DNA of 62,184 nt, taken from a virus. Taxonomy: Duplodnaviria > Caudoviricetes. Numbering within the stretch: position 1 is the first letter of the stretch; every line of letters starts with the position of its first letter. Of the stretch, positions 1 through 62,184 are shown in pieces. The position numbers and the translations under genes were made by a program. Location: positions 1-62,184 of the IMG/VR virus record IMGVR_UViG_3300033150_000672. One strand, given 5' to 3'. The notes under the pieces were generated by a model. That model was not told where the DNA came from, searched no databases, and saw only the letters and a program-made list of their open reading frames with translations.

Positions 1-366
1 AGGAGGGGTTGTTGTGTATTTGACGAGATGAAAAAAAATAGTTAAAAAAACATAAAAAAAAGAAAAATATAATAATAAAATATAAATAAATAAAACTATT
101 TTTATTTATATTATTATATAATACTGTAATTTTCTAAATTTTATCCCCTCATTGGCGCTCTATCGATCAGCTATGATAGTTGCACAGTTTCATTTATTAC
201 TTCACAGCAACTTTATATTCGCCAAAATCTAGTCATTTATAATCGTCTATCTCCTCCACTATCAATCGCGATAATTGCTGATAATCTATAATCCACCAAA
301 ACGCGTTTTGATTTTTGGTTTTATAGATTCCTTTCTTTTCTAGACCTCAGGCCCCTCAGGCCAGAT

Positions 367-450
367 TTAAGGCCATATTGAAGGCCGTTCACCACGATTG
401 CCACCAATACCAGCATAAAGGTTCAAAACTCTCAACTTATCATCACTCAT
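367..450 (-). pseudogene. Truncated C5-cytosine DNA methyltransferase N-terminal remnant (27 aa)
   Basis: Manual translation MSDDKLRVLNLYAGIGGNRGERPSIWP*. LNLYAGIGGNR resembles motif I (SAM-binding) of viral C5-MTases. It follows ORF 451-654 directly behind a GAGG RBS and stops after 27 codons. Confidence 0.6.
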
Positions 451-654
451 TTATCCGAAAACCTCCTCAATAATTTCATTTAATTCTTTAACACTAATTT
501 TAATAGCAAAGTCCTTTCCAATACCATAATTATTAATTCTTCTCTTCAATTCTTGTAAACATTCCAAAATATCTTTTTTATAAAAACAATTATCTTTCGA
601 AAGATGAACACTAACTTCACGTTCCAACAAAGGAACAAACTTATCATCACTCAT
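451..654 (-). CDS. Small hypothetical early protein
   Basis: ORF track; ATGA overlap with upstream gene; GGAGGG RBS. Confidence 0.7.
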   Translation of the reverse strand: MSDDKFVPLLEREVSVHLSKDNCFYKKDILECLQELKRRINNYGIGKDFAIKISVKELNEIIEEVFG

Positions 655-950
655 TTCAAACCCTCCAATTTTTTTTGTTTTATCTTTTGTTTCATTTCTT
701 TTATCTTTCTTTTTATTTCTTTTATTAGTTCATCACTCCAATGCAATAAGTTTTGAGTGTAGCATATTCTTACTTCTTTGCTTATATACTCTATTTCATA
801 TCTTACGTCATACATTCCAAATTGTAACCAACAAAAATCCACGCTCCATCCCTTTGGCAGTTCTTTTAATAACTTTCTACCAAAGGCCTGCTCTGCGCTC
901 CAAGAAATGTTAAATCCTTCTGTGCCTTTTTTTGTTGTTGATGTTATCAT
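651..950 (-). CDS. Hypothetical early protein (start adjusted to MITST)
   Basis: GGAGGTGA RBS before ATG at 950. Confidence 0.7.
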   Translation of the reverse strand: MITSTTKKGTEGFNISWSAEQAFGRKLLKELPKGWSVDFCWLQFGMYDVRYEIEYISKEVRICYTQNLLHWSDELIKEIKRKIKEMKQKIKQKKLEGLK

Positions 951-981
951 CTTTTTATCACCTCCGTGTTGCAAATATGAT

Positions 982-1150
982 AGCAGGAGCATCTAGACCA
1001 ATCAATTTAAAAGGAGATGCTCGATTTCACCCCTGTTGTCCTCCAGGAGGCTACATATGCTGCAAAATGTGTTCATAGGCGATAAGTGTAGGCGCTGTAT
1101 TTATCACTCATGGCCCGATTTCTTTCAACTCATATCTAGATGCTCCCGCT
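982..1150 (-). ncRNA. Candidate structured RNA closed by a 16-bp stem
   Basis: 982-997 and 1135-1150 are complementary with one G-U pair on the minus strand; internal hairpins; GC-richer intergenic segment with no ORF. Confidence 0.5.
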
Positions 1151-1198
1151 TAAAAAATAAAAAACATAATTGACTCAATACGAGTCATAAAGTTAAAA

Positions 1199-1345
1199 CT
1201 ACGATAATATTCTCTCATTGTGGTCTCTTATGTCTTCTGTGCTCCAAACCAAATGCCACTCATGCTCACAATCATCAACGCCTGAGTCACCACCGAACCA
1301 CGATTCAGCGCCACAATGAATACAAACATATCCTTCATCTGTCAT
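1199..1345 (-). CDS. Small Zn-binding-like protein (48 aa, CxxC...CxH)
   Basis: Manual translation MTDEGYVCIHCGAESWFGGDSGVDDCEHEW...; abuts the stop of 1348-1581. Confidence 0.6.
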   Translation of the reverse strand: MTDEGYVCIHCGAESWFGGDSGVDDCEHEWHLVWSTEDIRDHNERILS

Positions 1346-1347
1346 TT

Positions 1348-1581
1348 TTACTCACATCCTGCTAGGTCTATGGTTATTGCTTTGTTTGTTTTTATTATTC
1401 TTTCATTCTTATTGCCGTAAGGAACAACATTCACTTTATTAATTCCGTTAAGGTAATTGTTTATGGTTATTCTGACATAACCATCATGCTTCTGAAAGTG
1501 AATCGTTGCTTCTAATTGCTCTTTATCATCTTCTAGGTCAATGTCTATTGAGTTTTCATGCTGATTTATTTTTGTTTTCAT
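1348..1581 (-). CDS. Hypothetical protein
   Basis: ORF track; GGAGG RBS. Confidence 0.7.
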   Translation of the reverse strand: MKTKINQHENSIDIDLEDDKEQLEATIHFQKHDGYVRITINNYLNGINKVNVVPYGNKNERIIKTNKAITIDLAGCE

Positions 1582-1756
1582 TTTTTAAAACCTCCTCCAA
1601 TACAATATCCAACAAGACCAGGGCTAATTCTCCCCCTTCAAAATCATTATCTAGCGCCCTCGCCATTTCATTTTTGCTTGCTCCTTCTTTTATCATTTCT
1701 CTAATATCGCATAAGACCGCTGAGTCATTATGCTGAAACTCTTTTTTCAATCTCAT
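1556..1756 (-). CDS. Hypothetical protein
   Basis: ORF track; GAGGTGA RBS. Confidence 0.7.
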   Translation of the reverse strand: MRLKKEFQHNDSAVLCDIREMIKEGASKNEMARALDNDFEGGELALVLLDIVLEEVLKNENKNKSA

Positions 1757-1794
1757 TTTTTAATCACCTCAATATTTCTATTTATTATCCACTC

Positions 1795-1923
1795 TTAGGT
1801 TTCTTTTTCTTCTTCTCCTTCTTCTATTTCTTCGTCATAATCTTCTGTTAAATCCCAGCCATAATCAGCATAAACTTCGCTTTTTGGCTTAAACTTTTTG
1901 TATTCCCTATTACAATTTAACAT
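1795..1923 (-). CDS. Small protein with acidic C-terminus (42 aa)
   Basis: Manual translation MLNCNREYKK...DYDEEIEEGEEEKET*; GAGGTGA RBS. Confidence 0.55.
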   Translation of the reverse strand: MLNCNREYKKFKPKSEVYADYGWDLTEDYDEEIEEGEEEKET

Positions 1924-1989
1924 TTTATTCATCACCTCTCCTTATAATTAATTATTGTCTTTGCTTAACTTCTTATTTTTTCTGTTCGT

Positions 1990-2298
1990 TTAATCGTCAT
2001 TTGGAAATGATACTGGAGGCCCATTCCAAGTATCTTCCTCCTTATCATTTTCTTCATTTTCTTCTACCTCTCTCCAATTTTCTCTCTCTCGAATCTTCAT
2101 TCTCATAACCCCAACCTCTCTTTTGTATGTTGGAAGTTCCTTTTTTGGAACTTGTTCAACATTTTTAATTATAAAATATTCATGGTCTTTTACCATATCA
2201 TCATTTAAAATGCTTAGCCATTCTCTCCTCATTCTGCCTATATTTATTCGGACGCTGACTTTTTTATGTTTTTTGTCTCCTTCATAATAATCTTCCAT
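1990..2298 (-). CDS. Hypothetical protein
   Basis: ORF track; GAGGTGA RBS. Confidence 0.7.
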   Translation of the reverse strand: MEDYYEGDKKHKKVSVRINIGRMRREWLSILNDDMVKDHEYFIIKNVEQVPKKELPTYKREVGVMRMKIRERENWREVEENEENDKEEDTWNGPPVSFPNDD

Positions 2299-2311
2299 TT
2301 TTCACTCACCT

Positions 2312-2704
2312 CTCCTTTTTTGTGAATAGTAAAAAAAGAGGAATATTTAATATTCCTCAATAATAAAACGTTTATTAAGTAATTTAAATTTATCTGGGTC
2401 TGTTATTGCTTTTAGAATTAACCAAATCATTTCACCTGTATGTATGTCTCCCCCTTCCTCGTCGCCTATAATAAATCCTGGGGTTTCGCAATTCCAGACC
2501 GTATAACCTGAGGAATTAATTTCAGAATCAACTATAAGTGTTTTATTTTCTACCTTTATCTCAAAGCCATGCATTCTGCAACACCTGTCCTCCAATTCTG
2601 TAAGTTCTCTTTCGTAACCTTCCTCGTCATATAAATCGATTTTAGCACCTTCGCAAAAGATTTCATAATCCATGCGAATCACCTCCTTTTTTGTGAATAG
2701 TAAA
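2312..2704 (-). repeat. 22-bp direct repeat in the leaders of two consecutive genes (2312-2333, 2683-2704)
   Basis: CTCCTTTTTTGTGAATAGTAAA occurs twice, each just upstream of or overlapping the RBS on the minus strand. Confidence 0.85.
2347..2673 (-). CDS. Acidic hypothetical early protein (start MDYEIF)
   Basis: GGAGGTGA RBS before ATG at 2673. Confidence 0.7.
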   Translation of the reverse strand: MDYEIFCEGAKIDLYDEEGYERELTELEDRCCRMHGFEIKVENKTLIVDSEINSSGYTVWNCETPGFIIGDEEGGDIHTGEMIWLILKAITDPDKFKLLNKRFIIEEY

Positions 2705-2709
2705 GTAAA

Positions 2710-2935
2710 ATAAAAAAAATAAAAGGAGAGAGATTTTAAATCTCGCTTAAACCTGCCTTTAACAACGTGTTTTAAACGTTGGCGCTTAAACTGTATTATT
2801 GTTATTAATAGCACTCATAAGAAACTAAAATGGTGCTAACGAGCCAGTTTTACTATTGTAACATTACTTAGCGCCTACCTTTACATTATAACAGGCCTCT
2901 TGCCTATTATAACGTTACTACCTGTCTATTTTACT
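2710..2935 (-). ncRNA. Candidate ~220-nt structured RNA or long 5' leader
   Basis: TATA box upstream; 14-bp hairpin with two G-U pairs only on the minus strand (2883-2915); further stems; terminal hairpin followed by a U-tract. Confidence 0.55.
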
Positions 2936-2954
2936 AATAAATATATAACATTGT

Positions 2955-2972
2955 TTATTTATAAATGTTACG
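2955..2972 (-). promoter_or_regulatory. Archaeal BRE/TATA promoter (leftward)
   Basis: AACGTAACATTTATAAA on the minus strand; mirrors the rightward promoter at 3274-3290. Confidence 0.6.
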
Positions 2973-3273
2973 TTTTATAATCTAATTACAGAGCCAATGA
3001 CGGAGGTATGTAGGAGAGGTATTTTTTGTTACTGTAGAATAGTAACAGATGGAGGCCTCCTCCTAAAAACGCTTAAAAGGAGGGGTAGGCCAAGTTACGG
3101 ACAAAGGAGGGGATACTCTTCATAGTCAGGGAATCTCCACTCACCAACCTCCTCCTCCACCAAAATCTATATTTTTCAACTTCTATATTTAACTTCTAAC
3201 TGTTATAACTTCACAGTAACAAAAAACCACTTTTTCTTCAATCACCAAAAAATTTAAATTTAGCATCAATCAT

Positions 3274-3290
3274 AACAAAACATTTATAAA
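3274..3290 (+). promoter_or_regulatory. Archaeal BRE/TATA promoter, leaderless transcript
   Basis: AACAAAACATTTATAAA ends about 22 nt before ATG 3312, which has no RBS. Confidence 0.7.
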
Positions 3291-3311
3291 CACAGAAATA
3301 ATATTATAACT

Positions 3312-3746
3312 ATGAAATTAATTAATAAAACAAAATATTTGACAAAAGACCTAAAGAAACTATTTGAAAAGATAATAAAAGAAAACGGAATAAAATCAAG
3401 CGATATAGAAGTAAAGGTAACAACATCAAAAATAAAAAGAAGTTTTAGAAGAAGAAGTTTTGAAGACACGGTTCACGGAACGGCGTATAGATGGAACAAC
3501 TTTATTCACATGAGAATACCAGAAAAACTTCAAATAATTACATACAACAAAAACGGAAGGCGGACAATTTTCAGAGAACTTGAAAAACTTGATATGGAAC
3601 AAACCAAAATGGTTGCACGCGTGTTTGAACACGAATTAGACCATATAAGAGGAATAGACAAACACATAGACATGGTTAATTGGTGGGAAAAAGATGTAGA
3701 ATATATCGGAGACGTTGAAATTCAAAAAAGGGAGGATATAAAATGA
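3312..3746 (+). CDS. Putative zincin-like metallopeptidase
   Basis: HExxH motif (VFEHELDHIRG). Confidence 0.55.
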   Translation: MKLINKTKYLTKDLKKLFEKIIKENGIKSSDIEVKVTTSKIKRSFRRRSFEDTVHGTAYRWNNFIHMRIPEKLQIITYNKNGRRTIFRELEKLDMEQTKMVARVFEHELDHIRGIDKHIDMVNWWEKDVEYIGDVEIQKREDIK

Positions 3747-3961
3747 AAGAAATGATTAAAGATTTTTTTAAATTTTACTTTTTAATGATATTTACAATTT
3801 TGTTAGGATTCTTAATTTTATCTCCAACTATTTTTCTTGCTGATTTTGCTTCTCAATATGGTGCTGATTGGGTTTTGTTGATAATGATTTTATTATCTCC
3901 GTTCAATTTGGTTGTGATATTGGTTATATTAGAGAAAGTAGTTAATGAGGTGTTTAAATGA
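3743..3961 (+). CDS. Small membrane protein (2 TM)
   Basis: Two hydrophobic stretches; GGAGG RBS. Confidence 0.7.
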   Translation: MKEMIKDFFKFYFLMIFTILLGFLILSPTIFLADFASQYGADWVLLIMILLSPFNLVVILVILEKVVNEVFK

Positions 3962-4158
3962 GTGAAAGATATTATATAACTGGTGTGCAGTTGGGATTAA
4001 TTAAGGGATTGGCAAGTGATAAGCATGTTTGTGATTTGGTGAATGAAATTATTGCCGAGCAGTTTATAGGAAGAATGAAAGAACCATATAGTGATTATGA
4101 AATTATTATTAGGAGGAAGAAGAATAAGAGAGGGAGGAAAAAGAATGAGAAAGTTTAA
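3958..4158 (+). CDS. Hypothetical protein
   Basis: ORF track; GAGGTG RBS; ATGA overlap. Confidence 0.7.
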   Translation: MSERYYITGVQLGLIKGLASDKHVCDLVNEIIAEQFIGRMKEPYSDYEIIIRRKKNKRGRKKNEKV

Positions 4159-4519
4159 ATTTCGTGCTTGGAGTGAACATTTGAAAGTAATGCATTATGA
4201 AATAAAGAAGATTGAGCAGGTAGATGGATGGAAAATAATGCAATGGACTGGACTCAAAGATAAGAATGGCAAGGATATTTATGAAGGAGATATTGTAAAG
4301 TTAATCTTACCGATTAGTAGAGTAGTCGATAAGAATATGTTTGAAAGTGGATTAGATAATAAGAATATGTTTGAATTAATAGTTGGCGAGATTATATTTG
4401 AAGATTGTGAATTTTGTTTAAAAATAACAGAAGAGGAGAGGCATAGTATTTCCTCTCGTTATACTATTGAAGTTGTTGGTAACATTTTTGAGAATCCTGA
4501 GTTGGTGAAAGAGAAATGA
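4145..4519 (+). CDS. YopX-family protein
   Basis: KFRAW...MQWTGLKDKNGKDIYEGDIV...EVVGNIFENPEL signature. Confidence 0.9.
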   Translation: MRKFKFRAWSEHLKVMHYEIKKIEQVDGWKIMQWTGLKDKNGKDIYEGDIVKLILPISRVVDKNMFESGLDNKNMFELIVGEIIFEDCEFCLKITEEERHSISSRYTIEVVGNIFENPELVKEK

Positions 4520-4863
4520 CTAATAAGGAGTTGCCGATGTTTAAATTATGTTTTAGTCCTGAAATTTATGAGGCCATAACTCATGAAATAAAAAGAAGTG
4601 AAAACAAACCTTTAGAATTACCAGAACCCGTTAAAACCAAGCATGGATGGTATGATTGTGTTCTTGGTAGTAATTGTGAAGAGGTTTGTGACCATAAGAC
4701 TAAGAGAGAAGCATTAAATCATGCTAAAAAGATTTTAAAGTATTTGAATAGTCCTTGTATGGAGTGTGGTGATGGGACTTTGGTTTGTAATTGTGATTTA
4801 TTGTATCATAAGTTGTCTAAATGTGATTGGAAAATTAATAAGTTGGTGAAAGATAATGGTTGA
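4516..4863 (+). CDS. Cys-rich hypothetical protein
   Basis: ORF track; GGTGA RBS. Confidence 0.7.
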   Translation: MTNKELPMFKLCFSPEIYEAITHEIKRSENKPLELPEPVKTKHGWYDCVLGSNCEEVCDHKTKREALNHAKKILKYLNSPCMECGDGTLVCNCDLLYHKLSKCDWKINKLVKDNG

Positions 4864-5101
4864 TTTTATGGAAGTTATGATGTGGATACTTGCTTTTTGT
4901 AGTATAGTATTAATATTACAGTTTTTCTTTTCATTAATAGATGATAAAATTACTTGTTATGAGATAACTGTTAGTGGCAGGACAATTCTTTGCGAAAATA
5001 TTTATTGCTACAATAGCAATTGTAAGTTTTATGATTGTGCTGATGGTTACAAGTATTTTGATGATAGTGTTGACAGGTATAGGTTGGTGAAGTGTGAATG
5101 A
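4856..5101 (+). CDS. Small protein with N-terminal TM and Cys-rich ectodomain
   Basis: Hydrophobic N-terminus; several Cys. Confidence 0.7.
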   Translation: MVDFMEVMMWILAFCSIVLILQFFFSLIDDKITCYEITVSGRTILCENIYCYNSNCKFYDCADGYKYFDDSVDRYRLVKCE

Positions 5102-5394
5102 AGTGTAGTATTTGTGGTAGAACTATTGGAACGAGTGGTAAGTGTTTTGATTATGAAATAGAGAAATTATATAGGAGAGGTTTTTTTGAAACTGCAATAA
5201 AATTATTAGAAGAACACGAGCACGTGCATAGGTTTTACCCGACAGGAGATAAAAGAAGTATTAAAATGGAAGATGAAATAAAGGATGCTATTGGTTCAGA
5301 CAAATATTCAACAAGGCACTTATCAATGTATGACGACATTGAATATAAGTTTATTTGTGAGTGCGGACTGACGAAATGGGTGAGAGAGAAATGA
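5098..5394 (+). CDS. Zn-finger-like protein
   Basis: CSICG and CECG motifs. Confidence 0.7.
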   Translation: MKCSICGRTIGTSGKCFDYEIEKLYRRGFFETAIKLLEEHEHVHRFYPTGDKRSIKMEDEIKDAIGSDKYSTRHLSMYDDIEYKFICECGLTKWVREK

Positions 5395-5525
5395 GTGATG
5401 AAATAGTTAAAAAAATTCTTCTTGAACACAACAAGATGATAAAAAAATTGATAGAATTATGTGCAAAAAATGATAGAAGAATTTCAGAATTAATAATTAG
5501 ACAAAAGTTGGAGGATTTGAAATGA
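5391..5525 (+). CDS. Small hypothetical protein (44 aa)
   Basis: Manual translation MSDEIVKK...; GGTGA RBS; ATGA overlaps on both sides. Confidence 0.65.
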   Translation: MSDEIVKKILLEHNKMIKKLIELCAKNDRRISELIIRQKLEDLK

Positions 5526-5692
5526 TAGTAATTTATGATGAGAGTAAGGAAATAAGATTGACTATTCGAGAGTTAGAAAAATTTAATTATTTATTAGATA
5601 AAATATTTACACGTTATAAAATTGTTCCTGCTGAACCAAACACTGAAAGCACAACAGAACATAGTTATTATAAATGGGTGAAATGTAAATGA
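5522..5692 (+). CDS. Small hypothetical protein (56 aa)
   Basis: Manual translation MIVIYDES...; GGAGG RBS; ATGA overlaps. Confidence 0.65.
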   Translation: MIVIYDESKEIRLTIRELEKFNYLLDKIFTRYKIVPAEPNTESTTEHSYYKWVKCK

Positions 5693-5895
5693 GTTATTTT
5701 AGGAAGTTTTTTGGAAGATTGGGATTCAGTGTTGGCTTGTTTAAGACAGATTATAAAACATATCATTTTGAGTTTTTTAATGTTGGATTAAAGTTACAAG
5801 AGGTTGATATTCCTTTTGCGTATGAATTGGAATTTAATGTTGTGTTGTTTAATGTTGAGTTTTGTATAAGTTTGTGGTGGAGAAGGGATGACTAA
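5689..5895 (+). CDS. Hypothetical aromatic-rich protein
   Basis: ORF track; GGTGA RBS. Confidence 0.65.
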   Translation: MSYFRKFFGRLGFSVGLFKTDYKTYHFEFFNVGLKLQEVDIPFAYELEFNVVLFNVEFCISLWWRRDD

Positions 5896-6139
5896 GAAAT
5901 TAAGTGAAATTGAAAAACATATTGTGAGTGATGATTATAATAGTTTCTCTATACTTGATGGAAAATCAGAAGATTCATTTATTTATACTAAAGATTTGAA
6001 ATCTCTTGCTCGTGAATGGATAAAAGAATTAGAAGAAGAATTTTATAAAAATGAGAAATTAGGGCTTGGAGGAAACATGACTTATTTTAAAGCCCAGATT
6101 GATTGGATTAAAAAGAATATTTTGGAGGAGAAAGAATGA
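5888..6139 (+). CDS. KKLSE-family paralog 1
   Basis: Shares MTKKLSE / SLAREWIK / WIKKNILEE blocks with 6136-6480 and 6670-6993. Confidence 0.8.
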   Translation: MTKKLSEIEKHIVSDDYNSFSILDGKSEDSFIYTKDLKSLAREWIKELEEEFYKNEKLGLGGNMTYFKAQIDWIKKNILEEKE

Positions 6140-6480
6140 TTAAAAAATTAAGTGAATTAAAACAAATATTAAGGATAATGCTTGATGATTTGGAACCTGA
6201 TTTAGCACGAATAACAATAACTAATAATAGATTTTATGGAGAGGAACAATTAAAATCTTGGGCTCGGGAGTGGGTAAAACAGTTAAAGAAAGAATTAGAA
6301 TCTGTTATTGCTGGCATATCTTTTAGTTTAAGTCATATCACATGGAGTAATATGTCAAAGAAAGAACAGGAAAAATTAAGAAAAGATGGTTTGTGGAGTT
6401 ATAAATGCAAATTAGAAGGACAGATTGAATGGATTGAAAGGAATATTTTGGAGGAAGAAAAAATTGGATGCAAAAGTTAA
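6136..6480 (+). CDS. KKLSE-family paralog 2
   Basis: Same three conserved blocks. Confidence 0.8.
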   Translation: MIKKLSELKQILRIMLDDLEPDLARITITNNRFYGEEQLKSWAREWVKQLKKELESVIAGISFSLSHITWSNMSKKEQEKLRKDGLWSYKCKLEGQIEWIERNILEEEKIGCKS

Positions 6481-6673
6481 AACAATTTCAACATCAACAA
6501 CAAATGGTATTGTTTATTGTTGGGCAGAAGTAATTATTAGTTTAAGTGAGGAAGAATTTGAAAAGTTAATGAAAGAAAAAAAGAAATTGTTACAAGTTAA
6601 AAAACTTGGGGTGAAATGTATGATTAAATCATTTTTAGATGATTTGAGTGTAACAGAGGATGAGTTGAAATGA
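6425..6673 (+). CDS. Hypothetical protein (true start probably nearer 6464-6470)
   Basis: ORF track; fills the gap between paralogs. Confidence 0.5.
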   Translation: MNGLKGIFWRKKKLDAKVKTISTSTTNGIVYCWAEVIISLSEEEFEKLMKEKKKLLQVKKLGVKCMIKSFLDDLSVTEDELK

Positions 6674-6993
6674 CTAAAAAATTAAGTGAGTTAAAGAAAG
6701 AGATAGAATTATGTAAGAAATGCGATAGTGATTTTTTAGATGACGGATATTGTGTGGAGTGTGGAAGTAATGAAAGTTATGATACTTATGTTATTAAATA
6801 TGATAAGTTATTGTCTTTGGCTCGGAAATGGATAAAACATTTGGGTGCAAATCTTAATCATACAGAATTAACTGTTGAAATTATAAAGCATCAAGAAGAA
6901 CTTGAAAAAGAATATGGAAAAAATATTAGTTTAGAAATGATTGAGTTTTTAGACTGGTGGATTCGTAAGAATATTTTGGAGGAAGAAAAATGA
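6670..6993 (+). CDS. KKLSE-family paralog 3 with inserted Zn ribbon
   Basis: Conserved blocks plus CKKC...CVECG. Confidence 0.8.
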   Translation: MTKKLSELKKEIELCKKCDSDFLDDGYCVECGSNESYDTYVIKYDKLLSLARKWIKHLGANLNHTELTVEIIKHQEELEKEYGKNISLEMIEFLDWWIRKNILEEEK

Positions 6994-7235
6994 GCACATA
7001 TTATTATCTTGTTTGCGATAAATGTAAGAAAAAAGTATTTTTAACAAGCAATAGGTTTTATCCAAATATGTCAATTGATGATGTTAAGTTACTAAATCAG
7101 TTTTTATCAAATCATTTTAGATGTAAAAATAAAGGACATAGTATTGGAATTTATAAAGGAACTATTAGAATAACTTGTGAACATGAAATTGGAATTGAAA
7201 ATTATAAAAATGAAAGGTTGGAGGAAGAAGAATGA
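6990..7235 (+). CDS. Small Zn-binding protein
   Basis: MSTYYYLVCDKC...FL..H..C..H. Confidence 0.7.
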   Translation: MSTYYYLVCDKCKKKVFLTSNRFYPNMSIDDVKLLNQFLSNHFRCKNKGHSIGIYKGTIRITCEHEIGIENYKNERLEEEE

Positions 7236-7600
7236 ATGAATTGATTGATATAAAAAAAGTTGGATTAAATGGTGTAATAAAGAGAATGAAAACAAGAAAA
7301 CATGATGAATTATTGATTACATTTAAAAAAATAAATACCATTCCTCGGGCCTGGATTATACTTCGTCATTTTAAATTTCAAGGAATTGTTTGGTGGGGAT
7401 GTATGACTGGATGGAGAAGAATATATGGAGGTAGATTATATACCACAGAAGAAATAAAAGAAAAATTAAACAAAGAATGGAATAATATAAAGAAAATAGA
7501 GTGGCATAATATCAAAAGAAATTGGAAAAAAATAATAGAAGAAAGTAGAATTAGGAGAGGAAAGAGAAGTTTCTTAAGAAAAAGACAAAAAGAAAAATGA
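7232..7600 (+). CDS. Basic hypothetical protein
   Basis: ORF track; GGAGG RBS. Confidence 0.65.
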   Translation: MNELIDIKKVGLNGVIKRMKTRKHDELLITFKKINTIPRAWIILRHFKFQGIVWWGCMTGWRRIYGGRLYTTEEIKEKLNKEWNNIKKIEWHNIKRNWKKIIEESRIRRGKRSFLRKRQKEK

Positions 7601-7724
7601 TTGCAGGTTGTTATACATCACATCGTGATAAAAAATGTGAATGTGGTAAAAAGGCGATGTATAGATTTAGAGGAAGATATTATTGTAAAAAATGTTTCAA
7701 AAAAATTCATTTGGAGGTAAAGGT

Positions 7725-7940
7725 ATGAATAGAAAAATATTGTTGTTTGTGATTGGATTATTAGTTTTAGGAATAGTCATAGCATCTACTGTTTGGTATA
7801 ATCACGACGTTACTTATTTAGGAAATATTTATGGTGGAAGCTCATGGTATTTCAAAACCTGGAATGTGACAGAAAATTTAACCGCTTACTGTATAGTAGG
7901 AAGTAACGGAATTGATTGCTATTGGGAATCTAATTCTTAA
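7725..7940 (+). CDS. Small secreted or membrane-anchored protein
   Basis: GGAGG RBS; signal-peptide-like MNRKILLFVIGLLVLGIVIA. Confidence 0.65.
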   Translation: MNRKILLFVIGLLVLGIVIASTVWYNHDVTYLGNIYGGSSWYFKTWNVTENLTAYCIVGSNGIDCYWESNS

Positions 7941-7995
7941 GAATAAAAGATTTTAAAAATTATTAGATAATATTATATTTAAGAGGTATATAAAA

Positions 7996-8205
7996 TTGGA
8001 TGAAACAGAAAAAATATTAAAGAATGTAGGTTTAAAGGCAGAAGAATTTATAGGCATGGTTAGGATTCCAAAGACCATAATATTAAAAGGAAAATTAGCC
8101 AAATTAATTATGTATGATTTTAAAAGAAAGTTTAATTTGGCTGAATGGATTCATGATAACCTAACAGAAGAAAAAATAATTGAATACATCAAAAATAAAA
8201 AATGA
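7996..8205 (+). CDS. Hypothetical protein
   Basis: ORF track; overlaps the start of the next gene. Confidence 0.6.
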   Translation: MDETEKILKNVGLKAEEFIGMVRIPKTIILKGKLAKLIMYDFKRKFNLAEWIHDNLTEEKIIEYIKNKK

Positions 8206-8720
8206 ATGCAAAAGAATCGTTACGTCAAGAAATACGACGTCTATATAGTGCTGGATTAGAACTTGGTGATATCAGTGAAAGAACAAGGACTGATGTCAGT
8301 AAAATACGTGAAATTCTGAATCAAGAGAGTGATAGAATACATAAACGTAAAAAAGATTTGAATTTTGGCTCGGATGATGTTGAAGATTTTTTGGAAGGAG
8401 ATTTAACAATTAAAACCAAAAAATCTTTAGCAAAACTTTACTCAAATGCTTGGAGATTGTTTAACGAAGCAATGAATAATGGTGCTTACAGTATAGCACT
8501 TCAAACAATGAATACATTGGTTCGGCAAATTCAATTGACAATGCAATCATTGGGTGAATTAAGTCCGAATAAAGACCAGGGAAAGGCAATTCCAAAAGAT
8601 TTTATTGAGTATCTGGTCAAACAAATGGAGGATGAAGGTTTGTTTAAGGAGGATGCTCTCAACGATGAAAAAAAATCAAATAACGAAAGAAAAAAAGAAA
8701 TTGATAATCAATTATATTAA
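8202..8720 (+). CDS. Probable terminase small subunit
   Basis: N-terminal HTH-like segment then helical region; position upstream of TerL. Confidence 0.55.
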   Translation: MNAKESLRQEIRRLYSAGLELGDISERTRTDVSKIREILNQESDRIHKRKKDLNFGSDDVEDFLEGDLTIKTKKSLAKLYSNAWRLFNEAMNNGAYSIALQTMNTLVRQIQLTMQSLGELSPNKDQGKAIPKDFIEYLVKQMEDEGLFKEDALNDEKKSNNERKKEIDNQLY

Positions 8721-8946
8721 AAAACATGGTGGGGTGGTTGCATTTGCAGATATGACAGAAGGAATTCAAAAAGAACATGGTGTTAATATCACATCAAGAA
8801 ATATTAACAGTTTGGTATCATTAGGAAAAATCGAATCTGTTGAGATATTTGATAGAAAAACATTAAAGAGAAAATTTAGAGGGAAGGCATATAAAATTAA
8901 AAATGATAAGAACATTACAAAAAGCAAAAGTAAAATCATTATTTGA
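8665..8946 (+). CDS. Putative winged-helix DNA-binding protein
   Basis: GGAGG RBS; basic; helix-helix-hairpin pattern. Confidence 0.5.
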   Translation: MKKNQITKEKKKLIINYIKKHGGVVAFADMTEGIQKEHGVNITSRNINSLVSLGKIESVEIFDRKTLKRKFRGKAYKIKNDKNITKSKSKIII

Positions 8947-10540
8947 AAGATGCAAAAAAGACGCATATCTTTTTGCTAAAACATTCAGAATATCACCACA
9001 AAAACAACCAATTTCACCAAAACAAAAAGAGGTCTTTGATGCTGTTACAAGAAATGAAGAACATATTGTATTATTATGGTCAAGACAGACGGGAAAATCT
9101 ACCGTTTTGTCTGAAATTATAGTTTGGTGGTTATTATGTGGTTCAGAAGAAAGAGTGTTTGTTTTAGCACCAGTTGAAGACCAATCAAAAGAAATATATG
9201 ACAAAATAGCAAGAATATTATTAGAATATCCATTTTTTGAAAGATTTGTGATAAAGAACAATTCAGAAGAGATTAAAATGAATAATGGAAATTTTGTGAA
9301 GTTTATGAGTGCAAGTCCAGGAAGTCACATTCGTGGTAAAACGGCGACCAGAATTATTATTGATGAAACAGAAGATGTTATAGATGAAAAATATTATGGT
9401 GATATAACACCATTTCTAGCAGCAATTCAAAGAGATTTTGTGGGAAAGGTAAAAAAGAAAACATTGATAGAAGCCGGAACTCCAAAAACAAAAAATCATT
9501 TTTATGAGGTTCTAAGCAAAGGTGGTGTGAAAGTTATTGGGCAGAAGTGGTATGAATGTCCATTTATTGATGTTGATTTTGTGTTAAAACAAAAAGCAAA
9601 AAATCCAGAAGCATTATTCAAACAAGAATATTTATGTGAGTTTATAGAGGAAGGTTCAACTTGTTTTCCTATAAAGTGGTTCTTTGGTGAAAAAATAGAT
9701 GAGAATAATAAAATACTCAATCCCAATGAAAACAGAGTTTCTGCTGGATTGTCTAATATTGATTTAATTGTTCCTCAACGTTGTTTTCATACACCAGAAG
9801 AATTAATGCCATTCGTTTCTAAGATTCGTGGATTGGTTGAAAAAGGAGCAATATTCACAATGGGTTATGACCAAGGAAGACAAATAGATAATGCTGCTTT
9901 GTGTGTTTGGAGAGTAGATAAATTTCCGGTTAGATTATATTATAACCAAGAATTTCCTCTTGGAACCACCAATCCTACTATCATTAAAGTTATGAAACTT
10001 CTTTATAAAACATTTGATGCTATTGAAATAAATGTTGATTGGACAGGAGAGAAAGGATTTCAGGACTTTATGATTGAGGCGGGATTACCATGTCCAATTA
10101 AGAAACCAGATTACAAATATGGATTAATTGTTTTCAATCCTAAAACAAAAACTGAAATGATTACAAAGGCTCAAGCATTGGTTCAGAAAGGATTGATAAG
10201 ACTTCCAGAGAGTGAACACGTTTTATTTCAACAATTTACACAACAACAATATGAAATCACAGGAAATAATAAATTTAAATTTTATCATCCAAGTAATTCG
10301 CATGATGACCAACTTTGGGCAACATTATTGGCTTTAAAGAACGTAGAATTTGATATGGAAGATGTTGAAAAGTTTTTTGTGGCAAATATTTGGAAACAGA
10401 CAGAAGAAATGTTGGATTTTGAAGATAGTAAAAAAGATTTTATGGTTTTAGGAAAGAAAAAATATAAGAATTTGAAGATTGGAACGATAGAAAGTAATAA
10501 AAAAAATAAAAAAATTCATAAAAAAATGCCAAAAATATAA
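8903..10540 (+). CDS. terL: Terminase large subunit
   Basis: Walker A SRQTGKS, Walker B IIIDE, GTP coupling motif, FKQEYLCEF, nuclease GYDQG and HDD. Confidence 0.95.
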   Translation: MIRTLQKAKVKSLFERCKKDAYLFAKTFRISPQKQPISPKQKEVFDAVTRNEEHIVLLWSRQTGKSTVLSEIIVWWLLCGSEERVFVLAPVEDQSKEIYDKIARILLEYPFFERFVIKNNSEEIKMNNGNFVKFMSASPGSHIRGKTATRIIIDETEDVIDEKYYGDITPFLAAIQRDFVGKVKKKTLIEAGTPKTKNHFYEVLSKGGVKVIGQKWYECPFIDVDFVLKQKAKNPEALFKQEYLCEFIEEGSTCFPIKWFFGEKIDENNKILNPNENRVSAGLSNIDLIVPQRCFHTPEELMPFVSKIRGLVEKGAIFTMGYDQGRQIDNAALCVWRVDKFPVRLYYNQEFPLGTTNPTIIKVMKLLYKTFDAIEINVDWTGEKGFQDFMIEAGLPCPIKKPDYKYGLIVFNPKTKTEMITKAQALVQKGLIRLPESEHVLFQQFTQQQYEITGNNKFKFYHPSNSHDDQLWATLLALKNVEFDMEDVEKFFVANIWKQTEEMLDFEDSKKDFMVLGKKKYKNLKIGTIESNKKNKKIHKKMPKI

Positions 10541-10549
10541 TTTTTTTAA

Positions 10550-10562
10550 AAAATTTTATAAA
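10550..10562 (+). promoter_or_regulatory. TATA box of the portal gene (leaderless)
   Basis: AAAATTTTATAAA about 23 nt before ATG 10586. Confidence 0.55.
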
Positions 10563-10585
10563 TTCTTAGAATTATTTTTATAATA

Positions 10586-12652
10586 ATGAATACAAAGTCA
10601 ATAAATCCACTAAAAATTGAAGGAAAGGTGGGAGATTCTGTCGATATTGATGAGGTGGCCAGTAATTTAGGTCTAATAACAACAGATGATAAGATAGAAA
10701 AATATCTTAAAGAAAGAAAGAAAAAAAGAAAAATTAAATCTCCATTTTCTGATAAAAAAATAAGAAGTGCACTTAAAGCAAAAAATATTTATGATGCTAA
10801 AAAACAAATAGATTTGATAAAATATCCAAAAAAATTAACAGAATGGGCAAGTAGAGTTCCAAATAATGTGGTTGTTGAAATAAAAGGAAGAAGATTGAAA
10901 TTTTTTAAGAAAAATTATTCAGATACAGATAGAGAAATAGATTTAATAGGCCTAAATCCTTATGAAAAAAACTCAGAATTTGCTGATTTAAGTGGTTTAT
11001 ATGAAGATTTTGCTCCAAATTCTACTTGGGTTGGAAATAAATTATATGTAATTAACGGCAAATTAGTGAGTGCGTGGGCATTATATTATGGTATGAATTC
11101 CATAAAAAGTCCAGAAGATTATGCTAAAAACGTGGATATGGTTTATAATGTTCCGTATGTCTTTTCTTCTTTTGAATTAAAGGCTCAAATGGGTCTTGGA
11201 GCCAAAATGTTAATTAATGACAGGTTGAGTGAAGATTCGGATAGAGAAAAATATATTAGATGGTTATTGAAACATAGATTAAAAGTTGATACGCGTTTTA
11301 GAAAAAAGGTTTCATTCCATAAAAGTGAATATGGTAACTGTTATATACATATTCATAATGATAAAGATGGTATTCCAGATAAATTAACAATTCTACAACC
11401 AGAAAGAATAAAAGTGTATTTAGACCCCCTCACAACAAAAATATTATTCTATGTATATCTACCTCCTATACTTGGTGGGTCTATATTACCTGCTTATCCA
11501 CACGTTAGAGGAAGCGCCGGGATGACGTCTGGATTAATGAGTGCTCCAATGTTAAGGTTTCCAACCCCGATTGTTATTCCTGTTAGAAATATGATGCATT
11601 TCAAAACTCATGATTATACTGAATATCCTTTTGGATTTAGTGAATTAAGGAGTGCGACAGAAGTTTGTCAAGCAAGGTTTGATATTAATTTATTGGCGCC
11701 TTATTATTTTAAGAAGTATTGTAAAGCAACGACTCATTGGAAATATGGAGATGAACGAACTCTTGGTAAGAATTTAAATAAGAAATTAACAGAAATGAAA
11801 GGTGAGTTAGAAGATTTAGAACCAGGAAGTGATGTGATAACGAGTGCTGCGTGGGAAAGTAAGGTTTTAGGCCCAGCAACAGGACAGAGTGAAATTTTTG
11901 CTTTAACAAATGATTTGGATATGCAGATGTTTGCTGTGACTGGTGTTCCAGAAACGTATTTTAAACCAAAAGGAACAACAGATAGATTGGTAAGCAATGA
12001 AGATAAAACATTTATTGGTAAATTAAAACAAGACCAAGATGAATTTTCAGAAATGTTCTTTAGAAAAATTATTAAAAAAGCGATTGATATTAAATTTGGT
12101 CCTCCTAAAAAACCAACGTTTGAATCAGCGTCAGGTGCTTCACAAAGACCAGATAATATTACAACTGGTGCTATTGCTCCAGGGGGAATAACTGCGTTGG
12201 ATGTTCAAAAAGACCCAGTGTTTAAAGATGATGAAGAAGATATGACATATGAAGAATGGGAAGCAAGTGATTATTATCCTCAAATAGAATTTGAAGATAT
12301 TACCAAAATAGATAAAACTCAAGAAATTAGCAACACTTTAGCACTATTAAACGCAGAGTTAATAGATAAAGATAGAGCAGCAAAAAGAGTTGGAGAATTA
12401 CCACCAAGCCAAAATGAACAATTACAAAAAGAAATAAAAGATAAAATACAAAAAGAAATAATGTCTAAATATAATCCTTCTGATTATACAAGAATGAATG
12501 GTGGATTAGATATGGATAAAGAAGAAAGAGACAGTCAATTAATGAATCCAGAAGGAAAATTTAAAAAAGCACCAAATAAAGTTTCTGGTAAAACTGAAAC
12601 CGCAGATATGATTATTATTGATGGTAAAAAAATTCCAATTATAAAAAAATAG
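10586..12652 (+). CDS. Portal protein with long N- and C-terminal extensions
   Basis: Follows TerL; YGNCYI, LQPERI, MMHFK...PFGFS and GVP motifs typical of HK97-like portals. Confidence 0.85.
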   Translation: MNTKSINPLKIEGKVGDSVDIDEVASNLGLITTDDKIEKYLKERKKKRKIKSPFSDKKIRSALKAKNIYDAKKQIDLIKYPKKLTEWASRVPNNVVVEIKGRRLKFFKKNYSDTDREIDLIGLNPYEKNSEFADLSGLYEDFAPNSTWVGNKLYVINGKLVSAWALYYGMNSIKSPEDYAKNVDMVYNVPYVFSSFELKAQMGLGAKMLINDRLSEDSDREKYIRWLLKHRLKVDTRFRKKVSFHKSEYGNCYIHIHNDKDGIPDKLTILQPERIKVYLDPLTTKILFYVYLPPILGGSILPAYPHVRGSAGMTSGLMSAPMLRFPTPIVIPVRNMMHFKTHDYTEYPFGFSELRSATEVCQARFDINLLAPYYFKKYCKATTHWKYGDERTLGKNLNKKLTEMKGELEDLEPGSDVITSAAWESKVLGPATGQSEIFALTNDLDMQMFAVTGVPETYFKPKGTTDRLVSNEDKTFIGKLKQDQDEFSEMFFRKIIKKAIDIKFGPPKKPTFESASGASQRPDNITTGAIAPGGITALDVQKDPVFKDDEEDMTYEEWEASDYYPQIEFEDITKIDKTQEISNTLALLNAELIDKDRAAKRVGELPPSQNEQLQKEIKDKIQKEIMSKYNPSDYTRMNGGLDMDKEERDSQLMNPEGKFKKAPNKVSGKTETADMIIIDGKKIPIIKK

Positions 12653-12668
12653 GTTTGTGTGAATAAAA

Positions 12669-12977
12669 ATGGGTAGAACATCTGAGATTGCATTAAAACA
12701 ACCTGATATTTATAATGTAAGTTTACCAGATACTTCTTGGGTTAAATTTACACTTCCTAATGATAAAACGCGTTCAATTATGATACAGTGCAGAGATAAA
12801 AAAGAGGTATTAGTTAGCACAAAAGATGACCAGAGTGTTTATTGGACTATTAAGAAGAATGCTACCCTTTCTATGGATACAAGCATGATAGACCAAAGTA
12901 ACTCTACTGAAGATTTAAGTTTTTGGGTAAAAACAACAAGTCCAACCACTACAATTGAAATTATGGTGGCAGAATGA
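12669..12977 (+). CDS. Small beta-sandwich virion protein (paralog of 16405-16713)
   Basis: P.I.NVSL...W...IQ.R..K...Y.T.K...LSFWV pattern shared. Confidence 0.7.
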   Translation: MGRTSEIALKQPDIYNVSLPDTSWVKFTLPNDKTRSIMIQCRDKKEVLVSTKDDQSVYWTIKKNATLSMDTSMIDQSNSTEDLSFWVKTTSPTTTIEIMVAE

Positions 12978-15607
12978 CAAAATTATTCCAAACAAGTCCT
13001 GGGACTGATGAAGAACTAATTGATTGGCAAGAGTCAGTTCTTGATAAGGATTTAACTATTCCTCCTGGAAGTCCAAGTCTTGGTGACAGGTATATTGTTG
13101 CTATTGGTGCTACTGGTGTTTGGAGTGGAGAAGATAACAACATCGCTGAGTGGGATGGTGGTTCTTGGGTCTTTACAACAGCGAATGAAGGAATGGGTTG
13201 TTATGTTGAAGATGAAGATTTGATTTATGTTTACAATGGCAGTACTTGGGTTACTCTTGGAAGCGTAAGTGGTGTTACCTTGGATGTTGCATTTGATAAT
13301 GGTAAAATTATTGATGGAGCCAATAGTAGTGCTAACGCAATGCAGGTGGGTAATGGAACGCAAGCACTAAGCATTGCCTCTTATGATGTGGGTTTTGGTT
13401 TGGGTATTAGTAATAATCTTAATTCTAATACTACTACTGTTTTTTCTTTCGGACAACCAACAGATACTAATCCTAATTTTTATTTTGTTCCAAATAATGT
13501 TTCTGGCAGGGGCTTGGCCAATGTTAATATTTTTGGTTGGGGTAGTGGTGGTGCTGGTGCTGGAGGTTCTCAAATTTTAATACATAGTGATTATGATAAT
13601 GATGTTTCAAGGATTTATTCTGTTGGTGTTTCCTATCTTGACTTGTTTGCTAATAGTGTTACTAAAGCAATAAGGATTGATACTAATAGTATTCCAACAA
13701 TTACTACTTTTGGTGGTGACGACCTTGCTTTGTCAAGTTCTTCAGGTAATTTAAATATTCTTGGAAGTAGCACTAATATTAATGGAACTGAACTTGAAAC
13801 TCTTAGTGATGGAAGCGTTGCGGATAGTTTACATATACATAATCATAATATTTTAGGGAATCTTGATTATGCAAATAGTGGTCATACTGGTTTTTTACAA
13901 GACACTAATGACGTTATTAAGGATAGTCATATTGATTGGGGTTTAGGAACTAATAAGGTTAGTGCTGAAGATTTGCCTATGAATTATATTGGTTCACCAA
14001 CATATACTTCTTTGAAGGATTGGTTTAGTATTCGTCAAGAAGCAGGTTTTATTAGTGGTGGTGACGTCAGTGATAATGGTGACGGCACTGTTGATGTTAG
14101 TGCTGGAACAGGAGTTATAAAGAAAACTGATAGTGAAACAGGAGAGAGTGTATTTTTTGATTGGAATGATAAAAATAATCTGGCTTTGACTGACAACAGT
14201 GTTAATTATATTGTTGTCCAGTATAATGGTGGCAGTCCTCAGGTTGTGGCTAAACAAGACATTAATAATATTAATTTTCATGACGAGTTCGTAATTGGTT
14301 ATTGTTATCGGGTTGGCAACACTGTTCACGTTCTTGAAGCAGGCAATCAGATTCCTGATTACTTGATTAAGCATTGCCTTGTTGAGTTTTATCGTGGTGC
14401 TGAAAGATTAAGTGGTGGAATGATAAGTGAGACTGGAAACAGATATTTGATTGTTACTGCTGGAAGGTTTCATCTTGGAATAACCACTTGGAATACAAAC
14501 AGTATTGACACGAGTGGTGCTGACACGTTCACAGCATATTATGGGGATGGTGGTGGCGGATGGAATGAGCAGACAAGTCAGACACAAGTGGATAACACTC
14601 ATTATGATGATGGAACTGGAACGTTAGCAACACTGACTTCTAACAGGTATAACGTGTTCTGGGCGTATCTTAGTTTTAGCGGAGATTTATATTTAGTTTA
14701 CGACCAGAACGTTCCTTCTGGCGGTTATCGTTTGAGTCAGGCATTGCTTGCTTCTGTTCCTACAAGTATTCCTGATATTCTTGAAAAATTCAGTATTCTT
14801 GCTGGGAAAATAATTGTTCAGAAAAACAGTTCAAATCTCGAAAGTGTCGAAAGTGCGTATGTTACTCGTTTTGTCCCGAGCGATGTTTATGTGCATAATG
14901 ATTTGTCTGGTTTGCAGGGCGGAACTACTGATGAATATTATCATCTTACTAGCACTGAGTATGGTGGTGATTGGGGAAGTAAGAATATTACTACTACTGG
15001 TACTATTACTGGTGGAACACTTACTGACGGAACCGCCAGTTTGTCAAGTGGTAATCTTACTGGTTTGAACAGTATTAACCTTATTAGTGACACTGCTTAT
15101 GGCAGTGGTTGGGATGGCGTTACTACGATTGCCCCAAGCAAGAACGCTGTTTATGACCAAATTGAGTTAATGCTTGCTTATAATGCTATTGGTTTGAGTA
15201 ATAGGCAATGGAAACCTTGTCATTTTATTGGGTGTCCTCATAAGAATGTTACTGTTTCATCTGGTCATGAAATCCGAAATGATGATTCGACTGATACTTA
15301 TTTAGTTTTTTTAGTTGATTTGGAACCTTTAAAAGGAAGTAAAAAATGCTATATTGATGGTATCAGATTTACTTTAACTGATGCAGATAGTTCTGATTAT
15401 GTTAATCTTATTTATATAGCAGAGGATGGTTCTTTAACTTTGATAGATAATGGCAATCAAACTTCCCCAAGTGATTATGAAATAAGTTTCACTGCCAGAG
15501 ATATATCTGGAAAGTTAAGCGTGTGGTTTTTAGTAAATTGTGTATTTACAACATCAAACGATTTTGGTATTAGGGGTTTTAGTGTAAGATATTATTATGA
15601 TGACTAA
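12974..15607 (+). CDS. Mosaic fibre/spike protein with N-terminal DUF2793-like domain (probable head fibre)
   Basis: PPGSPSLGDRYIV...GVWSG...IAEW...W.F....EG motif; G/S/T/N-rich modular body; located in the head module. Confidence 0.75.
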   Translation: MTKLFQTSPGTDEELIDWQESVLDKDLTIPPGSPSLGDRYIVAIGATGVWSGEDNNIAEWDGGSWVFTTANEGMGCYVEDEDLIYVYNGSTWVTLGSVSGVTLDVAFDNGKIIDGANSSANAMQVGNGTQALSIASYDVGFGLGISNNLNSNTTTVFSFGQPTDTNPNFYFVPNNVSGRGLANVNIFGWGSGGAGAGGSQILIHSDYDNDVSRIYSVGVSYLDLFANSVTKAIRIDTNSIPTITTFGGDDLALSSSSGNLNILGSSTNINGTELETLSDGSVADSLHIHNHNILGNLDYANSGHTGFLQDTNDVIKDSHIDWGLGTNKVSAEDLPMNYIGSPTYTSLKDWFSIRQEAGFISGGDVSDNGDGTVDVSAGTGVIKKTDSETGESVFFDWNDKNNLALTDNSVNYIVVQYNGGSPQVVAKQDINNINFHDEFVIGYCYRVGNTVHVLEAGNQIPDYLIKHCLVEFYRGAERLSGGMISETGNRYLIVTAGRFHLGITTWNTNSIDTSGADTFTAYYGDGGGGWNEQTSQTQVDNTHYDDGTGTLATLTSNRYNVFWAYLSFSGDLYLVYDQNVPSGGYRLSQALLASVPTSIPDILEKFSILAGKIIVQKNSSNLESVESAYVTRFVPSDVYVHNDLSGLQGGTTDEYYHLTSTEYGGDWGSKNITTTGTITGGTLTDGTASLSSGNLTGLNSINLISDTAYGSGWDGVTTIAPSKNAVYDQIELMLAYNAIGLSNRQWKPCHFIGCPHKNVTVSSGHEIRNDDSTDTYLVFLVDLEPLKGSKKCYIDGIRFTLTDADSSDYVNLIYIAEDGSLTLIDNGNQTSPSDYEISFTARDISGKLSVWFLVNCVFTTSNDFGIRGFSVRYYYDD

Positions 15608-15655
15608 GAAATTGAAGCCAAAAATAATGTTTATAAAACTTAGGAGGGAAGTATA

Positions 15656-15859
15656 ATGAATAAAGATGAAATAATAAAAGATATTCAGAAATTAAGACAA
15701 CAAAGAAATTTCCTTACACAACAATTACAAGGAGTTCAGCAGCAAGTGGATTTAATACAAACAAATGTTATGAGAACAGATGGTGCAATAGCGTTTCTGA
15801 ATGATAAATTAAAAGAGTTAGAAAAGAAAAAAATGGAGAAGAAAGAAGTGAAAAAATGA
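15656..15859 (+). CDS. Coiled-coil protein (possible fibre chaperone)
   Basis: Heptad pattern; follows the fibre gene. Confidence 0.65.
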   Translation: MNKDEIIKDIQKLRQQRNFLTQQLQGVQQQVDLIQTNVMRTDGAIAFLNDKLKELEKKKMEKKEVKK

Positions 15860-16344
15860 GCGAAATAATTAATATAGAATTTAATAAAATGAAGGAATTG
15901 ATGAATGTTGAGGAAAGATTTTTAGTCTTTGCTAGATTAAGTGATAGATATAATTTATTGTTAGATAATGGAAACTTCATATTTCAGACACAAATACCTT
16001 ATGATAAAATTGTTTCTGGATATATGAGAACAGAAGGTATAGTAAAAATATCTGTAGAAACCAGAAAAGAAGCACTGAATTATTTTGAAAAAAAACATTT
16101 CAAAAGTAGACCAAACACTTTAAGATATTATCCAAGTGGAGATGAAAGAGAAATGTTAGAATCAATAGATGTTTTTAGAGACATCGATGTGGCACAGGTT
16201 ATCACTCCATTGAATGAATTTGCAGATAATACATTCTTTTTGGATGGTGATAAAATTAAAGGAAAAGATAAGAAAGGAAAAGAAAAAGTTTATGCGAAGA
16301 TAATAAAACAGGAATCAAAACTCAATAAAAACATAGAAATTTAA
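15856..16344 (+). CDS. Hypothetical head-module protein
   Basis: ORF track; contains EFAD motif. Confidence 0.7.
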   Translation: MSEIINIEFNKMKELMNVEERFLVFARLSDRYNLLLDNGNFIFQTQIPYDKIVSGYMRTEGIVKISVETRKEALNYFEKKHFKSRPNTLRYYPSGDEREMLESIDVFRDIDVAQVITPLNEFADNTFFLDGDKIKGKDKKGKEKVYAKIIKQESKLNKNIEI

Positions 16345-16404
16345 AAATGTTTTTATATTTAAAGAAACATTTTTAACTTAATAAAATAAAATAGAGGTGA
16401 AAAC

Positions 16405-16713
16405 ATGGGCACAAGTAATGTGGTTGAGCAAAGAACGCTCAGACGTCCTTCTATCCAGAATGTTTCTCTAACAGGTGGGGTGTGGAAGAAGACTACAGTT
16501 TCTGATATAAAAAATAAAGAATTATTAATTCAATTACGTGAAAATAAAGATTTACAAATCAGTTTTGATTCAAGTCAAACAACATATTTCACATTGAAAA
16601 ATGGTTGTTCTTTCTCAATAACTTCAAATATGTATGCAGATACAGATAATTTAAGTTTTTGGGTAAGGTGTGCAGATAATTCAACATTAGAATTAGTGGA
16701 GGTGGCTCCATAA
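16405..16713 (+). CDS. Small beta-sandwich virion protein
   Basis: Paralog of 12669-12977; GAGGTGA RBS. Confidence 0.7.
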   Translation: MGTSNVVEQRTLRRPSIQNVSLTGGVWKKTTVSDIKNKELLIQLRENKDLQISFDSSQTTYFTLKNGCSFSITSNMYADTDNLSFWVRCADNSTLELVEVAP

Positions 16714-17072
16714 TGAGGATGGGTATTGGTGGTTCAACAGCAGAAGTTTCAATTGAAAGTGTTGATATTGGTGATATAAACATAACTGACTATCACACCA
16801 ATAGTGAACCTAAAAAGGTGACTGTTACAAATACAGCACAAACCGTTAATTTTACACAAGATATTGAAGAATTGGTTATTCAGAATCCAAGTGGTACTGA
16901 TACAATTTATGTCAGTTTGGATGGAAATGATGCTACGACAGATGATTTTGAAATAACAGCGGGACAAACAGTTGTATTTAATTTAAAAATCGTTCAAGCA
17001 ACCGGTATATCATTATTGAGTGATAATGCTGGTGGAACTACTGTAAAACTATTAGGAAATTATACTCCATGA
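16713..17072 (+). CDS. Small beta-rich virion protein
   Basis: ELVIQN...IYVSLDG pattern, distantly similar to its neighbours. Confidence 0.7.
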   Translation: MRMGIGGSTAEVSIESVDIGDINITDYHTNSEPKKVTVTNTAQTVNFTQDIEELVIQNPSGTDTIYVSLDGNDATTDDFEITAGQTVVFNLKIVQATGISLLSDNAGGTTVKLLGNYTP

Positions 17073-17081
17073 GGTGATTAA

Positions 17082-18290
17082 ATGACAAATATATCAACAA
17101 GTAATAAACCTGTATTAAATAGGTTGGGCACTCCAGCGGGTGCTGATATGAGCACAGATATTGCTAATATTGATACAAAAATTGGAACACCAACAGTTGA
17201 TTTGGCAACTGATATTTCTAATATTAGTGGTTTTAGTCCAGCACCGGTAATAGTATATGTAGATGTAAATGCTAGCGGTGCAAATGATGGAACCAGTTGG
17301 ACAAATGCTTATACTGATATAAAAAGTGCTGTTGATTCATGTAGTGGTGGTGAAACAATACTTGTTGCTCCAGGACAATATACAGTAAATAGTGATATAA
17401 ATGTTGATGTAAATAATTTGTCCATTATTTCTTCAAGTGGTTCAGGATGTACTTATCTTTTAGGTGGTGGAGGAACTAATGCAACATTTTATGTAACTGG
17501 AGATAATACACATATTGAAGGATTCATTATACATCCAGCATCTAGAAGAGGTATTGAATTAGAAGGTAATGCAGATAATTTTGTAATAAGAGATTGTCAT
17601 AGACAAGGAAATCCACAGGTTGGTGGAGAATTAATACGTGCAGATGGTGGAAGATATGGACTTGTAGAAAATTGTACAAGTAATCAAAGATTCTGTGATT
17701 TAAATGATTCTTGTCAATATTGGAGATTTATAAATTGTCATGCGGTCGGTCAAGGAAGTTTTACTGGATTTGATATAGATGGTCACTATTGTACATTTAT
17801 AAATTGTAGTGCATCTCATTTTGTAACTGGTTTTTCAGTAATAAGTGGTGCAACACATAATAATTTAATAAATTGTACGGCAAGTGATTGTAGTGCTTCA
17901 GGATTTAGTGATGCTGGAACAAATACACACTTTTCAAATTGTTTTGAAGAAACACCAACAGAAGGAACATATACATATTTAGATGCTGGTGGAGAACAAA
18001 ATTTATTTGAATTAACTGGAGTAATTAATAGAGAAATTCTTGCAATATGGTTAGACCTTACTAATCTAACACAAGATGGCACAGTAACCATTTATGGAAA
18101 ACAGGCTGGACTTTCTGTTTATACTGCATTTAAAACAATTAGTTGGACTCAAGCAACTGACCCAAAACTTTTACAACTTGACGGTTTCCCCACTGGAATT
18201 ACTGGAGACTTAAAAGTTAGTTGGACGGAAGGGGCAGACGAAGGCGCTGATAGAGATATTGGTTATGAAGTAATATATAGAGGCACATAA
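17082..18290 (+). CDS. Pectin-lyase-like right-handed beta-helix protein
   Basis: YVDVNASGANDGTSWTNAYTDI...ILVAPGQY cap followed by repeated FINCxA coils. Confidence 0.8.
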   Translation: MTNISTSNKPVLNRLGTPAGADMSTDIANIDTKIGTPTVDLATDISNISGFSPAPVIVYVDVNASGANDGTSWTNAYTDIKSAVDSCSGGETILVAPGQYTVNSDINVDVNNLSIISSSGSGCTYLLGGGGTNATFYVTGDNTHIEGFIIHPASRRGIELEGNADNFVIRDCHRQGNPQVGGELIRADGGRYGLVENCTSNQRFCDLNDSCQYWRFINCHAVGQGSFTGFDIDGHYCTFINCSASHFVTGFSVISGATHNNLINCTASDCSASGFSDAGTNTHFSNCFEETPTEGTYTYLDAGGEQNLFELTGVINREILAIWLDLTNLTQDGTVTIYGKQAGLSVYTAFKTISWTQATDPKLLQLDGFPTGITGDLKVSWTEGADEGADRDIGYEVIYRGT

Positions 18291-18304
18291 GGAGGTAAAA
18301 TAAT

Positions 18305-18508
18305 ATGGTAGATGTCAATATAACAGGTATTGGTGATTGTAAATTAGAATCAGAGGTTGTTGGTAACTCAACAGAATATATTATTAAAAAGACAGAAGAG
18401 ATAATAGTTGAGAGAATAACTTTAGATACATGCAATAGAAAAATTGCTGCTCTTAAAGCAGAATTAGATAAATGGAAAGCCATAAAAGCAGAAGTGGAGA
18501 AGTTATAA
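18305..18508 (+). CDS. Small protein with C-terminal coiled coil
   Basis: GGAGG RBS. Confidence 0.7.
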   Translation: MVDVNITGIGDCKLESEVVGNSTEYIIKKTEEIIVERITLDTCNRKIAALKAELDKWKAIKAEVEKL

Positions 18509-18509
18509 G

Positions 18510-18740
18510 ATGACGAAATATGTATCTGAAACAACTTGTAATGCAAGACATTCTGCTCTGAAAGAAGATGTTGAAGAAATGAGAGCAGATGTAAAAAAAA
18601 TATTAACAAATGATATTCCTCATTTACAAAAGTCAGTTTCAGAACTTAAGATTTATTTTGCTATTATTGGGAGTATCATTTCAATAATTGGCCCACTTGT
18701 GGTCAATTATATTACAAAAATATTAGGACTAGGTGGTTAA
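18510..18740 (+). CDS. Coiled coil plus C-terminal TM protein (holin/XhlA-like architecture)
   Basis: Coiled coil followed by IYFAIIGSIISIIGPLVV. Confidence 0.5.
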   Translation: MTKYVSETTCNARHSALKEDVEEMRADVKKILTNDIPHLQKSVSELKIYFAIIGSIISIIGPLVVNYITKILGLGG

Positions 18741-19932
18741 TATGCCATTTGCTGGTTATAAAGATTTTGAAGAGTGTGTTCGTAAAAATAAAGGAAAGGT
18801 TAGAAATGTTGGTGCATACTGCGCCTCAATCCATAAAAAAGCCACAGGAAAATGGCCAACTGAAAAAGCAAATAATCTACCACGTGGTATTCAAATAACA
18901 AGTGAAGTAGGAGATTCTGTTCCATCATTAAAAAGAATTATAAAAGGCACAGGATTTTTTGGAAAAAAGAAAAAAGAAAAAACACCAGAACAATATGAAA
19001 AAGAACGTAAACAGGTAAGAGAGAAAATGAAGACTTGGGTAAAAGAAATAAAAGGTGAAACAGCAGGATATTATGATGAAAGTGAAATTAGAAAAAGAAA
19101 TATATTATATAAAAAAGACCCAAAAAGTGGAAAATATAATATACCTTCTGGATATGATATAAAACAAATAGAACGAGAAAAAAGACAAAAACAAGAAATG
19201 TCAGTAAGAACCATTGGTGGATTTAAAAGTCCGGAACCAGGAAAAATTCCTGAAAAAGGAAAAAGATTATTAGCCAAAGTTTATGCAGGCGCAAGAAAGA
19301 AAGGAATGAGTAAAGAAAGAGCATCAAAGATTGCGTGGGGTGCTGTCAAAAAAGCAGGATTAAAAAAAGGAGGTGAGAAAGAAATGGCTGAAATTGAAAC
19401 AGCAAAATATATGGGTTTTAATAAATTAAAAAAATCATTAGCAGCAAAGGGAGCAAGAAGTCCAGAAGCATTAGCAGCGTGGATTGGAAGAAGAAAATAT
19501 GGAGAAAAAAAGTTTGCTAAAGCAACAGGGAAAGATAAAACATTAAAAAAATCCGCTCCTCGAAAAAATATTCCTGGCGTTAAACAAGCAAAAAAAGAAT
19601 TAAGTGATATATTTCCAAGTGCACAAATTCATTTGAGTGGACCTATTGGAGAAATTGCATCTTTAAGTGGAGCACAATTAGAAGGAGCAGCAAGAAGAAG
19701 TATTGGAATGACTGTTGAACAAAGTAAAAAAATTGCTCAAATAAGAAAATTCCAAGAAAAGAAAGCAAAGAAACCAAAAGAACCAAGTAAGTTTATGCAG
19801 ATGAAAGAACCAGCAAAAATTCATGCTGAAGTAAAATATATGTCACATAAGTTAAAAAGACCTGAAGGTGTTGTTGGTAAAATAAAAACTTATCCAAAAA
19901 GAGATAAATTAAGAAAAGAGGCGAGACTTTAA
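18733..19932 (+). CDS. Very basic modular protein containing a ChaB-like domain (putative internal core protein)
   Basis: PEKGKRLLAKVY...ERASKIAWGAVKKAG resembles the ChaB signature; K/R-rich. Confidence 0.65.
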   Translation: MVNMPFAGYKDFEECVRKNKGKVRNVGAYCASIHKKATGKWPTEKANNLPRGIQITSEVGDSVPSLKRIIKGTGFFGKKKKEKTPEQYEKERKQVREKMKTWVKEIKGETAGYYDESEIRKRNILYKKDPKSGKYNIPSGYDIKQIEREKRQKQEMSVRTIGGFKSPEPGKIPEKGKRLLAKVYAGARKKGMSKERASKIAWGAVKKAGLKKGGEKEMAEIETAKYMGFNKLKKSLAAKGARSPEALAAWIGRRKYGEKKFAKATGKDKTLKKSAPRKNIPGVKQAKKELSDIFPSAQIHLSGPIGEIASLSGAQLEGAARRSIGMTVEQSKKIAQIRKFQEKKAKKPKEPSKFMQMKEPAKIHAEVKYMSHKLKRPEGVVGKIKTYPKRDKLRKEARL

Positions 19933-19933
19933 A

Positions 19934-20245
19934 ATGAAGTGGGAAAAAAGATTAGGTGAAATAGAATTACCGAGACGAATTCTTTTACAAGATAATTCAT
20001 ATCTTGAAAAAAGAGCAAAATATATGAAAATGGATAACAAATTATTAGATATGTACACAAGAGCAATGATGGAAAAAAATCCAGAATTGAAAAAAGTTAA
20101 ATTAAAAGAATATAGAGAAGCGAAAGAAAGGTTTGAAAAAAGTGAAATAAAAGGTGTTCCTAAGAGAGATGGGAGTGGTAAAGGCGTCAGGGCTAATCGT
20201 GGTCGTGGTGGATGTAACCCACCAAAAGATAAAGGACTAAAATGA
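19934..20245 (+). CDS. Basic protein with PKRDGSG...GRGGC motif
   Basis: ORF track; Gly/Arg-rich C-terminal motif. Confidence 0.7.
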   Translation: MKWEKRLGEIELPRRILLQDNSYLEKRAKYMKMDNKLLDMYTRAMMEKNPELKKVKLKEYREAKERFEKSEIKGVPKRDGSGKGVRANRGRGGCNPPKDKGLK

Positions 20246-20721
20246 TAATAAATAAAAAATTTATTGATGCAATGAGAGATTTAGATATTGATAATCCACC
20301 TAGAAAATTTTCTAAAACGGATGAAAGAACGTTAAAAGTTTATGAATATGCTCAGCGTGGATTGGTAGATTATGAAAAAAAGTTTAAGGTAAAAAAACCA
20401 AGTAAGCACCCAGTTGGTAGAGGAGAAGCACCAATAGATGTTGGAGTTCCTGATTATTCTAAAAGTAAATTTGTAGAAGGTAAAACCATATCAGAAGCAG
20501 AAGAAGAAGAAAAATTAAAAAAATTAAAAGAAAAAACAAAAATAAAAGTCGGTGATAGAGTTAGACATTCACAATATGGTGAAGGAACCGTTATAAGAAC
20601 GAATGAGGATGCTATTGGACCTGAAAAAGGTAAGTTGACTGTTAAATTCACATCAAGAAATATTGAAGATAAAGACGTTTATCCAGCAGAAGTTATATTA
20701 ATAAAGAGAAAAGTGGTATAA
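20242..20721 (+). CDS. Protein with C-terminal SH3/Tudor-like domain
   Basis: KVGDRVRHSQYGEGTVI...LTVKF. Confidence 0.65.
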   Translation: MIINKKFIDAMRDLDIDNPPRKFSKTDERTLKVYEYAQRGLVDYEKKFKVKKPSKHPVGRGEAPIDVGVPDYSKSKFVEGKTISEAEEEEKLKKLKEKTKIKVGDRVRHSQYGEGTVIRTNEDAIGPEKGKLTVKFTSRNIEDKDVYPAEVILIKRKVV

Positions 20722-20785
20722 AAACACTATTTTTTTATAAAAAAACAAAAGATTTTTTAAATTCATTGTTGACTTTTTATAATTA

Positions 20786-22168
20786 ATGGAATGTAAAAAT
20801 TATATTGCCTGTGGTTATAAAGGTGGAGAATTCTTTTCTAGTGATTTTATAGATGTTGAACTTTCTGAAGACCAAAAATATAAAAAAGCAATTATTTCTA
20901 TTCCATTAATAACAGCAGGCAAAAATAAAAAAAATATAATATGGAGACGAGAAATTCTACGCGAACTCGCTCCTATGTTCCGTGGTGTCGTATTTAAATA
21001 CGATATAAACGGAACACAGGGCTCCAGCCACATACCACAACATTTATTCTCTCCTTTTTATGATGTCGGGTGGACCTATGATGATGTGACTGGAGCCTGG
21101 TTTGATGGAAACACCATATGGGTGAAAGGTGAGGTCACAAATCCTGTGGTTATTGAAAAACTTTCCAGAATTGGAGCAAACGGCAGGAGGGAATTAAATG
21201 CAGGAAGTTCTGGAGTATTTTTAGATTATAAATATGTGGCTTGTTCTATATGTGGAAAAATGCCTTTTGGAACATGCAAACATATTAGGGGACAAGAATA
21301 TGATGGTAAAATTTGTTCAATTGTTCCAATATCCCCTAAGGCTGTAACTCGTGCTCTTCATGTAGCATTAACAAATGACCCTGCAGATGGGGAAGCAATA
21401 ATAAAAGATGTCCTTTTGCAGGAGATGAATGCTAAAGATAATATAAGTAATAAAATTGAAGATGATAAAAAATTGGAGGATAATAAGAAAGCAGGTGATG
21501 TAAAAATGCCGGAAAATAATGAAAAAGATGAAAAATTAAAACCTGACGAGAAGAAAGATGATGGTGAAGAGAAAAAAGAAGAACCTGAAACCGCCGATAA
21601 CAACAATCCAGACTCTGCAGCAAAAAAACCCGGTAATGGTAATGGTAACGGTAAAAAAACCATAAAATGCCCTAAATGCGGTTATACGTGGACTGTTGAA
21701 TCTGCTGAAATTCCGGTAGAGGGTATTCCAGCACCAGCGCCAAAACCAGCAGAAAATGTGGAGAGTAAGAAAGATTCTGCTCCGAAGGTAGAAAACACGA
21801 GCGATGATACTACTGAACAGAATAGGAGTGTTATTAAACAACCCGAAAAGACCGAAACAGCAGACTATTCTGGAAAGTATAAAAATAGATTGATTGAGAG
21901 TATAAACTCAGAATCTAAAAGATTGCATAGGAAGGCAATTGAAACTGCTGATATGAGCATTGAACAACTTGAAACAGTTGAAAGAGTGCTTAAATCTACA
22001 CCAAGTCCAAAGGTTGAGTTTGATGGACAAGACTTAAATGGATATGGTGCTCCAGCAGCAAATGAAGAGAGGGTTGAAATTGCAGACATGACACCAGAAG
22101 AAAGAACTGAAAAGTTTGGAGAATTTGGTCGTTGGGATGTGATATTTAATCCTCAGAGGTATATGTAG
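20786..22168 (+). CDS. Prohead protease-scaffold fusion
   Basis: Position before decoration protein and MCP; N-terminal globular domain with CSICG...C.H..G..YDG and ALTNDPAD; charged low-complexity C-terminal scaffold. Confidence 0.75.
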   Translation: MECKNYIACGYKGGEFFSSDFIDVELSEDQKYKKAIISIPLITAGKNKKNIIWRREILRELAPMFRGVVFKYDINGTQGSSHIPQHLFSPFYDVGWTYDDVTGAWFDGNTIWVKGEVTNPVVIEKLSRIGANGRRELNAGSSGVFLDYKYVACSICGKMPFGTCKHIRGQEYDGKICSIVPISPKAVTRALHVALTNDPADGEAIIKDVLLQEMNAKDNISNKIEDDKKLEDNKKAGDVKMPENNEKDEKLKPDEKKDDGEEKKEEPETADNNNPDSAAKKPGNGNGNGKKTIKCPKCGYTWTVESAEIPVEGIPAPAPKPAENVESKKDSAPKVENTSDDTTEQNRSVIKQPEKTETADYSGKYKNRLIESINSESKRLHRKAIETADMSIEQLETVERVLKSTPSPKVEFDGQDLNGYGAPAANEERVEIADMTPEERTEKFGEFGRWDVIFNPQRYM

Positions 22169-22178
22169 GTGAAAAACG

Positions 22179-22604
22179 ATGGGAACAGTATATAAACCAA
22201 TATTTGTTCAAGATGGCCAATATTTGACATTTGAAAATGGAGAGTCAAGTAGTAGTATAACACTTGGACAAGTAGTTATGCTTGATACCTCAAATGCAGG
22301 TAAGGTTAAAATAGGAACTGCAGCAGGTAAAGCAAATGCAATAGGAGTTGCTGTAGCAACAAGAGCAACCAGTGCAATGCTTGGTGATTCAGATTATGAT
22401 GAGGTTGCTGTAGGTGCAAAATTAAGCGTTATAACCTGGGGAATTGTTTGGGTAACAGCAAGTGGTAGTATTTCAATTGGAGATTCAGTTGAATGTGCTA
22501 ATTCAGGTGCAGTTGCACAAGGAACAACCAACGTGATTGGAACTGCTTTGACAGCGGCATCAGATGGTGAAGACGTAAAAATCCTATTAAGGAGAAGATG
22601 GTGA
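22179..22604 (+). CDS. Capsid cement/decoration protein (DUF2190-like)
   Basis: I..GQVV...AIGVA...V.V...G...IG.AL.AA..G..V.ILL pattern; directly before MCP. Confidence 0.75.
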   Translation: MGTVYKPIFVQDGQYLTFENGESSSSITLGQVVMLDTSNAGKVKIGTAAGKANAIGVAVATRATSAMLGDSDYDEVAVGAKLSVITWGIVWVTASGSISIGDSVECANSGAVAQGTTNVIGTALTAASDGEDVKILLRRRW

Positions 22605-22612
22605 GGTGATAA

Positions 22613-23500
22613 GTGATGGCTACGTATTCAATGTCAAGTGCACAAACTTGGGCAACATTTAAAGAACAGGTTGACGATACACTTATAAAAGCACTACAAC
22701 CAAAGATAATTTACAACCTATTAGGTAAAACATATCCAGCAACTCAAGGAGTAATGGCTTTTGACGACACTCAAGAATCCTGGATTAGTCCAGATGAAGT
22801 TGGTGAGAGTGGCGAATATCCTGGTGCTGTAATGAGATTCCACAGGAACTATATAAGCATGAAAGATATTGGTGTGGCTCCAAGAATACCAATGAACTGG
22901 ATTAAAGATTCCAGATTTGATTTGGTCAATGAACACGTTGAAGAAATAGGATTTGGTATTGCAAGATACTTAAATTCAGATATGTTGACAGCACTAAATA
23001 CTTGGGTAGCAGGTGGAACCTATAACGGAACGACCTTTAGTGCAGTGAGTGGGCACGTCATAACTGCAACAGCAACTTGGGCATCAAGTTCAGCAGATAT
23101 AATTGCAGATATAGCAAATGCAATAGCAGTTTTAGGAGCAGATAATGCAGCGGATGGTAAGAAATATTTGATAATACATCCAACACCATTCCAGTATGTG
23201 ATGACAGATCCAAATTTCCTAAAATACATTAATTATGGAAACGCAGACTTAATACAAAGAGGAATATATCCAACTCCGTTTGGTGTAACCTTTTTGGTAA
23301 CGAGTCAGGCAGCAACAACCTATGCGTTAATGGTTAATGTAGATATGTCTGCAATAAAGTATTATGAGAGAGAACCACTAACCACAACTTTAGAATACCA
23401 CGCAAGGACAAATCACTTAGATTTGGTTGTAAGAATGAGGTATGCATTCGCGTGTGGAAGACCAAAAGGTATTGTGAAAATAAATACGATAGCATCGTAA
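22613..23500 (+). CDS. Major capsid protein (HK97 fold)
   Basis: EVGESGEYP, WIKDSRFDLV, LIIHP, and terminal R.A....RP.GIVKI pattern; position. Confidence 0.9.
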   Translation: MMATYSMSSAQTWATFKEQVDDTLIKALQPKIIYNLLGKTYPATQGVMAFDDTQESWISPDEVGESGEYPGAVMRFHRNYISMKDIGVAPRIPMNWIKDSRFDLVNEHVEEIGFGIARYLNSDMLTALNTWVAGGTYNGTTFSAVSGHVITATATWASSSADIIADIANAIAVLGADNAADGKKYLIIHPTPFQYVMTDPNFLKYINYGNADLIQRGIYPTPFGVTFLVTSQAATTYALMVNVDMSAIKYYEREPLTTTLEYHARTNHLDLVVRMRYAFACGRPKGIVKINTIAS

Positions 23501-23507
23501 GCTATCA

Positions 23508-23524
23508 ATTTTTTATTTTTTATT
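23508..23524 (+). terminator. U-rich archaeal terminator after MCP
   Basis: TTTTTTATTTTTTATT immediately after the MCP stop. Confidence 0.5.
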
Positions 23525-23549
23525 AAAAACAAAAAAGGAGGAATAAAAA

Positions 23550-24899
23550 ATGACGAAGTACACATATGATGGGGATTTTAAAACCCTAAATGTTAGAACC
23601 ATTGCAAATTTCAATGGGGCAGTGACGATGGGTAGTAATTTAACAGTATCTGGTAATTTTACAGTAGAAGGAAACTTTACTTTTGGTGATGCAGCAACAG
23701 ATGACTTAACTGTCAACGGTTTAATATCTACATCTGATGGTAAAAGTAGTAAGTTTATAGAAACTGGAACATATTCAAGTAATCCAGATAAAGGTATAGT
23801 TCTAAGTTCATCAAATAATAGGCCAGTTTCATTTTTGTTTGATGATAGTGAATCAGCACTAACGGGAGATATAAGAGCCGTTTTAAGTAGAGTTTATTTA
23901 TCAGCAGACCAAAATAGTGGAGTGACAATAAATGCAATTCGAGGACAGATAAAGGTTGCAAATGATAAGGACTTGGATAGTGCAAATAATGTTGTAGCAC
24001 CAATAACTGGTTATTTTGAATTTGCTGGAACAGCAAACAGAACAGTAACAGGACATATTGCTTGTATTAGGGCAGCAATGGAAGGTGGAGCAAGTGGAAC
24101 CACAACAATATCTACTAACAGTTTCTTGGCTGGATTTGAAGCAACATTAAATAGTTCACGAACATATACCACAACAGGTATAATGGCAGCATTTGGTTGT
24201 AACATCTCAGGTGGTTCAACTAAATGGGACAAAGGTTTGTATTTAAGTGGATGTGCACAAGGAATTTGTTTTGCAAACCAAGGTGGAGCAGAAAGTGCTA
24301 GTGGATTATTTATGGGAGCAGGAACAAGTGGTGACCCCGCAACAACATCAACAGCAGATGCTAAGTTTATAGAATTTAGATGTCAGACAACTGCTACATC
24401 TGGAGATAATAGACTAATGTACCTTAGATATGATATGAATGGTGCAGGTGCAAGTGGTGAATGTATAAGGGCATTTACTAAAATGACTGCTGCATTACCA
24501 ACAGCAAGAGGCGCACACATTAGTTTAGATGGAGACACTAATGGAAGTATAACTGGTTTAGGAGTGGCTGTGGATGCTCAATGGTTAATAGCAGATACAA
24601 GTTTCAGTGGTGGAACTTATGCTGTTATTAATGCAGAGATGTATAGTGCAGGAAGTAGTAGTGATATAACAGGAGTAACAGATGCAGGATATATTAGAAT
24701 TGTTAATGCTGGAGATTCCACAGGTAAAGGAACAGTAGATGATAAAGCATTCTTGTTTATACTTGAAGGATTTACAAGTGATGCTTCACACATGTGGTAT
24801 GACCACCAAGGTTCAGCACCTGCAAATGTTGAAGAATGGATAAGAGTTAAAACTCCAAGTGGAACAAGATATATAGCATTGTATAATGCTGTTGTTTAA
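23550..24899 (+). CDS. Beta-rich fibre-like virion protein
   Basis: G/A/S/T-rich; LTVSGNFTVEGN repeats; C-terminal WIRVK...RYIALY. Confidence 0.65.
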   Translation: MTKYTYDGDFKTLNVRTIANFNGAVTMGSNLTVSGNFTVEGNFTFGDAATDDLTVNGLISTSDGKSSKFIETGTYSSNPDKGIVLSSSNNRPVSFLFDDSESALTGDIRAVLSRVYLSADQNSGVTINAIRGQIKVANDKDLDSANNVVAPITGYFEFAGTANRTVTGHIACIRAAMEGGASGTTTISTNSFLAGFEATLNSSRTYTTTGIMAAFGCNISGGSTKWDKGLYLSGCAQGICFANQGGAESASGLFMGAGTSGDPATTSTADAKFIEFRCQTTATSGDNRLMYLRYDMNGAGASGECIRAFTKMTAALPTARGAHISLDGDTNGSITGLGVAVDAQWLIADTSFSGGTYAVINAEMYSAGSSSDITGVTDAGYIRIVNAGDSTGKGTVDDKAFLFILEGFTSDASHMWYDHQGSAPANVEEWIRVKTPSGTRYIALYNAVV

Positions 24900-24985
24900 G
24901 GATGCCATAATCCTTTTATTTATTTTTTTTATTTTTATGGCGAAATAAAACCAAGCGGTAAAAAATCATAAGGGTGATGTGAAAA

Positions 24986-25303
24986 ATGAATAAAACAATA
25001 AAATTGTCTGTTTTAGAAAGAATACATTTACTAAATAATCTACCAAAGAAAGGTAGCATAATAGAAAGTAAAATTCTACGAGGAATTTTTGAAAAAATTG
25101 AATTTAATCAAAAAGAAATAAAAGATTATGGATTGAAAGATGAAAATGGAAAGATTTCTTGGGTTATGGAGAAAGCAAAAGATAAAGATATTACTTTCAA
25201 TGAGAGTGAAATTGATATTATTAAAAGAATGTTTAAAGAATTAGATTCTAGAAAAGAATTTAATGTCGGATTAATTGAGTTATACGAAAAGTTTGAAAAG
25301 TGA
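24986..25303 (+). CDS. Hypothetical protein (possible fibre assembly chaperone)
   Basis: GGTGA RBS; follows the fibre-like gene. Confidence 0.6.
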   Translation: MNKTIKLSVLERIHLLNNLPKKGSIIESKILRGIFEKIEFNQKEIKDYGLKDENGKISWVMEKAKDKDITFNESEIDIIKRMFKELDSRKEFNVGLIELYEKFEK

Positions 25304-25315
25304 AGGTGATAAAAT

Positions 25316-25507
25316 ATGCCAACTATAAAGGGTTTTAAAATAATAAATGGGAAAATAACAGATGATAGTTTGAAGAAACTTAAGGAGGTTGGTGCTATAC
25401 CACTAAATTTAAAAGAAAAGAAAACAACTATCAAAAAGAACAGTAAGAAAATAACTAAAAAAATAAATAAAAAAACAAAGAAAAGTAGAAAAACAAAAAA
25501 GAAATGA
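25316..25507 (+). CDS. Small Lys-rich protein
   Basis: GGTGA RBS. Confidence 0.6.
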   Translation: MPTIKGFKIINGKITDDSLKKLKEVGAIPLNLKEKKTTIKKNSKKITKKINKKTKKSRKTKKK

Positions 25508-25516
25508 GGTGATTAA

Positions 25517-25840
25517 ATGTTAAAGGTAACACCAATTTCAAATAAAAGGTTAATAGAAGACCATGATACAGATATTGTATTCGAGGTTGGAAAAGATACC
25601 ATTTTAAAAGATAGAAACTTAAAGGCTGGTTCTATTAAAAGAATGTTATTTGATGGAATATTAAGAGTTACTGAAGGGAGTGCTCAATTTCAATATAAAG
25701 ATGCACTTGTAACTGTTTCTGAAAAACATCCAGAAAAATGTATTTGTATTATTAAAGGAAAAGAAGAAGAAAAGGTTTTTGATACAAATATTAAGAAAGA
25801 AGAGAAGAAAGGAGGTAAAAAGAAGAAAAAGGAGGAGTAA
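25517..25840 (+). CDS. Hypothetical protein
   Basis: GAGGTGA RBS. Confidence 0.7.
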   Translation: MLKVTPISNKRLIEDHDTDIVFEVGKDTILKDRNLKAGSIKRMLFDGILRVTEGSAQFQYKDALVTVSEKHPEKCICIIKGKEEEKVFDTNIKKEEKKGGKKKKKEE

Positions 25841-25842
25841 AA

Positions 25843-26334
25843 ATGGCTGGTATAACTACAACAATTACTACAGATGATATTCGTGATTGGTTAGGTCTTA
25901 AAACAACAGACCCTCCAGCAGATGCTACAATAACTAAACATATTAATTGGAGTTTAGAGTGGATTGAATTAGATGCAGACACAACAGATTCAGATGAGAT
26001 TGATATGTTGGTTTTACTAAAATGTGGTTCTAGACTATTGAAATGGTTAGCAATAAGGGCAGTTAAAAATGGATATGTTAGTTTTAATAGTGGTGGAGTA
26101 AATATAAACAAATCACCAAGAGAATTAATGGAATTAGCAAATGATATGGATAACGATTACTGGTTATTTGTAGCAAAAACAACAAGTGATGTTGTAACAA
26201 CTAAATTTTTAGAAGATTTAGATACTTCAACACAACAAGACATAAAAGAGATATTTCAAAGCACTGCTAATGTTTGGGATTATCAAGCAAAATACCATCC
26301 AAGCGTTAGTGATAGGAGTGGGAGGTATAGTTAA
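25843..26334 (+). CDS. Head-tail adaptor (gp15/gp6-like)
   Basis: T.DDIR..LG start, helical body; position. Confidence 0.6.
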   Translation: MAGITTTITTDDIRDWLGLKTTDPPADATITKHINWSLEWIELDADTTDSDEIDMLVLLKCGSRLLKWLAIRAVKNGYVSFNSGGVNINKSPRELMELANDMDNDYWLFVAKTTSDVVTTKFLEDLDTSTQQDIKEIFQSTANVWDYQAKYHPSVSDRSGRYS

Positions 26335-26336
26335 AT

Positions 26337-26723
26337 ATGGTTGATGACACGAACCTACAAATTGTTAATGGAATGATAGATGATTTTGAAAGTCTAATTG
26401 ATAATGATGTAGGTGTTACTGTCACTTATACTCCTGTCACAACCATACAATATGGAGCAGATGGAACAGAAAGAGAGGAAGGAACATCAGAGAGTAGAGT
26501 TGGAATAATATATATCTCAACAGAAAGATATGAAAACTTACCAGAAGGTTTTTTTGAAGATACAGATGCTGTAATGTTAGCAAAAAAAGGAGATACTTAT
26601 GTTAGAGATGGAAAAATAGAATATGGAGGAAATACCTACAGAATAAAAAACGTTGGAGATATGCTTTGGCATCCTGGAAGTGGAACCAGATTTGGAACAA
26701 AATTATATTTGGTGAAAGTATGA
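26337..26723 (+). CDS. Head closure/stopper protein
   Basis: Beta-rich, ...IEYGGNTYRIKNV; position. Confidence 0.6.
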   Translation: MVDDTNLQIVNGMIDDFESLIDNDVGVTVTYTPVTTIQYGADGTEREEGTSESRVGIIYISTERYENLPEGFFEDTDAVMLAKKGDTYVRDGKIEYGGNTYRIKNVGDMLWHPGSGTRFGTKLYLVKV

Positions 26724-27112
26724 ATAAATTACAAATACATTTAGAAAGTGCGGTACTAAGAATGCAGAAAAGAATATTTGAATTATTATATAATGATGTT
26801 CTTTCAAGAGTTCCAGTAGATACAGGAAGATTAAAAGAAGCAATAAGAACCAATAGTAGAATTGAAGGAAATAAAATAATTATAGGTAGTGGCAATTTAA
26901 TTGAATATGCTTTTTATGTTGAACATAGGTTTGAAGACCCAAAAAATCCAAGAATATTATGGAAAGCGAAAGTAGATAGAATGCAAAGAAAACATTTTGA
27001 TGCAAGTAGTACAATTCCTTATTTAAGAGCAGCAGTTTATAAAAACATTATGAGAATTATTGAAATTATTGTTGAAGAACTAAGAAATGAGTTTGAAGGT
27101 GTTGAGTTATGA
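26720..27112 (+). CDS. HK97 gp10-like neck protein
   Basis: PVDTGRL...YA.YVE...PYLR.A signature. Confidence 0.85.
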   Translation: MNKLQIHLESAVLRMQKRIFELLYNDVLSRVPVDTGRLKEAIRTNSRIEGNKIIIGSGNLIEYAFYVEHRFEDPKNPRILWKAKVDRMQRKHFDASSTIPYLRAAVYKNIMRIIEIIVEELRNEFEGVEL

Positions 27113-27756
27113 GTTTAATAAATCCAGACATAATGATTAATGAAATATTGTATTTTTTAAGAAATAATTTAACTGACCCAAAAAGTAGAGGAACAACAAC
27201 AACAGAAAACTTTACTGCTACATCTGGACAAACACAATTTTCATTAAGTAATAATCCAAGTTTTAATATTATTTCTGTTAAGGTTGATGGTAATACAAAA
27301 AGTTATGGTTCTGATTGGACTGTTAGTTTTACAAAAAATTCAACAACAATAACCTTAACAAATGCATTATCTGGTGGAGAAAGTGTTGATATAAAATATC
27401 ATTACGGTTCAACATGGATATATAAAGACTGGCCTAGAGTTGATTTAAAAGTTAGCAGTTATCCAAGAATAGGAATTAGAAATATTGCTACATCAGATAG
27501 ATATCAAGGTTTAAGTTTACAAGGTATGGATAGTACAATCACATTTCAAGTTGGTGTTTTTTATGAAAAAATTAATGATGCAAGAGATATGATGTTTACA
27601 ATTAAGGAGGAACTTTGGAATAATAGATTAAATTTTCATTACTTTTCAGGAATCAGTCCTGTAGGACAAGCAGGTCCAGGACGAGATATGCTAAGAAAAG
27701 GTGAAATATACGTAGGGGATATGGATTTCATAATCCCGATACAACCACAAACGTGA
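27109..27756 (+). CDS. Tail terminator with inserted beta-domain
   Basis: Position before the tail tube; YPRI; insertion FTATSGQTQFSL...VDIKY. Confidence 0.6.
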   Translation: MSLINPDIMINEILYFLRNNLTDPKSRGTTTTENFTATSGQTQFSLSNNPSFNIISVKVDGNTKSYGSDWTVSFTKNSTTITLTNALSGGESVDIKYHYGSTWIYKDWPRVDLKVSSYPRIGIRNIATSDRYQGLSLQGMDSTITFQVGVFYEKINDARDMMFTIKEELWNNRLNFHYFSGISPVGQAGPGRDMLRKGEIYVGDMDFIIPIQPQT

Positions 27757-27766
27757 GGTGAAAAAA

Positions 27767-28693
27767 ATGGTAAATTATCCAGCACATTTAACACAAATAA
27801 TGTATAAAAAAGAAACGACTTATGGAACAGAAGTGACAGCAGATAGTTATTTTGGAAGGGTAACAGCGTTTAGTTTTGATAGAACAAATAGTATCATAAG
27901 AAATTATGATGTGGGAGATAGAAATATTCAAAATTTATTGTTGAGTATTTTTAGAGTAACAGGTTCAGTTAATTTTGATTTAATTGATTTTTCTGTGTTT
28001 GAGTTTTTGTTAGGAAGTAGAAGTGGAGCATCACCACCATATACTTATACAACCACAACATCATTACCAAGTATTACGATAGAAACTGCTAGAAGAGGTT
28101 CAACTAATATGAATTTCACAATAACTGGCTGCAAGTGTAATAGTTTTACATTATCGTTTAACTTGAATGAACCAATTAGATGCACTACATCTTGGATTGG
28201 AAGAACTGTTAAAGAAGATTCAACAATTCAAACATATACTGTTCCTACAACAGAACCATTCACATTCATACAGAGTGATTTAGAAAGAAATAATGTTGCC
28301 ATTGGAATAATACAAAATGGAAGTTTATCAGTTACTCATAATCTAATAGAAGTTAGAGGAATTGGAAATAGATTATTAGATGATTTAAAAGTAGGACAAT
28401 TAGATATAACTTATGAATTTGCTGTAATTTTAGATAGTGGATTAGCAACAACAATATTAGCAGACGCATATGGACAAGGTGTTGGTAGTGGACCAATAAA
28501 TGATGGAACAGGAACAGCAACAACATATACATTAGATTTTGAACTTGATGCTACTGGTGGAAGAACTGCTACAATATCACTAACAAACGCTTCAGTAGAT
28601 AGTTGGACACCACCTGTAAATGCAGGAAATAATATGTGTTTGATGAGAGTAAGAGGAATTGCAAAAGGAATAAGTATATCTGCAAGCACTTAA
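27767..28693 (+). CDS. Major tail tube protein
   Basis: KETTYGT start, LPSITIE...GCKCNSFTLS, T-rich; no sheath gene nearby. Confidence 0.85.
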   Translation: MVNYPAHLTQIMYKKETTYGTEVTADSYFGRVTAFSFDRTNSIIRNYDVGDRNIQNLLLSIFRVTGSVNFDLIDFSVFEFLLGSRSGASPPYTYTTTTSLPSITIETARRGSTNMNFTITGCKCNSFTLSFNLNEPIRCTTSWIGRTVKEDSTIQTYTVPTTEPFTFIQSDLERNNVAIGIIQNGSLSVTHNLIEVRGIGNRLLDDLKVGQLDITYEFAVILDSGLATTILADAYGQGVGSGPINDGTGTATTYTLDFELDATGGRTATISLTNASVDSWTPPVNAGNNMCLMRVRGIAKGISISAST

Positions 28694-28719
28694 AACCCAA
28701 GGAGGTTGGAGGAAGAAAA

Positions 28720-29061
28720 ATGAATGATATGATAAGCCTTAAGGAAGGCGATATAAAATTTGGAAGATGGAAAAATAGAGAGAATAATGATTGTATTCTT
28801 AGAGCAGTTAAGGATATAAGAGTACAAGGAATCAAAGATAAAGAAATGAAACAAATTGTTTTAGCAGGCCTCATTAAAGAGTGGCAAATTGCTTACAGTA
28901 TATTTCATGGAGAAGGCTTCTTGAAAGGAGATACTGTGGAGAAAACAAAATTTAAAATTGATGAATTAGACGTTATTGAGGCTTCAAAACTTGGAGATTC
29001 ATTTGATAAGTTTCAAAGTGATTTGGTAGGTGATGTTGCAAAAAAAGTAAAAGAGTCGTAA
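28720..29061 (+). CDS. Tail assembly chaperone (G)
   Basis: Between tube and TMP; ends at a slippery site. Confidence 0.75.
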   Translation: MNDMISLKEGDIKFGRWKNRENNDCILRAVKDIRVQGIKDKEMKQIVLAGLIKEWQIAYSIFHGEGFLKGDTVEKTKFKIDELDVIEASKLGDSFDKFQSDLVGDVAKKVKES

Positions 29062-29306
29062 ACGGACTTCCTGTTTATGACTCAAAACTAAATTATCTTG
29101 TAATATTACGAAATGCTTGCAAAGCAGGATTGGTAAAAATGTCAAAAAAAGAGTGGGATGAGATGAATATAGATGAAAGTTGTTTTTTACTATTAATGGA
29201 AAAAGAACAATTAGAAAAAATGGAAGATGAAAGAAAGAAAAAATCTTTTGAGAGAGGAGTTCAGGCAGATTTACGACAAAATTTTGTGAGGTTTGAAGAT
29301 GGTTAG
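29040..29306 (+). CDS. Tail assembly chaperone -1 frameshift extension (GT)
   Basis: A AAA AAA G at 29040-29047; the -1 frame is open for 88 codons (KKSKRVVNGLPVYD...FEDG*) up to the TMP start. Confidence 0.75.
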   Translation, partial: KKSKRVVNGLPVYDSKLNYLVILRNACKAGLVKMSKKEWDEMNIDESCFLLLMEKEQLEKMEDERKKKSFERGVQADLRQNFVRFEDG

Positions 29307-30336
29307 TGAGGTTGATATTAATGTAAATTTTAGAGGGGCAGGGGGTCTTGGTGGAGGAAGGACGTCCGTTCCTGGAGCAGTGGGTGCTGTTGGTAGTCCT
29401 GGTATTCTTGGAATTGCTGCTGGTGTTGCAGGTGGGTTTGGAATAGCAACAATATTAAAAGGTATTTGGGATGCAACACTTGAAAGTAGTTCAAGTCTTA
29501 AAGGAACTATGAAAATTATAAATACCATTATGAAATTAATATTAATGCCTATTGGAGATTTATTATCAAATTTAATTAGACCATTAGCGATTGCTTTAAT
29601 ACCTGTTGCTGTAAAAATGAGTGAATGGATGTATGGTGGAGGAATGGATAGGATAATGTTATTTCTTCAAGGAACAGGAGAAATATTAATGGGTATATAT
29701 AATATTTTAGAAGCAATAGGCGCTGCTGTTCCTGCTCTTTTTGCAACAATTGGAACATTGGTTAATCCATTTATGACTTGGGAAGAAAAACAAAGAATAA
29801 TCTCAGGCCTATGGGGACCTGTTGAAGAAAAAATATCAGAAGCAGGAAGAAATTTTGCTTCTGGAGCGTTTAGAATGATTGTTGCTATGGGTGATTGGGA
29901 AGACGAAGCAGCGTTACATATAGGAATACTTAGACAAATGAAAACGGAAGAAGTTGCTAATATATTAGAAGAAAGTGCTAATACAGGAAGAGCAGCACTT
30001 GATATAATGATGGAAACTGCTGCACGTATGGGTTTAATTCCTGATGAAATAACAAACGCTGGAAATAATGTTGTTGATGCTTTAAATGATGCTGCTGATT
30101 CAATAAGAAGAATGGAAAGAGGAAGAAGGGTAGAAACAAGACAATATGCTTCTGGAACAATAAGAAATACCAGAACAAATGAATCAAAAACATATTATTA
30201 TGATGTTAAACTTCCTTCAGAGAGACCAGGTGTGGGTAGAGTGCTAGAACCTACTATAACAAGATTACCACATCCTTTAGACCCAGCAGCATACAGAGAA
30301 AGATATATAAAACATATGGGAGTTTCACCACCATAG
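29299..30336 (+). CDS. Short tape measure protein (~345 aa)
   Basis: Position; G/A-rich hydrophobic amphipathic helices. Confidence 0.75.
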   Translation: MVSEVDINVNFRGAGGLGGGRTSVPGAVGAVGSPGILGIAAGVAGGFGIATILKGIWDATLESSSSLKGTMKIINTIMKLILMPIGDLLSNLIRPLAIALIPVAVKMSEWMYGGGMDRIMLFLQGTGEILMGIYNILEAIGAAVPALFATIGTLVNPFMTWEEKQRIISGLWGPVEEKISEAGRNFASGAFRMIVAMGDWEDEAALHIGILRQMKTEEVANILEESANTGRAALDIMMETAARMGLIPDEITNAGNNVVDALNDAADSIRRMERGRRVETRQYASGTIRNTRTNESKTYYYDVKLPSERPGVGRVLEPTITRLPHPLDPAAYRERYIKHMGVSPP

Positions 30337-30348
30337 GGGGGATAAAAA

Positions 30349-30819
30349 ATGACTGCAACTTTAGAAGTTCAAAGTGGATGCACAACCCAAACAGGTTGGA
30401 CTGGAGGAACATCACTTAATATTGGAACAATTCAAAATGAAAGGGTAAAAATAGATACAGGGGCAGAACCTATTCCAAAACCACTTGGAACAGCCGAAGA
30501 AACAAGAATATTTAATCTTTTAGGACAAAGTGAAACAGTTACTGTTTCTGGTTGGTTTGTTGGTGACAATTCAGAGAGAGAAAATTTTATTAGAAATATG
30601 AAGTTAGTAGCAAAATACCATGCTGCACTACCTGGTACTAATACAACACTTACTTATAAGAATACAAACAGTGATGATTTAGATATTCAAACAGGACTTG
30701 ACCCAAGTGGTGCTGCTGTAAAATATAAAGTAATGGATCTTTCAATTTCAAAATCAACTCGTGATGGAGTGGGAGTAGTATTATATAATTTTAGATTATT
30801 GAGGTCAAAGAACGAATGA
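30349..30819 (+). CDS. Distal tail protein-like
   Basis: Position after TMP; LLGQSETVTVSGWF pattern. Confidence 0.6.
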   Translation: MTATLEVQSGCTTQTGWTGGTSLNIGTIQNERVKIDTGAEPIPKPLGTAEETRIFNLLGQSETVTVSGWFVGDNSERENFIRNMKLVAKYHAALPGTNTTLTYKNTNSDDLDIQTGLDPSGAAVKYKVMDLSISKSTRDGVGVVLYNFRLLRSKNE

Positions 30820-32825
30820 ATTGGCAATTTGATGTAAACATTGGAGGAATATCAATTCCAACAGCCAATATACTTGGAATTGGTTATAATACACAGAAAG
30901 AATACGCTGTTATTGATTTTACTCTTTCTTATGGGACAGTAATTAGTTATGGGATAACACATGGTGATGCTGTAATAGTACAAGCAGGAGAAAGTAGTTC
31001 AACTGATTTTTATCTTTTTAGAGGAACAGTTGAAACAATAGAACTTGAAGGTTCTACAGTAAGGGTAACTTGCTATGACAAACTCTTTCAATTAACAGAA
31101 AGATTAGTAAATGAAATTTATGATAAAAATGATTCTTTTGGAGGAAAAATAAGTTCTATAATAATAGATATTATTACAAGATTTGGAGGTCTTAACGCTG
31201 ATACAAGTAGTATTCAAGATACTGGAACAGTTACAATTCAAGAAAAATTATATTGTTTTGATACTTACGCATTTGATGCAGTCTTAGAATTATGTAAAGC
31301 GTTTAGATATGTTCTTTATTATAATCCTGAAGATGATAAGGTGTATGCTCATGAGAAAGGATATTACTCAGCGACAGATACATTTAGCACAGCAACAAAT
31401 ATTGCTGGTTCTCCTATATGGACAAAAGATACAACTATGTTATTTAATTATTTGAAATTATATGGTTCTTCAAAAACGGTAACTCATCAAGAATTATTTA
31501 GTGGAACAGGAGCACAAACAACTTTCCAACTTAGTTATGCTCCAGATAGAAAGACAGATGTGAGAGTAGAAGTTGATAGTGGTGCGGGATTTGTTGAGCA
31601 AATATTTGGACGTGAAGGAACTACAGGAACCTATGATTATACTGTTGATGATGACCCAGAAATAAGAAGTATTATTTTTGAGTCAGGAAGTATTCCACCT
31701 TCTGGAACTGACAATATTCGTGTAACTTATGCTTATAATGATGTTTTGTTCACTGAAGTCTGGGACGATGCAAGTAAAAGTGCACATCCTACTGCTGATG
31801 GAGGATATAGATATGAAAAATTAACAAATCCTGATATTCAAACTATTGATGATTTAGAAAATACTGCTCTCACTTTAATAAATACCTTCTCTGATAGTTT
31901 TGATAGCGTTAATTTTACATCAGTTGAACTAACAGATATGCCAAGAAATGGAATGCAATCTACAATTATAGACCAAATAAATAATGAAAGTAGAACTCTA
32001 ATTATTAATCGTGTTAGTTTTAATTGGCCAAGTGCAGGATTTTCTATCCAAATGAGTGAGTCAGTTGGTGACCCTGATGATTTATTATATACAAATGCTC
32101 AGAGGTTGAAGAGATTAGAAGAAGAAAGTAGAGGTAATTTAACATTTATCAGAAGAACCATTCAAAATAGTCCAATATTAGAATTAGCAATAATACAAGT
32201 TCTTTCGTCTTATGATATATGGGATGATATATGGGACACTGCAGATACTTGGGACACTGCAGATACTTGGGGAGTTAGTGTTAATTCAGATGATTTTAGT
32301 GTAGATTTAACTTCCACTAAATGGAACGAGGTTACTGGAACTTGGTCTGTTACAAATGGAATTTATTCACAGAGCAACACTGGTATTAATGCGTATTCAT
32401 TATGGAATTTTACAGGTCATAATAGTTATCAAAACCCAGAAATCAATATTAAACTAAGAAAACAAACAGCACACACTATTGGAGTAATATTTAGATTTGA
32501 TGGAACAAATGGTTATTGTATTAGATATAAAGATGGGAATAAAGTAGAGTTCGGAACTTTCAATACTTCTACAGGTTTTACCCAAATTAGTGAGTATGAT
32601 TTAGCAAGAGCACTTAATGTGTGGACATTTTGGAGAGTTATGATGAAAGATAATAAAGTAATGCTTTGGTGGAGTGATGATTTTTATGACTGGAGAAAAG
32701 TATTTGATGAGGAAGATTCAACATATTCAAGTGCTGGAAGTGTGGGTTTGATTACATTTAACACAGATGCTGGTTTTGATGAATTTAAAATTGGTGAGGT
32801 TGAAACAATGGAGGTGAATTTTTAA
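30816..32825 (+). CDS. Baseplate hub/Tal-like protein with C-terminal lectin-like domain
   Basis: FRGTVE...VTCYD hub pattern; C-terminal G.W....G...GVIFR...GY...G.VGL...FD (ConA/DUF1080-like). Confidence 0.7.
   Translation: MNWQFDVNIGGISIPTANILGIGYNTQKEYAVIDFTLSYGTVISYGITHGDAVIVQAGESSSTDFYLFRGTVETIELEGSTVRVTCYDKLFQLTERLVNEIYDKNDSFGGKISSIIIDIITRFGGLNADTSSIQDTGTVTIQEKLYCFDTYAFDAVLELCKAFRYVLYYNPEDDKVYAHEKGYYSATDTFSTATNIAGSPIWTKDTTMLFNYLKLYGSSKTVTHQELFSGTGAQTTFQLSYAPDRKTDVRVEVDSGAGFVEQIFGREGTTGTYDYTVDDDPEIRSIIFESGSIPPSGTDNIRVTYAYNDVLFTEVWDDASKSAHPTADGGYRYEKLTNPDIQTIDDLENTALTLINTFSDSFDSVNFTSVELTDMPRNGMQSTIIDQINNESRTLIINRVSFNWPSAGFSIQMSESVGDPDDLLYTNAQRLKRLEEESRGNLTFIRRTIQNSPILELAIIQVLSSYDIWDDIWDTADTWDTADTWGVSVNSDDFSVDLTSTKWNEVTGTWSVTNGIYSQSNTGINAYSLWNFTGHNSYQNPEINIKLRKQTAHTIGVIFRFDGTNGYCIRYKDGNKVEFGTFNTSTGFTQISEYDLARALNVWTFWRVMMKDNKVMLWWSDDFYDWRKVFDEEDSTYSSAGSVGLITFNTDAGFDEFKIGEVETMEVNF
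32220..32271 (+). repeat. Short tandem repeat encoding WDDIWDTADTWDTADTW
   Basis: TGGGACACTGCAGATACT occurs twice in tandem. Confidence 0.8.
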
Positions 32826-33706
32826 TGTCAAGTTTAATCACAAGTGATGGACTTAATTGGATGTTACAACTTGCGTTCGGGAGCACAACAGAACCTACTC
32901 CTGATGAATGGGAGGTAGGAAATGATGATACTGCTCCTACGGAAAGTGACACAATTTGTCTTGGAAGAGTTCCTTACACTTACACTATTGCTGAGGATTG
33001 TGATGCAGTCACTGGATGGACAAATTTCGGTGATGGCGGTGCTGTGGTGTTAAACACGAGTGGTCAGAATGAAGGAACAGGATGTTTGAATCTGCCTATT
33101 AGTTATAGCACTGGAACAAGTTATTGGCGTAAAAGTGGTTTCAGTATCAATTTAACCAGTGGGAACTGTGATTTTTACGTGTTCTTTTATGTTGATGACA
33201 AGACAAATATTATATCTGGTAGTGGAGGTGTAAGAATATATTTTGGGACAGGGGGTTGGACTAACTATTATGGTTACTATTTTGACAAAGCAAATATTAT
33301 TGACGGTGAGTGGAACGTGCTAAGGATACCTGACCCAACAAACTATGACCAAATTGGAGGTAGTGGAGCAGACTTATCAAATATTACTGACCTTCAAATA
33401 AATGTTCATACTACTGGAAGTTACACTGGTGACAGTATACGTATGGATGCTTGGCACTATGCTACTGAGGCAGAGCATCAAAAGAGTGTTGAAGCAGGTT
33501 ATCCTGTTGTGAATACGACTTATCATACTGTTGTTTGGAAAGTTAAATATGCGACTAATCAAGCGAATGGTTATAAACTTCAAAGGTTATTTTTTAAAAA
33601 TAGTAATCTTATGGGGTTTAATACTGCGACTTACGCTTATATATTCAAAACAACAGCAAAAGAGTTATTCATTTCAACATTAATGAAAATACGAAATGTA
33701 ACATGA
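32825..33706 (+). CDS. Baseplate/tail protein with inserted carbohydrate-binding-like domain
   Basis: IT.DG...VG.D.TAPT..DT N-terminus; W/G-rich insert. Confidence 0.6.
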   Translation: MSSLITSDGLNWMLQLAFGSTTEPTPDEWEVGNDDTAPTESDTICLGRVPYTYTIAEDCDAVTGWTNFGDGGAVVLNTSGQNEGTGCLNLPISYSTGTSYWRKSGFSINLTSGNCDFYVFFYVDDKTNIISGSGGVRIYFGTGGWTNYYGYYFDKANIIDGEWNVLRIPDPTNYDQIGGSGADLSNITDLQINVHTTGSYTGDSIRMDAWHYATEAEHQKSVEAGYPVVNTTYHTVVWKVKYATNQANGYKLQRLFFKNSNLMGFNTATYAYIFKTTAKELFISTLMKIRNVT

Positions 33707-33758
33707 GGTAAGAAATAAAAGTATCCAAAACGTAAAATAAAAATGGGAGGTGGTAAAA

Positions 33759-34568
33759 ATGCCAATGCAACAAGGAAGTAGTGAAGATATTAGAGAACCA
33801 CGTATACATTTTGATGCAGAAGATGGTTATCAAATAGTTACAGAAATGAATTCATATGGTGATGTAACAAAGAAAGAATATCTTGATGGTGCTACAAAAA
33901 TTGTAGAACAAATAGAATATTATGCGAGTTTTAAGATACTTGATGCCATGTCTGTTGTAGGAAACTGGACTGAGACAGGAGATGGTGCTTTATCAGTAAA
34001 TACTAATGGATGGCTTGACGGCACAACAGATGTCTTAAGGAATACCTATACCTTTAGTGGTGGAACAAGCACAATAGCAGATTCAACTACAAATCATGGT
34101 GATTTAAGTAATTGGATTGGTGCGAGTTGTGACCAAGGATATGTAACAATTTTAGCGGATTTCAGTGATTTTTCAAATGTTACAAGTGTTGAGTGCAGAA
34201 TAGGAAGTAGTTCAGCAGATTATAGGAGTGTAATACTTTATTCAGGAGTGGATTATACAACAAATGATAGATGGTTTGGTCTAATATTTGATTTAAGTGC
34301 AGGAAGTTCAACAGGAACACCATTAGGAACAGCAGTTGATTATGTAGCATTTATATTTACAATTGCAGCAGGAACATCACAAACAATAGATATGACAAGT
34401 TTAATGGTTTGTAAAGAAAATAGCACAAAAATAAGCGGTGAAGACTTTTATGATATAAGAAGAGAAACAAGAGAATTCACATCAGAAAGTAAAATTTATG
34501 AATATGAATTTGTCTATGATGCTGCAGCAGAAGAATCTTACTATACAAAAATAACAGGAGGTTATTAA
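33759..34568 (+). CDS. Tail-tip protein with a related carbohydrate-binding-like domain
   Basis: WT..GDG...NT.G..[DE]GT...L pattern shared with 32825-33706. Confidence 0.55.
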   Translation: MPMQQGSSEDIREPRIHFDAEDGYQIVTEMNSYGDVTKKEYLDGATKIVEQIEYYASFKILDAMSVVGNWTETGDGALSVNTNGWLDGTTDVLRNTYTFSGGTSTIADSTTNHGDLSNWIGASCDQGYVTILADFSDFSNVTSVECRIGSSSADYRSVILYSGVDYTTNDRWFGLIFDLSAGSSTGTPLGTAVDYVAFIFTIAAGTSQTIDMTSLMVCKENSTKISGEDFYDIRRETREFTSESKIYEYEFVYDAAAEESYYTKITGGY

Positions 34569-34570
34569 AG

Positions 34571-35071
34571 ATGTGGCCAATTGATATAATGAACAAGTTA
34601 AGAAAAATATTCAGTGATACAGAATACATTCACGACAAAGCAGTTAATACTCCAACAGCAGATAGTGTTGCTGATAAGATAATTACTATAGATGGAAGAA
34701 TAGTAACATCAGAATTAAAATGCAGTCCTAATGATTCGACTGTTGGAACAACTCTTACAATGGATGGAACGCCAGTCACTTTCCTGAGTGCTATATCTAC
34801 AGATATATTAGTTCTCGGATTTGCTTTGGAATATACTTCAACAGCAGGACAACAAATGGTAAGGGTTGAAGTATTGGAGAACACGACTGAACGTGGTGTT
34901 GCTCATACAGGAATGAAGGATAATGATGTGAACAGAACTCAGTATTTGCCTTTCGCGATTCCAGTGTATATAAGTAGCAGTGGGAACCCCGATGTTAAGG
35001 TAAGGGCTTATATTCAGGCAGGGGATAACACAAGTTTGAATGTGCATATGTATTATTGTGAACTAAGTTAA
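34571..35071 (+). CDS. Beta-rich tail or receptor-binding protein
   Basis: GGAGG RBS; beta-sandwich composition. Confidence 0.6.
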   Translation: MWPIDIMNKLRKIFSDTEYIHDKAVNTPTADSVADKIITIDGRIVTSELKCSPNDSTVGTTLTMDGTPVTFLSAISTDILVLGFALEYTSTAGQQMVRVEVLENTTERGVAHTGMKDNDVNRTQYLPFAIPVYISSSGNPDVKVRAYIQAGDNTSLNVHMYYCELS

Positions 35072-35083
35072 GAGGTGATATAA

Positions 35084-35233
35084 ATGACAAAATTAGTACA
35101 AGTTGAAAGAGATTTTGTTAATGAGGAAACTCCTGAAAAATTCAGAGCGAGGATAGTAAGTGATTATTTAGATAATGGTTTTATAATTGTAGGAATTATT
35201 CAAGAAGGAGATGAATATATTTTACAAAAATAA
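35084..35233 (+). CDS. Small hypothetical protein (49 aa)
   Basis: Manual translation MTKLVQVERDF...; GAGGTGA RBS. Confidence 0.65.
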   Translation: MTKLVQVERDFVNEETPEKFRARIVSDYLDNGFIIVGIIQEGDEYILQK

Positions 35234-35248
35234 TGGAAGGTGATAAAA

Positions 35249-35512
35249 ATGAAAGCATTAGAATATTTAGAAGAGTGCAGAGATATAAAAATAGAATATG
35301 TATCTAAAGACATTGAAGAATTATTAGAAAGTTTAGATGAACTAATTTTTGAAATCTGGATTGATTTCAAAGAGGTTGTAAGATTACTTTGGAACACTGG
35401 AATAAATGTTCTTAAGTTAATAGCACAAATCTCAACTTTTTGGGAACTGTTGATAGATACAAAAATTGCAAGGTGGATTGGAAAGATTCTTGCTGGTTTG
35501 AAAAAGAAATAA
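35249..35512 (+). CDS. Amphipathic helical protein (possible lysis-related)
   Basis: GGTGA RBS; amphipathic C-terminal helix with basic tail. Confidence 0.55.
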   Translation: MKALEYLEECRDIKIEYVSKDIEELLESLDELIFEIWIDFKEVVRLLWNTGINVLKLIAQISTFWELLIDTKIARWIGKILAGLKKK

Positions 35513-35545
35513 TTCTCTTTGAGAATATTTTCTTTATTTTTCATT

Positions 35546-35800
35546 ATGAGTCAAACCAAGATTTTAGAATTTTTGAAAAAGAAAAATAGGTGGTATGATA
35601 TAGAAGAAATATCTAAAGGAAGTGGAGTGTCCCGAAGCAAAACTGGCTACTATCTTCGTTGTCTGAAACGAAAGAGTCAAGTTCAAAGGAGAATGATGCC
35701 AAATCCAAAACATGGAGAACCTGGTCAAACTATCAATATACCATATTGGAAAATAAAAGATGGGAGGAAGAAATTAAATGAAAGCAGTATTCATTGGTAA
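35546..35800 (+). CDS. Winged-helix DNA-binding protein
   Basis: ILEFLKK...EEISKGSGVSRSK..YYLR.L.RK. Confidence 0.7.
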   Translation: MSQTKILEFLKKKNRWYDIEEISKGSGVSRSKTGYYLRCLKRKSQVQRRMMPNPKHGEPGQTINIPYWKIKDGRKKLNESSIHW

Positions 35801-36485
35801 GTATGAGACAGAGAAATGGGATTTAACAAATTTAATAAGAATATTATATACTTATAAATTTGATACTGTTTACTTTATGGAGGATGGGTGGAACTCTACA
35901 TGGTCTCAAGAGATGAGACACGCTGGTTTCAAAGTTTTCTGTGTTTTGAAATTTAAGAATAAATCAATAGAAGTTTTAAGAAGTAAGATAGACGCTGTTA
36001 GAATGTTTTCTGATGGCATCTGTTTTGATTACATTAGAGAAGAGAATTGTAAACTATGGAATGTTTTTTCAATTTTTAAAATAATGTTTAGAGTCAATAA
36101 AATAAAATTTCTTATTGATTTAGAGAAAGAGAAAGAATGGCACTGTGTCTTAAAATGTGAAGATTATTCGTCTCTCCTTGATAATGAATTAAACCGAATG
36201 TTTTATGGCCAGTCCATTCCTCTATTTTCTCTTTTATTTGATAGAATACTTCTAATGAGTTACCATCAAGAATATAAACAACCAATTTATCATGTAGTAG
36301 AACTTATTTTAAAACTTCAAAATTTATCTAAAAAGGTTATTCCAATATTTCAAACCTATCAAGATAATCCAATACAAGACTATGATAAATATTGGGGAGA
36401 TGTTGTTATGGTGACAGATATATTTACAAATAAAGCATATTTTAGATTGGGAACGTGTGATTTAGATTCTTTTAAAACAGAGTGA
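35778..36485 (+). CDS. Putative TIM-barrel glycoside hydrolase-like protein
   Basis: DGICFDYIR and YGQ...FD.I.LMSY resemble GHL10/DUF4015-like motifs. Confidence 0.5.
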   Translation: MKAVFIGKYETEKWDLTNLIRILYTYKFDTVYFMEDGWNSTWSQEMRHAGFKVFCVLKFKNKSIEVLRSKIDAVRMFSDGICFDYIREENCKLWNVFSIFKIMFRVNKIKFLIDLEKEKEWHCVLKCEDYSSLLDNELNRMFYGQSIPLFSLLFDRILLMSYHQEYKQPIYHVVELILKLQNLSKKVIPIFQTYQDNPIQDYDKYWGDVVMVTDIFTNKAYFRLGTCDLDSFKTE

Positions 36486-36921
36486 TTTGACCATTCCGTC
36501 TTATTTTTCGAGGAGATTTTGGTGGAGGAACCAATGATTTGGTTTTGGTTATCACCCCGTCAACCGCATCAAAGGGAGTTAATTCAATGGATTTTTCCTC
36601 CTTTACCACCTCCTCGAATTGTATCACTCCTTCTTTTTCTAAAACAAGTATGAATTCACTTAATGACATATTGGTATTATAATGCTTACCTTCTGCATCA
36701 TTTACACTCTGAAGCCATATTTTTTTCCATGATTCAGGTGTGAGTTGTTTTTCACCGTATCTTGTTGAACCGAGTTTTGTCATTAGGGTGCTTATTATTA
36801 ATTCTGGATTTGGATCTTCTATTGGTCTTTCTATAAAAACCGTTTTTCCGTTTAATTTTGTTGGTATTCTTTCTTTTACGTAATCTCGAATATACATTAA
36901 CATCTTTACTATTTTTGACAT
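36472..36921 (-). CDS. Hypothetical protein
   Basis: GGAGGTGA RBS before ATG 36921; converges with the structural arm. Confidence 0.7.
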   Translation of the reverse strand: MSKIVKMLMYIRDYVKERIPTKLNGKTVFIERPIEDPNPELIISTLMTKLGSTRYGEKQLTPESWKKIWLQSVNDAEGKHYNTNMSLSEFILVLEKEGVIQFEEVVKEEKSIELTPFDAVDGVITKTKSLVPPPKSPRKIRRNGQITLF

Positions 36922-37120
36922 AATTTTCACCTCCAAATATTTTTATTGTTTTTTTATTTTTCATTAATAATTTAAGATTATAATCTCCAGATATTAAACA
37001 ACGTCTACATATTATAACATTATCTTTTTTTATTCTAAATTTTTTACTCAAAACTTTTTCACAACACCAACAAAAAAATTTCTTTTTTCTAACTGCTTTT
37101 GGTAAATTGTCTAGATTCAT
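36752..37120 (-). CDS. Zn-finger protein (CWCC...CRRC); start adjusted
   Basis: ORF track; long 3' overlap with the next gene. Confidence 0.5.
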   Translation of the reverse strand: MNLDNLPKAVRKKKFFCWCCEKVLSKKFRIKKDNVIICRRCLISGDYNLKLLMKNKKTIKIFGGENYVKNSKDVNVYSRLRKRKNTNKIKRKNGFYRKTNRRSKSRINNKHPNDKTRFNKIR

Positions 37121-37171
37121 ATTATTATTAATATTTATATTTTTCTTTTCCAATATAAATTCTTTGTAATT

Positions 37172-37235
37172 ACTGTCGGCACCTATGAAAGATTTAGAAT
37201 CATACTCATTTGAGGTGAGTAACGGTGCCGACAGT
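37172..37235. other. Three-way-junction hairpin with a perfect 12-bp closing stem
   Basis: ACTGTCGGCACC / GGTGCCGACAGT enclosing two short hairpins. Confidence 0.7.
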
Positions 37236-37244
37236 GAATATGAT

Positions 37245-37604
37245 TTATTTTTCATTAGCAATCAGTGTTTGAAATAATCTTAATAAATTTTTTTGTTTTT
37301 CCAATTCAAATTCTAATAATGCTTTTTCATATTTCATATTATCTAATTTTACTTTTGTTTCTTGATAATTTTCACTTTGTTTTAATCTATACAATAATTC
37401 TGCTTTTCTAGATTCTGCATTACCAAATTTTGGTTTTCCTCTCATATCAACTTCTGATGTGATTATTGACATGAAACCAAAAGATATTTCTTCTATCTTT
37501 CCTTGATACTCTTCAATTATTCTTGTTCTATCTAAAATTTTCAAGTTCAAGTTGAATATCTTTTCTATCATTTTCTTTCCTTTCATTTCGTATTCTTTGT
37601 TCAT
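37245..37604 (-). CDS. Coiled-coil protein (GKPKFGNAESRKAEL motif)
   Basis: GAGGTGA RBS. Confidence 0.7.
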   Translation of the reverse strand: MNKEYEMKGKKMIEKIFNLNLKILDRTRIIEEYQGKIEEISFGFMSIITSEVDMRGKPKFGNAESRKAELLYRLKQSENYQETKVKLDNMKYEKALLEFELEKQKNLLRLFQTLIANEK

Positions 37605-37773
37605 AATTTATCACCTCTTCAAATAATTTGCTTTGGTTTGGATCATCTTTTGTTTTGATTTTAATTTTTCTTTCTGGTTTACCAAAAAGTTTTACAAAAC
37701 AAACATATCCATATTTTCTTTCTACACTTTCTGGATTTTTAAGTATTCTTCCGCATCTCAAACAATTCGTCAT
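37528..37773 (-). CDS. DUF6011-like Zn-finger protein
   Basis: CLRCGRILKNPESVERKYGYVC. Confidence 0.75.
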   Translation of the reverse strand: MTNCLRCGRILKNPESVERKYGYVCFVKLFGKPERKIKIKTKDDPNQSKLFEEVINYEQRIRNERKENDRKDIQLELENFR

Positions 37774-38095
37774 AAAAATCTCCTCTCAATTTTTTAATTT
37801 TATCACTTACCTTTACCAATAACGCATGTAATTTTTGAAATTCTTTCTCTTTTCTTTGTGCCATTTTAGTTATATCTCCACCTGAATAGGTGTCTAATCT
37901 ATCATTATATTTTTGGCATATTGGACAAGTAAAAGATTCCCATAAACTATCTTGTGTTTCACCACCTTGCTCATGAATAATCTGTTGGGTTCTTCTTTCT
38001 TTACTACACCAAACCCACATATCACCCTGTATTTGATTATAATCTGGTGGTGTGACAATTATATTTTTAAAAAATATAATATGTTTATATTTCAT
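37739..38095 (-). CDS. Hypothetical Zn-binding protein
   Basis: CPIC motif. Confidence 0.65.
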   Translation of the reverse strand: MKYKHIIFFKNIIVTPPDYNQIQGDMWVWCSKERRTQQIIHEQGGETQDSLWESFTCPICQKYNDRLDTYSGGDITKMAQRKEKEFQKLHALLVKVSDKIKKLRGDFYDELFEMRKNT

Positions 38096-39681
38096 TTTTT
38101 ATCCTTCCACATTTTCATAATTTCTTTGGTAGCACCTATATCATCTACTTCTATTCTTTTAACATCTTCATCCATTACTCTATTAATCAATGCTATTTTA
38201 TTGTTTAAATACTCCATAACTTTCTCCTCCACACTATCTTCTGATAGAATATTGATAATTAAACAACGTTCTTTTTGACCTCTTCTCCATATCCTACCTA
38301 TTCTTTGTTGTAATTTAATTGGATTCCATGGTAAATCCATATTAATTAATATATGAGCATCTTGTAGATTTATTCCATATCCCATACAATCCGTTGTCAA
38401 TAATATTTGTCCATCCTTTCTCCATTTTTTAATTATTTCATCTTTTTCTTTTGAACTCAAATTTCCAGTGGTAACAAAAATTTTATTTTCATTTGATAAT
38501 CCTTCTTCTATCAAATTAGCAAATTTAGCAAATTGTGTGAATATTATAACCTTTTTATCTCCTATTTCTTTTAATATTTCTCTTAATTCTTTTATCTTAT
38601 TACTTGCTCCATCTAATCCAACCGTTCCTGGATGATTACAAACCTGCCTTAATGCTGTTAATTTTGCAAGAGGATTTTCGTTTATTTCAATTTCTTCAAT
38701 TACTTCATCTGCAATCTCATTATGATATCTTTTTTGATTTGGAAGCATTGGAACCATAATTGTTTTTTCAACCTTACCAGGTAAGTCAGTTAATTTTTCT
38801 TTTACCACAAAATCTTTCATTATATCTTTCAGATGGTCTAAATTTTTAAATGCTACCGTTTCTCTGAATTGGATTGCACCAAATCTTCTTGTTACTTGAA
38901 CAAGAAATCTGCTTTGGAAGTCCCAATAACTACTAAAAATATCTGGTCTAATAAAATTCAATATATTGTAAAGTTCTTCTAATCTATTTTCAAGTATAGC
39001 ACCACTTAAAGCAATTTTATTTTTAGCATTTATTTCTTTTAGTGCTCTTGATATTTTTGTTTTATGGTTTTTGATTCTAACAATTTCATCAATTATTAAA
39101 TAGTCCCAATATAATTTTTTTATTTTGTTAATATCATTTCTTGCTGTTTCATATGATACAATGGTAAAGAAAGCATTACTTTCATATATTCTCTTTTTGG
39201 GAGAACCTTCAATTAAATTATATAATTCATTTGTGAATTTATTAATTTCTTGGCACCATTGTCTTTTCAAACTTGCTGGAACAATTATCAAACATCTCTT
39301 AGCACCAAAGAATTTTTTTCCTGTTATTGCTGTAATTAATGCTGTTGCTGTTTTTCCAAAACCTATGTCCATATTATAAATCACATTCTTTTTATTCAAT
39401 CCAAATTGAACACATTTTTCTTGTTCGTGATATAATTTTAGTTTTGGTTGATTTAAAGCATATAAGCATATATTTTCTATTTCCTTTTCTTCTACTTTAT
39501 AAGGAACCCCATAGCTCTCAAGAAGATCCGTGATTTTCTTTAAATCCATAGTTGGGACTTTCCAGCACCGTTTAGCACCTAAATAGATGCGTCGTGGTAG
39601 ACATTTGATTATTTTAATATAATTATCATTAAATGGAAAATAAATAAATAAATTAGCAGGTGTTTTTTTAATCGTTATCAT
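38092..39681 (-). CDS. SNF2-family (SF2) helicase/translocase with N-terminal HARP-like domain
   Basis: DIGFGKT, VPASL, IIDE, ALSG, IIFTQF, GINLQ, PWNP, QRIGRI.R.GQ. Confidence 0.9.
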   Translation of the reverse strand: MITIKKTPANLFIYFPFNDNYIKIIKCLPRRIYLGAKRCWKVPTMDLKKITDLLESYGVPYKVEEKEIENICLYALNQPKLKLYHEQEKCVQFGLNKKNVIYNMDIGFGKTATALITAITGKKFFGAKRCLIIVPASLKRQWCQEINKFTNELYNLIEGSPKKRIYESNAFFTIVSYETARNDINKIKKLYWDYLIIDEIVRIKNHKTKISRALKEINAKNKIALSGAILENRLEELYNILNFIRPDIFSSYWDFQSRFLVQVTRRFGAIQFRETVAFKNLDHLKDIMKDFVVKEKLTDLPGKVEKTIMVPMLPNQKRYHNEIADEVIEEIEINENPLAKLTALRQVCNHPGTVGLDGASNKIKELREILKEIGDKKVIIFTQFAKFANLIEEGLSNENKIFVTTGNLSSKEKDEIIKKWRKDGQILLTTDCMGYGINLQDAHILINMDLPWNPIKLQQRIGRIWRRGQKERCLIINILSEDSVEEKVMEYLNNKIALINRVMDEDVKRIEVDDIGATKEIMKMWKDKK

Positions 39682-39865
39682 CAGTGACCTCCACATCTAC
39701 AAAAATTCCACCATTGTGAAGATATGATTGAATTTTTTTAGCAATTAAAATTTTTTCTTTACTTTCTAATTTCTTTTTAATTACCATTCCAATATTTGCT
39801 AATCTAATATTTTTAATTATTATCATTTTCTTTACTCACCTCAATAAAATAATATTATTTGCTTA

Positions 39866-39900
39866 TTTATAAACTTTTTGTTTTGGTTGTTTATAAACTT
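39866..39900 (-). promoter_or_regulatory. Tandem TATA boxes (AAGTTTATAAA x2)
   Basis: Two copies 24 nt apart in the intergenic region upstream of SNF2. Confidence 0.55.
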
Positions 39901-39919
39901 CTTGATTGTTCATTATATA

Positions 39920-40396
39920 TTATTCTCCGCCATCAATTTTAATCTTAAGATAACGAGCGAGACAATAAGCATCGCACTCATTATTATTCTTAAATTCAAT
40001 ACCATATAATCTTTCCACCTCCAACATTATTCTATATTTATTATAATTTCCTTTACCAACAATTATTTTTTTCCATTTTGTTGGTGGGACTATTTCAAGA
40101 GGAATATCATATTCTTTAAACATAACTTTTATTATACCACCTAATTCTCCTAATTCAAATGTTCTACCTACTGAACCATATGAATATCCTTCCATAATTC
40201 CTGAAATATTTTCTTTTCCAAACCTATTAATATGTCTAACTAAAATTTTTTCTATTTCTTTTTCTAAGAACAATAATCTATCCATATCACGTAATTTTTT
40301 TGGTTTAATAACACCAGTTTTAAATCTTTCTGTTTTGGTATCCATTATACAAATTCCTGTTTCACTTAAAGATTGGTCAATTGCTATAATAATCAT
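39920..40396 (-). CDS. RuvC-like Holliday junction resolvase
   Basis: IAIDQS..ETG, MEGY, LGEL.G, P..WKK, NECDAY. Confidence 0.85.
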   Translation of the reverse strand: MIIIAIDQSLSETGICIMDTKTERFKTGVIKPKKLRDMDRLLFLEKEIEKILVRHINRFGKENISGIMEGYSYGSVGRTFELGELGGIIKVMFKEYDIPLEIVPPTKWKKIIVGKGNYNKYRIMLEVERLYGIEFKNNNECDAYCLARYLKIKIDGGE

Positions 40397-41439
40397 TTCA
40401 CATACATCCTCCCATACCATTTGCATTTACCTTCACATAATCCCTCTCTATATAATTTTTCACAATATGGAAAGAAATGTTCACCCTTATGATAAACAGT
40501 TTCAAAAACGTGGTCATGTTTTTGCATATGGATAAAATCATTAATTGTTCCATCATTTCTAGAAAATTTAGATAAATATTTTTTACAAATTTCTTTTGCT
40601 TCTTCTTCTGTAAAACCCATCTCTCTTAACCAAATCACACCCCAATATCTAAATTTATGATTGGTATGTTCTGTCAACATCTTTCTAACACAAGGCCACA
40701 TTTTTTCATCACCATATTCTTCTATATCAAATTTACCCATTGGTATTTCAATTGTTCTAATGTCTGGTTTTTTTGTTGGATAATCAAACTTATCTATATT
40801 TATTTTTTTATTTCCATACCATTGAATTGGTATTAATCTTTGTTCTTTTGCTGCTTCTTGTATATCATGAAGAGATTTAAAAATATTAAAATCTGTATTT
40901 TTTAGTGGAACACAAAAACATTTTCGTTTTAAATTAAATGTGTTTGGTATTCTTGAAATTCTAGCAATGTCACCAATAATATGTTCATCTATATCTGCCT
41001 CTTTAGGGTCACCAATTTCTAATCCTATTTTTTCTACTATTTTTCTCTGAACATTGGCAATAGCATCCTTTGGATTTTTTAAATTATGTATTTTACATTT
41101 CACATAACAATGAAAACCGCCTCCACTCATAATTAAACAATGTATTAAATCTAAATTCAATAATAATTTATGTAATTTTTTAATATTCTTAAAACTATTA
41201 ATAGAATCTAAATCAAAAAATATCTTATCAACAATTGCGGAATCATATTCTGGATATTCAATTCCGTATTTTCCTTTTTTCAGATTAGAGAAAGAATAAA
41301 TGGTTGAATAAACATTGGTTCGACCATTATATTTATTCAACGCATCATAAAATTCTTTTTGGTTATGAACTATTCTATATTCTCCTCTTCTTTCAGGAAA
41401 TCCCATTTCTCTTGGAAACTTTCCAAAAAGAGACATCAT
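40393..41439 (-). CDS. Archaeo-eukaryotic primase, PriS catalytic domain fused to a PriL-like Cys domain
   Basis: FFDLD, SGGGFH, D..RISRIP.T; C-terminal WPC...H..R and C......LC...C. Confidence 0.85.
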   Translation of the reverse strand: MMSLFGKFPREMGFPERRGEYRIVHNQKEFYDALNKYNGRTNVYSTIYSFSNLKKGKYGIEYPEYDSAIVDKIFFDLDSINSFKNIKKLHKLLLNLDLIHCLIMSGGGFHCYVKCKIHNLKNPKDAIANVQRKIVEKIGLEIGDPKEADIDEHIIGDIARISRIPNTFNLKRKCFCVPLKNTDFNIFKSLHDIQEAAKEQRLIPIQWYGNKKINIDKFDYPTKKPDIRTIEIPMGKFDIEEYGDEKMWPCVRKMLTEHTNHKFRYWGVIWLREMGFTEEEAKEICKKYLSKFSRNDGTINDFIHMQKHDHVFETVYHKGEHFFPYCEKLYREGLCEGKCKWYGRMYVK

Positions 41440-41537
41440 TCTTCCCAATCATCCTCCAAAGAACCATCTTCATCAGGATAATCTTCATCATCTTCACCAT
41501 CTTTAATGTATGTATAATCGTCTCGAAAATCACTCAT
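41436..41537 (-). CDS. 33-aa hyperacidic peptide
   Basis: Manual translation MSDFRDDYTYIKDGEDDEDYPDEDGSLEDDWEE*; GGAGG RBS; stop overlaps the primase ATG. Confidence 0.65.
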   Translation of the reverse strand: MSDFRDDYTYIKDGEDDEDYPDEDGSLEDDWEE

Positions 41538-41715
41538 TTTTATTATCCTCCTTTCTTTTAAAAAATTTACATTTATGATTTTTAATATCATAAAATGTTA
41601 TCGCATTTATAACACATCTGCACCTTCTTGGGTGTTTATATTTGCATTTATAACATAATAACTTTGTTTTCTTCTTCCAAGACTCTCTCCATTCATCTGG
41701 GATTATTTGACTCGT
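41530..41715 (-). CDS. Cys-rich ORF lacking a canonical start codon (possible ACG start)
   Basis: Open frame TSQIIPDEW...CYKC...CRC...CKFF fills the gap exactly. Confidence 0.4.
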   Translation of the reverse strand, partial: TSQIIPDEWRESWKKKTKLLCYKCKYKHPRRCRCVINAITFYDIKNHKCKFFKRKEDNKNE

Positions 41716-42515
41716 TTCTTATCAGCCCCCTCACACTTCGTTCCTTTAAATCCGCACCACTTGCATGGCCAAACCCATCCTTGTTTGTTAGCAAGTGGAA
41801 AACAATCAATATTAATTAATTTTTGAACAATATCAATTTCTTTAATTATCTTTTTTAGATATCTTTCATCTACCTTTTCAAAAAATAAATGGTCATGTTG
41901 AGTGAAATACATGGCCCAATATTTAACCTTACCATATTTTTTTGACCTTGGATCTCCATTCCAACACAACGCATAAAAAGCCATCTCTTCTCTACATTTA
42001 TCTTTATTTTTTACCTTTCCTGTTTTCCAATCAACAATTATAACTCCATCATCCTCATAATGATAATAAACAGCATCTATTATTCCATGAATTTTTAATT
42101 GATGATTATAATAATCTACTTCTTGTGATATTGGAAAGAAATGTTTTTTATTATGTGATTTACTCAATATTGATTCTTTTAATTTTATAAAATTATTCAT
42201 ATTTTTCTTTCCTTTATAACGTTCTTTATTAATTGTTATTTGTGGTTTTTTTATAATTTCAATTTTTTGTTCTCCAGTTTTTTCATCTCTTATTATTTTT
42301 TTAATTTCTTTTTCTTCTATTTTCACTCCATTGGTGTAGAAGTGTTCAATTTCTTTATGAATTTTATTTCCCTTATCTGCTAAAAAAGAAAATTTTGTTC
42401 TTGGTTCTATATATTTATAGATGTATTTCAATTTAAATTTATATGGACACTCATTATAAGTCAAAAATTTTGACTTAGATAATAAGAATCTTTCTTCTTT
42501 TTTTAATTCATTCAA
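41703..42515 (-). CDS. Cas4-like PD-(D/E)xK exonuclease
   Basis: LS.S....Y..CP, G..IH, GIID, DWKTG, CKWC.....C. Confidence 0.9.
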   Translation of the reverse strand: MNELKKEERFLLSKSKFLTYNECPYKFKLKYIYKYIEPRTKFSFLADKGNKIHKEIEHFYTNGVKIEEKEIKKIIRDEKTGEQKIEIIKKPQITINKERYKGKKNMNNFIKLKESILSKSHNKKHFFPISQEVDYYNHQLKIHGIIDAVYYHYEDDGVIIVDWKTGKVKNKDKCREEMAFYALCWNGDPRSKKYGKVKYWAMYFTQHDHLFFEKVDERYLKKIIKEIDIVQKLINIDCFPLANKQGWVWPCKWCGFKGTKCEGADKKRVK

Positions 42516-44794
42516 AATAATTTCACCTGCCCCATTTCATTATTTTTTGAGTGTTTCCATCCCATTGCTCTAAATATTCTTTCTAATTTTGTATCAAATA
42601 TTCGTTCAAACATTTTATTCCAATTAATAATAATTCCTTTTGGAACCTGGTCATCTCTTTCAAATGCTATTGTTCCTCTTGGTGGTTGAGGTAATTCTGG
42701 AATATATTTAACAAACAACATTTTAATTCTATCTCCTGGTTGAAACTTACAACCCAGGTATTTATTTCCATATTTAAACGCCTCAGTATATATATCACTT
42801 CTGTTGGTCTTTTTAACACTCCTTCTAATTGCTATATTACGTAAAGGATATTTTCCTTCAATCATTTCCATTTTTAGATTTTCAACATATCTTTCAACAT
42901 CTTCTTTCGTTCCATTGTCTAGAATTATTTTAAAAATATTTTTTAATGCTTCTTGTTCAATTTTTGCCGTGTCTGCTCTTTTGGTTTCAAAACCCATAAT
43001 TTTTAATGATTTATTCCAATTTCCTTCCTTGTCTTTTTCAACAATATAACCCATATATCTTTTCTTTGCAGCACCACCAGTATCTTTCACACCAAAAAAT
43101 ATTTTACTAAAAATTTTTTCAAACTGCATTAATAAGGTATGATTATCAACACCAAACTTATTAACAAATTCATTATATGATTCTGTTAATTTTTCTGCCA
43201 ACTCAGTAGCAACTTTCATTGCTTTATCATAATCACCATCAACTTCTTCTGGAATTTTCACAAAAATTGAATCTGTATCTCCATAAATAACATCAAATCC
43301 AAGTTTCTCTGCTACTTCTTTGGAATATTTAATAATTTCTCTTCCTGCCCAAGTCACAGTTGCTGCTATTTCTTGTTTAAACATTCTGAAATATGGATTT
43401 CCAAGTGCTCCATATAGACTGTTGGCAGCAACCTTCACAGCATATTGTTGAGCATAATAAGAATCATATTCTATTGTTCCTTTTTGATATTTTTTCATTT
43501 CTTTTTTTAATCTTTCACGTTCTTCCAGAAGTTTTTCACATATTATAGGACATATTCCCTTTTTACTTTTATCTAAAATCAATCCATTAATTTTAATATC
43601 TCCACTTGGGTCTAACATTTCAGGTGATAGATTCCAGGTTCTAATAATATTTGGATATAGAGATTTTAAATCTAATACAAAAACTCCTTCATGTAAACCA
43701 ACTGGTGGATTGTCAACAAAACCTCCACCATATCTTTCTCTTTTATTTTTTACTTTTTTTGGAAGAACCAATCCTAATTTTTTTGCTTCTCTTAAAAACA
43801 ATATATCATGAAATCTTGTTGCGTTAAATAAATCATCCCATTGACATCCAATAATTCTTCTCTTGGTATTATAATAATTAATAATATTTCTTTTCTCATC
43901 TAACCAAACACATAACATCACGTCTTTATAACAATAATCTAATAATAATTTTCTATCTTTATCCCATAGATTTTCCCAATCTCCTTCTACCTCGATTTTT
44001 TTATCTTTCAGTTCTTTTTGTGCTACTGAATTTAAACGATAACTATCCATTTGGGAGAAAGTTAGGTCAGTTTTATATCCCTGGAGTAAGTCAAAACTAT
44101 ATCTTCCATTGATAGTTATCCTCCAAAATGGGTCGAATTCTTCTGCTTCTACCTTTCCGTGCATAGAAATAAGGTCGACATTAACTCCAAGAAGTCTACA
44201 ACGATTAATAATGTAAGGCCAGTCAAAGCCATTTGAATTCCATCCACAAAATAAATCAAAATCAAAATCACAAATAAACCTAATAAATTTATTAAGCATA
44301 CTTCTCTCATTATTGAAATAATATGTTTTTCTTTCAATTCCTTCTCCACTTTTAGTCACCTCTTTTCGTGGTTTTTCATCTGGATGCCAGATAAATCCAT
44401 ATTGAGTTTCAGAAAAATTATCATAGCAGCAGATACAAGTTATTGGAACAGGAGTATTTACTCTGTCCAAACTTCCTGCGTTTTCAATATCCAGATAACA
44501 AACACGGAATTCATCTTCACCAATATTTTCTACTCTATCAATTAAAATTCTATTAATAAATAATATATCTGATTCAAAGGTTTCATCATATTTCTCTCTT
44601 TCTTTTTTGACTTCATATGAACTATTCACTTCTATTTTTTTTAATCTATCTCCAAAAACACTTTGATATTTTCCATTTATATCCTTCACATAAAAATATG
44701 GTATATGTTTTATTTCTTCCATAGTTCTATTTTTTTCATTATCTCTTCCAACAAGAATAATGGTATCACCACTTTTTTGGAAAATATTTATCAT
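42512..44794 (-). CDS. polB: Family B DNA polymerase
   Basis: Exo DIE, N...FD, YC..D; pol DLKSLYP, K...NS.YG, YGDTDS. Confidence 0.97.
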   Translation of the reverse strand: MINIFQKSGDTIILVGRDNEKNRTMEEIKHIPYFYVKDINGKYQSVFGDRLKKIEVNSSYEVKKEREKYDETFESDILFINRILIDRVENIGEDEFRVCYLDIENAGSLDRVNTPVPITCICCYDNFSETQYGFIWHPDEKPRKEVTKSGEGIERKTYYFNNERSMLNKFIRFICDFDFDLFCGWNSNGFDWPYIINRCRLLGVNVDLISMHGKVEAEEFDPFWRITINGRYSFDLLQGYKTDLTFSQMDSYRLNSVAQKELKDKKIEVEGDWENLWDKDRKLLLDYCYKDVMLCVWLDEKRNIINYYNTKRRIIGCQWDDLFNATRFHDILFLREAKKLGLVLPKKVKNKRERYGGGFVDNPPVGLHEGVFVLDLKSLYPNIIRTWNLSPEMLDPSGDIKINGLILDKSKKGICPIICEKLLEERERLKKEMKKYQKGTIEYDSYYAQQYAVKVAANSLYGALGNPYFRMFKQEIAATVTWAGREIIKYSKEVAEKLGFDVIYGDTDSIFVKIPEEVDGDYDKAMKVATELAEKLTESYNEFVNKFGVDNHTLLMQFEKIFSKIFFGVKDTGGAAKKRYMGYIVEKDKEGNWNKSLKIMGFETKRADTAKIEQEALKNIFKIILDNGTKEDVERYVENLKMEMIEGKYPLRNIAIRRSVKKTNRSDIYTEAFKYGNKYLGCKFQPGDRIKMLFVKYIPELPQPPRGTIAFERDDQVPKGIIINWNKMFERIFDTKLERIFRAMGWKHSKNNEMGQVKLF

Positions 44795-45210
44795 TTAAAA
44801 ACACTCCTCCAATTTTTACCATATTTTTTTATTAATTTTATATGTAACCCAGAATGATATCCTGCTGAACAAACCAAAAGATTATTTGGATTATTATTTC
44901 TTACGTTCCCATCTATATGGTGAGTAACAATAGGATATTTGACATCAATACCAGTTATTTTTTTTACGATTCTTCTGGCTATCATTTGAAAATATCCATT
45001 TTTTCCTCCTTTCCACTTAGGATTATCACAACCATTATATCTACTTTTTTTTATTTTACTCATTTTCAGTTTGGTTTTTTCTGAATGTTTCTTTCCAAAC
45101 ATTGGATTCTTCTTACCCATTCTTGCTATACGTTTCTTTTGTTTTGTTTCTTCACTATCTTTAAATCCCTTTCTTAATTTACCATATATATTTCCTTTTT
45201 GAAATACCAT
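44791..45210 (-). mobile_element. Free-standing NUMOD3-HNH homing endonuclease
   Basis: NPMFGKKHSEKTKLKMS, NPKWKGG, HHIDG...NN...NL......H...H. Confidence 0.85.
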
Positions 45211-45216
45211 CTCTAA

Positions 45217-45660
45217 TCATTTATTCATCCTTTCTTGAAATTCTTTACTCATTTGATTTGCTTGATTTTGTAATTGTTGCTGTTTTTCTCTATATTCTTT
45301 TACCAATTCTTCAAATAATTTAAATCTTTTTTGTATTTCTTCATCATCTTTTGTAGCAGATTCTAGTCTATCTAACTCTTCCATTAAGGATTTCTTATTT
45401 GCCATATGATGTTCTATATTTTTAAATTGTTGATTTAAATTTTTCTTGAAGTTTTCTATTTCTTGACGCATATTTCTTTTTTTCTGTTTGATTTGATTGA
45501 TATTATTGTTGATACCTGTCAACATCTGTCTTTTTTGTTGTAATCTAGCAAACATATCTTTCTGTGTCAAAGTTTCTGTAATTGTGGTTTTAATTATATA
45601 AACCTTATCTGTTTTATCAAAACGAACATCTTGATTTTGTTCAATTTTCATTAACTCCAC
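45217..45660 (-). CDS. Coiled-coil protein
   Basis: Q/K/E heptads; GGAGGTG RBS. Confidence 0.7.
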   Translation of the reverse strand: MELMKIEQNQDVRFDKTDKVYIIKTTITETLTQKDMFARLQQKRQMLTGINNNINQIKQKKRNMRQEIENFKKNLNQQFKNIEHHMANKKSLMEELDRLESATKDDEEIQKRFKLFEELVKEYREKQQQLQNQANQMSKEFQERMNK

Positions 45661-46817
45661 CTCCCAAATAATGAAATTTGTTTTTGTTTTATTTGTTTCT
45701 TATCACTTACACCAAATTTTCTCATTGCTTTTTCTAATCCTTCTTCTAAAGAATAATCAATGAAGTCAAAAGTTTTTTTCACTTCATTAATTCTTGATTG
45801 AGATTGCATAATCATAAAAGCAAACTGTTCTAACCTACTTCTGTTTTTTGCTAATATGTTATATCTTCTATTTAATTCTAAATACTGATATAGGTTATGA
45901 AGTGATAATAATGTTCCTGCTCTTGTATCTGTCCCCAACAAGTCTTTAATATCAATATGCTTACAAACTGGACAATCACATGGTAATTCATCTGTAAATT
46001 CAGGATTATATTTAGCATGAACATCACCAAATAGTAATTTTTCTCCCATAAACATTGGCATTTGATAGACTCTCATTTTATCACCAATTGAGTAGGAACT
46101 ACTATCATAAGTGATTTTAGATTTTGTTTTATGAGCAAGATAAGACAATACCGCCATCACAGCCATACCAGATGTTCCAAAATAATGCAATCCTTTTTTC
46201 TTTAATTCTCCATTAAAATATAAATATAATCCTCCTAATGCCTGGTGAAATGGATTGGCAGACAATGCACTCCCCATACCAAATCCTTCAAAATTGAAAT
46301 CTTTTATAGAATTATACCACCTATCTAATTGTTCATAATTGTAACCATGAATCACATAATACATTTTCATTCTAAAATTTTGTCTATGTTTTTCAAACAC
46401 TCTATAATTTTCTAATGATTTTTTATGACATTTTTCAAAAAATCCAGGGTTGTAATTATTAATGGTTTCAACTGTTCCAGGTGGAACATCTATACCAAAA
46501 CCAATATCACAATTATTTTCTAACCAACGTAATATTTCAATTGGTTCAATATTTATTTTCTTTCCTTTTGCTGTGAATGTTGCTATTTGAAATCCACCAC
46601 TATCTCCTAATAATATATGATGTTTAGGAAATTTCATTTTTTCTCTCCAATTGTGTCCCCAATTAATTCCATAAAATCCGCATTGAAGAGCATAATCATG
46701 TTTGAAAAAAGCATTTTCTGAAAACCAAGTCATATCAAATCCTTTATATTTAACATCTTTTTCCCAACAATAATTCATTTTTTCAGATATTGCTGGTATA
46801 TAGTGCGCGGTTCCCAT
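45651..46817 (-). CDS. dpdA: TGT-family transglycosylase, probable DNA-targeting DpdA-like
   Basis: GDSGGFQ, D.P, V.HG, H.FG, DSSS, Zn site CDCPVC...HNL; within the que cluster. Confidence 0.8.
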   Translation of the reverse strand: MGTAHYIPAISEKMNYCWEKDVKYKGFDMTWFSENAFFKHDYALQCGFYGINWGHNWREKMKFPKHHILLGDSGGFQIATFTAKGKKINIEPIEILRWLENNCDIGFGIDVPPGTVETINNYNPGFFEKCHKKSLENYRVFEKHRQNFRMKMYYVIHGYNYEQLDRWYNSIKDFNFEGFGMGSALSANPFHQALGGLYLYFNGELKKKGLHYFGTSGMAVMAVLSYLAHKTKSKITYDSSSYSIGDKMRVYQMPMFMGEKLLFGDVHAKYNPEFTDELPCDCPVCKHIDIKDLLGTDTRAGTLLSLHNLYQYLELNRRYNILAKNRSRLEQFAFMIMQSQSRINEVKKTFDFIDYSLEEGLEKAMRKFGVSDKKQIKQKQISLFGRWS

Positions 46818-46822
46818 CCTAT

Positions 46823-47536
46823 TTACCTCCAGAGATTATACTTTTTTAAGACTTCTTTGGTTTGTGAAGTCCTTTTCATATCATACTTTCCAGCCTTCAT
46901 ATTTTTGACATATTCTGGAATTTTTTTGTATTTTGTTATATCATTATCATATTCCTCATGAATATTATTATATTCAAATGCTATCCACCTTCTAAAACAA
47001 CTTGAACATTGACCACATTGTTTCCCTTCTGATGAATAACAAGAAACTGTTCTTTTTAAATTTTCTGGGTCAAGTCCTTGGTCTAGATACCATTTTACCA
47101 TATCTGCTTTCGTCATATACCAAAATGGTGAATCAAATTTTATTGGTCTCTTCTTATCCTCCCATAAATAATTAACTAATTGTTGAGCATTTAAAAAGAA
47201 TTGTTTTGTTCTATCTGGAATGCTCATCTCTCCTTGTTGAACTATTAAGTAAACTTCATTACCATAATATGTTCCTATCATTAACAAAAACATATTTCTC
47301 ATTTGAATATTAGCATTTGGTTCCTCCCATGGTCTAATATCTAATGTCTTATCTATTATCAATTCCATACTACAGAGTTTTGCTAACTTTTCAACAGTTG
47401 TTCTTTCTTTATGAGAATATCTACTATTCAAATCAACATAGACCGCTCTTGGTTTTCCCAAATAATGCCAACCAATAAACGAATCCAATCCGCCTGAAAA
47501 CAAAATTACTTTTTTGTTTTCGTATTCTTTATGCAT
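46823..47536 (-). CDS. Divergent QueC-family adenylating enzyme (second copy)
   Basis: SGGLDS, MRN, PD.T, SCY...CGQCSSC. Confidence 0.85.
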   Translation of the reverse strand: MHKEYENKKVILFSGGLDSFIGWHYLGKPRAVYVDLNSRYSHKERTTVEKLAKLCSMELIIDKTLDIRPWEEPNANIQMRNMFLLMIGTYYGNEVYLIVQQGEMSIPDRTKQFFLNAQQLVNYLWEDKKRPIKFDSPFWYMTKADMVKWYLDQGLDPENLKRTVSCYSSEGKQCGQCSSCFRRWIAFEYNNIHEEYDNDITKYKKIPEYVKNMKAGKYDMKRTSQTKEVLKKYNLWR

Positions 47537-47850
47537 TTTTCAGCCACCTCTTTTAATTGTTCAATTGTCAAATTTTTGTCATCAATATAATAATCTGCTA
47601 ATGGTTTTCTCATTATTAATTCATGGTATTTAACGCCATGTCTAACGAGCCATATTATCGTTACTTCTCTATCACACCAAAACCTTGAGGTATGAAGAAT
47701 TATTTCATGGCCTTTTTTATATAGAGCATTAATGATATCAATTATTTCTTTATTTGGTGTCTTTTTATCAAATACTTCTACGCCAAATCCTTCTGCTTCA
47801 TTTGTTAGAACCCCATCAATATCAAAACAAAAAGTTTTCTTTTGCTCCAT
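47506..47850 (-). CDS. HAD-superfamily minimal phosphatase (BcbF/EcbF-like)
   Basis: FDIDGVL, HTSR, KP.ADYYIDDK. Confidence 0.85.
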   Translation of the reverse strand: MEQKKTFCFDIDGVLTNEAEGFGVEVFDKKTPNKEIIDIINALYKKGHEIILHTSRFWCDREVTIIWLVRHGVKYHELIMRKPLADYYIDDKNLTIEQLKEVAEKCIKNTKTKK

Positions 47851-48644
47851 TAATCTACCAACTCCAAATATTTATACATCCACATATCTTTTGTGCATTT
47901 CTTTTTCAAATCTTTCAAATAAACGTTTTTAAAATAATCTGGATTTACATATTTCTGTCCATCTGGATATTTCCCTGGATATTTCTTTTCTAGCACATAG
48001 AAAGCAAATCTTCTATTACAACAACATCCGCACATCCCACACGCATCTATCTTTCCGTCATCACAAGACCAGGTATGGTTATAAACCCAACCATAACCAT
48101 TATCATATCCCCACTTTAATATTTCAACTTTATCTTTATCATAAAGTGGAGCAAAACATTTTAATGGTTTTAAACAACCATATTCTAACATTGCTGTAAA
48201 TCTATCAGCAAATTCCATGGTATTATCTGGATAAGCAGTTTCACTTGCGTTTGCTCCCCAAGTAATATATTTGGCTCCTTTGGCCTCACCTACTGCTGCT
48301 GCACAGGCCAACAAAACCACATTTCTTCCTGGAACCCATAAACCTTCTTCTGATTTTTTGATATTTGTACTCTCTTCTAAACTATCCATACCTTTCGGAA
48401 TTGGAATATCTTTCTGAGTTAAACTACTACCACCTAATTTTCCTAACCATCCACAATCAATAAAGATTGCTGGAACTCCAAGTTTTTTTGCTATAACTTC
48501 TACTGCTCTATGTTCCGGAATTTCTGCCTTCTGTTTTAAATCTATATGAAGATATATAATATCAAATCCATCCTTCAACATTTTTAGACCCATTGAAATA
48601 GAATCTAATCCTCCTGATGTTACACAAATTGCTTTTTCTTTCAT
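47850..48644 (-). CDS. queC: 7-cyano-7-deazaguanine synthase
   Basis: SGGLDS, GGSSLT, VPGRN, YPD, TWSC...CG.C..C..R. Confidence 0.9.
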   Translation of the reverse strand: MKEKAICVTSGGLDSISMGLKMLKDGFDIIYLHIDLKQKAEIPEHRAVEVIAKKLGVPAIFIDCGWLGKLGGSSLTQKDIPIPKGMDSLEESTNIKKSEEGLWVPGRNVVLLACAAAVGEAKGAKYITWGANASETAYPDNTMEFADRFTAMLEYGCLKPLKCFAPLYDKDKVEILKWGYDNGYGWVYNHTWSCDDGKIDACGMCGCCCNRRFAFYVLEKKYPGKYPDGQKYVNPDYFKNVYLKDLKKKCTKDMWMYKYLELVD

Positions 48645-49654
48645 TTCAACCTCTCCTCCCAATATTTACTTCTATAATCTACTCCTTCAATTCCTAATTT
48701 ATCAATTATATATGGATATGCCCAATAGCAACCATCACATTCTTTCCATTCTTTAACAATTTCTTCTAAAGTAGAATCATTTAAATCAAAAATAGATATT
48801 TTTTTATCCAATTTTTTATAACCACATAACCTTATTGACCCATCACAATCAATTCCCATCGCCAAACTATTTAATGAACAATGAAAATTTAAATTTAAAA
48901 TATTGTCAATATTGTCAAAATATTCCAATGGTGTTTGAATGTACTTTCTATATTTATCTGGAAGACTAATTAATTTATCTTTCAACGTTTGAAGTAACTC
49001 TTGGTCACCATCTACAAAGAAAAAAGGCGACCCCTTGGTTGTGGCAAAATCCATCTTGTCTCCTTCACTCCATTCAACAAAATTTAAACCTATATGAACC
49101 TTATCCACATTATCTACAATATATTTAATAATATCAGGCACCATTTCAATATTCATACGTGATATTGTTATTAAAGCATGTGTTTCTTCTACATAATCTT
49201 GCATCTCTTGCATTCCTTTTATCGCTTCTCTTCCTTTTTTAACCAACTGTTCTCGTTGTTGTTCAACTAAATATCTGGTATCTGGTTTCCACCTTTTACT
49301 CATATAGACTTCATCAATAAAATCTATTCCACTTGACCAATTTCTTATACCTACTTTTTTTAATTTTTCTTTCAACCTTGAAAAATAGGGTTCTGGAGAT
49401 GTTGAATAAAAACCATATTCATAACCACGTTCATTCCAAAATTTAACCAATTCTACCAAATCATCTCCCATCATTAATGGTTCAGAGGCTAATATTAAAT
49501 AAAAATTTGTTCCTTTGTTCTCTAAAATTGTGAAAACTTCTTTCCATTTTTCAACTGATAATGATTTTTTTCCTGTGATTACATCACAATATGGACATTT
49601 TCTAGGACAGGTTCGATTTAAATAGATACTAACCGCTTTAGGTATATATTTCAT
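48641..49654 (-). CDS. Radical SAM enzyme with a Twitch/SPASM-like C-terminus
   Basis: CPRKCPYC, EP; C-terminal C...DG.I.LC...CDGC. Confidence 0.85.
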   Translation of the reverse strand: MKYIPKAVSIYLNRTCPRKCPYCDVITGKKSLSVEKWKEVFTILENKGTNFYLILASEPLMMGDDLVELVKFWNERGYEYGFYSTSPEPYFSRLKEKLKKVGIRNWSSGIDFIDEVYMSKRWKPDTRYLVEQQREQLVKKGREAIKGMQEMQDYVEETHALITISRMNIEMVPDIIKYIVDNVDKVHIGLNFVEWSEGDKMDFATTKGSPFFFVDGDQELLQTLKDKLISLPDKYRKYIQTPLEYFDNIDNILNLNFHCSLNSLAMGIDCDGSIRLCGYKKLDKKISIFDLNDSTLEEIVKEWKECDGCYWAYPYIIDKLGIEGVDYRSKYWEERLK

Positions 49655-50316
49655 AAACCACATCCTCCATCAATTATGAAATTATGGCCCGTAAAATAAT
49701 CACCTTCTTCTATAATATATTTAACCAGTTTTCCAATTTCAATTGGTTTTCCTTCTCTTTCAATTGGTATTGTGTTAAATAATTCATCTGGTAATGTTCC
49801 TGGAACCAGATTTGTTCTAAAAAAACCGGGACTTATGGAATTAATTCTATGCCTAGGATATAGTTTGGCGAATGATTTTGTTAATGAAATCACTCCTGCT
49901 TTAGTCATTCCATAAGCAACCGTATCTGGATCTGCTCTGATTCCAGAAACAGAGGCAACATTGACCACATAACATTTTTCTTTCTGTTGACAAACTTTCC
50001 AAGTTCCAAAATAAACTGAATCTAAATTTACTCTCATTAATCTTTTATACTCTTGATATTCATCAATACCATAATTTTTTAATTCTAAATATCCTGCATT
50101 GTTTATTAATGCATCAATTTTCTTATATTCTTTTATTATATCATCCAATAATCCGACATAATTTTTTGGATTATCTAAATTCAATATATATGATTCATTA
50201 CATATTTCATCTTTTCCTCTTGATATTCCAATTGTAAACCAACCACTTTCTTTTAATTCTTTAGCAATTGCTTTACCTAATCCAGATGTTGTTCCAGTTA
50301 TAACTGCTATTTTCAT
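49651..50316 (-). CDS. Short-chain dehydrogenase/reductase
   Basis: TGTTSGLG, NNAG, S, YGMTK, N.ISPG, TG....IDGG. Confidence 0.92.
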   Translation of the reverse strand: MKIAVITGTTSGLGKAIAKELKESGWFTIGISRGKDEICNESYILNLDNPKNYVGLLDDIIKEYKKIDALINNAGYLELKNYGIDEYQEYKRLMRVNLDSVYFGTWKVCQQKEKCYVVNVASVSGIRADPDTVAYGMTKAGVISLTKSFAKLYPRHRINSISPGFFRTNLVPGTLPDELFNTIPIEREGKPIEIGKLVKYIIEEGDYFTGHNFIIDGGCGL

Positions 50317-50327
50317 TTCTAATCCTC

Positions 50328-50690
50328 CTATAATTTTAAACTCATTAATACTTCCAATTTTACATCCCAATCTTTTTCCATCTCTCCTGAGACTAAATTA
50401 ACTTGAACTTCTTCTTGATAATCTTCCATCAATAAATACGCTCCTTTATTTTTATATTTTTTATTGAACCACTCTAATAGTTCTTGAGCAATTTTTTCTA
50501 ACCAAATTTCTTTTTCTTTTTTATTTTTTAATAATTCTGTAATTTTTGATTTCACATCATTTACATCAGCAAAATTTCCTTCTTTTGGTAGATATGCTAA
50601 TGAAACCATATATTTTTCACACTTTTCTTCAGATTGTGTTCCGTCTTCTGCAAACAACATTTCCTTAAATAAAACCAATGGTGTCAACAT
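50328..50690 (-). CDS. Degenerate T-fold protein (FolE/QueF-like)
   Basis: YLP...EKIAQ......K....G.....E aligns by eye with the adjacent FolE core; canonical QueF CP..G.PD absent. Confidence 0.5.
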   Translation of the reverse strand: MLTPLVLFKEMLFAEDGTQSEEKCEKYMVSLAYLPKEGNFADVNDVKSKITELLKNKKEKEIWLEKIAQELLEWFNKKYKNKGAYLLMEDYQEEVQVNLVSGEMEKDWDVKLEVLMSLKL

Positions 50691-50691
50691 T

Positions 50692-51264
50692 TTACAAACC
50701 TCCTATTAATTTAAAAAATTCATTCCTAACTGCTAATTCTTCAAAGCATCCTTTGAATGCACTGGTTCTCATAACCGAATCTATCTTTTTAATTCCTCTC
50801 ATCTGTTCACAAAAATGTTCTCCTTCTATCACAACCATAACACCCTGAGGATTTAATTTTTCATTCAAAAAATCTGCTATTTGTTGTGTTAATTTTTCTT
50901 GAACTTGAGGACGATGAGCAAACCATTCAGCAATTCTAATAAGTTTTGATATCCCACAAATTTTTCCATTTGGTATATAACCAATATGAACTTTCATTTT
51001 AATGGGAACAAAATGATGCTCGCATGTGCTGAATATTGTGGCTGAATTTGTTATTATTTGGTCATAATTATTATGATTTTCAAATAATCTAATTCTAGGT
51101 TCTGGTTTATATAATCCTTCAAATAATTCATTATAAAACATTCTAGCAACCCTTTTTGGAGTATCTTTCAAACTATCATTTGCTAAATCTAAACCAAGTT
51201 CTTTTAAAAATTCTGCAAACTTATTACTTAATGCTGTTATTTTTTTATACTCTTGACTTACCAC
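50692..51264 (-). CDS. folE: GTP cyclohydrolase I
   Basis: TPKRVA, CEHH, GISK..R, QVQE, H.C..MRG. Confidence 0.95.
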   Translation of the reverse strand: MVSQEYKKITALSNKFAEFLKELGLDLANDSLKDTPKRVARMFYNELFEGLYKPEPRIRLFENHNNYDQIITNSATIFSTCEHHFVPIKMKVHIGYIPNGKICGISKLIRIAEWFAHRPQVQEKLTQQIADFLNEKLNPQGVMVVIEGEHFCEQMRGIKKIDSVMRTSAFKGCFEELAVRNEFFKLIGGL

Positions 51265-51679
51265 CTTTATCCCTCCTATCTCTATCTCTCATCATTATTG
51301 ACAAATCTTTATCCCAAGGAAAAACCACCCAAACATCTTTTGGATATTTTCTAGCAAAAAATTTTGGAATTACTTTTGTTCCTTCTTTATAACATATACA
51401 AACCGTATCAAACCTTCTTAAATAATATAACGTTTCTCCTGAATCACTGATATCATCTACTACCAATGTTTTTTTATCTGGATAAAAATCATCTGTGTTG
51501 GTATAGATATCCATTATATCTAATTGGTAAGCCAGGTGTGTTGCTGGAATTAATCCTCCTCTCTTGATTGTATAAATTTTATCATATTCTTTTCCACTTT
51601 CTTTTATCTGTTTAATTATTGACCTCATATTAATAGAATATTGAGACCAATTCATAAATTCACGTCGTTTTTTTGTCAT
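51245..51679 (-). CDS. Type I phosphoribosyltransferase (Gpt-like)
   Basis: RGGLIPA, LVVDDISDSGETL, WVVFPW. Confidence 0.9.
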   Translation of the reverse strand: MTKKRREFMNWSQYSINMRSIIKQIKESGKEYDKIYTIKRGGLIPATHLAYQLDIMDIYTNTDDFYPDKKTLVVDDISDSGETLYYLRRFDTVCICYKEGTKVIPKFFARKYPKDVWVVFPWDKDLSIMMRDRDRRDKGGKSRV

Positions 51680-51680
51680 T

Positions 51681-52322
51681 TTATTTACCTCTTTTATTAT
51701 ACCATACCAATTGATGCAACCGTGGAGAAAATTTCTTTCTATGTTTTACACAATATTCCCAAACCTTTTTTGAAATGGTTTTATCTCTTTTGGCAGCATA
51801 GGTGGTTAATGGCATTAACATTGTTGCTATATCTAACATATCAGTTCCAACATCTCTTAAGTTTGTAACAACTTTGATATCGTAAAAACCAGAACCTCTC
51901 ATTATTTCTTTAATTGCCTTTGCCGTGGTTAGGTCTTTAGGACTGAATGCTACATAATAAAAATTTTTAAAAAAATAATCATAGTCTAATATTGTTCCAT
52001 TGGTTTCTAAATGATGGTCTTTTCTGGTTATTCCTTTTTCTATCATTATTTTTATAACTTCTTCTATAGCACTTCTTTGTAACATTGGTTCACCACCAGT
52101 CCAAATGACTATTTTTTGTTCTGAATCTATTAATTTTAATGCTAATTCTTCTGGAGATAATATCCAATTTGTTTTATTGTGATATTTTGTATCACAATAT
52201 TCACAATTCAAATTACATCCACTTAATCTAACAAATATGGCTGGATATCCAACATATCTTCCTTCTCCTTGTATGCTTTCAAAAACTTCTGATATTCTTA
52301 ATTTAGTCAATTTTATCACCAT
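51681..52322 (-). CDS. queE: 7-carboxy-7-deazaguanine synthase
   Basis: E.F.SIQGEG, GCNLNCEYCDT, TGGEP, ETNGT, SPK, RLH. Confidence 0.93.
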   Translation of the reverse strand: MVIKLTKLRISEVFESIQGEGRYVGYPAIFVRLSGCNLNCEYCDTKYHNKTNWILSPEELALKLIDSEQKIVIWTGGEPMLQRSAIEEVIKIMIEKGITRKDHHLETNGTILDYDYFFKNFYYVAFSPKDLTTAKAIKEIMRGSGFYDIKVVTNLRDVGTDMLDIATMLMPLTTYAAKRDKTISKKVWEYCVKHRKKFSPRLHQLVWYNKRGK

Positions 52323-52716
52323 AAATTACACTACAACCTGGACTTTCCCATAGTTCAACACTTATTTTTTGAATGTTATCTCCTAAGGTTTCATTTAATA
52401 ATTTAAATATTTCTATTGCTAAATTTTCTGCTGTTGGTTCTCTTTTTTCCAAAATTCTAATACTCATTTTCATTCTATCCAACATTTCAACCAATTCGAT
52501 ATTTTCTGGAGAATCACTTAAAATTATTGTGTGGTCAAATAAATCAATTATTTCTTTGATTTTTTTAAAATCAATCATCATACCAGTATTTGCTAAAGGT
52601 CTTCCTTTCAATATTATTTTTATATTCCATCTATGTCCATGAACATTTTTGCATGCACCGTTGTAATGTGCTAATCTATGTGCTGCATCAAAATGATATT
52701 CAACAGTTTCAATCAA
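52303..52716 (-). CDS. queD: 6-carboxytetrahydropterin synthase
   Basis: FDAAH.L, C...HGH, DF, FDH, PTAEN.A, WES. Confidence 0.93.
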   Translation of the reverse strand: MIETVEYHFDAAHRLAHYNGACKNVHGHRWNIKIILKGRPLANTGMMIDFKKIKEIIDLFDHTIILSDSPENIELVEMLDRMKMSIRILEKREPTAENLAIEIFKLLNETLGDNIQKISVELWESPGCSVIYGDKID

Positions 52717-53198
52717 AACAAACTCACCTGCCCTCTATTTTTTAAAGAATCTTTTTCAACCGTTATCTTTTCAATTCCTAAACGTTCTCGTTCTTTATCA
52801 GTCAATCCGAATTTTCTCGCCACTTTTATTTTAAATTCTTGACTACTTAAATAATTACATAACAAAGACCAATATATTTTGATTTCCCTATCACTCCACC
52901 TATATCTGATTTTAAAATAATCTTTGAGCCATTCAAAATCATCTTCTCTTTTTATTTTTTTAGGATAAGGAATATATTTGTTATCTTTTTTTACACGAAG
53001 AAACATTTCCATAAGTAATATTTTGTTTGGAACTCCATTCAAAATGCCTTCTTCTATATCTAAAAACAAACTCATATTTCTTTTGTCACTACCAAACCAA
53101 GCGTTGAGTTGCCATAAATTTTTTTCATCTATCTTATTAAAAGATTCAATATCTTTTTTTAGCATATTTTTAAAATCTAAAAGGAGAGGGAAAGTCAT
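52713..53198 (-). CDS. Putative clamp-loader accessory subunit (T4 gp62-like)
   Basis: Directly after RFC; YPKK...Y..S..E pattern; C-terminal QVSLF. Confidence 0.55.
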   Translation of the reverse strand: MTFPLLLDFKNMLKKDIESFNKIDEKNLWQLNAWFGSDKRNMSLFLDIEEGILNGVPNKILLMEMFLRVKKDNKYIPYPKKIKREDDFEWLKDYFKIRYRWSDREIKIYWSLLCNYLSSQEFKIKVARKFGLTDKERERLGIEKITVEKDSLKNRGQVSLF

Positions 53199-54088
53199 TT
53201 CAAAACCTCCATTAATTGTAATAAAAAAGGGCGAATAATTAATTTTTTATTATTAACCCTGTTCATTTCTACATAAGCGGTTCTAATCAAACTCATTGCT
53301 GTTTTCTTTTTTGTTGTTTCATATTCTCCATAAAACAATTTATTTGCCAGGAAATCCATCAATATTTCTTCATCAATATAGTCTCCTTCATATATTTCTA
53401 TCGCTCTTTTGAAATTACCAACCTCTAATGATTCTAAAATTAAAGCAACTCTATTTGCTATTATATTTGTGGTATCTTCTGTTACCTTTCCAGACCTATG
53501 ATAAATAACTTCTAATTCTTTAATCGCTCTTCTGATATCTGGATATGTTGTTTTCACAATATTATAGATTCCTTTTTCATTATATTCCACTCCTTCTAAT
53601 TCACATATTCTATAGAGTAAATTTCCTATATCATCCTTTTTTGGTTTTTTAAATTCTTTACAAACACATCTACTTTTAATTGGGTCAATTATTTTATTTA
53701 CCCAGTTGCAAGTTAATATGAATCTACAATTTTTTTGGTAGGTATCCATAATTCCACGAAGTGATGCAAAGGCTGGTGGTGTTAATTGGTCTGCCTCATC
53801 TAATAATATTATCTTAATATTACCATCTAATGATTTTGTCATAGCAAATTGTTTAACTCTTTCTCTAATCGCATCTATTCCTCTCTCATCACTTGCGTTC
53901 ATTTGTAGATAATGAGCCTTGCGTTGAGAAATTATAACCTTTGCTGTTGTGGTTTTACCCGTTCCTGCGGGTCCATAAAACAGGAAGTTGGGCATTTTTC
54001 CCAACGCAAGACTTGGAATTGAGGGGTCTAGACCAATTATTTCTTCAAATTTCTGTGGTCTATATTTTTCTACCCATAACATTTTCAA
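53195..54088 (-). CDS. rfcS: Replication factor C small subunit / clamp loader ATPase
   Basis: WVEKYRP, GPAGTGKT, NASDERGID, DEAD, SRC. Confidence 0.95.
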   Translation of the reverse strand: MKMLWVEKYRPQKFEEIIGLDPSIPSLALGKMPNFLFYGPAGTGKTTTAKVIISQRKAHYLQMNASDERGIDAIRERVKQFAMTKSLDGNIKIILLDEADQLTPPAFASLRGIMDTYQKNCRFILTCNWVNKIIDPIKSRCVCKEFKKPKKDDIGNLLYRICELEGVEYNEKGIYNIVKTTYPDIRRAIKELEVIYHRSGKVTEDTTNIIANRVALILESLEVGNFKRAIEIYEGDYIDEEILMDFLANKLFYGEYETTKKKTAMSLIRTAYVEMNRVNNKKLIIRPFLLQLMEVLK

Positions 54089-54966
54089 ACCCCCAAATCA
54101 GGTAGTTCATTTTTTGGAGGTTCAAGTTTTTTCTCGTCTTCTCTACCTTTCTTTTTTAATTCTTCTTCATGTGTCTTTTTCTGGTCTGAAGTTGGATTTT
54201 TTTCTACTTCTTCTTTAGATTCTTTTTGTCTTTCTAAATCAATTTTTGGTGCTATTATAATGGAAATCATTATATTTTCTCCAATTTCTTTCACTTGAAG
54301 TGGTTTGTCATAATCAACTATACTTATGTTTAAATCCTCTCCAAGAGAACCAAAAACTTGATTATACCTATCTCCAGCAATTTTTATATCACAATCTTTA
54401 TAATCAATTTCTATATTTTCCATTATTTTACTATGTTCTGAAATTGTTTTAAACCACAATATTCCTTTTTCAACTGTGATTTCTACATCAGGAACATAAT
54501 TTTTAGAACTTAATGTTGAAATGTTTTGTGTAACCTTTCTCAATATTTCTGTTTTTCCTGTTCTAAAACCTGGGTCAAAATCAATTTTCAATTCTTTTTC
54601 GCATTTATTTTGAACAAATTCTTCATCTGATAGATTTATTGTTGCAATTCTTTTTTCATTTTGAATTGAAAGGACAGAACCACTTTTTTCAACTTTCATT
54701 AATATTTCTCCTGAAAATCCTTTAAGAAGTTTTATTAACAGGTCTACGTCACTGTTAGTTGATGTAGAACCAAGTGGTATATTTAATCCTTCTTTGTATT
54801 CTGTAAATGCTTCTCTCAATAATATTCCTTTAGATAATATGACATTATCTAAACTCATATTTGCAACCATTCCTTTGTTCGTTGTTTTTAAAACCGCGCT
54901 TGGTATTGCTCCTTTTAGTGTCACTTTTTCAAGAAATTCCACTAACTTTTTTGAATTTATTTTCAT
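54085..54966 (-). CDS. Sliding clamp (PCNA/gp45-like) with charged C-terminal tail
   Basis: About 240-aa two-domain body ending IIAP; adjacent to the clamp loader. Confidence 0.7.
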   Translation of the reverse strand: MKINSKKLVEFLEKVTLKGAIPSAVLKTTNKGMVANMSLDNVILSKGILLREAFTEYKEGLNIPLGSTSTNSDVDLLIKLLKGFSGEILMKVEKSGSVLSIQNEKRIATINLSDEEFVQNKCEKELKIDFDPGFRTGKTEILRKVTQNISTLSSKNYVPDVEITVEKGILWFKTISEHSKIMENIEIDYKDCDIKIAGDRYNQVFGSLGEDLNISIVDYDKPLQVKEIGENIMISIIIAPKIDLERQKESKEEVEKNPTSDQKKTHEEELKKKGREDEKKLEPPKNELPDLGV

Positions 54967-54979
54967 TTTTATTATCCTC

Positions 54980-55285
54980 CTAAAATTCTAATATTTCTTC
55001 ACTCGTTGCTTCTCTATGTTCTATTGGTTTTGGTTTTATTATTTTCTTGGTTTCTGGTTCTGGTAAAGACCATCTAATATTGTATTTTTCTAAGAGTTCA
55101 GATAATTTATATACCTTAACATTCGTGGTATTTATATTAAGTTTTGCGTTTTTAGCCAATTGAATTTTTGTTGCGTTTTCTTCATCACTGGCAGCAATAA
55201 TGTCTGAACCAACCTTAACCTTACCACCTGTTTCATGTATTGTCCAAGTGGTAAAAAACATTTTTAATTTATTCTCCTCATTCAT
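54980..55285 (-). CDS. Hypothetical protein
   Basis: GGAGG RBS before MNEENK. Confidence 0.65.
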   Translation of the reverse strand: MNEENKLKMFFTTWTIHETGGKVKVGSDIIAASDEENATKIQLAKNAKLNINTTNVKVYKLSELLEKYNIRWSLPEPETKKIIKPKPIEHREATSEEILEF

Positions 55286-55287
55286 TT

Positions 55288-55434
55288 TTATTCCTCCTTT
55301 TCGAAATTTTTGCATGGTGGACCACGTGGGTGGATTTTCTTTCCTGGTTTTATTTTACATTTACCACCTGGTGGTGTATCACTTCTTTGAAAGTTCTTAC
55401 AATCTTTATGCATTGGTAGTTTTTCTTCACTCAT
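55288..55434 (-). CDS. Small Cys/His protein (48 aa)
   Basis: Manual translation MSEEKLPMHKDCKNF...GKC...CKNFEKEE*. Confidence 0.65.
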   Translation of the reverse strand: MSEEKLPMHKDCKNFQRSDTPPGGKCKIKPGKKIHPRGPPCKNFEKEE

Positions 55435-56369
55435 TCTAGAACCTCCTTTATTTTATCATATGTCAAATCTTCCATTACTTTTTGTTCTATTCCAGCCTTA
55501 AAAGATTTTTCAACAACACTCAATCTTTTATTATCACTGGTTAATGTTTGTCTAATAATGATATCACTATTAAACGGAAGTTCTTTTTCACACCTAATTT
55601 TTTCTTGAAATGTTTCTGTATATAATTTTCCCATCTGTCTTTTTTTAAGTTCTTTCGCATAATCTGGTAATTCTCTTGGTCTTGCTGTAAATACAATATT
55701 CACACCATAATTGGTTAGAATTTTTAGTATTTGGAAAATTTTGTAATGCATATTTTTTGGAATAAACCAATCGAATTGGTTTAAAAACTTTAAGGTATCT
55801 GGATCTGCTTTTGCTTTTCCATCTTTTGTCACCTTATTAGCAAGTGTATAAACACCCCAATTAATCACAAAATTCCATAAATCAGATGCTGTGTCTATAA
55901 CCACCGTTCTGACTGTATATTTTCTTTCTTTAACCAATTTTGCTAATTTCAATATGAAATTATTTAATCTTTCAATGGTTGCTTTATAATCAACCAATTC
56001 TCCTTTCTCACCAGATTCATGTTTTAAAACAAGAGGATTGAATATTTTTATATCTTCTTCTTTAAAATATTCATCTCTTATTATATCTGCTCTGCTTTCA
56101 GTGTCTATTATTATAAGTGGTTTAGGAAATGTCATTGATGTGTAGGTCTTTCCAGAACCACTATTTCCATAAAGCAAATAAATATAGGTTTCTCTTCTAT
56201 CTTTATTCACAAAATCAAATGGTTGTCCTGTGTCTTCAACAGCAACTTTCACTTCTGGTGGTTTACTATTTTCATCTACTTGAAAGGTTCTAACTTCTTT
56301 CATTAATGTTGTATCTTCTTTTTTAATTTCCTCTGGTTGTTCTACATCAATCCCCCACCCACTTACCAT
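55431..56369 (-). CDS. AAA_24/Sak4-like ATPase (recombinase)
   Basis: YGNSGSGKT, IIDTE, VVIDT, VFTA; adjacent to SSB. Confidence 0.8.
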   Translation of the reverse strand: MVSGWGIDVEQPEEIKKEDTTLMKEVRTFQVDENSKPPEVKVAVEDTGQPFDFVNKDRRETYIYLLYGNSGSGKTYTSMTFPKPLIIIDTESRADIIRDEYFKEEDIKIFNPLVLKHESGEKGELVDYKATIERLNNFILKLAKLVKERKYTVRTVVIDTASDLWNFVINWGVYTLANKVTKDGKAKADPDTLKFLNQFDWFIPKNMHYKIFQILKILTNYGVNIVFTARPRELPDYAKELKKRQMGKLYTETFQEKIRCEKELPFNSDIIIRQTLTSDNKRLSVVEKSFKAGIEQKVMEDLTYDKIKEVLE

Positions 56370-57472
56370 TCTTCATCACCTTCATTTTGACTTGTTGGTT
56401 GAGGTTCAATTTTTTTGGTTTCAATTTTCTTTTCATTATAGAAAATTCCTTTTGCGGTGACACCAAAAAAATCTTCCCTTTCTCCTTTATCATCTACAAT
56501 ATTCCAACAGGTTCCAGCAATTAAAATCGTTGAGTTTGGTGCTGCATTGAAATTAAGCGCTATGTCTGTCGGCAATTTAACGTAGATTGAAGTCAATTCT
56601 TCATCTGGTGTTTTTAACAATTCATTAAAACTGAATGGTGCTCCAACCTTTAGGTTTGGATTTGGTGCCTGTGAATTATCAGTAACTAATTCTGCTTCAA
56701 AAATAAATAGTGTGAAGTTTCTAACTTTTTCATCTGTATCTAAATATTTTTTCTTTAATTCTTTAATATTCACAAATCTGTCTTGATAATATTTTTTTAC
56801 CACCTGAACGATTGGAACTTCTGTGTTTCCATATTTTATTTCTGTTCCAGATTCTAAATATAGATTCATCGTTCCATCTTCATTATCACTTCCCCTAATT
56901 GCTTTGAAATCACATTCTTTTCCAATGATAATATTTTGTTTTGTGTCTTCTTCAGAAATTGTAAGATTCATTTTCTTAAAAATTGGTTTACCATCCTTTT
57001 CTCCAGCCTGAACAATTCCAGAAACAGTTCTTCTTAATTGAATTTGTAATGGTTTACCATATCTCCAATTTTTCTTACCACTTGGAAATTTTTCTCTCAT
57101 ATCAAAAACAACAGGTTCATCATCTATTATTTTTATTTCTCCATTTTCTAATAATTGTTTTTGTTTAATTGGGTCTTTATATTCTTCTAATTTTTTATTA
57201 ATATAAGATTCATTATCTCTTCTAACATCTCCCATGAATAATATCAATCCTCTAAAGGTATCACTTTTACTATTCAATTTCTTAATACACATATTTGTCA
57301 TTATTCTTTCAAATCTTATTTCTTTTTCTTGTTCATTTAATCCTTTAAATACTTGTAATCTTTGATATGCTTCTTTTAATATTTCCATTGCTTTTTCTTC
57401 TGATATTTTTAATCTTTGAACAATTCCTGATTTATACTTATTTTCTAATTTAGAAAATAACTCATCATTCAT
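56363..57472 (-). CDS. Putative OB-fold single-stranded DNA-binding protein
   Basis: Beta-rich; acidic aromatic C-terminus (EGDEEW); upstream of the Sak4-like gene. Confidence 0.5.
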   Translation of the reverse strand: MNDELFSKLENKYKSGIVQRLKISEEKAMEILKEAYQRLQVFKGLNEQEKEIRFERIMTNMCIKKLNSKSDTFRGLILFMGDVRRDNESYINKKLEEYKDPIKQKQLLENGEIKIIDDEPVVFDMREKFPSGKKNWRYGKPLQIQLRRTVSGIVQAGEKDGKPIFKKMNLTISEEDTKQNIIIGKECDFKAIRGSDNEDGTMNLYLESGTEIKYGNTEVPIVQVVKKYYQDRFVNIKELKKKYLDTDEKVRNFTLFIFEAELVTDNSQAPNPNLKVGAPFSFNELLKTPDEELTSIYVKLPTDIALNFNAAPNSTILIAGTCWNIVDDKGEREDFFGVTAKGIFYNEKKIETKKIEPQPTSQNEGDEEW

Positions 57473-57509
57473 ATCAATTCTACCTCCATAATTTTTGGTA
57501 ATATTAATA

Positions 57510-57588
57510 ACTCAGGAGGGACGTTGTCACGTTTCATTGGATGAAACGTTTGGCTCGGATTGACAACAAAATTAGACACCTCCTGAGT
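57510..57588 (-). promoter_or_regulatory. Structured 5' UTR of the putative SSB gene
   Basis: Nested stems 57510-19/57579-88, 57523-29/57561-67 and 57530-36/57542-48; TTTATAAA box near 57633-57641. Confidence 0.6.
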
Positions 57589-57682
57589 GTCATTTAAAAT
57601 CCGTGCCATAACAAAAATTAATTTCTCGATTTTTTATAAATCTTTATGTTGTAGGTCGTTATATTGGTTTAATTTTAAGATA

Positions 57683-58009
57683 TCAAAATATACAAATACC
57701 ACAACCATTTTCTTTATCTTCATAAATCAAGCACTCATATTTTTGATTAGAATTTTTTAATTGTTTAATATTTAAGTCATCTTTTATTTTATTCCATTTA
57801 CCTATCTCTTTGAAATTATTCCACATCTCTTGCGTTGGAGACTCTTTTTTATTATAATATTTTCTTCTCCATTTTTTAATTAATTTTCCTCTCTTATAAG
57901 AATTGTTTTCATTCATTATTCTATCAAGGTCTTCTAATTCTTCTATTTCCTTTTGACTTGGTAAATAATCAATATTGAGAAATTTCCAGAAATCAAAATC
58001 TATTATCAT
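57683..58009 (-). CDS. Hypothetical protein
   Basis: GAGGTG RBS; ATGA overlap. Confidence 0.65.
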   Translation of the reverse strand: MIIDFDFWKFLNIDYLPSQKEIEELEDLDRIMNENNSYKRGKLIKKWRRKYYNKKESPTQEMWNNFKEIGKWNKIKDDLNIKQLKNSNQKYECLIYEDKENGCGICIF

Positions 58010-58392
58010 TTTTTATAACACCTCACTCTTAAACCCTTTACACTAACAAACCATTCTATAATAATATATTCCTTAGTTAATTTTAATAATGCTTTTGTAA
58101 TATTCTTCTGAATATCAACAATACTTCCTTCTACATTAATGTCTTCCTCAAAGATAAAAACTTCAGGTATATTCTCAACTAATTTCATTTCAAACCTCCT
58201 AATTTTTTCAACAACTTCTCCTTTAATAATTTCAATATCAATAAGAGAATTATTTCTTACTTTCTTAGCATATTCTCTTGCTTTTTTCAGAGAATCAAAT
58301 GCATTTAAATGTGGGCCAACTGGAACTCCTCTAATATTTTCTTCCATTATTTGTCCAATCCAAAAGACATAATATATATATTTTTTAGTCAT
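58006..58392 (-). CDS. Hypothetical protein (possibly two fused small ORFs; internal GGAGG...ATG near 58188)
   Basis: ORF track. Confidence 0.6.
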   Translation of the reverse strand: MTKKYIYYVFWIGQIMEENIRGVPVGPHLNAFDSLKKAREYAKKVRNNSLIDIEIIKGEVVEKIRRFEMKLVENIPEVFIFEEDINVEGSIVDIQKNITKALLKLTKEYIIIEWFVSVKGLRVRCYKK

Positions 58393-58654
58393 TTCTTTTA
58401 CTCTTCTTTTTTAAATGTTTTTTAATTCGTTTAACAATATCTTCTTTGTTTTTTAGTCCATATTCTGCAAGCCCAATAATTGTTCTTCCAACTAAATATA
58501 TACCATCAATACTTTCTAAATTTACTTTTGGTGCAACACCAAAAGACATAATTTCTTTTTTTGTTTTGGTATCTACAATTCTTATTTCAAAAGTTATTTT
58601 TCTTCCTTTAACATCTGGAATTTTTATTTTTGTTATATCATTCATATTTTTCAC
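58385..58654 (-). CDS. Hypothetical protein
   Basis: GGGGTGA RBS. Confidence 0.65.
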   Translation of the reverse strand: MKNMNDITKIKIPDVKGRKITFEIRIVDTKTKKEIMSFGVAPKVNLESIDGIYLVGRTIIGLAEYGLKNKEDIVKRIKKHLKKKSKRND

Positions 58655-58657
58655 CCC

Positions 58658-58843
58658 TTACTCCTCCTCAACAATTTTCCATTCTAAAATTAAAAAATTC
58701 TTATCATTTGTTTTTTCAGGAATACTTGCTTTTATGAACCTAATTCCAACTTCTTCATCCTTAAGCATTTTATTTAATTGTTCTAAAAATCCTTTCTCCC
58801 AATATTCTTTTATTAATTTATCTTTCTTAAATTTAACATTCAT
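58658..58843 (-). CDS. Hypothetical protein
   Basis: GGAGG RBS; ATGA overlap. Confidence 0.65.
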   Translation of the reverse strand: MNVKFKKDKLIKEYWEKGFLEQLNKMLKDEEVGIRFIKASIPEKTNDKNFLILEWKIVEEE

Positions 58844-59049
58844 ACTTCTCCCTCCCAATTTTTTTCACCAATCAATATAGTGTAACCATAACCATAAGGC
58901 AACAATTTCTGTAACTTATCAATCAACTCATCCTTATTCAAAACCACAAACTCGCTATCTTTTTGTGTAGTATTTTTTGTTGCTACGAAATGAAGAAAAA
59001 ACTGTGGATGTTTTTCTAATTCTTTTTTTGTAGGTAATGTTGTCTTCAT
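58840..59049 (-). CDS. Hypothetical protein
   Basis: ORF track; ATGA overlaps. Confidence 0.65.
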   Translation of the reverse strand: MKTTLPTKKELEKHPQFFLHFVATKNTTQKDSEFVVLNKDELIDKLQKLLPYGYGYTILIGEKNWEGEV

Positions 59050-59198
59050 TTCTCCTTCTCAACCTCATCTGGTTCAATACTTTCTTCAAAGTGTTTATCT
59101 ATCAAATTTTTAATTTCAACCAATAGGTTGTGGTCATAAATCCATCCATTGTGATATACTCTTATTAATTCATCTTTGTTCATTTTCTTATCCATTTT

Positions 59199-60986
59199 TT
59201 AAACCTCCTGATAACCATCATGTCTTTCACCTCTAAGACCTATGTATCTTTCTTTATCTTTTATTAATCTTACAAAAGGACTTCTTGGTGTGCTACTAAA
59301 TCTTCTAATCACATATCTTGCTCTGTCCATACTCATTCTATTGTTACCTCCATAAACCAATGCGTTTCTTGCATCTTTATAAAGAATAACACCCTCCTGT
59401 GATTTAATTATTTTTTGTGTCAATGTTCTTATTATTCTATCTTCATTGTATTTTCTTCTTTGGTCAACCATTATTACATCTTGTAACCATGTCTCCATAT
59501 ATTTATAACTTCTCCAAATAATGTCAATAGCATTAATCACGTCTTCAATTTCAATATAATGACTCTTTCTAATGATTGCGTTTTGATACATTAATTTCAT
59601 TATATACATTGGATACCTTCCCATAAAACTTCTTGCTATTTGTTGATGTTCAAAATTTTGAAGTTCTACATCAATCCTTCTGTTAATTTTACTCATTTCT
59701 TTCATTATTACTGAATTGATTTTATCTGGTTCCTTAATATCAATTTCTACATCAAAAAACTCTTCTCTGAGTTTAACCAATTCTTTAGCAATTTCTTTAA
59801 CCAATTTATTATATTTTGTTTTGTAAATATGTCTTTCATTAATATTCATTCCTAATGTTATAGCATCTTTTTCACTCATCTTTTTTCTAATATTATCTTC
59901 TAACAACCTCATGAATCCTAAACACCTTTGGAGCAGTCCAGTATTTGCTATGAATATTGGTAGACTTGAAACTGGTATGGTTGTTGCTATCAAACTACCT
60001 CTTCCATATGTTTTTGTTTTTTGTCCGCTCCATTTTTCTAATTCTTTTTCAATTATTTGGTCTTCTAATATGTGTAAAAAATAATCTGCCATTTTATTGG
60101 TGTATTGTCCACCTTTAATAAGTGTTTTTGCTTCTCTATAAATATAAAAGTCGTATCTTTCAAATTTTCCTGGTATTGTTTTTGAATAATCGTATCCTTT
60201 TCTCATATCATCCTTTCTGTAAGCAAACCTTGTCAAAACAACAGCATCTGTTTCTTCTCCTTTAAATTCTGCAAAATTAAAAACTTCATTATTTTTCTTG
60301 CTTAAAATTTTATTTATTTCTCTAACGACATCACATAGCACGTCTACACTTTCTCCTTTGCCACTGCCACTGTCTTGAATCCAGAAAAAATTACATTTCA
60401 AATTCATTCTTTTGGAACCTTTGTAAAAAAACTTATTTTTAAATAATTGTCCCAATAATACATGGAACAACATTTCACCTGCCAAATCATTATAATAACT
60501 TTTCATGTTGAATAGGTTCATCCATTTCTGTTTTAATGAGGTTATTTGGCTTATTCTTCCTTTATCTCTTGCTTCTCTTATTACCTCAGTAACATCCTTT
60601 TCTTTTAATGCTTTAATCTTTCTGTCTGTTATTTCTTTTTCTTTTTTGGCTTTGGTATATGCCATTAATTTCTTTTTCTCAACGTTTTTGAGTTTGTTTT
60701 GAAATTCTTCTGAGTTATAATATTTTTCCTCGTTTAAAGGTATATCTTCATCCATTATACTATCTTCTGAGGTAGGAATTCGTTCAAAAACCTTCTCAAA
60801 AAATTCTTCGTCTTTATCTTCTTTTTCTTTTGCTTTCATTTGTCGTTCTAACCATTTTCTTACGTTGATGTATTCTTTTAATTTTTCTCCTTTAAGAAAT
60901 CTAGGGTCTTGAGATAAGACTCTTTCAATTTCTTTATCAATCTTTTCTCCGTATGAAAATCCAACTGGTAGTTTAAACAATGCCAT
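59199..60986 (-). CDS. Divergent AAA+ ATPase, putative replicative helicase (MCM/DUF3987-like)
   Basis: Walker A SGSGKG, altered Walker B YIYRE, GLLQR Arg finger, C-terminal wHTH-like region; no other replicative helicase in the window. Confidence 0.55.
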   Translation of the reverse strand: MALFKLPVGFSYGEKIDKEIERVLSQDPRFLKGEKLKEYINVRKWLERQMKAKEKEDKDEEFFEKVFERIPTSEDSIMDEDIPLNEEKYYNSEEFQNKLKNVEKKKLMAYTKAKKEKEITDRKIKALKEKDVTEVIREARDKGRISQITSLKQKWMNLFNMKSYYNDLAGEMLFHVLLGQLFKNKFFYKGSKRMNLKCNFFWIQDSGSGKGESVDVLCDVVREINKILSKKNNEVFNFAEFKGEETDAVVLTRFAYRKDDMRKGYDYSKTIPGKFERYDFYIYREAKTLIKGGQYTNKMADYFLHILEDQIIEKELEKWSGQKTKTYGRGSLIATTIPVSSLPIFIANTGLLQRCLGFMRLLEDNIRKKMSEKDAITLGMNINERHIYKTKYNKLVKEIAKELVKLREEFFDVEIDIKEPDKINSVIMKEMSKINRRIDVELQNFEHQQIARSFMGRYPMYIMKLMYQNAIIRKSHYIEIEDVINAIDIIWRSYKYMETWLQDVIMVDQRRKYNEDRIIRTLTQKIIKSQEGVILYKDARNALVYGGNNRMSMDRARYVIRRFSSTPRSPFVRLIKDKERYIGLRGERHDGYQEV

Positions 60987-61287
60987 GTCTTCTACCTCCT
61001 GCAATCATTGCTCCTATTCTTAATAGTTCTTGCCTGATTGCTCCTTTGTTTGTGTAATCTGCATATGATGGAACCACTTGCATCACGCTTAATGCTTGCT
61101 GAATATAACCGAATTCTGTTTCAGGCGGGCAGTGAGTGATGGAATATATTAATATTGAGTTGGTTGTTATAATATCCATGGGGAGTTTGTTTTTAATACA
61201 TTTATTAAACTTGTCAAAAAGTCTGATGGCCTTCTCATTGTGATTAAAAAAATTCATTAACATATCTTCATCTATTAGGAACAACAT
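60973..61287 (-). CDS. Hypothetical protein, weak PIN-like N-terminus
   Basis: FLIDEDML...IITT.SIL. Confidence 0.5.
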   Translation of the reverse strand: MLFLIDEDMLMNFFNHNEKAIRLFDKFNKCIKNKLPMDIITTNSILIYSITHCPPETEFGYIQQALSVMQVVPSYADYTNKGAIRQELLRIGAMIAGGRRHGIV

Positions 61288-61312
61288 TCTTTTTTCTTTC
61301 TTGTCTTCTTTT

Positions 61313-61495
61313 CTAATTTTTCCCCACCCCGTCTTCTATCATTTCACATATCCATCTCACAACCTCGGGGTATTTCTTCTCATCAATTTCCGGATAGACG
61401 TCACAACTGTTGAAACAGTATTCGCAGAGATTAACAATTTCCGTTTCGTCTAGAATTTTTTCTATTATCTTTTTTGCTATTTCTTTGCACTTCAT
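61313..61495 (-). CDS. Small Cys-containing protein
   Basis: GGTGA RBS; CEYC...C. Confidence 0.6.
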   Translation of the reverse strand: MKCKEIAKKIIEKILDETEIVNLCEYCFNSCDVYPEIDEKKYPEVVRWICEMIEDGVGKN

Positions 61496-61524
61496 TTTTC
61501 ATCTCACCTTTTTATTTTTTATTT

Positions 61525-61572
61525 TATTTTATTCACTATTTTATTCACTATTTTATTCACTATTTTATTCAC
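61525..61572. repeat. Perfect tandem repeat (TATTTTATTCAC)x4
   Basis: Four exact 12-bp copies overlapping the stop of 61569-62069. Confidence 0.95.
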
Positions 61573-62069
61573 ACCCAGGCGGTTTCACTGACATCATTGC
61601 TTCCATTCTTTTCTTCATATTCTTCTTCCAGGTGTGAATCTTCTTTTTCTAATATTGGAGCACTTGAACCTACTGGTTTTGAGTTTATGGGGCTGACGGT
61701 ATCAACCTTGCTGTAGACAATTTTATTGTTGTTGAAATCATAAAAAAATTCCCATGATTCATCTTTTTTCTGGTCTATTATTATTAAAACTTCTTTTGTT
61801 AATGATAACAATCTTCCAAACTCGTCCCATAATACGTAATACTTCCCCTCTGGGGTTTTGACGTTTCTTTTATACCCGGTAAGTTCTAATGCGTCTTTGA
61901 TTCTAATATTATCTGATGGTATTAATTCTAATCTTTTGTAACTTGGAACCAGCCTGAACAGGACTTTCTTTTCCGATGTTCTGAGATTCATTGATACCTC
62001 TTTTGGAATATATAATACGTTCCCTAATATTTTCCTTGTGATAGACACGTGGGTTAATTCTTCTTCCAT
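61569..62069 (-). CDS. Possible AbrB/SpoVT-like transcription regulator
   Basis: ITRKI.G..LYIPKEV...L pattern; first gene of the replication arm; GAGGTGA RBS. Confidence 0.45.
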   Translation of the reverse strand: MEEELTHVSITRKILGNVLYIPKEVSMNLRTSEKKVLFRLVPSYKRLELIPSDNIRIKDALELTGYKRNVKTPEGKYYVLWDEFGRLLSLTKEVLIIIDQKKDESWEFFYDFNNNKIVYSKVDTVSPINSKPVGSSAPILEKEDSHLEEEYEEKNGSNDVSETAWV

Positions 62070-62119
62070 TTTCAAAAATCACCTCTTTATTTATTTCTTT
62101 ATATTTTATATGTTTTTCT

Positions 62120-62136
62120 TTATTTATAAATTTTAT
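62120..62136 (-). promoter_or_regulatory. TATA box of the replication arm
   Basis: CATAAAATTTATAAATA on the minus strand upstream of 62069. Confidence 0.55.
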
Positions 62137-62184
62137 GTGTTATTTAGATAGATGTTTTGGAGAGTGGGGTGGAGGTGAGTGGAG

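What the first reader, a model, noticed from the sequence alone, without database searches (positions are those of the whole stretch)
42512..52733. Shared C-terminal QxxLF clamp-binding-like motif links the DNA-modifying transglycosylase to the replisome
Seen: PolB ends GQVKLF*, the clamp-loader accessory subunit ends GQVSLF*, the TGT/DpdA ends KQISLFGRWS* (45666-45680), and the DUF6011-like protein has NQSKLF near its end. Established: sliding-clamp partners dock through short C-terminal peptides; QL[S/D]LF is the bacterial beta-clamp motif, whereas archaeal PCNA usually binds QxxLxxFF. Inference: the viral clamp recognises a beta-like pentapeptide and recruits DpdA to nascent viral DNA. That would couple base exchange to replication, spare host DNA, and argue that this TGT acts on DNA rather than tRNA.
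Basis: partly seen in the sequence, partly recalled or inferred. Interest (0 to 1): 0.8.

Follow-up and report, generated by a model that had tools for sequence, protein, structure and literature searches.

The report
DNA-modifying enzyme carries polymerase's clamp-binding tail
In this uncultured tailed virus and many relatives, the enzyme that swaps guanine for 7-deazaguanine in DNA ends in the same short peptide as the viral DNA polymerase, which suggests that it rides the viral sliding clamp and modifies DNA as it is copied.

Summary
The DpdA-like transglycosylase has QISLF four residues from its end. That is 3 of 106 window proteins, against 0 of 20,000 shuffles reaching 3.

- **Conserved:** a Qxx[LIVM][FWY] tail occurs in 23 of the 25 closest DpdA homologs and in 6 of 1369 background ORFs.
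- **Co-varies with PolB:** the DpdA tail changes together with the PolB tail of the same virus (IFxF, KFFxF, EFF, QxSLxxW/F). Only 4 of 20,000 permutations over 8 clusters reach the observed similarity.
- **Flexible:** the tail is modelled as disordered.
- **Receptor:** the viral clamp has a PCNA fold, not a beta-clamp fold.

Best reading (0.62): DpdA is a client of the viral clamp, like T4 gp43, gp33 and gp55.

Not shown: physical binding. The complex predictor was closed.

Caveats:
- The GQV of PolB and of the small protein is encoded by one 10-mer that also serves as a ribosome-binding site.
- The DUF6011 match is internal and uninformative.
- The motif looks more like a truncated PIP box or a T4-type tail than a beta-clamp motif.

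No paper found links DpdA to a clamp.

The parts
45651..46817 (-). DpdA-like guanine transglycosylase (388 aa) of the TGT superfamily. The tail motif QISLF is 45666-45680. The last four codons, GRWS (45654-45665), are GGGAGGTGGAGT, which is the Shine-Dalgarno site of the next gene (ATG at 45650).
   Evidence: Pfam TGT E 6.8e-7. NCBIfam TgtA E 6.9e-10, below its cutoff. AF2 model pLDDT 88.2 with residues 371-388 below 50. Foldseek best hit arcTGT 1iq8_A, E 3e-12. DSGGFQ, YDSSSY, PCxCPVC and LHNL align to arcTGT. Tail DNA read.
42512..44794 (-). Family B DNA polymerase (760 aa) ending GQVKLF*. QVKLF is 42515-42529.
   Evidence: PF00136 E 6.9e-51 and PF03104 E 3.3e-19. phrog_262 E 8e-141. Nearest named phage polymerases are 26-28% identical: HVTV-1 and T4-like gp43.
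52713..53198 (-). 161-aa protein directly after the clamp loader, in the gp62 position, ending GQVSLF*. QVSLF is 52716-52730.
   Evidence: Gene order clamp, loader, this ORF. No Pfam, PHROG or PDB match. Weak ESM Atlas lead to Phage_clamp_A. Its positional homologs in 9 loci keep a C-terminal L-x(0-2)-aromatic tail.
36472..36936 (-). 154-aa ORF of unknown family ending NGQITLF* after a Pro/Lys/Arg-rich stretch. QITLF is 36475-36489.
   Evidence: Its codons (GGT CAA ATC ACT CTG TTT) differ from those of PolB and the 161-aa protein. No family match.
54085..54966 (-). Sliding clamp with a PCNA/gp45-type two-domain fold (293 aa) and a helical Lys/Glu-rich C-terminal extension from about residue 244.
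   Evidence: Profile of 29 homologs against PDB: A. fulgidus PCNA 1rwz E 2.2e-9, RB69 clamp 1b77 E 2.4e-4, T4 gp45 1czd E 0.013. AF2 pLDDT 91.9, pTM 0.82. Foldseek PCNA hits E 1e-13, TM 0.77-0.79 by target.
53195..54088 (-). Clamp loader ATPase, T4 gp44/RFC-like (297 aa).
   Evidence: phrog_168 'clamp loader of DNA polymerase' E 2.3e-67. AAA E 8.5e-18, DNA_pol3_delta2 E 2.9e-10, Gp44_lid E 1.4e-5 just under its cutoff.
46823..52716 (-). 7-deazaguanine (preQ0) synthesis and tailoring cluster: QueC-like 46823-47536, HAD 47506-47850, QueC 47850-48662, radical SAM 48641-49663, SDR 49651-50370, unknown 50328-50690, FolE 50692-51264, phosphoribosyltransferase 51245-51679, QueE 51681-52322, QueD 52303-52716.
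   Evidence: NCBIfam and Pfam hits.

Best explanation
The window is part of an uncultured tailed virus. It encodes its own replisome (PolB, PCNA-fold clamp, gp44-like loader) and a full 7-deazaguanine pathway.

The DpdA-like transglycosylase ends in a flexible tail. That tail carries the same short hydrophobic peptide as the viral polymerase, the small protein after the loader, and a 154-aa protein.

The most likely mechanism is the 'sliding toolbelt' known from T4, where the C-termini of gp43, gp33 and gp55 dock on gp45. Here the peptide would dock in the hydrophobic pocket of the viral clamp. DpdA would then be held on clamp-loaded, newly copied viral DNA and exchange guanine for the deazaguanine base during or just behind replication.

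Shown:
- The motifs exist, are enriched, and are conserved in the DpdA family.
- The DpdA tail co-varies with the PolB tail.
- The tail is predicted to be disordered.
- The clamp has a PCNA fold, and the enzyme has a TGT fold with its active-site and zinc residues.

Inferred:
- The clamp is the shared partner.
- Tethering raises the rate or selectivity of modification.
- The substrate is DNA.
For: 1. Enrichment in the window: 3 of 106 proteins end in Q..[LIVM]F, and 0 of 20,000 shuffles reach 3.

2. Conservation. Of the 120 best DpdA homologs listed (170 found; the window's own protein is one of the 120):
- 34 have Q..[LIVM][FWY] within 4 residues of the end, including 23 of the 25 closest, against 6 of 1369 background ORFs.
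- A hydrophobic-aromatic pair within 3 residues of the end occurs in 68 of 120, against 131 of 1369 background ORFs (Fisher p 8e-33), and in 35 of 49 PolB tails.
- Q380 is kept in at least 90% of 23 aligned homologs.

3. Co-variation within the same contig, DpdA tail / PolB tail:
- KQVNIFNF* / KNIFEF*
- KQRSIFSY* / KNIFDY*
- MQKSLGEW* / GQCSLEQF*
- SEMNEFF* / SDIDEFF*
- NKFFKF* / NKFFSFG*
- IETFFDFN* / IESFFEF*
- KQTNVWGF* / KQQKLW*
Over 8 clusters (50% DpdA identity; 32 loci including the window), the mean same-virus tail score is 20.1 against 11.75 for cross-pairs. 4 of 20,000 permutations reach the observed sum.

4. The tail is a flexible appendage: residues 371-388 have pLDDT below 50 after a confident fold. 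The stretch before the motif varies in the alignment.

5. The receptor exists: a PCNA-fold clamp next to a gp44-like loader.

6. Gene position: PolB, clamp or loader lies within 4 ORFs of dpdA in 28 of 46 loci. dpdA is directly beside the clamp gene in 11 of them.

7. Precedent: the T4 gp43, gp55 and gp33 C-termini are interchangeable clamp epitopes on variable linkers (PMC2988020, passages). Solved PCNA complexes with C-terminal FEN-1 and RFCL peptides appear among the fold hits (titles).
Against: - No binding test could be run.
- In the window the DpdA motif is not at the very end. Four residues follow it, and they are dictated by the next gene's ribosome-binding site.
- The GQV of PolB and of the 161-aa protein is encoded by the same 10-mer, GGGCAGGTGA, which sits 8 nt before an overlapped TTG start. 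Part of that likeness may therefore be at the DNA level.
- Two of the 8 clusters give weak or no tail similarity: in L007, 12 of 21 other ORFs score as high; in L008, 3 of 15 do.
- Some DpdA homologs in clamp-encoding viruses lack a clear motif (L004, L005, L040).
- In the loci whose DpdA and PolB tails end IFxF, the protein after the loader ends GL[DE]x[WF]G[MIL]. So one virus can carry two tail types.
- In the T4-like vibriophage ValKK3 the DpdA-like tail (AEFPAFKEQE*) does not resemble gp43's (TLESFFG*).
- The one earlier claim of a clamp-bound phage DNA-modifying enzyme, T4 alpha-glucosyltransferase with gp45, was not reproduced in a 2025 preprint.
Confidence: 0.62

Rival explanations
1. 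The shared tail is a docking peptide for a different common partner in the replisome, such as the clamp loader, the single-strand-binding protein, the helicase or the primase. DpdA is still tethered to replication, but by another hub.
For: Co-variation of the DpdA and PolB tails shows a shared constraint. It does not say which protein imposes it. No docking or binding result exists.
Against: In T4/RB69 and in archaea the polymerase's C-terminal peptide binds the clamp (PDB titles). Many DpdA tails fit a PIP-like Q-x-x-[LIVM]-x-x-aromatic pattern: 28 of 120, against 4 of 1369 background ORFs. dpdA sits directly beside the clamp gene in 11 loci.
Confidence: 0.13
2. In this window the likeness is largely a by-product of DNA signals. 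The ends of the PolB gene and the 161-aa gene hold a translational-coupling cassette (Shine-Dalgarno plus an overlapped TTG start in TTTTGA) that happens to read GQVxLF*. The DpdA QISLF would then be a chance look-alike.
For: The exact 10-mer GGGCAGGTGA occurs only at these two gene ends. It lies 8 nt before the TTG starts of the next genes. Most genes of the module have such a site 7-11 nt upstream. The GRWS of DpdA is itself a ribosome-binding site.
Against: The L and F codons are not forced by the cassette; only the last base of the final codon is. The 154-aa ORF ends GQITLF* with different codons and no downstream gene. The QISLF of DpdA lies before, not in, the ribosome-binding site. In other viruses the tails are conserved and co-vary in other DNA contexts.
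Confidence: 0.08
3. The aromatic C-terminus is an intrinsic feature of this transglycosylase family, for example for dimer contacts, stability or a degradation signal. Its likeness to polymerase tails is convergent.
For: A hydrophobic-aromatic end of some kind is found in 68 of 120 homologs, in many forms. CAjan DpdA1, from a phage with no clamp gene annotated in the stretches read, also ends ...VMELF* while its PolB ends ...EDMGYA*.
Against: The tail is modelled as detached and of low confidence, not packed on the fold. The form of the tail follows the PolB of the same virus, which an intrinsic role does not predict.
Confidence: 0.08
4. The enzyme is a tRNA-guanine transglycosylase that alters host or viral tRNA, and the tail has no link to DNA.
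For: Its only family matches are to tRNA enzymes: Pfam TGT, TgtA and arcTGT 1iq8. No activity was measured.
Against: It has 388 aa. The match covers only the catalytic domain of the 582-aa arcTGT, so the C-terminal tRNA-binding part is absent. It lies in a replication module next to PolB with a complete preQ0 pathway. In passages of PMC10516641, DpdA-family proteins are treated as the signature of deazaguanine in viral DNA.
Confidence: 0.05

Closest known systems
T4/RB69 sliding-clamp 'toolbelt': C-terminal clamp-binding epitopes of gp43, gp55 and gp33 on gp45
   Same: Several unrelated proteins of one virus end in near-identical short hydrophobic peptides on variable linkers, and the polymerase is one of them. 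The clamp and gp44-like loader are encoded side by side. Relatives' PolB tails (K[NS]IFDF*, NKFFSFG*) look like T4-type tails; ValKK3 gp43 ends TLESFFG*.
   Different: The client here is a DNA base-exchange enzyme, which the T4 review passages I read do not list. The window's clamp profile scores higher against archaeal PCNA than against gp45. The window's tail is Q-x-x-L-F rather than acidic-hydrophobic.
PIP-box clients of archaeal and eukaryotic PCNA (consensus Qxx[LIM]xx[FY][FY], recalled). Examples: the FEN-1 and RFC large-subunit C-terminal peptides on PCNA (PDB 1rxm and 1isq, titles seen). DNMT1-PCNA is a recalled example of a clamp-tethered DNA-modifying enzyme.
   Same: A conserved Q, then a hydrophobic residue at +3, then aromatics, at the extreme C-terminus after a disordered linker, docking on a PCNA-fold clamp. 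A clamp-loader subunit with such a tail is known (RFCL). The idea of coupling DNA modification to replication through the clamp is also known.
   Different: The window's motif is shortened (QISLF, then GRW). The family form QxxIFxF has its aromatics at +4 and +6, not +6 and +7. Binding is not shown. The enzyme exchanges bases; it is not a methyltransferase.
Bacterial beta-clamp-binding motif QL[SD]LF
   Same: QISLF, QVSLF and QITLF look like the pentapeptide in form. In Cellulophaga phage phi3ST:2, which encodes a true beta clamp, two proteins flanking dpdA end in QVNLF* and SVNLF*.
   Different: The clamp of this virus is a two-domain PCNA-type protein, not a three-domain beta clamp. Position 2 is I or V, not L. 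The host clamp is unknown.
DpdA DNA-guanine transglycosylases of phages (subfamilies bDpdA and DpdA1-4; PMC6884629 and PMC10516641, passages)
   Same: A TGT-superfamily catalytic domain next to FolE, QueD, QueE and QueC in a virus.
   Different: No named phage protein is more than 27% identical, so it falls in none of the cultured subfamilies by close similarity. Neither paper's main text contains the word 'clamp'. The C-terminal polymerase-like tail has not been described there.
T4 alpha-glucosyltransferase-gp45 interaction (Sommer et al. 2004; seen only as a citation)
   Same: A phage DNA-modifying enzyme proposed to act right behind the fork by binding the phage clamp.
   Different: That interaction was not reproduced in vitro or in vivo in a 2025 preprint that used C-terminally tagged enzymes (passages). 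No shared C-terminal motif was part of that claim, as far as the passages show.

Membership tests
PCNA/gp45-type sliding clamp (for 54085-54966) | Two topologically similar beta-alpha-beta-beta-beta domains per subunit, about 230-260 aa | tested here: met
   AF2 pLDDT 91.9. Foldseek PCNA hits E 1e-13, TM 0.77-0.79 by target. Profile against PDB: PCNA E 2.2e-9, RB69 clamp 2.4e-4.
PCNA/gp45-type sliding clamp (for 54085-54966) | Encoded with a cognate AAA+ clamp loader | tested here: met
   The adjacent gene matches phrog_168 at E 2.3e-67. The same pairing is seen in 45 candidate clamps next to loaders in related loci.
PCNA/gp45-type sliding clamp (for 54085-54966) | Forms a closed trimeric ring on DNA | not tested
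   Only the monomer was modelled.
Clamp-binding C-terminal peptide (PIP-like / T4-type) in DpdA | Short motif at or near the C-terminus on a flexible linker | tested here: met
   Residues 371-388 have pLDDT below 50. The linker varies in the alignment.
Clamp-binding C-terminal peptide (PIP-like / T4-type) in DpdA | Same motif present in the cognate replicative polymerase, and changing with it between viruses | tested here: met
   (4 of 20,000 permutations). Weak in 2 of 8 clusters.
Clamp-binding C-terminal peptide (PIP-like / T4-type) in DpdA | Canonical PIP consensus Qxx[LIM]xx[FY][FY] (recalled) | tested here: not met
   The window has QISLFGRW. The closest homologs have QxxIFxF, that is Q, I at +3 and aromatics at +4 and +6. 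Only a looser Q..[LIVM]..[FWY] pattern fits 28 of 120.
Clamp-binding C-terminal peptide (PIP-like / T4-type) in DpdA | Physical binding to the clamp's hydrophobic pocket | not testable with these tools
Bacterial beta-clamp-binding motif QL[SD]LF | Receptor is a three-domain beta clamp | tested here: not met
   The viral clamp is of the two-domain PCNA type. The host clamp is unknown.
Bacterial beta-clamp-binding motif QL[SD]LF | Pentapeptide consensus (recalled) | tested here: inconclusive
   QISLF and QVSLF fit Q-x-S-L-F, but position 2 is I or V. QVKLF and QITLF fit less well.
TGT superfamily / DpdA-like DNA transglycosylase | TGT TIM-barrel fold with a CxCxxC...H zinc site and the two catalytic Asp motifs | tested here: met
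   Foldseek 1iq8_A E 3e-12. D72, D238, C280, C282, C285 and H307 are invariant in 23 and in 36 sequences. DSGGFQ, YDSSSY, PCxCPVC and LHNL align to DSGSFQ, FDSASY, PCSCPVC and LHNL of arcTGT. That these are the catalytic Asp residues is recalled.
TGT superfamily / DpdA-like DNA transglycosylase | Viral gene with preQ0 synthesis genes and no tRNA-binding C-terminal domains | tested here: met
   FolE, QueD, QueE and QueC are adjacent. The protein has 388 aa and matches residues 91-327 of the 582-aa arcTGT.
TGT superfamily / DpdA-like DNA transglycosylase | Close similarity to a characterised DpdA subfamily (DpdA1-4, bDpdA) | tested here: not met
   The best named phage hits are 22-27% identical. 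CAjan DpdA1 and phi3ST:2 DpdA were not among them.
TGT superfamily / DpdA-like DNA transglycosylase | Exchanges guanine in DNA for a 7-deazaguanine base | not testable with these tools
   Needs LC-MS of DNA.
T4 gp62 (clamp loader A subunit) for 52713-53198 | Sequence or fold match to Phage_clamp_A (PF16790) | tested here: not met
   No Pfam hit for any of 10 members. No PDB hit. Only an Atlas lead: score 0.89 with the family in 12% of members, and TM 0.39. Only the gene's position supports the assignment.

The most novel reading that the evidence does not exclude
Clamp tethering may be a general design principle of viral 7-deazaguanine DNA modification.

- A large, so far uncultured clade of DpdA enzymes would be true sliding-clamp clients that copy whatever docking peptide their own polymerase uses. 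Base exchange would then be co-replicative and confined to clamp-loaded viral DNA.
- Phages with a beta clamp would do the same through partner proteins. In Cellulophaga phage phi3ST:2 the DpdM-like and ParB-like neighbours of dpdA end in QVNLF* and SVNLF*.
- The presence or absence of the tether would help explain why modification ranges from under 0.1% to 100% of guanines between DpdA subfamilies, and why some phage DpdAs are inactive when expressed alone in E. coli (both read in passages of PMC10516641).
Probability: 0.3. Interest if true: 0.85.

Novelty: new variant of a known kind. Interest (0 to 1): 0.72.

Why it matters
How phage DpdA enzymes find and modify their own DNA is open, as is why some replace 0.1% and others all guanines. 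The published view read here is only that insertion is 'post-replication' (PMC10516641, abstract and passages).

A polymerase-type clamp tail on DpdA gives a concrete, testable mechanism: the enzyme travels with the replisome. It would be a clear sequence-supported case of a phage DNA-hypermodifying enzyme as a clamp client, at a time when the one older example (T4 alpha-glucosyltransferase with gp45) is disputed.

It is also of practical use:
- The tail marks DNA-acting transglycosylases in metagenomes.
- It predicts which proteins must be co-expressed to rebuild efficient deazaguanine modification.
- The co-varying tails give a way to read a virus's clamp-binding code from sequence alone.

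Tried and rejected
No result. I did not try to dock by any other tool.
- **Word-based homolog searches** for the clamp and for the 161-aa protein found only the window's own proteins. Clamp homologs came instead from loci next to loaders.
- **gp62 membership of the 161-aa protein:** no Pfam or PDB support.
- **The DUF6011 NQSKLF as a fifth client:** rejected. It is internal, and the pentapeptide occurs 12 times in 19,911 aa.
- **Close cultured relatives:**
  - The PolB single-protein scan gave only 2 distant loci.
  - The best DpdA hit to a named phage was 27% identical.
  - The TGT-like proteins of GR7B and Peetri have long basic tails, and no PolB of this type was found in those records.
- **DpdA3 in a Campylobacter phage:** not found with my profile.
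- **ValKK3:** Pfam TGT found nothing. The DpdA profile found one ORF, whose tail does not resemble gp43's.
- **CAjan (DpdA1):** no likeness between the DpdA and PolB tails.
- **Host identity:** not resolved. TerL and PolB hit both haloarchaeal tailed viruses and T4-like phages at 22-29% identity.
- **Rows dropped:**
  - In one search, PolB ORFs under 580 aa were left out, except in L050 and L036.
  - In one search, duplicate tails and ORFs under 100 aa were dropped from the background.
  - In one search, 78 of the 80 annotated CDS were read.
- **Supplementary files** of the DpdA papers were not opened. They may hold alignments that show C-termini.
- **'Not in print'** rests on searches and on term searches inside the papers.

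Full report
**What the window is.** The window is a whole IMG/VR virus record of 62,184 bp, rated 45% complete. It has about 30% G+C. A plus-strand structural module holds a T4-type large terminase and a portal. A minus-strand replication and modification module runs from 36.4 kb to 62 kb.

The module holds:
- a family B polymerase (PF00136 E 6.9e-51; phrog_262 E 8e-141);
- a gp44/RFC-like clamp loader (phrog_168 E 2.3e-67);
- an HNH/NUMOD3 endonuclease between dpdA and polB;
- a full preQ0 pathway (FolE, QueD, QueE, QueC);
- a second QueC-like protein, a radical SAM protein, an SDR, a HAD phosphatase and a phosphoribosyltransferase.

The polymerase is only 26-28% identical to any named phage polymerase. 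Its nearest are haloarchaeal virus HVTV-1, T4-like vibriophages and cyanophages. The host is unknown.

**Observation.**
- PolB ends GQVKLF*.
- The 161-aa protein after the loader ends GQVSLF*.
- The TGT/DpdA-like protein ends KQISLFGRWS*, with QISLF at 45666-45680.
- The DUF6011 protein has NQSKLF 31 residues from its end.
- A fourth exact case was missed: the 154-aa ORF 36472-36936(-) ends NGQITLF* after a Pro/Lys/Arg-rich stretch.

In a set of 106 window proteins, 3 end in Q..[LIVM]F. The shuffle mean is 0.03, and 0 of 20,000 shuffles reach 3. Four have the motif within 5 residues of the end, and 2 of 20,000 shuffles reach 4. The pentapeptide occurs 12 times in 19,911 aa, so the internal DUF6011 match means nothing.

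**The receptor.** The 293-aa protein before the loader matches no Pfam or PHROG family. The word-based search found no homolog. Iterated HMM searches over ORFs that lie next to loaders in related loci gave 45 homologs.

A profile of 29 of them matches:
- archaeal PCNA (1rwz) at E 2.2e-9;
- the RB69 clamp (1b77) at E 2.4e-4;
- T4 gp45 (1czd) at E 0.013.

The AlphaFold model is confident (pLDDT 91.9, pTM 0.82). Foldseek finds PCNAs at E 1e-13, with TM 0.77-0.79 by target. It is therefore a two-domain PCNA/gp45-type clamp with a helical Lys/Glu-rich extension. It is not a beta clamp.

**The enzyme.** The 388-aa protein is a remote member of the TGT superfamily.
- Family matches: Pfam TGT E 6.8e-7; TgtA E 6.9e-10, below its cutoff; profile against arcTGT 1iq8 E 4.1e-5.
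- Its model (pLDDT 88.2) has the TGT fold (1iq8_A, E 3e-12).
- D72, D238, C280, C282, C285 and H307 are invariant in both alignments.
- Its DSGGFQ, YDSSSY, PCxCPVC and LHNL align with DSGSFQ, FDSASY, PCSCPVC and LHNL of arcTGT.
- The match covers only the catalytic domain of the 582-aa arcTGT.
- No named phage protein is more than 27% identical, so it belongs to no cultured DpdA subfamily by close similarity.

**Conservation of the tail.** The homolog search found 170 proteins and listed the best 120, the window's own among them.

| Tail pattern | All 120 homologs | Closest 25 | Background ORFs (n = 1369) |
|---|---|---|---|
| Q..[LIVM][FWY] within 4 residues of the end | 34 | 23 | 6 |
| Looser PIP-like Q..[LIVM]..[FWY] | 28 | 19 | 4 |
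| Hydrophobic-aromatic pair within 3 residues of the end | 68 | 22 | 131 |

The background is ORFs of at least 100 aa from the fetched loci. For the third pattern Fisher's p is 8e-33, and 35 of 49 distinct PolB tails also have it. The consensus of the close homologs ends KTKQxxIFxF. Q380 is kept in at least 90% of them, while the dozen residues before it vary.

**Co-variation with the polymerase.** I fetched 7 viral and 75 metagenome loci with DpdA homologs. I also fetched 80 of 400 viral loci with loader homologs. In contigs that hold both genes, the two tails change together:

| Locus | DpdA tail | PolB tail |
|---|---|---|
| L026 | KQVNIFNF* | KNIFEF* |
| L036 | KQRSIFSY* | KNIFDY* |
| L066 | MQKSLGEW* | GQCSLEQF* |
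| L073 | SEMNEFF* | SDIDEFF* |
| L089 | NKFFKF* | NKFFSFG* |
| L155 | IETFFDFN* | IESFFEF* |
| L015 (closest relative) | KQTNVWGF* | KQQKLW* |

The 32 loci with both tails, including the window, fall into 8 clusters at 50% DpdA identity. With one representative each, the mean same-virus tail score is 20.1 against 11.75 for cross-pairs. 4 of 20,000 permutations reach the observed sum.

How many other ORFs of the same locus match the DpdA tail as well as PolB does:
- L073, L089 and L155: none of about 20 each.
- L002: 1 of 21.
- The window: 2 of 79.
- L008: 3 of 15, which is weak.
- L007: 12 of 21, which is no support.
- L066: no other ORF to compare.

PolB, clamp or loader lies within 4 ORFs of dpdA in 28 of 46 loci. 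In 11 of them dpdA is directly beside the clamp gene.

**The protein after the loader.** Its positional homologs in 9 loci align with it. They keep a C-terminal Leu (at least 90%) followed by an aromatic residue: GQVSLF*, KGVFDY*, KTLFDF*, GLDKWGM*, GLEAFGM*. So a loader-associated protein also carries a tail of this general kind. Archaeal RFC large subunits do the same (PDB 1isq title). Its identity with gp62 rests only on gene position and a weak Atlas lead. Some viruses carry two tail types: IFxF on PolB and DpdA, and L-x-x-[WF]-G on this protein.

**Shape of the tail.** In the DpdA model, residues 371-388 have pLDDT below 50 and follow the last confident helix (361-368). This is the expected picture for a short linear motif on a flexible linker.

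**DNA-level caveat.** The last four codons of dpdA (GRWS) are GGGAGGTGGAGT. This is the Shine-Dalgarno site of the next gene, whose likely start is the ATG at 45650. That explains why the motif is not at the very end.

The GQV of PolB and of the 161-aa protein is encoded by the same 10-mer, GGGCAGGTGA. It is found exactly only at these two places. It lies 8 nt before a TTG start that overlaps the stop in TTTTGA. Most genes of the module have such a site 7-11 nt upstream. Part of the likeness between these two tails may therefore be imposed by translation signals.

This does not explain:
- the L-F, because only the last base of the final codon is fixed;
- the 154-aa ORF, which has different codons and no downstream gene;
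- the QISLF of DpdA, which lies before the ribosome-binding site;
- the pattern in other viruses.

**Comparison with what is known.** A T4 review (PMC2988020, passages) makes these points:
- These epitopes are interchangeable and sit on divergent linkers.
- The RB69 clamp was crystallised with the polymerase's 11 C-terminal residues.

The present case works like that toolbelt, with a new kind of client.

The only earlier claim of a clamp-bound phage DNA-modifying enzyme is T4 alpha-glucosyltransferase with gp45. I saw it only as a citation, and a 2025 preprint did not reproduce it (passages).

The two main DpdA papers contain no 'clamp' in their main text, and they propose post-replicative insertion. 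Searches for DpdA with 'sliding clamp' or 'PCNA', for 'clamp-binding motif' with 'phage' and 'DNA modification', and for 'deazaguanine' with 'replisome' found nothing that links them.

**Side evidence in cultured phages (post hoc; leads only).** Cellulophaga phage phi3ST:2 is annotated by similarity to phiSM, the mdPreQ1 phage of PMC10516641. It encodes its own beta clamp, with all three beta domains matched. The two genes flanking its dpdA end in NQVNLF* and TSVNLF*. One is a CxxCxxCC protein that fits the paper's description of DpdM. The other is a ParB_N protein. These are 2 of the 78 CDS read, and 92 of 20,000 shuffles reach 2.

Against a universal rule:
- The ValKK3 DpdA-like tail does not resemble its gp43 tail.
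- CAjan's DpdA1 and PolB tails are unlike each other.

**What could not be done.** No binding, activity or host information exists.

**Verdict.**
Comparative evidence makes a shared docking peptide between DpdA and the polymerase likely, and the viral PCNA-type clamp is the most probable partner (0.62).
- The 'beta-like' reading and the DUF6011 member are not supported.
- Coupling to replication and sparing of host DNA remain inference.
- This is a new variant of a known kind: a clamp-client peptide on a DNA base-exchange enzyme. It is directly testable.

Noticed in passing
window 36472-36936 (-): A 154-aa ORF of no known family ends NGQITLF* after a Pro/Lys/Arg-rich linker. It is the last gene of the replication module and faces the late, structural module. 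It could be a small clamp client in the manner of T4 gp33 or gp55. An overlapping 169-aa ORF (36752-37261) in another frame makes the true start uncertain.
   Followed up: partly
window 45648-45665 (-): The last four codons of dpdA (GGG AGG TGG AGT) form the Shine-Dalgarno site of the next gene. Its real start is probably the ATG at 45650, not the GTG at 45660 that the ORF list gives.
   Followed up: yes
window 42523-42532 and 52724-52733 (-): The identical 10-mer GGGCAGGTGA lies in the last codons of polB and of the 161-aa gene. In each case it is 8 nt before a TTG start overlapped with the stop (TTTTGA). This is a repeated translational-coupling cassette that also encodes G-Q-V.
   Followed up: yes
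L169 (KC821610.1, Cellulophaga phage phi3ST:2) 6952-7605, 8325-8789, 10859-11941: The DpdM-like CxxCxxCC protein and the ParB_N protein flanking dpdA end in QVNLF* and SVNLF*. The phage encodes its own beta clamp three genes further on. Two other proteins end in DDVPF*/DDLPF*, which resemble SSB tips.
   Followed up: partly
window 46823-47536, 47506-47850, 48641-49663, 49651-50370, 51245-51679 (-): Besides FolE, QueD, QueE and QueC, the cluster holds a second QueC-like protein (it also matches QatC), a HAD phosphatase, a radical SAM protein, an SDR and a xanthine-type phosphoribosyltransferase. The phosphoribosyltransferase is kept in the closest relative, L015. The final base may be an undescribed deazaguanine derivative, or part of the route may go through a nucleotide.
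   Followed up: no
L042, L043, L046, L047 (metagenome loci): DpdA homologs of 822-831 aa match the window protein only from about residue 63-68 onward. They keep the KQxxI[FY]x[FY]* tail. This suggests an N-terminal fusion or an insertion.
   Followed up: no
L035 3648-5632: The clamp loader gene appears as two ORFs of 434 and 225 aa, each matching part of the window's loader. It may be split or interrupted by an inserted element.
   Followed up: no
window 44791-45210 (-): A NUMOD3 + HNH homing-type endonuclease gene sits between dpdA and polB.
   Followed up: no
window 54085-54234 (-), clamp residues about 244-293: The clamp has a 50-residue helical Lys/Glu-rich C-terminal extension that is absent from most homologs (234-249 aa).
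   Followed up: no
L166 (MT366760.1) 1114-2730; L167 (PP496444.1) 1357-2727: The distant TGT-domain proteins of Vibrio phage GR7B and Pseudomonas phage Peetri have NKTLFG / ASSLFA just after the catalytic domain, followed by long Lys-rich tails. No PolB of the window's type was found in those records.
   Followed up: partly
L090, L097, L100, L132 (ORFs of 203-214 aa, e.g. L132 14380-15024): A family of proteins in T4-like loci ends in KQ[EI]xQNxLY followed by 3-4 more residues. These are four of the six background ORFs carrying the Q..[LIVM][FWY] tail, and may be further clamp clients.
   Followed up: no
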